A DNA stretch of 20,000 nucleotides, taken from IMG/VR virus record IMGVR_UViG_3300031760_000037; one strand, given 5' to 3'. The notes under the pieces were generated by a model. It saw only the letters and a list, made by a program, of their open reading frames with translations, did no database searches and was not told where the DNA came from. The position numbers were made by a program, and so were the translations under genes. The number at the start of each line of letters is the position of its first letter. The stretch's first letter is position 1. Below are positions 1 to 20,000 of the stretch, in pieces. Origin of the DNA: an uncultured virus (IMG/VR IMGVR_UViG_3300031760_000037). Lineage: Duplodnaviria; Heunggongvirae; Uroviricota; Caudoviricetes.

Positions 1-70
1 CAACCAATAGCCAATTGTTATTTGCAAGTGGATCAAAGTATTGTTCACTAATCGGTAGTCTCATCTTCAT
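1..70 (-). CDS. hypothetical protein, 5' part only (runs off window)
   Basis: ATG at 70 or 64 overlapping the stop of the 48-425 gene; MKMRLPISEQYFDPLANNNWLLV, open to the window edge. Confidence 0.5.
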   Translation of the reverse strand, partial: MKMRLPISEQYFDPLANNNWLLV

Positions 71-425
71 CATCTAACTCATATAAAATTTCATCTATCC
101 AATCTTCCACGTCACTGAAGTCACGTGGATAAATTGTTCAGTCTACATCATCAATATGATACCAATCATAATCTCAATCAACTTCACTCAATCTATTCTT
201 GAGTGTAAGTATTCACCAGTCTTGAAGTGTTTGTTTTATAAACTCTTCTATTCAGTCTGATGTCTCATAATAGTATGTATATGAGTCTAACTCATAATCA
301 TTGTCTGAGTTATAATCACATATATCTGACATTGCATCAGATATAATACTGTCTAAATCACAGTATGAATTTTTCAAAGCTGACTTATAGTCACGTAGCT
401 TTTCTATTAATTCTTGTTTATTCAT
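48..425 (-). CDS. highly acidic hypothetical protein, 125 aa
   Basis: ATG425..TAG48 with TGA=Gly; MNKQELIEKLRDYK...WIDEILYELDDEDETTD; about 37 D/E versus 9 K/R by manual count. Confidence 0.85.
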
Positions 426-702
426 CGTCTTCTGTAATACAATTTAAAACTCAATCACAATATAATTGTAATATGTATCTATTAAATGTGCTAATAATAA
501 GATTAGCATTATGTGGATCTGCATGTGCAAGTGCATGTCCTAAAGCATTCAAGAATGAACCTCAATATTTAATCCGTGCTTCTTGTATATCATAACGGCT
601 AAATCTAAGTTCATCTCTTTCTCATTCTTCATTCTCATATGAGAACACAGCTTCTTCTAATAAGTTAGAATAAGATAAATAACTATATAATTTTTCAATC
701 AT
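418..702 (-). CDS. conserved phage hypothetical protein, 94 aa
   Basis: ATG702..TAA418; contains KYGGSFLNALGHALAHADPHNANLII, resembling a common small phage protein motif (YGGSF...AD..N). Confidence 0.85.
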
Positions 703-749
703 ATTATTTTATGTTATCAAAATAAACCATAATCTTTAAAGGTCCTTTA

Positions 750-1253
750 TTACCCCTTGTTTGTTCATTCTGTTTCTTCCTTATGTAAAATAAAAGATTT
801 ATCAACAGGTATCTTCTTCATTACAACCTCTGTATAAAAGTCATAGTTATATGCCTTCCAGGTATAATCTGGATATTTGTAATCTTTGCTATAATCTCAT
901 TTATCATGTCTTTGTCTATTATAAGTTTCAAAACAATCAGTTGTAAATACAAAGTTTCAATATCTAAATTCAGAACATTCATCCCGATTTATACTTCCAC
1001 AATCTTTTAATTCATCTGAAAAATAATATTGCATTAGTTCAATAAAACTTTTTTTTGCTTTATTATAATCAGAATAAACTTCTGTAAAATTATTTCAGTC
1101 ATTCTCATCATATACTTGAACAGCATATATATATTCTATTCATTTCTTTTGTATCAAGTTATCTACATGTTTAACTATTTTATTTAGTTCATCATGTATT
1201 AATGTATCAGCATCACTGATAGGTTTTAATTCTGTATTATTATATTGTAACAT
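750..1253 (-). CDS. hypothetical protein, 167 aa
   Basis: ATG1253..TAA750, open when TGA=Gly; abuts upstream gene. Confidence 0.8.
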
Positions 1254-1254
1254 T

Positions 1255-1728
1255 TTATTCTAATCAATAAAAAGATAAAAGGTCATCGGCGAAACTACTA
1301 CCGAAGTCTCGTGAGTAATGCTCTCCTCACCAATATAAATGAAGTTCTGCTGTTCAATCTATTTCCCGAAATACACCTGGTCAACCTATTGTAATTGTCA
1401 ATTTATATATTGCATCATCTCTATCTAAGATTTCAGATGAGTCATACGGATCAACCTTCATTCGTTTCTCAATAGATAACAACTCATAGTAATTATCTAT
1501 TGCTTCGTTGATTCAGTCTCGATCTGTATTATATTCATCAACAACTTTACTTCAGTCTTCATATTCATTGTCTTCTTCATATACAACAAATTTTTCTACC
1601 TCATCTTCTCATAAAATTTCTTTAGCAATCTCAATACGTTCAACACTTTCTGGTGTCTCAGTATAATAATCATGCCATAATAATCGTGACTTTTTTTCAC
1701 GTTCAAAATACTCTTGTGTACTACTCAT
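1255..1728 (-). CDS. acidic conserved phage hypothetical protein, 157 aa
   Basis: ATG1728..TAA1255; C-terminal LTITIGGPGVF(W)EIDGTAELHLYWGG resembles the GGP..W...YWG phage family. Confidence 0.85.
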
Positions 1729-2062
1729 CTTTTTCTTTATTAAGATTTAAAACTTTGTTCTTAAAATGTTTATAAACAATTTCTAATCATAAAATGTAAT
1801 CGCGAACTTCTTCGTCGCTATCAAACATTATATCATCTTCAAGTTCATTAATCAAAACAATAGCTCATAATGTATCATCGTAATAGCTTAAGTATAAAGC
1901 TCATTCACCTTCTCAAGCATACGATACAAGTTCTTCAATATAAAAATCCATATTACCTTCAGTAGCCTTTTCAATAATATCAACAATTTTTGTTTGACTA
2001 ATTCTTGTCGGATAATGAAAGTCTTGATCGGTGATTACATTAAATAATTTTTCTTCGTTCAT
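1721..2062 (-). CDS. acidic hypothetical protein, 113 aa
   Basis: ATG2062..TAG1721, overlaps next gene start. Confidence 0.8.
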
Positions 2063-2081
2063 GTGAATATATAATAAAAAT

Positions 2082-2112
2082 AAAAAAGGCGAAACTAAAA
2101 TTGCCTCGCCTT
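2082..2112 (-). terminator. hairpin plus U-tract (terminator or leader attenuator)
   Basis: minus strand AAGGCGA-N13-TCGCCTT followed by TTTTATTTTT. Confidence 0.6.
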
Positions 2113-2114
2113 AT

Positions 2115-2144
2115 GGAAGTTTAAAATAAATATTTAATCAGGGG
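2115..2144 (-). promoter_or_regulatory. CCCCTG-box promoter-like motif, copy 1
   Basis: CCCCTG-N15-TAAACTTCC upstream of the ATG at 2062. Confidence 0.6.
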
Positions 2145-2151
2145 ATTTCTG

Positions 2152-2235
2152 TTACATAACTTCTTCTCTGATTAGTATGAACACTATTAATAATAGCATT
2201 CAGATAATTAATCTTATGAGTCGTTTGTTGCTCAT
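2152..2235 (-). CDS. small single-TM membrane peptide, 27 aa
   Basis: MSNK(W)LIRLIIGMLLLIVFILIREEVM; starts 3 nt after the previous stop. Confidence 0.55.
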
Positions 2236-2238
2236 CAA

Positions 2239-2784
2239 TTAATTTACAGTTGAATAAAATGCATTAGCAATACAGTTATAGTTTTTTAATAACCATACAT
2301 TAAATTTTCATTCTTGTTTAGAATGATTCAACTTCATAAATTTATCATACTGTTTATCTTCTTTAAGTCAATCAATAAACTGTTCATACAATGTATCTTC
2401 TATCTCTCGGTAGTTACCTTTATGTCAATTCCAGTGTAGAACTGGATCACTCCAGTCTCAATTATATTCCATGTATATTCCTGGAACTCATCTCCAGTTT
2501 GAGAATAGTTGAAGGACAAGTGTTGATAACCCTCAACTACTTAAGTCCATATCATAACAATAGTTACCATTAATCCATACCTCTATAACTTTGTTATGTC
2601 TATAAAGCATAATATTATAAATTCCAAATGAAGTAGTAACTTCTAAATCTATCTTCATTTCTCAAGATTGAAATTCGTCTGATTCAATCTTATCTAATAA
2701 CCATTGTGATACTTCAGGTACTGTATTAACATAATCTGTAGATATATCTACACGTCTTAAAAGTTCATAAGTAAATAGGTCCAT
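2239..2784 (-). CDS. conserved phage hypothetical protein, 181 aa
   Basis: ATG2784..TAA2239; WRGVPGIYMEYNGDWSDPVLHWNGHKGNY(W)EIED resembles a W.GVPGI...G.W.DP phage family. Confidence 0.85.
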
Positions 2785-2810
2785 GTTTAATAATTGTTTA
2801 AAATATAAAA

Positions 2811-3068
2811 TTAATATGAAGCTTCTTTTAATTCAAGCCTAAATTTCTCTAGTCTTTTTACAATCCTTAGATACATTCCTTCAAATAATTCTCGTCTAAG
2901 TTTTAATTGATCATCATATGAAAGCGTACCGCATTGTTCTTTAGCATACTCAAATCTTTCATCAAGTACTTTGAGTAACCCGCGGATACAATCGTCCGCA
3001 AGTTCTCATCAGTCTCAGTTATTTCATATAGCTATTTTTAAGAATTCTATTTCTTGTTCTTTAGTCAT
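2811..3068 (-). CDS. hypothetical protein, 85 aa
   Basis: ATG3068..TAA2811 with TGA=Gly. Confidence 0.8.
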
Positions 3069-3093
3069 GTCTATCAAAATAATTATATAAAAG

Positions 3094-3384
3094 TTATCAT
3101 TCATATGTAGGATAATCATCTACATATTTATCAAGTATTTCTGTAATATCAAAATATATTTCATCATCAAATTCTTCATATCATTCTCATCACCATTCCA
3201 TTTTAGATTTTGTATGATTCATATATTGTTTACAGCATCTCCATAAAGTTCATCAGTGGTCAAGCCACGATTTAACTTCTGTCGTTTCAATATAATCTTG
3301 TGCTTCGTATATAACAATTCTATATACTACAGATGATGCTGAATCTTGATGAGTTCAGCAATAAAATATTAAATCTTTTTGCAT
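3094..3384 (-). CDS. acidic hypothetical protein, 96 aa
   Basis: ATG3384..TAA3094 with TGA=Gly. Confidence 0.8.
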
Positions 3385-3385
3385 G

Positions 3386-3727
3386 TTATCAATTAAAGTT
3401 ATGAACTAAATCTTTTGCTTCTTCACTCTTGACATCATCAGCACTGATATCAAGTCAAGAACAAAAAGCATTTACATAAATACTATCTATTAATTTTTCT
3501 TTGTCGTCTTCATCATCCACATTATGATTTATTATATATCTAAATATCTCTCGGATGATTGAGTTAGTATAATCAGATGTTCTTATTTGTTTATCTTGAA
3601 GACTCTCAAAGAAATATGTTAGATCTAATTCAGAACAATCTACGTCTCGTTCTTCAATTAAATCATCTATATATTTTTGATCAAGTACAGGTATGATCAA
3701 GTCTCAATAAGTTATTATTCATTTCAT
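3386..3727 (-). CDS. acidic hypothetical protein, 113 aa
   Basis: extends track ORF 3455-3700 through TGA at both ends; ATG3727 overlaps the upstream TAA. Confidence 0.85.
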
Positions 3728-4047
3728 TATTTTCTGTATTTTAATTCAGTTAAAATCACCTCATCACTTTTTGGTGTTAATTGCAAATCTTTTTCTTCAA
3801 TATATTTTAATGTTGCAAATAAAAGTATTTCCATAAAAGATTTTGAATTTGCCGATTCTTTACACGCATCACGGAATGCTAACAACATTGTTATTCATTC
3901 GCGTGGGTTGTTTAAAATATTTGGTATTATTTTTTCTTCAAATATTTTTTGAACTTTTTCACTGTCAAATTCTTCTGTATCTCACAAGAACATGTTATAC
4001 ACTCCTGCAAGTTCTTCTGCTGTTTTTAACATTTTTTTACTAGTCAT
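3727..4047 (-). CDS. hypothetical protein, 106 aa
   Basis: ATG4047..TAA3727, TAATG coupling to the next gene. Confidence 0.8.
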
Positions 4048-4067
4048 GTTTATAATATAATTAAGAA

Positions 4068-4325
4068 TTAAATATGAGATTTAGGTTCTCGTTCCCGTTC
4101 TGGATCATCAGTTGATTTCTTTTGAAGTCAATCATAATCCAGATGCTGAGAATAAAAGTCAATAGTATACCATTCTGTTCATGCTGAATCACAATCATCA
4201 CATGTCCAATCATAGTATAAGTTATCTCATTCAACAGCTGACGCTGAATAAGTTAAGTTTTCACCTCAACATACAGGACATTCTCCTTGTAGGTCAAAGC
4301 TGTTTCTGTCTAATCTAATGCTCAT
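4068..4325 (-). CDS. zinc-ribbon protein, 85 aa
   Basis: GECPVCGGENLTY...YYDWTCDDCDSAGTEWY, two CxxC pairs; CPVC-TGA supports Gly. Confidence 0.85.
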
Positions 4326-4326
4326 C

Positions 4327-4557
4327 TTAAAGTGGTATAGAATTAAAAACTTTTTTTATTTCTTGTAATTTGTTTTCAAATGTGATATCATTCCGTCTAC
4401 TCTTTACAAGTCCTTCAACGATATCATCAAAAGTAATCTCTCCGTTTATAAACATATTCTTTACAAACTCTTCCATTTGTTCTGCTGTATATCCTTCATC
4501 ATACAGCTTTCTAAGTTCGTGTCTTATAAACACTTTCTTTTTTTCTTCTTGTTTCAT
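4327..4557 (-). CDS. hypothetical protein, 76 aa
   Basis: track ORF, ATG..TAA, fits the operon tiling. Confidence 0.8.
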   Translation of the reverse strand: MKQEEKKKVFIRHELRKLYDEGYTAEQMEEFVKNMFINGEITFDDIVEGLVKSRRNDITFENKLQEIKKVFNSIPL

Positions 4558-4575
4558 TTTGTATAATTTATAAAT

Positions 4576-4803
4576 CTAAAAGTTTTCATTAATAAATTTA
4601 GTTACTCGTTGCTTAGCATCTTCTAAAGATTCAAAGTCTTTTGGTGCTTCGCAATCTCCTTCTGGAAAATACAAGTTTGGATTATACACATACACTCTAT
4701 ACTCTCGTGTCTCTGGTTCATAATCCATAAGCATTGGTTCTATTGTAAACTTCCAATGTCTATACCATGCTGTATAATTTCATCATTCTTCTGTTCGTTC
4801 CAT
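4576..4803 (-). CDS. hypothetical protein, 75 aa
   Basis: ME(W)TEEGGNYTAWYRHWKFTIEP...FESLEDAKQ(W)VTKF; ATG4803..TAG4576. Confidence 0.85.
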
Positions 4804-4805
4804 GT

Positions 4806-5639
4806 TTATCATCTTAAAGATTTAAAAGTAATTTTATTCTTATCAAAATAAGAATGCACTCGTCAATAAACCTCATTAGGTGTATATCACCACGGTCCTT
4901 TTCTAGCACCGTCAACACCTAATCAAATTTCTTTTAAGTTAAGATTGAATGTCCAGTCTGAAGTCAATTCTGTTTCAACTCATCACGCTCATTCATATGG
5001 ACTAAATAAATATATAGCACTTCATTCTTTAACAGTCAATCTTCTAGCTTTCATAATCTCAATCATGTCGTGAAGGTTTCAATTATAATGTATGCATATT
5101 CATAATTGTCACCACGCTCAATCATATATCTCTCTCATATGAGTTGAACGTTCAGTCCGTCATTGAGATTTCTTAAGTGATCTAAAATATTTTAAAGGAT
5201 ATCTATGCCTATCATATATATCATCAGGTATCCACATTGTCTTTTCAGGATCAGTCAATAAATAAAAGTTATAAGTTATCCTATTAAAATGTTCTATGTT
5301 TGCATCAAACTTGTCGCAATCATACATTGCTTCTCGTAATGCTGAATGCAAATCTTCTTCGTCTTCAAGTTCAGGATGTTCATCTACGAATGGTTCAAAG
5401 AATGTTCTATAGAATTGGTCTTGCTCATACTGGTCATACCAATCTTTACAACATATGAAATCATATACGTATGATTCTGGATCAAGATAAGTTCATTCGT
5501 TGATTTGTTCTTCAACATAATCCAGTAACTTTCTTACTGTATCATCTTGAAAATAATCATCATAGTCTCGGTATAGAATAAGCTTATCCTGCTTCTCCAT
5601 TCGTTCTTTACAGATAGATTTTAATTCTTCTCGTTTCAT
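4806..5639 (-). CDS. conserved phage hypothetical protein, 277 aa
   Basis: ATG5639..TAA4806, includes track ORF 5160-5351; C-terminal LFSPYEGAGG...GYTPNEVYG. Confidence 0.85.
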
Positions 5640-5950
5640 TTTATTGCATTGTTATAATCTAAAACTAGGCGCTCAACGCCATGTGGTATTCATAGCATAC
5701 GGATTCACCACTCTTCCCGTATGTTTACGTCGGAAGTTTCTGTATCTCATTTAGTAAAATAAAGATATCCGTCAAACGTATCCCGACTAACGTCGTCTGG
5801 ATATTCAACTACCAATACTGATAAGTATGGATAGTCTTCTTCATCAAAGTAACGCTTGATGTAGCGTACCATTGGTCTGAAGTATTCTTCAGTCCAATCA
5901 AGCACTGTCTCAACCGTGTGCTTGTTCATTAAAATCTGTAGTGTCTTCAT
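5621..5950 (-). CDS. hypothetical protein, 109 aa
   Basis: track ORF 5747-5950 extended through TGA to TAA5621. Confidence 0.8.
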
Positions 5951-5992
5951 GTATAATACATTAAAATAAATAAAATGAATAATACACTTATT

Positions 5993-6023
5993 GGAAACTT
6001 AGTATGAAATAAATAACCAGGGG
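5993..6023 (-). promoter_or_regulatory. CCCCTG-box promoter-like motif, copy 2
   Basis: CCCCTG-N16-TAAGTTTCC upstream of the ATG at 5950. Confidence 0.65.
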
Positions 6024-6024
6024 G

Positions 6025-6099
6025 ACTAGGTATGAACGCCTGGTCTGTTCGGTCTTGTACTAGGTATGAACGCCTGGTCTGTTTAGTCTTGTACCAGGT
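6025..6099. repeat. 34-bp tandem repeat, about 2.2 copies
   Basis: ACTAGGTATGAACGCCTGGTCTGTTCGGTCTTGT (6025-6058), ACTAGGTATGAACGCCTGGTCTGTTTAGTCTTGT (6059-6092), ACCAGGT. Confidence 0.9.
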
Positions 6100-6113
6100 C
6101 GTATGTTTAGAAT

Positions 6114-6146
6114 AAAAAAAAGAGTATCACGTTTGTGATACTCTTT
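6114..6146 (-). terminator. intrinsic terminator
   Basis: perfect 12-bp stem AAAGAGTATCAC/GTGATACTCTTT with a 4-nt loop and T-run, just after the 6154 stop. Confidence 0.85.
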
Positions 6147-6153
6147 CAAAGGT

Positions 6154-7092
6154 TTATCTGTTTCTAATGTTAAACGTTGATGGGTTTATCTCATATCCAT
6201 AAATGTCTGAAAGACATACAACCATATTTGGTTCTCGTGCACCAGATGTCTCAGGTGAACTAGTTGCATAACGCATACCATTATCATTAGCTTCTTCACA
6301 GTGATGCCAATTAGATAAGCAACCTAACGTTTGTTTCTTTCATAAGTTCTTATTAACTAATGTTCTACCTATTGCATCTAAACTTGCTCATAGATTTGAA
6401 TATGATTGTCACCTTGGATTACTATCTGTGTTTCAAACATTTCAGATGTTCTTAACTCAAGCTCAGTTCTTTCCTCACGAAGTCTCAGCTATTGTTATGC
6501 ATCATATTACTCATTCAGTAATACCATAATGTTCTTCAACTTCTCGTATTACTTTAGGATCAAGTCAATAGTCTGACATTAATTCTTTAAATCTTTCGTG
6601 AGATGTAGTTCAAGTTAACTCTGGCATCTCTTGGTTTGAACCGTCTTCAGTTAGCTTTCCTGGATACCATTCAGTTTCAGGGAATGGTCAATCGTATTCG
6701 CATCAAGCTCAAGCAACTAAACCTATGAATCATTCTTTAGTTTGAATTCATAATTTTATATTCTCAAGTTCTTGTTCAATCAATGCATCGCATTGTGTCT
6801 TAGGTTCTTCTGTTTCTTTTCATAAAATATTATTGATGAAAATCTCAGTCGCTTCTTCATTTAATCTTATAGCTTCTGAGTTTAAATAAAAGTATTCCAT
6901 TTCACGTTCATAAATTTCTCAAGATAATACTTCTTGTCTTTCAGTAATATAGGCAAGCCTTGTAGATATCTCATCAAGCTTTTGTAAATCAAGTTGTCTA
7001 GTAATAGGTTTGTTAGTTAGTAATCATCAGATGATGTATCAAGCGATAGCTAATACGATAAGTGATAGAATAATTTTAATAGTTTGTTTCAT
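6154..7092 (-). CDS. membrane-anchored lysozyme-like (glucosaminidase/GH73-like) peptidoglycan hydrolase, 312 aa
   Basis: N-terminal TM (IKIILSLIVLAIAGYIIGGLL), coiled-coil linker, then HYGITEGVIGCITIAETSGGKNG..KNIGNVGN...RYATSS....A(W)EPN. Confidence 0.7.
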
Positions 7093-7138
7093 AGTTTATA
7101 AGTATAAATAATAAAAGATAGGGGAAGGGGGAAGACAA

Positions 7139-7468
7139 CTAATTGTTGTCTTCTTCATCCTCAAGCATAAAACAATCATTCCATTTTTCAAGGATAGATT
7201 GCATATCTGATTTGTTTCAGAACAAATCATCAAAGCTGATATTGAATGCTTCATATTCAGCTCTGTCTTTCTCATAGATTGCTTCACAGTTTACACGGAA
7301 GTCTTCTCTCATTAGTTCATTTGGTCTGTGATTATTTAAATAAGTCATCACTTGCCAATAGAACTTTCACTTTAATCACTCTCTGTAATTTATACGATAG
7401 CATTCTCTATCGTATTCATAGTCCTCCATATTAGGAACTATAACGTCTTCGTCGTAGATGGTTGGCAT
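7139..7468 (-). CDS. acidic hypothetical protein, 109 aa
   Basis: ATG7468..TAG7139 with TGA=Gly. Confidence 0.8.
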
Positions 7469-7478
7469 TTTGCTGTAA

Positions 7479-7685
7479 TTAATCACAAATAAAAAAGTCA
7501 CTTGTATCAAACAAGTCATAAAGTTCTGGATGTCTGTTAAGATTAGATAATATGTATTCTTCTAATCTAACAATCTTGCAATCCAATTCTCACAAGTCAT
7601 CAAGTGCTTGTCACTTCCTTTCTTTTAGAAGTTCTGCGTGTGCCTGGAAACTAAGTTCTAGGTCTTTGAAAAAGTTCTCTGACAT
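7479..7685 (-). CDS. hypothetical protein, 68 aa
   Basis: ATG7685..TAA7479 with TGA=Gly. Confidence 0.75.
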
Positions 7686-7717
7686 TTTAATTGTTGGTAA
7701 ATAAATATAAAATAACC

Positions 7718-7739
7718 GAAGCTACTATTCGGTAGCTTC
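7718..7739 (-). terminator. stem-loop over a stop codon (terminator or processing site)
   Basis: 8-bp stem GAAGCTAC/GTAGCTTC spanning TAG7725, weak U-tract. Confidence 0.45.
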
Positions 7740-8069
7740 AGTATTAGTCTTAATATAAAAACAATCCCGTCAATCTATGTCTCAAGTGATAACACACTCT
7801 GGTATATTATCTTTAATCCATAGCTTGGCTTCTCTTGTGCTATCAAAACACATTATAAAATCATTGTCAATGATGATAGCTTCGTGGCCTGGAAGTCTTC
7901 CAAAGATTTCACTATCTGGTATCTCTGGATGATTCTCAGATAAATCACAGAACGGTCAATATTCTGCTGGATCAGTATCTACCAATCAGAAGTAGGTTCT
8001 GTTGTTGTTTACGTAATTTGATTTGAACAGTTCTAAAATGTACTCTTTATTAAAAGCTTCTAGTTTCAT
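7725..8069 (-). CDS. hypothetical protein, 114 aa
   Basis: ATG8069..TAG7725 with TGA=Gly. Confidence 0.8.
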
Positions 8070-8097
8070 TTGTAGTGTTTTAAGATGATAATAAAAA

Positions 8098-8139
8098 GTC
8101 CGCTTATCGTTACGGGATAACCGATTATTTTCTACGGAC
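8098..8139 (-). ncRNA. putative structured 5'-leader RNA motif, copy A
   Basis: GUCCG-UAGAAAAAUAAUCGG-UUAUC-CCGUAAC-GAUAA-G-CGGAC then UUUUUAUUAU; homologous to 11558-11603. Confidence 0.6.
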
Positions 8140-8146
8140 ATTAAAC

Positions 8147-8177
8147 GGATGATTAAAAATTAAAAGCTATCCAGGGG
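8147..8177 (-). promoter_or_regulatory. CCCCTG-box promoter-like motif, copy 3
   Basis: CCCCTG-N16-TAATCATCC, directly downstream of a terminator. Confidence 0.65.
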
Positions 8178-8188
8178 ATAAGGTTCAT

Positions 8189-8221
8189 TAAAAAAAAGAG
8201 AATGATTATTACCATTCTCTT
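8189..8221 (-). terminator. intrinsic terminator
   Basis: 9-bp stem AAGAGAATG/CATTCTCTT plus a long T-run, overlapping TAA8209. Confidence 0.8.
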
Positions 8222-8436
8222 ATATAAGTATTGATAAGATAATCATATTCACATTGAGTGAATGGATTATCCTGTGCTCTGCATTTTATAATTGTAGAAT
8301 AGATTTCTCCAAATCATTCCTTTCTTTGATACACAACGTCATAATAATATATATCATTGTGTTCATAAAATCTAATCTTTATGTATCAACTATTACAGTT
8401 TCACATAAAAGATTTAATAAGTCTAGTGTTTTTCAA
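8209..8436 (-). CDS. hypothetical protein, about 65-75 aa
   Basis: TTG8436 or ATG8406 to TAA8209, open with TGA=Gly; lies between a promoter motif and a terminator. Confidence 0.65.
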
Positions 8437-8469
8437 AATAATATTATTAGATAATAAAAGTGTGAATAG

Positions 8470-9372
8470 CTAGAAACGCCATTCTCATTCTTCGGAAGAT
8501 GAAGAATTATTATCTATTCAGGGGGTAGCATTAAAGCTAGTCATTCAGTCTTCTCAATATAAAGGACATTGTTCTCTTAATGGACACCGTTTACAAGCAA
8601 GACATTTCTTTGGGTTGAACTCGTCGTTATCATATGCCTTTATATATTCAGTTAGTAAATGATAGATCAGTCTTTCACTGTCTTCATATTTATAATTCAA
8701 TTCTATTATCTGTAGCTGTGGTGTTTTTTGTTTGGTCCAAACGAAATAAGTAAAGTCAAAATCATCTCTCTTTTTCAGCTGTGGAAGGTTAGAAGTTATG
8801 CGTCGCATCCGTGGATAAAGTCTTCGTTGAAGTTTAAAATCAGGTTCATTCTTTCACCACTTTGACTTCGCTGTTTTACAGTCTCAGATAGTATAATCAC
8901 TGAACACTCGGTCTGCTGTTCAAGTTAAATATATCTCGTGATATGGTGGAAGGCTAACGTTGTTAGCACTTTGATCCGCGTCCATAAGTATACGCAAGGT
9001 CATACGTTTCTGTGTATATAATGGGTAATGAGTTTTATATTTAGAATCAGCTGGTAAGTCTTTCCATAGCTTTGCGAACTGGAAAAACATTTGGTATTCA
9101 GGATGTTCAGTTGAGTTTCATAATACACGTAGCACTTCATCTCATAATTTATCTCAGTATTGATAAGCTGTCATAAGTTGTTCAGCTATATCTCAGGTAT
9201 AAAAAGCATTACGTCAATTCTCTGATGGTTTAGATTTATCAAACTTATAACGGTAAGGACAAGTCATAAATCATTCCAATCCTGTTGGATGTAGCTCGTG
9301 TGTTGTTGGCGTTGCGGTTGTATTTATATTATGTGTACGCCAATCTATTGTAGGTATTATAATGTTATCCAT
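8470..9372 (-). CDS. Cas4-like / RecB-type PD-(D/E)xK exonuclease, 300 aa
   Basis: LHPTGLEGFMTCPYRY; LTGTAD(W)VFSDYTIGDCKT; LQ(W)RLY; C-terminal CLACK(W)CPLREQC, giving the split-Cys Fe-S pattern. Confidence 0.85.
8494..8524 (-). promoter_or_regulatory. CCCCTG-box promoter-like motif, copy 4 (inside the nuclease gene 3' end)
   Basis: CCCCTG-N16-TCATCTTCC upstream of the 8436 gene. Confidence 0.5.
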
Positions 9373-10507
9373 TTGAATTGTGATGGTTAGGTGATAAAGG
9401 TTTTATATTTTTTAGTGGTGTTCTATTAGTGATATTAAAGTCTTCAATCAGCTGTGCTTTAAATGTCCCGTCTGGTTGTTTGATATTAAGTGAACGTACG
9501 TGCTGATTAAATCTGATAGGTTCAGGTGTGGATGATGATATTGTTGTAGGTGTGGATGGTGCGCTGATAGGTGCACCATACTTAATTATATTTTTCAGTC
9601 TTTTAATTCCAGAACGGATTTGAATAGGTGAGAATTCATTATAATTATATTTCATAAAGTGTCTTATAAGATGCGTTTCTGAAACTCTATTAAAGTCTAT
9701 GTATTTATAGATGTCTCTATCTACCAGTGGAACTTTGATATCTTTCAAGTGGTAAGTTGGATGGTCTTTATCTATTGGTGGAATCTCAAGGAAGGTTATA
9801 TTATCTGATACTAGATTATGTATAACTGGTATTTCAGATAATGAATAGCTTGGTCAATAATCTTTAGTAAACTTTTGTGGTAAGTCTTTAAATCTATATG
9901 TCCAAAGTTTAGCTTCACAATCTAAAGGTCTATTAGTCCGATCAAGTTTAGTATATGAATTAGTATGTGGATAATAGTTAGCATAATTCTGTCGTGGGTT
10001 TTTACGTTTTATATCTACGATAAAGTTTATATTATCTACACTGTAATCAATGTCTCTAACTAATTCATTTGCTTCTGTGCAAGGAATTAAGAACGGACAA
10101 TTATCTAAGTATCTTCACTGCAATGTCCGTTGTTCATATGTAGGGAACGGGAATGGTAGTAATATAAAGTTAGTGGATGGTGAGATACATATTGTTTCTG
10201 CTGTAGGAAACAATAATGTCAGGTCCTTTAATGGTCGAAAATAATTTGAGTATTGTTTGTCAAATAGAATGGAATAATATTCAACTAGCAAGGATACTGT
10301 TTGCTTAGATTTTTTTTGTGGTCAAAACGAACTGGGTTTTGTGGTTGTATTTTGTTTGAAAAAATTTTTCAGTTTAGTTATGTTTGGAGTGGCATACATT
10401 TTTAGTCGCTCCATATTTTTTTTGTCTTGATAGAATTGATATGGTTTCATTAAGTGTTTCGTATTGATATAAAATAGGTGGGAACTGGATGTTGTTATCC
10501 ATAGCAT
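9365..10507 (-). CDS. hypothetical protein, 380 aa, Pro/Thr-rich
   Basis: joins track ORFs 10322-10507 and 9365-9748 in one frame through TGA codons; overlaps the nuclease start. Confidence 0.8.
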
Positions 10508-10645
10508 ATAGATATGTTTTCTAATTGCAAGCTAAAGTGTCTTGAGAAGTCTCGTGTAGGGGTTATTTCAGATGAGACCTGGCAAGTATATATGTATATT
10601 ATATATCTATATATATATTATAAGTATCGTAGAAATATTATTATT

Positions 10646-10673
10646 ATTATATATAGTAAATACGAAATGTCAA
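10646..10673 (-). promoter_or_regulatory. sigma70-type promoter
   Basis: exact TTGACA-N16-TATAAT pointing at the 10507 gene. Confidence 0.7.
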
Positions 10674-10719
10674 ATTTAAACATTTGTTTAAAACATAGGT
10701 GAGAACTGGTATATCTATG

Positions 10720-10856
10720 TTGACATATAGGAAGAGAGTATTACTTATCTTGACAATATATTAAAAAAAATTACTAATATATATGTAAAAATAGATAATA
10801 CTGTATATACGTATTGACATATAGATAATAAAAAGTACATAATGTATTGACATATA
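10720..10856 (+). repeat. four TTGACA(TATA) boxes in a very AT-rich non-coding block
   Basis: TTGACATATAG 10720, TTGACAATATA 10750, TTGACATATAG 10814, TTGACATATAT 10847. Confidence 0.7.
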
Positions 10857-10994
10857 TACAAACGTATGTAGCTCAATAAATTAATTATTATATTATACCT
10901 ATTTTTTATATATAGGTATATAAAATTGCATATGCTACGCCAGGTCCAATAAGGGAAATACCCTACACTAAAAATATCAAACATATTAATGACA

Positions 10995-11031
10995 AGGTAT
11001 GAACGTCCGTGTGTTAGGTCTCTTGTACCAG
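10995..11031. repeat. dispersed copy of the 6025-6099 repeat unit
   Basis: AGGTATGAACG-N15-TCTTGTACCAG versus AGGTATGAACG-N14-TCTTGTACCAG at 6062-6097. Confidence 0.75.
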
Positions 11032-11065
11032 TTTCCAAATGTCAAGTCCTAACAAGTTACATAGC

Positions 11066-11096
11066 AAAAGGGACACAAGTCAAGCTTGTGTCCCTT
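11066..11096 (-). terminator. intrinsic terminator
   Basis: perfect 12-bp stem AAGGGACACAAG/CTTGTGTCCCTT, 4 nt after TAG11101. Confidence 0.85.
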
Positions 11097-11100
11097 AGGT

Positions 11101-11232
11101 CTAACCTATGATGATGAACTCAGAACGGTCTAGGGTTCTAACCACTCATTTGTGGTTGATGAATTTCCATAGTCCGTCTCTGCACCTTGTGATGCGAATC
11201 AAGTTCCCGTCTTTTAACTTAGCGATATACAT
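11101..11232 (-). CDS. small basic hypothetical protein, 43 aa
   Basis: MYIAKLKDGNLIRITRCRDGLWKFINHKGVVRTLDRSEFIIIG followed by a terminator. Confidence 0.7.
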
Positions 11233-11292
11233 TTTGTTTGTGTAAATATAAAAGGTAAAATGTCAAGTGGATACGAAAAAAAGCTACACTCC

Positions 11293-11532
11293 CTAAGCGG
11301 GAATGTAGCTGTAGTTAACTTCCTTGATAAAATCGTGGAAGTAAACTGTACCGCTCTTATAATTGAAGATACGATACATTGGTCTTTTGTTCTGCCAAAC
11401 TGTATACTCTGTATACTTTTCAGCTTCCTTTACTTGAGATGCGTTTTTCTTCGCAAACTCTAAAGCCTTGATTGCTTGCTCCTTAGTCAAGACTTTCTTA
11501 GTAAAATTTCTAGTGTTTTGTGTAGTAGCCAT
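11293..11532 (-). CDS. basic hypothetical protein, 79 aa
   Basis: track ORF, ATG..TAG, preceded by the promoter motif and leader RNA. Confidence 0.8.
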   Translation of the reverse strand: MATTQNTRNFTKKVLTKEQAIKALEFAKKNASQVKEAEKYTEYTVWQNKRPMYRIFNYKSGTVYFHDFIKEVNYSYIPA

Positions 11533-11557
11533 TTTCGTAAAAAAACAGAATAATAAA

Positions 11558-11603
11558 AAGCCTGGCTATCCTACGGGACAAACCGATTTCTTTCACCAGG
11601 CTT
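11558..11603 (-). ncRNA. putative structured 5'-leader RNA motif, copy B
   Basis: AAGCCUGG-UGAAAGAAAUCGGU-UUGUC-CCGUAG-GAUAG-CCAGGCUU then UUUAUUAU. Confidence 0.6.
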
Positions 11604-11642
11604 GTGTGTGTAGTAGATTTGTGTGTAGAACCTACATTAAAT

Positions 11643-11673
11643 GGTAGCTTAAATCTTTCCGCATATCCAGGGG
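11643..11673 (-). promoter_or_regulatory. CCCCTG-box promoter-like motif, copy 5
   Basis: CCCCTG-N16-TAAGCTACC; shares CCCCTGGATA and CC(R)TTTAATGT with copy 3. Confidence 0.65.
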
Positions 11674-11674
11674 T

Positions 11675-11830
11675 TTATAAGCAAACTCATAGTGTATACT
11701 CAATGAGTACAAATATGAGAATACCTATAAAACAAGTTGATAGCATAAATACTGCTTGCTCGTCTGACTTGAACACTACCATTCAAGCACAGATTAAACA
11801 AGCAAGCACGAATAATAATAGTGTAACCAT
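11675..11830 (-). CDS. small two-TM membrane protein, 51 aa
   Basis: MVTLLLFVLACLICAGMVVFKSDEQAVFMLSTCFIGILIFVLIEYTLGVCL. Confidence 0.7.
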
Positions 11831-11864
11831 TCTTCATTCAATAGGATATAAAACTACACACTTC

Positions 11865-11895
11865 GGTTGCTTGAAAATTATTATTCATTCAGGGG
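11865..11895 (-). promoter_or_regulatory. CCCCTG-box promoter-like motif, copy 6
   Basis: CCCCTG-N16-CAAGCAACC upstream of the ATG at 11830. Confidence 0.55.
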
Positions 11896-12020
11896 TTCTT
11901 ACTAGTGGCTACTGGCTTGTACCTGTTGTTAAAAGCTACACACTTGTACCTGTCTTATACATTATGATCTTATTTATTACTATAGTCTGCTCCGCAGAAT
12001 ACAGCGTATATATAGAGTAT

Positions 12021-12149
12021 ATAAGACATAAGATATAAGACCATAAGACCCCCATAATAAATTAAAAAATACGAAGTATTGTTCCTCTCAAAATTTCGGG
12101 ATTTTCCCATTATGGCCAAAAAAAATTTCCGATTTTTCCTATTATGGCC
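12021..12149. repeat. short tandem ATAAGA(C/T) x4 and a 28-bp imperfect direct repeat x2
   Basis: ATAAGAC-ATAAGAT-ATAAGACC-ATAAGACC (12021-12050); AAAATTTCGGGATTTTCCCATTATGGCC (12090) and AAAATTTCCGATTTTTCCTATTATGGCC (12122). Confidence 0.8.
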
Positions 12150-12177
12150 TTCCATTCCCTGGCATGAGCCTGGCGAG

Positions 12178-12241
12178 TGATTTCACTTGCGTGAAATCAA
12201 TCAACTTTCTCTTGACACGCCAAACCATTTTGTTATATAAC
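12178..12241 (+). promoter_or_regulatory. sigma70-like promoter with upstream palindrome
   Basis: TGATTTCAC-TTGC-GTGAAATCA (12178-12199); TTGACA 12212-12217; TGTTATATAAC 12231-12241; ATG only a few nt later (near-leaderless). Confidence 0.55.
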
Positions 12242-12246
12242 ATCAT

Positions 12247-12783
12247 ATGAAAGAGTTCACGCGAATAGAAGATTTAACCGAGAGGATGATCGTCCGAGAG
12301 CGTAAAACATCAGTGCAATCAAAGACTGCCCATCCCAACAGATATACCAGTCCAGCGTACGCGCTGAAAAAAAGATTGGATGTTTTGTGAGCGCGTATTG
12401 GAAGGACAGTGTCTTCCGACACTGCCTCTCCATCCTTCCGATATGTAAACAATGCAGATGCATGGACTCTTATCGTAGCCGAGTATGACAGGGTATTAAC
12501 TGATGTGTATAATGTTATAATGTACATCATCACCCTGGACAGATATACCTCGACAGTCACGCATAACCGTGGATATTATTGCAGAAAGAAAAAGCAGCTA
12601 TACTGGAATCTCAAATCGGAGTATACTGCTAATCCTAAGCAACTGTATCCATTTCGGGATGTAGCACGGGATCGGTTCTTCACAAACACAAACTCCATAC
12701 CATCCACAAAGTGAAGAATCCCCTTAAATAATTATCTTTTTAATTACTTAATGAAATTGCAAGATGAGCAAAAAAGCAAGTAA
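12247..12783 (+). CDS. hypothetical protein, 178 aa
   Basis: ATG12247..TAA12783, extends track ORF 12409-12714 through TGA on both sides. Confidence 0.75.
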
Positions 12784-13390
12784 AGCAGCACCTTCTGTTC
12801 CAGAAACATCTGCTTCACATCAACCTTACATCACTCTTCCAGGATCAGCATTCTTCGATCAGGAATTAGGAGATGTAATTTATAACAAGCTAATGAAAGC
12901 TCCAGTGAAAGATTACCAAGTTCTTCTATGGCTATCTAAGCTAGGATCAACTGTGAATAATATCGCAAAAGAACTTGTTGTTGAAAGAGATAAAATCGCA
13001 GAAGAGGTTGGATTTGATAAATCAGTTCTTCAAGGAGCACTTACTCCAGAAATGCTAAACTCTGCTGAATATCAAGAAAAATCAAAGAAGTTCTGAGAAT
13101 TACTTCAAGAAAGAATCTTCAGTAAAACATTCTGTCTTGAACCACTTGGATGCTTACACCTTGATTTAACTAATCCTGACGGACATGCAAAGAGCTTTCT
13201 TGAATGAGCAAACCTATCTGCTGATGATTTGCTTAAGCTTTGAGAAGCTGGAATTCTAAGCATCACTGAGGATCCTGCAACTGAAATTTGAACTCCAGTT
13301 CCAGCCAAAGAAGAAGAAAAAAAAACAGAAGAGGTCAGCGAAGAAAAAACAGGCGAGGCTGACGATATTTTAGTTCCTAATGATAAATAG
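12764..13390 (+). CDS. hypothetical protein, 208 aa, acidic tail (weak resemblance to DUF1617-like phage proteins)
   Basis: track ORF 12764-13096 continues ...KKFGELLQERIF...GANLSADDLLKLGEAGIL... to TAG13390. Confidence 0.85.
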
Positions 13391-13392
13391 AT

Positions 13393-13728
13393 ATGAAGAC
13401 ATGATTACCTATTGTAGATAAATTCGATTATCCATTTAATGATATGATCAGATGAGTGGAGACATGGCAAGCATGAGAAAAGACAACTATATGTTTAGTT
13501 ACTCTTGATAACTGACATGAAGTTGTGTGATATGCTCATTGTATGAATGCAGACAACTATGACTTCGAAATCTGAAAAGAAGAAGCATATAAAAATGCCT
13601 GTGATAAAATCTGGGATATATATGCATTCTTGTATGCTGAAAATAATTGCGATGAAGATGATGATGAAGAAGACGACGACAGTCTTATTCATCACATTTG
13701 TTGCAAAGCTAAACACTGACACAAATAA
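13393..13728 (+). CDS. phage N4 gp49 / Sf6 gp66 family protein, 111 aa (possible Acb4-like nucleotide sponge)
   Basis: KTTICLVTLDNGHEVVGYAHCMNADNYDFEIGKEEAYKNACDKIWDIYAFLY matches the family pattern T.C.L.L.NG..V.G...C....N(F/Y)D.EIG...A..NA..KIW; three conserved Gly are TGA. Confidence 0.8.
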
Positions 13729-13758
13729 TTATTTATTATTTAACAACCTTATTTAACA

Positions 13759-14067
13759 ATGAAAGAACTATCAAAGAAAGATATTGTAAAATATCTTCGT
13801 GATGAGGAATTCGTCCTCACTAAAAAAGATGCAAACATGATTGTAGATGCAGTATTTGATTATGTAAAATCTACACTCCTAACTCATTTAAAATCAGGAG
13901 AAGATGTGAGATTATCTATAAAATGATTCGGATCATTCTTCACCTACACAAAGCCAGGACAGAAGAAGTATAATCCACATACACGTTCTTACCAGAACGC
14001 ACCTACAAGAAGAATTGTAAAATTTAAGAGATCTAAATTTTTATCTCATCCACAAGCTAAATACTAA
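13759..14067 (+). CDS. hup: HU/IHF-family DNA-binding protein, 102 aa
   Basis: LSKKDIV...LTKKDANMIVDAVFDYV...GEDVRLSIKGFGSF...YNPHT...RRIVKFKRSK. Confidence 0.9.
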
Positions 14068-17039
14068 TGGCACTAACACGAGCAGAATTAGAAGGAAATG
14101 CAGAAGAGCGTATGACTCATGAAGTTGACGAGAATGGAGAGTCACTTCCAGAAGAATGACAGTTCGACTCGAGAATAGAACGGGTTGTATCTATGAATTC
14201 TGCAAATCCAAAAGCTCAAGATGTGTCATCACCAGAAGCAAGAACCCAGAGATACGCAAAACGTTTTCCCTGGGTTCTAAAGAACTGGAAAAGAAAACAA
14301 GTGATGTATGACTGAGACCAGTCATTCATTAACGAAACTGTAGAACCATATTATGCTTCACGCTGGTATGAACAAAATAAAATCAACAAGAGAGATGTTA
14401 AAGAAATGTTCTTTGGTGATTTTGAGGTTTTTACTTTGTTCATGCAGGCAAGTCCTACTCCTAACTCCAATGCTCCCACTCTTCCTCAATGAAAGAATGT
14501 GACAACAGAGTTTGCAGAATTTCTATGACTGCTAACATCTCAACGTATCTTAAAAGAAAAAAACTTTAGAGTGTGGCAAACTATACTTCAAATCTACGAT
14601 CTCTATGAAATAGAGAATCCAGATCCAATACCAAACATCCATTTTTTTAAACATAAAACTAATTTAGAAAAAAGAAGGATTGCATCAAATAGACCTAAAA
14701 CTATTCATGATGTAATATCAAAACATCCAGTAGATACTTGAAGAATAACATCACCTGAAATACTTGAAGCAAAAGATGAAAAGCTAATTGAATTCTTAAA
14801 GAATAATGCACGTGACTTATATAAAATCTATGAAAAAGCTTCGGCTATTCCAGATGATGCACCTATGCACAAAAAGGATTTGAAGCTTGCATCCTACGAG
14901 AGAATCATAAAATTATTTAATGAAAGATTCTCAACTCCTGGTTCAAGACTGGATTGAGCTAACACTGACTATATTCCACCAGAGGAAGATGTCAATGCAC
15001 TGGATCGAGAAGATGCTCCACTTAGAGAAGCAGCAAACTATCCAGCAATATCATGAATGAGTATCACTGAAATTCAGGAACTCTGTGCAATGAAAGATTT
15101 TCTAGAATGAAGATTTAAGTTTAAACCACAGATATTAAAATGAAAAGTTATTCAAGAACCATATCAAAATGTGGAACTATCAACACAAGTTGTTACAGAT
15201 CCTAAATCTCCTAACTATAATAACCCTATTAAAATATTCTGACATCATACTTCATCAGTACGTTTTGCTATGTTCTGAGAAGAAAAATATTACAAGCGTA
15301 TTAGACCTTGACAGACATTGCAACCATGGCAATGGATAGCAAAGCTATACAAAGGTTGGGTTACAACTGTAGTTGCTCCACGTAGATGATGAAAATCTTA
15401 CCGAGCGATTGACGAAGCTGTCGAAATGTTTACATCTGACACACAGGAAAGAAGTCGTCCAATCCGTGTATTGTTTGTCTGAATCAACACGAAGAAGCTA
15501 AAGACAGTTATCAAGTACCTTCTCTCATTTACAAAGCAATTCACTGCTGCATGATATTTCGATCGGGAAGCATCTAAGAATATAATGCACTATCGTAAAA
15601 AAGAATCAAATAAGAAAGCTACCGAAGCTGATGACCTTTGAACTATCGAATTCATCTGATCAAAAGATGAAGATGCATGAGTCTGAGATTATGCTGACCT
15701 CATCATCATAGATGAGTGTGAAAGAATTGATGAGAATGTGTGGGAAGATATCATGCCTATCATCACTAACGAATGAGCAAGATGTATTCTAATATCAACA
15801 CTAAATAAGAATTCTCAAAAGACATGGTTCTATCAACAACTTGTGCAAGGTGAGACTGAGGAATTACAGCGCAATCTTACAAACCAAGATGTAGTAACAG
15901 TAATCTATGAGAAGTGGAACAAACGGGTTCAGCCTGTAATTGACAAAGTAGAAGCTATTGAAAAAGAGACAGGTAAATCTGTACCGTTTGATGAATGGAT
16001 TAACTGGATAGATATTGATGCAATGAGTTCTGATATGAGATATGCAAGGCAGTGGGTATGATTAAGATTCACTGGTGAAGATACTGATCTGAAAACAGAG
16101 CAGGAGAAAGCCTATGCAAGAGATAGGTTAAGATGAACTAAAGCATATTATCCAGAATGGCGGGCTATCTTTCCAGAAGATACAGGAGTTTATGATTATG
16201 AGAGTTCAATAAAAGACAAGAACTATTTTGAATGAAAGCAATATAACTATGTAGTCCTAGCTTATGATCCTGCTGAAAGTAAAGATAAGGCAGCATTGGT
16301 GTATATGTGATATGATGACATCGCAAGGAAGATTGAAGTCTTCCACACAGAAAAACTACCTAACAACTATACTTATCATGGACCATTCATCCAAAGAGCA
16401 TTACAGGATTTACAACATAGAGTAGATCGTTCTACTCTTGCTGAATGAGTTTGAGCTGAACAAAGAGTATTCTTTGCATACGACTTTAACTGAGTTGGAC
16501 AATGACTAGAACCATTCTTCCAAGAATGTAAAGTGAGAATAGATTTGAAAGTGAGATTCACTGGACAGTGAGCAATAACTAAGAAATGAATAAACCACAA
16601 TGTTCCAAAAGAGTTATTGGTTAATATGCTTCAGAACACAATGGATCATGGAGCATTGGTTATCAATCAAGAATGTCTAGAGTTCATCGAAGAACTTGAC
16701 CACTACAAATCTTATTATAATCCTGACACATGAAATACAAAGTACCAAGCAGAAGCAGGAGCTAGTGATGACTTCGTATCTGCTGCAATGATAGGTACTT
16801 ACTTTATCCTTGAATATATGTGAGAAAAATATAATATAACAAAAAACGAGATAGAGCAGGCTATTGATCCAGAAATGATAACTCCATCTGTAGCTAATAT
16901 GTTCGATGAAGTAGAAAGAATTGTTATGCAAGGAGTTAACAATTGAAAAACTGTTCAACAAGTTATTGATGAATATAATGGTCGCTCCCAACGAAACAAT
17001 TTGAAAAGGAAAGATGTTTTATCTCAATTCTGATATTAA
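14067..17039 (+). CDS. terL: terminase large subunit with long N-terminal extension, 990 aa
   Basis: LQPWQ Q-motif, Walker A VAPRRGGKSY, Walker B DLIIIDECE, coupling motif LISTLN, RNase H-like nuclease VLAYDPAESKD, YDFNGVGQG, DDFVSA; no TAA/TAG in frame. Confidence 0.93.
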
Positions 17040-17042
17040 CGA

Positions 17043-20000
17043 ATGGTTACCGTTGACGAAATAAAAAAACAAGTAGAAGCGACACATCCAGAATGGAGTG
17101 ATGAAATTAAACAACAATATGCTGAAAGAACAGCAGAACGTATAAATCAATATAATGAGCCAGAGGTATGAGCTGGAGATCCATGAGATGATAGCTTCGT
17201 TTGAGCTTTGTCTGCTAGAGCAACACAAGCTTGACAAGATATATCTCAACGGGCTGACGATTTAATATCAGATGAAGATGCTAAAAAAAGTTCATGGAAC
17301 TGATTTCTTGATCAAGCTGCAAATGTTTGATGAAGCTTAGTTTGATGAACAGTTAGAGCATTTTGAAGTATGCCAAAGTTCTGATGGGATGCTGTATGAT
17401 TAGCAACTTGAAGAACAAATTTTTGATTCTGAGATACTAAAAAAAGAGCAGAAGAATTAGAAGCTCAATGAGTATGAAGTGTTTGAGCTTGGATGACTGC
17501 AATCGAAGAATGAGCACAAAAAGATAATCTAACTTGAAGTTCAGATAATCTATTTGCTCAATGAGTAGATCAGTTAATTAATAATCCTCTTATATTCAAA
17601 GGAGTTTGAAGTTTATTAAAATGAGCTGCTTCTACAATTAGAGGAGTATCTAAAATATGAAAAGTTTGAAACGTTATTTCAAAGGCTGAGAAAGGTGTTT
17701 GAGCTGTGGCTAGTGTTGCTGATGATGCAACTAAAGCTGCAAGTAAATGAACATCATTTTTCCAGACAGTAAAAAACTGAGCAAAGAATGTTGTGAATAA
17801 AGTTGCTGAGAATAAAATCATTAATAATAAAGCAACAAGATGGATATGAGAAAAGGCTTTTAATTTTGCCTCATGATCATTAAAAGCTGTTACTCCAATT
17901 ATAGATTTCTGAACTCCAATAGTGAGATGAATAAACGCTGCTACATCATGATTTAAAGCTTCTGGTATTTGAGCTGCTATAAGAAATTGAGTATCTGAAA
18001 CTTTAGCATCTTGACTAGAAACTGCAGGAAAGGCTATAGCTAATCCTTATTCATATAGAATGCCAAGAATCTGGAGTTATGATCAAGCACAAAAACTTAT
18101 GTGAGATGCTGATGTTGCAAGACAAAGAGCATCAGACTTACAAGAATTTTACGATGAACATGGTTATTCTCTATTAAATGCTACATCGTTTGAAGATAAT
18201 GAAGCACTTAAAAAGTGGTATGATGAACAAGGAATTCCTGAAGAAAAAAGATTGTCTCTAGATGAAGCAAAGATGGAATTATGAAAGTCTGGAGATTCTT
18301 TTGTTAATAATCTTTTAGAGTGAACAAAAGATTTATTACAGTTCGCAGATCCATGGTCATATAACCAATGATATTATAATGCTGTACAAACTTCTCAGAG
18401 CTGAGTATATAATGAAGTAGCTACTTCTCCAAGATGAAGATTAAGAACATCTTGAGGATTAAGCATTGATTTAAATGACTGAACTATTACAGATGCAGAA
18501 TGAAACACAATCAATGCTGATGATTTAACTGATGAGCAGAGAGAAGATTTCGCTGCTGCTGTAGCTAAAATTCAAACATGAGATTATTCTGATGTTGAAA
18601 TAGAATGAGCAACTCCTGCTACTGAAGCTGATGAAACAGTTAATATCACTGGATTAAATCAAGATAATGAGAATGCTATCGCTATCGAAAGCATTGCTCA
18701 GAATTGAATGTTGACACAAAAGACAGTGTCTAAATTAATGAAATGAAATAAATCTGCTGATGCTGTATATATCACTACTCAATTAAATGAAACTTGAAAA
18801 CAGTTTGCTAAACAATTAGTAAACTTATATACTGCTGATGAATTAAACAAGAATCCATCATTACAAGCTAAAATCAATGAACAACTTTGAGCATATCAAA
18901 GATGGTTAAACGCTACTGCTGAAGTTATAAACGATGCTAGTTCTGATGTCTATTGACAAGCAAGTCGTATTCATTGAGTATATAGATTTAGAGATGCAAT
19001 GTCTCAAGCTATTTGACTATTATCAGATAGAGATGTCGCATTAATAAATTCTAATATCTATAGACAAGCTATTGACTATAACAACAGTTTGGAAGAATGA
19101 TTTGACCAAACATGGATGAAAGCAGCAACAGACGTTGTCCAGAAAACAGATGACTGGATTGTAAATACTTTATTAAGAGATGATGCTGCTGATTTAACTA
19201 ACGTTCTTTGACTTTCATGACTTTGAGATACTGCAGTAAATCCAAATGTTGTATGAGTTGCTTCTATGCTATGAGATGTTAGATCAGCTGTAGCTAATAA
19301 TGCTGCATACTTAATTGATACTGCTGTTGTTAATTTCTTGAATAACAACTTAGTTGAATGATATCTTTGAAAGGTCATTAATAAAGGTATGAATAAAATT
19401 ATGCCAGCAAAAATATTGGCTAATAAGCAGTATAATTTTATGAAATGATTCACGTCAGAATTTTCATCAGAACCATTAGAAAACTTCCTTGATGCTATAT
19501 CTATGGTAGAAAGTTCTGATACTAGTTATGACTTTATGCCATGATTACTAATATGAGCATTACAATGATGAATGGCTGGATATGCTTGAGCTAAATCAAA
19601 TTATTCATCTATCAATGACTATTTCTCTGATCCAAAGAATAGAACTGATATCTTAAATAGAATGTGAATTGATATCAGCAAAATTCCTGATCCAAAGAAA
19701 AAGGCATTAGCATTAGAAGTGACAAATAAAATGTTTGACAATGTTGTCGATGTTATGAAAAATGCTTATGCTAATTCAAACTATTGAGTTGAGAATCTAG
19801 CTCAATGATTAGCAATCACTATGATTAATAATGACATGGCTGAATATGCTACTGACATATTAAATCAAGCTCAAGAATATATTAATCAACAACAAACTAT
19901 TGCTAATGAAACTAATAATTGAGAATGGACTAATCAACAAATTGTTGACATATTTTGAACAACAGAAAATTTTGATGCTTATCAAAAAGGTGAGAACTTC
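17043..20000 (+). CDS. very large Gly/Ala-rich protein, probably virion internal/ejection protein (partial, >985 aa)
   Basis: ATG17043, open to the window end with TGA=Gly; amphipathic G/A-rich segments such as AANVGGSLVGGTVRAFG and FMPGLLIGALQGGMAGYAG; function is inferred. Confidence 0.8.

Follow-up and report, generated by a model that had tools for sequence, protein, structure and literature searches.

The phage window analysed here (20,000 nucleotides, one part of a genome contig of ~74.6 kb from ruminant gut metagenomes) very probably deviates from the standard genetic code at three codons, with UGA read as Gly, CGA and CGG both read as Trp, and UGG still encoding Trp. This reading is drawn from protein-level comparison of the window's own codons with the residues of homologs. 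The window's CGA/CGG columns behave exactly like its TGG columns, and the other four Arg codons sit in R/K columns; in the proposed code Arg would be written solely as AGA, CGT, AGG or CGC. Distant relatives carry aromatic or hydrophobic residues at the positions of the window's CGA/CGG codons, and we infer that the 'R' shown by relatives in W columns represents their own CGA/CGG codons.

Under table 25 (TGA=Gly) the window contains 41 ORFs with a length of 80 aa or more, vs 12 under table 11 (selected features are given in Table 1). Genes at 48–10507 are carried by the minus strand, and the codons quoted in a first-pass annotation are therefore reverse-strand codons; the five (at 8587, 4606, 2407, 1366, and 6235) are all in-frame CGA or CGG on that strand. 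Across 27 ORFs (5701 codons) there are 29 CGA, 20 CGG, 68 TGG, and 241 TGA codons, together with 136 AGA, 40 CGT, 12 AGG, and 9 CGC codons; CGA/CGG account for 49 of the 117 presumed Trp codons (42%). Two CGG codons (8121–8123 and 8100–8102) lie 5′ of a publicly called gene start and may be noncoding. The GC content of the window (0.28–0.37) lies within the 0.26–0.38 spanned by the reassigned clades, which are low in GC (Shulgina & Eddy, 2021, eLife 10:e71402, PMC8629427), and was counted in favour of the three-codon code, whereas the high Trp content that results from reading CGA/CGG as Trp (2.05% over all ORFs, 2.39% in minus-strand genes) was counted against it.

Table 1. Features of the window that bear on the reading of CGA and CGG
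Feature	Coordinates	Strand	CGA/CGG codons	Remarks
ORF, 157 aa, function unassigned	1255..1728	-	5: 1684-1686, 1519-1521, 1462-1464, 1366-1368, 1309-1311	Includes first-pass example at 1366
ORF, 181 aa	2239..2784	-	1 CGA: 2407-2409	First-pass example
ORF, 85 aa, zinc-ribbon-like	4068..4325	-	CGG 4095-4097, CGA 4089-4091	
ORF, 78 aa	4576..4812	-	3 CGA, including 4606-4608	Public call starts at 4803
ORF, 277 aa	4806..5639	-	6	90% cluster contains only itself
ORF, 312 aa, N-terminal hydrophobic segment	6154..7092	-	CGA 6544-6546, 6235-6237	22 TGA
PD-(D/E)XK nuclease, 300 aa, four conserved Cys (Cas4/AddB-like)	8470..9372	-	5: 8908-8910, 8824-8826, 8809-8811, 8803-8805, 8587-8589	Pfam PDDEXK_1
ORF, 380 aa, TGA-poor	9365..10507	-	5	Called gene; public call starts at 10450
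Terminase-large-subunit-like protein, 990 aa	14067..17039	+	8: 14079, 14181, 15006, 15402, 15564, 15924, 16161, 16992	phrog_7579 terminase large subunit, E = 3.3e-10
Large Gly-rich protein (ORF), >986 aa	17043..20000	+	1 CGG: 17250-17252	Runs off window end; 73 TGA, 12 TGG

For a codon-class test we pooled two alignments, one of the terminase-like protein with 33 homologs and one of the PD-(D/E)XK nuclease with 49 homologs; in all, 18 of the 49 CGA/CGG codons were compared with homologs below 90% identity. Two or more homologs carry W in 12/13 CGA/CGG columns (CGA 6/7, CGG 6/6) vs 1/60 columns of the other Arg codons (CGT 0/18, CGC 1/4, AGA 0/33, AGG 0/5; Fisher p = 9e-12); the placement of CGA and CGG where Trp is expected, as described in the first-pass annotation, thus exceeds chance. 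W and R occur together in each of the 19 TGG columns (58% and 29% of cells, respectively). K occurs in at least two homologs in 0/19 TGG columns, 1/13 CGA/CGG columns, and 26/60 columns of the other Arg codons; the CGT/CGC/AGA/AGG columns swap with K but very rarely with W. The same column test confirmed the predicted readings of TGA as Gly and of CGT/CGC/AGA/AGG as Arg, with TGA columns swapping with G. The first-pass proposal of three reassigned codons is supported. Public translations render TGA as W, and G is found alongside W in 39/48 TGA columns; mistranslated TGA was ruled out as the source of W in the CGA/CGG columns, none of which (0/13) has G in two or more homologs (TGG columns, 0/19).

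The R/W exchange (~30% of cells; CGA/CGG to W 31–32%, TGG to R as above) equals the synonymous TGA/GGN exchange in frequency (TGA to G(GGN) 25%, GGN to W(TGA) 39%), and the commonest true replacements are rarer (AGA to K 16%, TAY to F 11%). This equality argues against a reading in which CGA/CGG are ordinary Arg codons and the alternation reflects real Arg/Trp replacements, e.g. because CGG often changes to TGG by transition where the site tolerates it. TGG is one transition away from CGG, some contexts look natural for Arg (e.g. PE[R]E[R]EPK and KSR[R]ND), and R is invariant in some CGA columns (terminase aa976; aa89 and aa140 of ORF 1255..1728). However, CGA is two changes from TGG, yet behaves like CGG; the alternation with W is specific to codon class, though the residue would be identical; K, the usual replacement for Arg, is nearly missing from the CGA/CGG columns; and distant standard-like nuclease relatives are aromatic at these positions. 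We therefore regard ordinary Arg as very unlikely.

In the nuclease, all five CGA/CGG columns are occupied by R/W, with some L/F and K absent (49 homologs), and the Pfam PDDEXK_1 match scores 40.3 bits with Arg and 42.9 bits with Trp (cut-off 22). The Cys-motif site 8587–8589 (CGG, context ...LACK[R]CPLREQCP), one of two first-pass examples with informative homologs, has R30 W17 F1. An outgroup of 113 aligned representatives was obtained by searching 1.84 billion proteins with a profile; 34 of them have a Gly content of at least 3.5% (standard-code-like) and 63 one of less than 2.5% (TGA-recoded-like). At column 262, which corresponds to site 8587, the standard-like set shows W10 Y6 G3 F2 M2 R1 C1 of 26; the CxWCP family motif invoked in the first-pass annotation is thus supported to the extent that the aligned position is aromatic in distant relatives, with W the commonest residue, and nothing beyond that is supported. 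For comparison, column 172, TGG in the window, has W21 R4 of 33 in the standard-like set and R26 W25 in the TGA-recoded-like set. In the standard-like set, the five CGA/CGG columns give summed log-odds of +5.5 bits for W, −0.5 for R, and −9.0 for K, and ten columns of other Arg codons give +10.2 bits for R and −2.6 for W.

Over the same five columns Tyr scores above Trp (+9.3 vs +5.5 bits), and the distant nuclease relatives, taken alone, would give only 'aromatic' for CGA/CGG. A reading of these codons as Tyr or Phe gains from this result, and from F being the main alternative at aa121 of ORF 1255..1728, but we consider it extremely improbable. The choice of Trp rather than Tyr follows from the within-clade exchange, which is R/W, with Y in only 2–3% and F in ~1% of cells in the CGA/CGG columns. 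Reciprocally, R fills 2% of cells in the window's TAY columns and 2% in its TTY columns, vs 29% in its TGG columns, and the published host code is Trp (PMC8629427; PMC13092985).

The terminase-like protein, one distant homolog of which contains PF17289, has W in at least two homologs at 7/8 CGA/CGG columns, and all 14 of its TGG columns contain both W and R. As the first-pass annotation had stated, its Walker A arginines are CGT and AGA (codons 439 and 440). The aa976 column (CGA), although grouped here with the invariant-R columns, has R26 Q3 E2 N1, with W absent. CGA/CGG codons are located just past the terminase Walker A and at conserved Cys-motif positions of the nuclease, where ambiguous or mixed decoding, with CGA/CGG part Trp and part Arg, or with full reassignment in the host limited to one of them, would be costly, as it would across 42% of Trp-type codons. 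Both codons, moreover, show the same pattern in the pooled columns. Mixed decoding is consistent with the lack of W in a few CGA columns (terminase aa976; ORF 1255..1728) and with CGG being Trp in some Gracilibacteria and Arg in others; ambiguous translation is described as excludable by experiments only (PMC8629427), and a minor Arg fraction at CGA/CGG lies below the reach of the comparative methods applied. On balance we judge it improbable, and full reassignment of both codons to Trp is the preferred reading.

Among the smaller minus-strand ORFs, ORF 1255..1728 (nine homologs) contains the second first-pass example with informative homologs, the CGG at 1366–1368 (aa121, context ...GGPGVF[R]EIDG), which has R3 W1 F4 and one gap; the other columns are R8 W1 at aa15, R7 L2 at aa70, and invariant R at aa89 and aa140 (both CGA), which fits either reading, and its TGG codon at aa133 has W4 R4. 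At 13 further CGA/CGG sites, for which every relative is at least 90% identical, R is invariant, which likewise fits either reading; in the same clusters one site in ORF 4068..4325 has W in 1/4 (CGA W1 R3, CGG R4 in four close relatives). R is found at 2407–2409 (context ...GNY[R]EIED) in 4/4 relatives and at all three CGA sites of ORF 4576..4812, including 4606–4608 (context ...SLEDAKQ[R]VTKF), in 7/7 relatives, all at least 90% identical, and at the four covered sites of ORF 9365..10507 in two close relatives; these sites, too, accommodate either reading. Pfam zinc-ribbon matches to ORF 4068..4325 are weak, all under the cut-off. ORF 6154..7092, whose CGA at 6235–6237 lies in the context ...MRYATSSPETSGA[R]EPN, had been labelled a 'muramidase', which Pfam, PHROGs, and PDB sequence searches do not support, giving no match; its 90% cluster comprises only itself. 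Pfam and PHROGs searches gave no family match for the Gly-rich protein.

The same code has so far been predicted only for Absconditabacteria (SR1), in which Codetta assigned CGA and CGG to Trp besides UGA to Gly and in which the tRNA-UCG and tRNA-CCG genes agree with the Trp prediction (PMC8629427); it is restated in PMC13092985, and bacterial Arg-codon reassignments were described as lacking experimental verification at the time of PMC13695967. Phage and Absconditabacteria are alike in the three codon meanings, low GC, AGA as the main Arg codon, and CGT/CGC as Arg (PMC8629427). Per 10,000 ORF codons the window has 51 CGA, 35 CGG, and 119 TGG, a rough comparison, as denominators differ, with the Absconditabacteria values per 10,000 aligned codons of CGG <7 and CGA <37 in all species but one, and CGA 30, CGG 24, and UGG 35 in the exceptional species (PMC8629427). 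The carrier here, unlike in that prediction, is a phage, which is what the present analysis adds, and, whereas the bacterial prediction is backed by tRNAs, no tRNA genes were found within the window; CGA/CGG would be decoded by host tRNAs with UCG and CCG anticodons and Trp identity, as proposed for Absconditabacteria (PMC8629427). Because the three-codon code matches that of the Absconditabacteria, we infer that the host is probably a ruminant-gut member of the Absconditabacterales (SR1). The precedent cited in the first-pass annotation is real, but the reassignment is given for the whole Absconditabacteria clade, with CGG=Trp possibly reaching some Gracilibacteria (PMC8629427), and not for a subclade; the code points to Absconditabacterales and does not narrow the host further.

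We found no published description of a phage combining UGA=Gly with CGA/CGG=Trp. Absconditabacteria and Gracilibacteria have code-25 phages and prophages that likewise show dense in-frame TGA and use their host's UGA=Gly (Liu et al., 2023, mBio, PMC10746230); codes were assigned there by coding density, table 25 vs table 11, and CGG, CGA, and arginine do not occur in the main text. The present phage adds a second, sense-codon layer. Phage assemblies with predicted AGG=Met, from the samples that also yielded AGG-reassigned Bacilli, similarly follow their host's Arg-codon change and do not carry the matching tRNA, but differ in codon, amino acid, and host phylum, comprise two assemblies only, and show no stop-codon change (PMC8629427). 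Stop-recoded phages (TAG=Gln, TGA=Trp) are also mistranslated by standard tables, but have standard-code hosts and deviate from the host code at stop codons alone (Borges et al., bioRxiv 10.1101/2021.08.26.457843); the present phage, by contrast, appears to match the code of its presumed host, including the sense-codon change. Given the share of CGA/CGG among presumed Trp codons, any translation with table 11, table 4, or table 25 would wrongly place Arg at ~4 in 10 tryptophans of the phage proteins, as the first-pass annotation had anticipated for table 25; its statement that no standard table covers this code is consistent with the table set 1–6, 9–16, 21–33.

CGA and CGG are very probably read as Trp in the window, a reading that rests on comparison of its codons with the residues of homologous proteins. 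Counting ORFs of 80 aa or longer, the window holds 41 under translation table 25 (TGA = Gly) and 12 under table 11, and the table-25 ORFs tile the whole sequence, which has a GC content of 0.28–0.37. The 27 ORFs used for counting (5701 codons) contain 29 CGA, 20 CGG, 68 TGG and 241 TGA codons, together with 136 AGA, 40 CGT, 12 AGG and 9 CGC; the 20 CGG include two, at 8121 and 8100, that lie upstream of the public gene-call start. Hallmark genes and a consistent genome size (74,586 bases for the phage's own contig, 70–78 kb for the contigs of the homologs) place the sequence among the tailed phages, and one distant homolog of the terminase-like protein carries PF17289. Neither a portal nor a capsid gene was recognized within the window, where many small acidic ORFs belong to no family.

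Features of the window, with the family match or structure on which each assignment is based
Feature	Coordinates	Strand	Basis
Minus-strand gene block	48-10507	-	table-25 ORFs
Mostly non-coding stretch between the gene blocks	about 10.5-12.7 kb		
Plus-strand gene block	12764 to window end	+	
Terminase-large-subunit-like protein	14067-17039	+	phrog_7579, E = 3.3e-10
N4-gp49/Sf6-gp66 (Phage_gp49_66) family protein			59.6 bits
HU-like DNA-binding protein			54.5 bits
PD-(D/E)XK nuclease	8470-9372	-	40.3 bits
Promoter (predicted)	10673-10646	-	perfect TTGACA-16-TATAAT
GTATTGACATATAG-type repeat	10709-10861		three or four copies
Terminator (predicted)	11310-11282		12-bp stem, at the end of the 79-aa ORF
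TGA-free ORF	11293-11532	-	79 aa

Homologs of the terminase-like protein (33, scored over residues 400–990; a 34th match is the window's own protein) and of the nuclease (49) were aligned, and the columns were sorted by the window's own codon, the test setting the window's codons against the homologs' residues. Searches for the relatives' DNA in viral, metagenome and genome contig sets, and in GenBank phages by tblastn, found no relative. In public translations TGA is rendered as Trp, and the window's own terminase entry differs from the table-25 reading at its 35 TGA codons and nowhere else; a W in a homolog therefore represents TGG or TGA, a G represents GGN, and an R represents any of the six Arg codons.

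Residues of terminase and nuclease homologs in columns sorted by the window's codon; W, K and G give the number of columns with that residue in two or more homologs, and percentages are shares of cells
Codon	Columns	W	K	G	Main residues
CGA	7	6	1	0	R 60%, W 31%, K 1%
CGG	6	6	0	0	R 56%, W 32%
TGG	19	19	0	0	W 58%, R 29%
CGT	18	0	6	0	R 71%, K 8%
CGC	4	1	1	0	R 73%, K 11%
AGA	33	0	18	0	R 67%, K 16%
AGG	5	0	1	0	R 73%, N 13%
TGA	48	45	4	39	W 52%, G 25%
GGN	18	17	3	16	G 43%, W 39%

Trp was present in two or more homologs in 12 of the 13 CGA/CGG columns versus one of the 60 columns of the other four Arg codons (Fisher p = 9e-12), the lone CGA column without W being terminase aa976; 26 of those 60 columns hold K in at least two homologs. 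Judged from these alignments, the columns in which homologs show R are of two kinds, told apart by the window's codon, with the CGA/CGG columns being TGG-like and the rest arginine-like. R/W exchange affects ~30% of cells. The synonymous TGA/GGN exchange is equally common (25–39%), and the most frequent real replacements (AGA to K, 16%; TAY to F, 11%) reach a half to a third of that rate. R/W differences occur at five of the ten CGA/CGG/TGG sites even when the nuclease copies compared with that of the window are at least 90% identical to it, and the two most distant terminase homologs have R in none of 11 aligned cells at CGA/CGG columns. Plain Arg was rejected, since the R/W pattern is specific to one codon class. 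Mistranslated TGA is likewise excluded as the source of the W in these columns, because TGA columns nearly always include G as well, whereas no CGA/CGG or TGG column has G in two or more homologs.

The same columns bear on the remaining codons. Reading of UGA as Gly is indicated by G in 39 of the 48 TGA columns and by W, which corresponds to TGA in table-4 translations, in 17 of the 18 GGN columns; the column test and the outgroup log-odds described below both indicate that CGU, CGC, AGA and AGG retain Arg and UGG retains Trp. In the terminase-like protein, CGT and AGA encode the Walker-A arginines, as the first-pass annotation stated; next come TGA TGA AAA TCT (G G K S), a TAC and a CGA. This protein is unusually long (990 aa), and its first ~400 residues, before the Walker-A motif (aa 438–444), have no family match; its homologs span 663–992 aa, with the shorter, more distant ones lacking much of the N-terminal part (14067–15300).

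The nuclease was analyzed against more distant relatives. Reading its CGA/CGG codons as Trp instead of Arg raises its PDDEXK_1 score from 40.3 to 42.9 bits (cut-off 22). Among 50 sequences D154 is invariant, and D164, C165, K166, Q182, Y186, C38, C260, C263 and C269 are each at least 90% conserved; the PD-(D/E)XK core accompanied by four conserved Cys, one N-terminal and three C-terminal, is that of a Cas4/AddB-like protein. Four Cys in this arrangement would be expected to coordinate an Fe-S cluster. PDB sequence searches with the nuclease, as a single query or as a profile, gave no relative. As the close homologs all come from TGA-recoded genomes, a profile of the nuclease alignment was run against 1.84 billion representatives for a standard-code anchor, giving 115 matches, of which the 113 new ones were aligned. 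These were split by Gly content, a rough proxy based on table-4 translations of TGA = Gly genomes being Gly-poor and Trp-rich, into a standard-like set (at least 3.5% Gly, n = 34) and a TGA-recoded-like set (below 2.5%, n = 63).

In the standard-like set, column 262, the position of the C-K-CGG-C-P motif (8587–8589), is most commonly W (W10 Y6 G3 F2 M2 R1 C1 of 26), column 188 is A7 W6 Y6 plus others, and column 190 is L11 Y8 plus others. Summed log-odds over the five CGA/CGG columns were +9.3 bits for Y, +5.5 for W, −0.5 for R and −9.0 for K; W was the best residue at the three TGG columns (+5.7 bits), and R at the ten other-Arg columns (+10.2 bits). Taken alone, this sequence outgroup defines the CGA/CGG residue as "aromatic, not Arg". 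Tyr has the highest outgroup score, but Tyr and Phe were rejected as the meaning of CGA/CGG, and Trp preferred, because exchange within the clade is with W (31–32% of cells), with Y at 2–3%. At column 172, where the window has TGG, the standard-like set is W21 R4 of 33 and the 63 Gly-poor representatives, which share less than 50% identity with one another, are R26 W25; the R/W signature therefore extends through numerous diverged TGA = Gly phage nucleases and seldom appears elsewhere. This pattern suggests that CGA/CGG = Trp may be common among TGA = Gly phages generally, beyond the window's own lineage.

Some homolog covers 33 of the window's 49 CGA/CGG codons, and homologs below 90% identity cover 18. 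The five CGA/CGG codons quoted in the first-pass annotation as lying where Trp is expected (8587–8589, 4606–4608, 2407–2409, 1366–1368 and 6235–6237) are all present, in frame and on the minus strand; this observation is confirmed, and the Trp interpretation placed on it is supported by the homolog columns. Nine homologs of the minus-strand ORF 1255–1728 (157 aa) have R3 W1 F4 at the CGG at 1366, R8 W1 at aa15 and R7 L2 at aa70, with two CGA sites invariant R and the TGG at aa133 being W4 R4. Look-ups of 90%-identity clusters found 13 of 20 ORF readings. For ten further ORFs, with only members at least 90% identical, the CGA at 4089 is W in one of four and every other site is invariant R, including those at 4606 (R 7/7) and 2407 (R 4/4). 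In strain contigs from four runs, the 40 differences listed (of 2347) include one that affects a CGA/CGG codon; this change, 1684 T>C (CGA to CGG), is uninformative. The "muramidase" label given to the minus-strand ORF 6154–7092 (312 aa) was not borne out: sequence searches gave no lysozyme/GH73-type family match, with no Pfam (E up to 0.1), PHROGs (E up to 0.001) or relevant PDB match (E up to 10), and the 90%-identity cluster look-up found no homolog.

Shulgina and Eddy (2021; PMC8629427) predicted Trp as the meaning of CGA and CGG in Absconditabacteria, in addition to UGA = Gly, and each of these three assignments recurs in the window. The paper describes Absconditabacteria tRNA-UCG and tRNA-CCG genes as consistent with Trp, whose identity it judged by G73 and the absence of A20, a tRNA-Arg(GCG) for CGU/CGC, sparse use of the reassigned codons except in a single species, and a possible extension of CGG = Trp to some Gracilibacteria; the phages that it reports concern the AGG = Met case only (PMC8629427). 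The Absconditabacterales code is restated in PMC13092985, and according to PMC13695967, Arg-codon reassignments in bacteria still lacked experimental verification. Code-25 phages of Absconditabacteria have been described (Liu et al., 2023; PMC10746230), in a main text that nowhere mentions CGG, CGA or arginine. A full-text literature search, with most subscription journals outside its coverage, returned no paper describing a phage with CGA/CGG = Trp. The code has a precedent in the presumed host clade; to our knowledge its adoption by a phage lineage, for 42% of Trp codons, is unreported. It gives the rare bacterial sense-codon reassignment independent support by a different method, the synonymous-like R/W turnover in a phage clade.

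No tRNA gene or Rfam match was found within the 20,000-nt window. The phage would rely on its host for tRNA-Gly(UCA) and for Trp-carrying tRNAs with UCG and CCG anticodons, and would therefore need a host with the same code, which narrows the candidates to UGA = Gly, CGA/CGG = Trp bacteria; the host is most likely an Absconditabacterales bacterium. Neither standard-code cells nor code-25 cells in which CGA stays Arg should allow the phage to produce functional proteins, which bears on whether code changes restrict viruses and gene transfer. Part of 8000–17999 occurs in 24 listed public runs from 15 studies, mostly labelled as bovine, sheep or goat gut metagenomes; one of them, with a 0.99 share of the words, may be where this DNA came from. 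Four runs drawn from four other studies have contigs that align on the window with a few percent differing letters; relatives therefore occur in ruminant gut samples of several studies. Public translations of the phage clade render TGA as Trp and CGA/CGG as Arg, and table 25 still misplaces Arg at ~42% of Trp positions; such mistranslation distorts homology searches, structure prediction and the peptide databases of rumen metaproteomics.

In this small, window-only sample, the CGA/CGG share of Trp-type codons is 40/79 in minus-strand genes versus 9/38 in plus-strand genes (Fisher p = 0.009), while the TGA share of Gly codons is alike (0.72 and 0.74, respectively). The minus-strand genes are presumably early and the plus-strand genes encode packaging/structural proteins, and the bias may result from expression level or timing. 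A broader proposal, which we put forward tentatively and consider somewhat doubtful, is that a widespread ruminant-gut lineage of roughly 75-kb phages, along with many other TGA = Gly phages (the 63 diverged nucleases with the same R/W signature), has fully adopted Arg-to-Trp reassignment, with CGA/CGG supplying about 40–50% of Trp, more than in nearly all reported host genomes, and more in early than in packaging/structural genes. If so, dependence of a virus group on a reassigned sense codon would be shown at such scale for the first time, the code would restrict host range like a lock, and experimental proof of the bacterial reassignment, so far unverified, would be most easily sought in these phages.

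Directly 3′ of the terminase-like gene, in the expected place for a portal or large structural protein, lies the gene for a protein of more than 986 aa (17043–20000, open at the window end), which contains 73 TGA (Gly) codons (~7% of its codons) and has no Pfam or PHROGs family match. The 2.2-kb stretch between the divergent gene blocks (10507–12764) is largely non-coding and without an Rfam match, and all 12 of the strain indels listed fall within 11028–12424. Contigs of other runs join or break at 4560–4600, 10875 and 13300–13760; one run skips 13380–13759, removing the gp49-like gene, and several have loose ends near 13300–13345. These joins and breaks suggest gene-content differences among related phages, although metagenome joints detected at 80% likeness frequently prove to be artefacts.

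Follow-up and report, generated by a model that had tools for sequence, protein, structure and literature searches.

Organization of the locus

The window, a stretch of 20,000 nucleotides, represents 20 kb of a phage genome of about 75 kb. It originates from a rumen phage that uses genetic code 25, in which TGA is read as glycine. Table 11 and read-through of TAG were tried and rejected, as stop-free frames of at least 300 nt then make up 17% and 29% of the window, respectively, compared to 81% when TGA is read. Two small genes on the minus strand are each preceded by a copy of a 42-nt element, and the following features were found around them:

7725..8069, minus strand: gene after copy 1, encoding 114 aa (code 25), no recognised family, conserved in related phages
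8088..8097, minus strand: UUUUUAUUAU after copy 1, a terminator-like tail that is also a generic start-codon box (−28 to −19)
8098..8139, minus strand: element copy 1, read from 8139 to 8098, 42 nt from G to C, leader of the 7725..8069 gene
8139–8134 with 8103–8098, minus strand: outer stem P1 of copy 1, 6 bp, enclosing a 30-nt interior
8139..8177, minus strand: promoter-like motif of copy 1, immediately preceded by a plain terminator (8221–8196)
11310–11282, minus strand: plain terminator after the 79-aa gene
11293..11532, minus strand: gene after copy 2, encoding a basic protein of 79 aa without family or clear fold
11550..11559, minus strand: UUUUUAUUAU after copy 2, again both terminator-like tail and start-codon box
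11558..11603, minus strand: element copy 2, with the homologous 42-nt core at 11601–11560 (G to C), leader of the 11293..11532 gene
11613..11635, minus strand: extra 7-bp hairpin between motif and copy 2, with no counterpart at copy 1
11635..11673, minus strand: promoter-like motif of copy 2, in which the motif ATG is immediately followed by TAG

An earlier note on this DNA had placed both copies between a CCCCTG motif and an ATG, and its coordinates, sequences and strand proved correct. The CCCCTG motifs were located at 8177 and 11673. The ATG, which had been estimated to lie about 25–30 nt past the stem, was measured at 28 nt for copy 1 (ATG 8069) and 25 nt for copy 2 (ATG 11532). Whereas this distance is kept, the distance between motif and element varies (0 vs 34 nt), and at copy 1 the G of the motif ATG is the first base of P1. 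An independent repeat search of the window recovered the same pair (D8, 45 nt, 71%).

The two downstream proteins are unrelated to each other. Their folds were predicted with confidence (pLDDT 93 and 87) and gave no clear match (best Z 5.3 and 5.6), nor did a BFVD search of either fold return a match at E 0.001. No metabolic theme is evident from these two genes of no recognised family. The family of the 114-aa gene was not found in the 401 class genomes searched, apart from one borderline match that contains stops. An in-frame ATG at 8141 could extend the 114-aa protein by 24 residues.

A promoter-like motif and a start-codon box define the cassette

The motif upstream of both copies is 39 bp long (CCCCTG-RWTR-N18-WCCR-N4-RYG) and occurs six times in the window, in four cases followed by a hairpin and a U-rich box. 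The four sister motifs are:

11857..11895, minus strand: sister motif without element
8486..8524, minus strand: sister motif within the 3′ end of a PD-(D/E)XK gene; a plain hairpin and a start box lie downstream
5985..6023, minus strand: sister motif, no stable hairpin
2107..2144, minus strand: sister motif with a 17-nt spacer; the slot of the element is taken by a plain hairpin and U-run (2112–2077)

The order within the cassette is the 39-bp motif, a hairpin slot, a U-rich start box and the gene, and the slot holds either a plain hairpin or a stem with the 30-nt interior. Plain short hairpins fill it in the cassettes at 2144 and 8524 and, according to peptide readings, in several relatives. 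The spacers of the two element cassettes have 8 of 18 bases in common. From its position, we infer that the motif is a promoter. In 141 candidate host-order genomes it was found at chance level (15 matches compared to 13 in the control), which points to phage-encoded machinery.

In the window, 21 of 30 start codons have the pentanucleotide TTTT[AG] beginning 20–30 nt upstream (background 6%), and it is also found ahead of 33 of 95 host ORFs (background 8%). The leaders are G-poor and carry this box instead of a Shine-Dalgarno sequence. The earlier note had proposed a terminator/antiterminator. A stem with an adjoining U-run is indeed present in both copies (6–7 bp, with 7 T in the next 8 nt), but because TTTT[AG] precedes 21 of the 30 starts, the U-tract is unspecific as evidence for termination and needs no explanation beyond the start box. 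In addition, the interior measures 30 nt instead of the 3–8 nt of a terminator loop, and a terminator scan of the window called neither copy. If the slot were an efficient terminator, the plain hairpins would block their own genes, so the slot may hold only a 5′ stabilising hairpin.

The interior is conserved between stems that differ

The 30-nt interior follows the consensus GAAA-N2-AAUCGGUU-N-UCCCGUA-N2-GAUA. That the unpaired parts are conserved was borne out: the two interiors align with a score of 14, compared to a shuffle mean of −3.8 and a maximum of 9, and none of 20,000 shuffles reached 14. The outer stems, as claimed, differ and still pair. In an ungapped register, 6 of 12 stem bases are common, all six pairs are intact and three of the six have changed on both sides; the corresponding shuffle figure (17/500) compares effectively two sequences and is not a probability. 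The first two U's of the tail after copy 2 can pair with the AA preceding the stem. Conservation does not extend to the outermost A-U pair of copy 2, where A is replaced by T in the metagenome DNA L045 and in contigs of three of the four runs compared. The observation itself is confirmed, and a conserved, structured leader element that is distinct from a plain terminator is supported.

Further homologs were sought and found, namely L045 and the read-through peptides of relatives. L045 is identical to copy 2 over 42/42 nt; set against an overall divergence of 66/1505 from the window, the 0/42 changes in the element are not significant. The leaders of relatives were read from over-called N-termini of homologs of the 114-aa gene, an approach that makes visible in-frame, stop-free leaders only. 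Among 20 distinct leaders, the element is read through in four (P0152, P0169, P0201/P0205 and P0226) and 16 are without it, most of these reading as different or plain hairpins. These four retain the interior, their stem changes are compatible with pairing, and they carry a different tail. Eight of nine interior codons keep their residue compared to one of six tail codons, in relatives whose main protein is 62–71% identical; conservation of the interior exceeds that of the flanks and of the downstream protein. In P0201/P0205, base changes are forced at stem-region positions 3, 6, 36 and 39, none of which makes a P1 pair impossible, although peptide read-outs fix only some bases, so that most pairs are to be read as 'can pair' and not as 'must pair'. 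The leader of P0226 accommodates the motif only with an 18-nt spacer, and in run X7 conservation ends at 8177. As it stands ahead of two unrelated small genes and is kept in relatives, the element is probably a new on/off control element.

As a separate observation, many leader types occur before one and the same gene, and cassettes appear to be shuffled.

Two predicted inner helices compete in both copies

Ensemble folding gave the same two competing inner helices in both copies. The inner hairpin described in the earlier note is not the preferred fold, with an ensemble probability of 0.18 in copy 1 and 0.25–0.27 in copy 2. The alternative CGG/CCG pairing that was also suggested there is well represented (0.63 in copy 1, 0.69 in copy 2). 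The inner helix shows A-to-G or C-to-U changes, after which G-U pairs remain; there are three such transitions, each with even odds of preserving a pair, and the terminal pair 20–36 is broken by P0201/P0205. Judged from these substitutions, the inner helix appears weakly supported. A kink-turn was rejected on inspection, as the extra bases lie on the wrong side.

Folding z-scores were −1.93 and −3.00 in tight windows and 0.01 and −0.49 with flanks. The plus strand folds nearly as well as the minus strand (−8.9 vs −9.9 and −15.2 vs −17.2 kcal/mol), and the assignment to the minus strand therefore rests on context.

Searches of collections, host genomes and literature

As the earlier note had supposed, the element belongs to no family that could be recognised: a search of the window against Rfam 15 gave six matches up to E 5, all below the gathering score and none at either copy. 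Scans of IMG/VR for the core returned 0, 22 and 3 matches and a scan for the cassette none; all 22 and all 3 were judged to be chance, as they lie in coding or unrelated context and have no enclosing stem. In metagenomes, a core pattern that required CCCGTA, and whose reach did not include the TCCGTA variant, gave 49 matches, of which one (L045) is a true ortholog. Two others were rejected, one with 1 mismatch in 24 being eukaryote-like DNA without a stem (L047) and one lying within an 870-nt ORF (L024). Protein-anchored locus searches revealed no relatives in IMG/VR, INPHARED or GTDB contigs (at least 80 GTDB candidates).

The 141 candidate host genomes are incomplete, and the true host may lie outside this set. 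In these, the core pattern was found twice compared to once in the control, the window DNA gave short weak matches only, none at the element, and a model built from the element (R1) found only short plain hairpins (best 31 bits, compared to 69–83 for the true copies). No host RNA alike in both sequence and structure, such as a CRISPR repeat or an antitoxin RNA decoy, was found in this incomplete set, which perhaps lacks the true host. In comparisons to three SR1 rRNA loci and to the remainder of the window, the longest common words were at shuffle level, and so was a 10-nt complementarity of copy 2 to a 16S stretch, which was rejected.

In the literature searched, we found no paper with two of four core 10-mers and no description of the element or motif. 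Supplements 3, 5 and 6 of PMC10690425, a catalogue that is only partly searchable, gave no match. In the accessible part of PMC10746230, which is dedicated to code-25 CPR phages, no mention of promoters or leaders was found.

Comparison to known systems

Small RNA elements with conserved unpaired bases beside a terminator or start site, read by a trans factor, are known from the BglG/LicT RAT, lambda nut/boxB, HK022 put and T4 RegA/gp32 systems. The element resembles such protein-controlled attenuators and phage RNA operators in being a short leader RNA with conserved unpaired bases. It differs in that no sequence match was found (Rfam) and that the cognate protein is only putative here. Like the Absconditabacterales intrinsic terminators, it has a GC-rich stem followed by a TTTTTATTAT-like tail, and one host match (L139) shares with copy 1 both the GTCCG/CGGAC arms and the tail; the host matches were selected by the element-built model. 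The best of them are very similar in stem and tail and lie mostly near gene ends. However, they have short loops, and none of the 13 contains both core words, whereas the element encloses a conserved 30-nt interior and is located after a promoter-like motif.

PeSL cassettes of T4-type phages consist of a repeated intergenic promoter, a stem-loop and a translation signal among small ORFans, with sigma70-like boxes, a Shine-Dalgarno sequence and a stem-loop located mostly between −35 and −10 or over −10 (PMC2839356, PMC4122927, as far as these were accessible). Within the same sections of these papers, the likeness covers the repeated intergenic motif with hairpin and translation signal among ORFans, together with indirect signs of cassette exchange (varied leaders before one gene and the X7 boundary at 8177), PeSLs being characterised by recombination among cassettes and by mini-circles. 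In contrast to PeSLs, the cassette has no sigma70-like −35/−10 boxes but a CCCCTG-based motif (CCCCTG-RWTR-N17/18-WCCR), a TTTTA start box and a hairpin after the motif, and a conserved 30-nt insert is not described in those sections.

Proposed mechanism and alternative explanations

Our main reading, which remains tentative at a probability of about 0.4, is that the element, which occupies the hairpin slot of a promoter cassette resembling PeSLs, is a cis switch that is read by a protein and affects either termination or the start box next to it. It would be a cis-acting RNA switch in the 5′ leaders of two phage early-type transcription units, with the RNA probably starting near the purine of the motif RYG. 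In a first fold, the inner helix would be stacked on the outer stem, giving a hairpin of 10–11 bp with a 13–14-nt bulge directly before UUUUUAUU, which could terminate. In a second, CGG/CCG pairing would replace the inner helix, and the 6-bp stem under a large internal loop should terminate poorly. A trans factor bound to the conserved bases would select the fold; it is most likely a putative phage-encoded RNA-binding protein, for which no candidate was found within these 20 kb of about 75 kb. That the fold choice sets read-through is possible though doubtful, and that it sets access to the adjacent start box is unlikely.

The interior might instead act as DNA within an ordinary cassette hairpin loop, either as an operator for a repressor or by supplying the −35-like half of an internal promoter (CCCGTA-N16/17-TATTAT). 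CCCGTA resembles CCCCTG and is followed by TATTAT at a distance of 17 and 16 nt in the respective copies, the slot is elsewhere filled by plain hairpins, and both strands fold alike. However, a clean palindrome is missing, CGG and CCG are one base further apart in one copy than in the other, relatives read TCCGTA and TATATT, and a 30-nt loop merely weakens a generic hairpin, which makes the nesting pointless; we consider a DNA site improbable. Alternatively, promoter-like motif, stem and U-run make up a complete small unit, so that each copy could be the gene of a small RNA (about 52 and 85 nt from promoter to U-run) that acts in trans as a decoy or mimic, for instance against a host defence protein. 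The copies precede unrelated genes and the interior is conserved in sequence, but model R1 found no host counterpart in the 141 genomes, words shared with rRNA and the rest of the window are at shuffle level, and the constant start-codon distance suggests action in cis, which renders such an RNA gene improbable as well. A generic hairpin without further function, its likeness due to recent cassette duplication or conversion, would fit the shuffled cassettes and the optional element. It is largely refuted and very unlikely, since the interior was kept while stem, spacer (8/18) and tail diverged, unlike in recent copies.

Small pseudoknot riboswitches acting on a terminator are known, among them preQ1-I, fluoride and guanidine-IV. 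Such switches resemble the element in size, in a possible loop-bulge pseudoknot and in the adjoining U-run, and its size and layout fit small aptamers. A compact ligand- or ion-sensing riboswitch, in which bulge and loop close a small pseudoknot on the ligand and the stem and U-run form the expression platform, would account for the conserved unpaired purines and the two competing helices. Against it stand the missing Rfam match, the absence from the 141 candidate host genomes, downstream genes without ligand-related or metabolic link, and a pseudoknot helix of just 3 bp. The earlier note had left ligand and protein sensing side by side; no test pointed to a small-molecule ligand, and the downstream proteins are unrelated and of no family, so the ligand appears rather improbable. 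Conservation might also be at the level of a peptide, if translation from ATG 8141 produces a 24-residue N-terminal extension or leader peptide and opens the stem in doing so: this ATG is in frame, TTTTA lies 24 nt upstream and ENNRL.RND is common to all element-bearing read-throughs. Yet the read-through method can show in-frame cases only, copy 2 keeps the bases and not the peptide, having ATG-TAG at the corresponding place, and the ATG position is V in P0226 and GCG in cassette 2144, leaving this highly improbable. Equally improbable is leader processing by an RNA that cleaves itself or guides a nuclease. Small ribozymes generally do combine a compact conserved core with a closing stem of variable sequence, but no Rfam ribozyme family matched up to E 5, nor did any observation point to such an activity.

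To our knowledge, next to nothing is known of how genes are controlled in phages of code-25 CPR bacteria. The locus provides three signals, namely a phage-specific promoter-like motif, a start box that replaces the Shine-Dalgarno sequence and a new conserved RNA motif, for which the plain hairpins in the same slot are natural controls. CPR hosts are reduced and have almost no metabolism of their own. A ligand-sensing 42-nt switch that is native to the phage, represents a new class absent from CPR hosts and serves as an exchangeable module in a phage-specific promoter cassette, tuning early genes to the host state, is rather improbable; ligand binding would make the element a phage-native riboswitch class. 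Binding by a protein, as in our main reading, would make it a new phage RNA operator.

Two copies of a candidate structured leader element in the window

The minus strand of the window carries two copies of a putative leader RNA, found where the earlier note had placed them and each running from G to C over exactly 42 nt:

8139-8098, minus strand: element copy 1
11601-11560, minus strand: element copy 2

In this register the outer stem P1 comprises six pairs, three of which are changed on both sides (U-A/C-G, C-G/U-A and U-G/G-C), bearing out the compensation proposed earlier. The copies have 6 of 12 bases in common in the P1 stems and 8 of 18 in the promoter spacers. The 30-nt interior enclosed by P1, the unpaired parts of which had been described as conserved, gave an alignment score that was matched by none of 20,000 shuffles. 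A 5-bp inner hairpin had been drawn within it, but its ensemble probabilities (0.18 and 0.25-0.27) fall below those of a CGG/CCG helix between bulge and loop (0.63 and 0.69). The latter pairing, suggested earlier as an alternative fold or a pseudoknot, is therefore preferred in the ensemble, while its pseudoknot form lies outside the scoring of the folding program. After addition of the flanks, the folding energy of the copies was unremarkable. A model built from both copies did not detect a further one in the window, its next-best match scoring 13.7 bits. The family had been called unrecognised, and indeed Rfam 15 gave no match at either copy; nor was the element found in the papers searched, among them the part covered of the viral structured-RNA catalogue PMC10690425.

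Genetic code, host and genome layout

Table 11 was rejected for the window, as stop-free frames of at least 300 nt cover 17% of it, compared to 81% when TGA is read. With TGA translated as Gly the terminase P-loop reads PRRGGKS, and the phage therefore uses code 25. Judging from this code and PMC10746230, the phage likely infects Absconditabacteria or Gracilibacteria. That range is supported by 4 of 141 host-order genomes, in which remote matches to the terminase contain TGA in frame (loci L114/L118 (G042:C33), L115, L116 and L117). There are 39 terminase relatives, several on 70-78 kb contigs, and the sequencing runs containing the stretch come mostly from the gut of cattle, sheep and goat. 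The layout is as follows:

1-11830, minus strand: small genes
8470-10507, minus strand: two genes with GC skew reversed relative to the remaining minus-strand genes; just 3 TGA codons in the 380-aa one
10510-11290: long AT-rich intergenic region
10596-10640 and 10882-10926: 45-nt inverted arms in this region
10673-10646: perfect sigma70 consensus inside the same region
12247 onward, plus strand: genes including HU and the terminase
14067-17039, plus strand: 990-aa terminase-like protein, without Pfam hit or relative in INPHARED
17043-20000: ORF after the terminase, without family, running off the window at >985 aa

The two-gene stretch is possibly a module of different origin, and the AT-rich region a possible origin or host-polymerase promoter.

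Promoter-like motif and start-codon box

On the minus strand, positions 1-12000 contain six copies of CCCCTG, compared to a mean of 0.4 and a maximum of 3 over 1000 shuffles; the plus strand has none. All six copies extend to CCCCTG-RWTR-N17/18-WCCR-N4-RYG, a consensus derived from these same copies. The copy at 8177 comes directly after a plain terminator, a placement expected of a promoter, and transcription would start at the purine of RYG if CCCCTG sits at about -36. Moreover, a contig of run X7 keeps 8031-8177 and replaces 8178-8290, so that the boundary of conservation coincides with the motif. Across 141 Absconditabacterales genomes the consensus gave 15 matches versus 13 for the control, arguing against a general host promoter.

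Two cassettes close with a start codon that is immediately followed by TAG (ATG TAG at 11637-11632 and GTG TAG at 11859-11854, minus strand), and others give frames of 8 and 13 codons. A low-depth contig of run X5 joins across 11613-11666, where cassette 2 has its promoter spacer and first hairpin; a variant or an error could account for this. A second motif, GTACAAG, has five copies, on the minus strand only (11949, 11922, 11028, 6094 and 6060), three of them followed after 22-23 nt by CGTTCATAC. At 6025-6092, immediately ahead of a CCCCTG motif, two of the copies make up a 34-nt tandem repeat. GTACAAG may represent sites for a regulator, another class of promoter or iterons.

TTTT[AG] starts 20-30 nt upstream of 21 of 30 start codons, compared to 4 and 7 for neighbouring windows and 6% at random, the motif being defined on the same data and the starts being our choice from predicted genes. 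For three of the nine starts lacking the box, a nearby in-frame ATG has one. The box is also present at 33 of 95 host-locus ORFs (a subset of L072-L169; background 8%), and likely serves code-25 CPR cells and the phages infecting them as a non-Shine-Dalgarno initiation signal. SR1 genomes are listed among the Shine-Dalgarno-scarce in the part covered of PMC10783764. The U-tract had been counted towards a sensing terminator/antiterminator; the U-runs after copies 1 and 2 start at -28 and -27 relative to the start codon and are explained by the box without need of a terminator. On the other hand, the best host matches to the element model are short hairpins, mostly located close to the ends of genes, whose arms and tail are nearly identical to those of the element, which therefore does resemble a terminator of the host, only with an oversized loop.

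Homologues of the element

Further homologues were found as one DNA orthologue and through protein read-through of the leader in relatives. Locus L045, identical across the 42 nt of copy 2, was the sole true orthologue from DNA scans; all other matches were judged chance. The 114-aa protein encoded downstream of copy 1 has 34 cluster relatives. N-terminal over-extension by gene callers yielded 20 distinct extensions among 162 family members, one chimeric protein being left out; the method sees only in-frame, stop-free leaders, and residues fix only some bases. P0101, in which a ribosomal protein S16-like N-terminus is fused to this family, is probably an assembly chimera.

Four of the 20 extensions (five proteins) gave an element-like reading and represent, apart from copy 2, some three independent types. 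The reading is unchanged in P0152, whereas the peptide forces C3U and C24U in P0169 and P0226, and changes at positions 3, 6, 24, 36 and 39 in P0201 and P0205. In the last two every P1 pair can still form, with C-G required at 6-37 and a change on both sides needed to keep 4-39. The inner pair 20-36 is broken. The four divergent element-bearing proteins (main part 62-71% identical) keep 8 of 9 residues in the interior, compared to 1 of 6 in the tail. In addition, the complete promoter motif can be fitted to the P0226 leader in the same register as in the window, V replacing M. The other 16 extensions lack the element core; in six of these WCCR-N4-RYG is possible 17-19 nt before a U-rich box, and a plain hairpin of 6-8 bp can, as we read the residues, sit in between. 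Pattern and model searches found no homologue in the 141 host-order genomes, and neither three SR1 rRNA loci nor the remainder of the window share unusual words with the element. The proteins encoded downstream of copies 1 and 2 are mutually unrelated and without assigned family.

Possible mode of action

The cassette consists of a phage-specific motif, a hairpin slot, a start box and a gene, and two of the cassettes have within this slot a conserved insert in which two inner helices compete. Such a cassette would work in the same way as the PeSL cassettes of T4-type phages (PMC2839356 and PMC4122927); however, it lacks their sigma70 and Shine-Dalgarno features and is therefore not classed as PeSL. 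We regard the element as a real, new candidate RNA motif within a known kind of phage cassette.

What the conserved interior does may be explained in several ways. It could be a site in DNA, or the element could act in trans as a small RNA, both of which we consider unlikely and equally so; a riboswitch binding a ligand is slightly less probable still. Neutral copying, as a reason for the likeness of the copies, appears improbable, and conservation of a leader peptide or a ribozyme function seems more improbable again. The reading we prefer, with a probability of about 0.4, is an RNA switch read by a protein. The sequence, its pattern of conservation, the compensated stem and the layout of the cassette are shown, while promoter activity, the start site, termination and the factor are inferred. 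In one fold of such a switch, the stem would be lengthened into a terminator-competent hairpin, while in the other only the short stem would remain. A bound factor would select the fold, which may affect either read-through or the start box.
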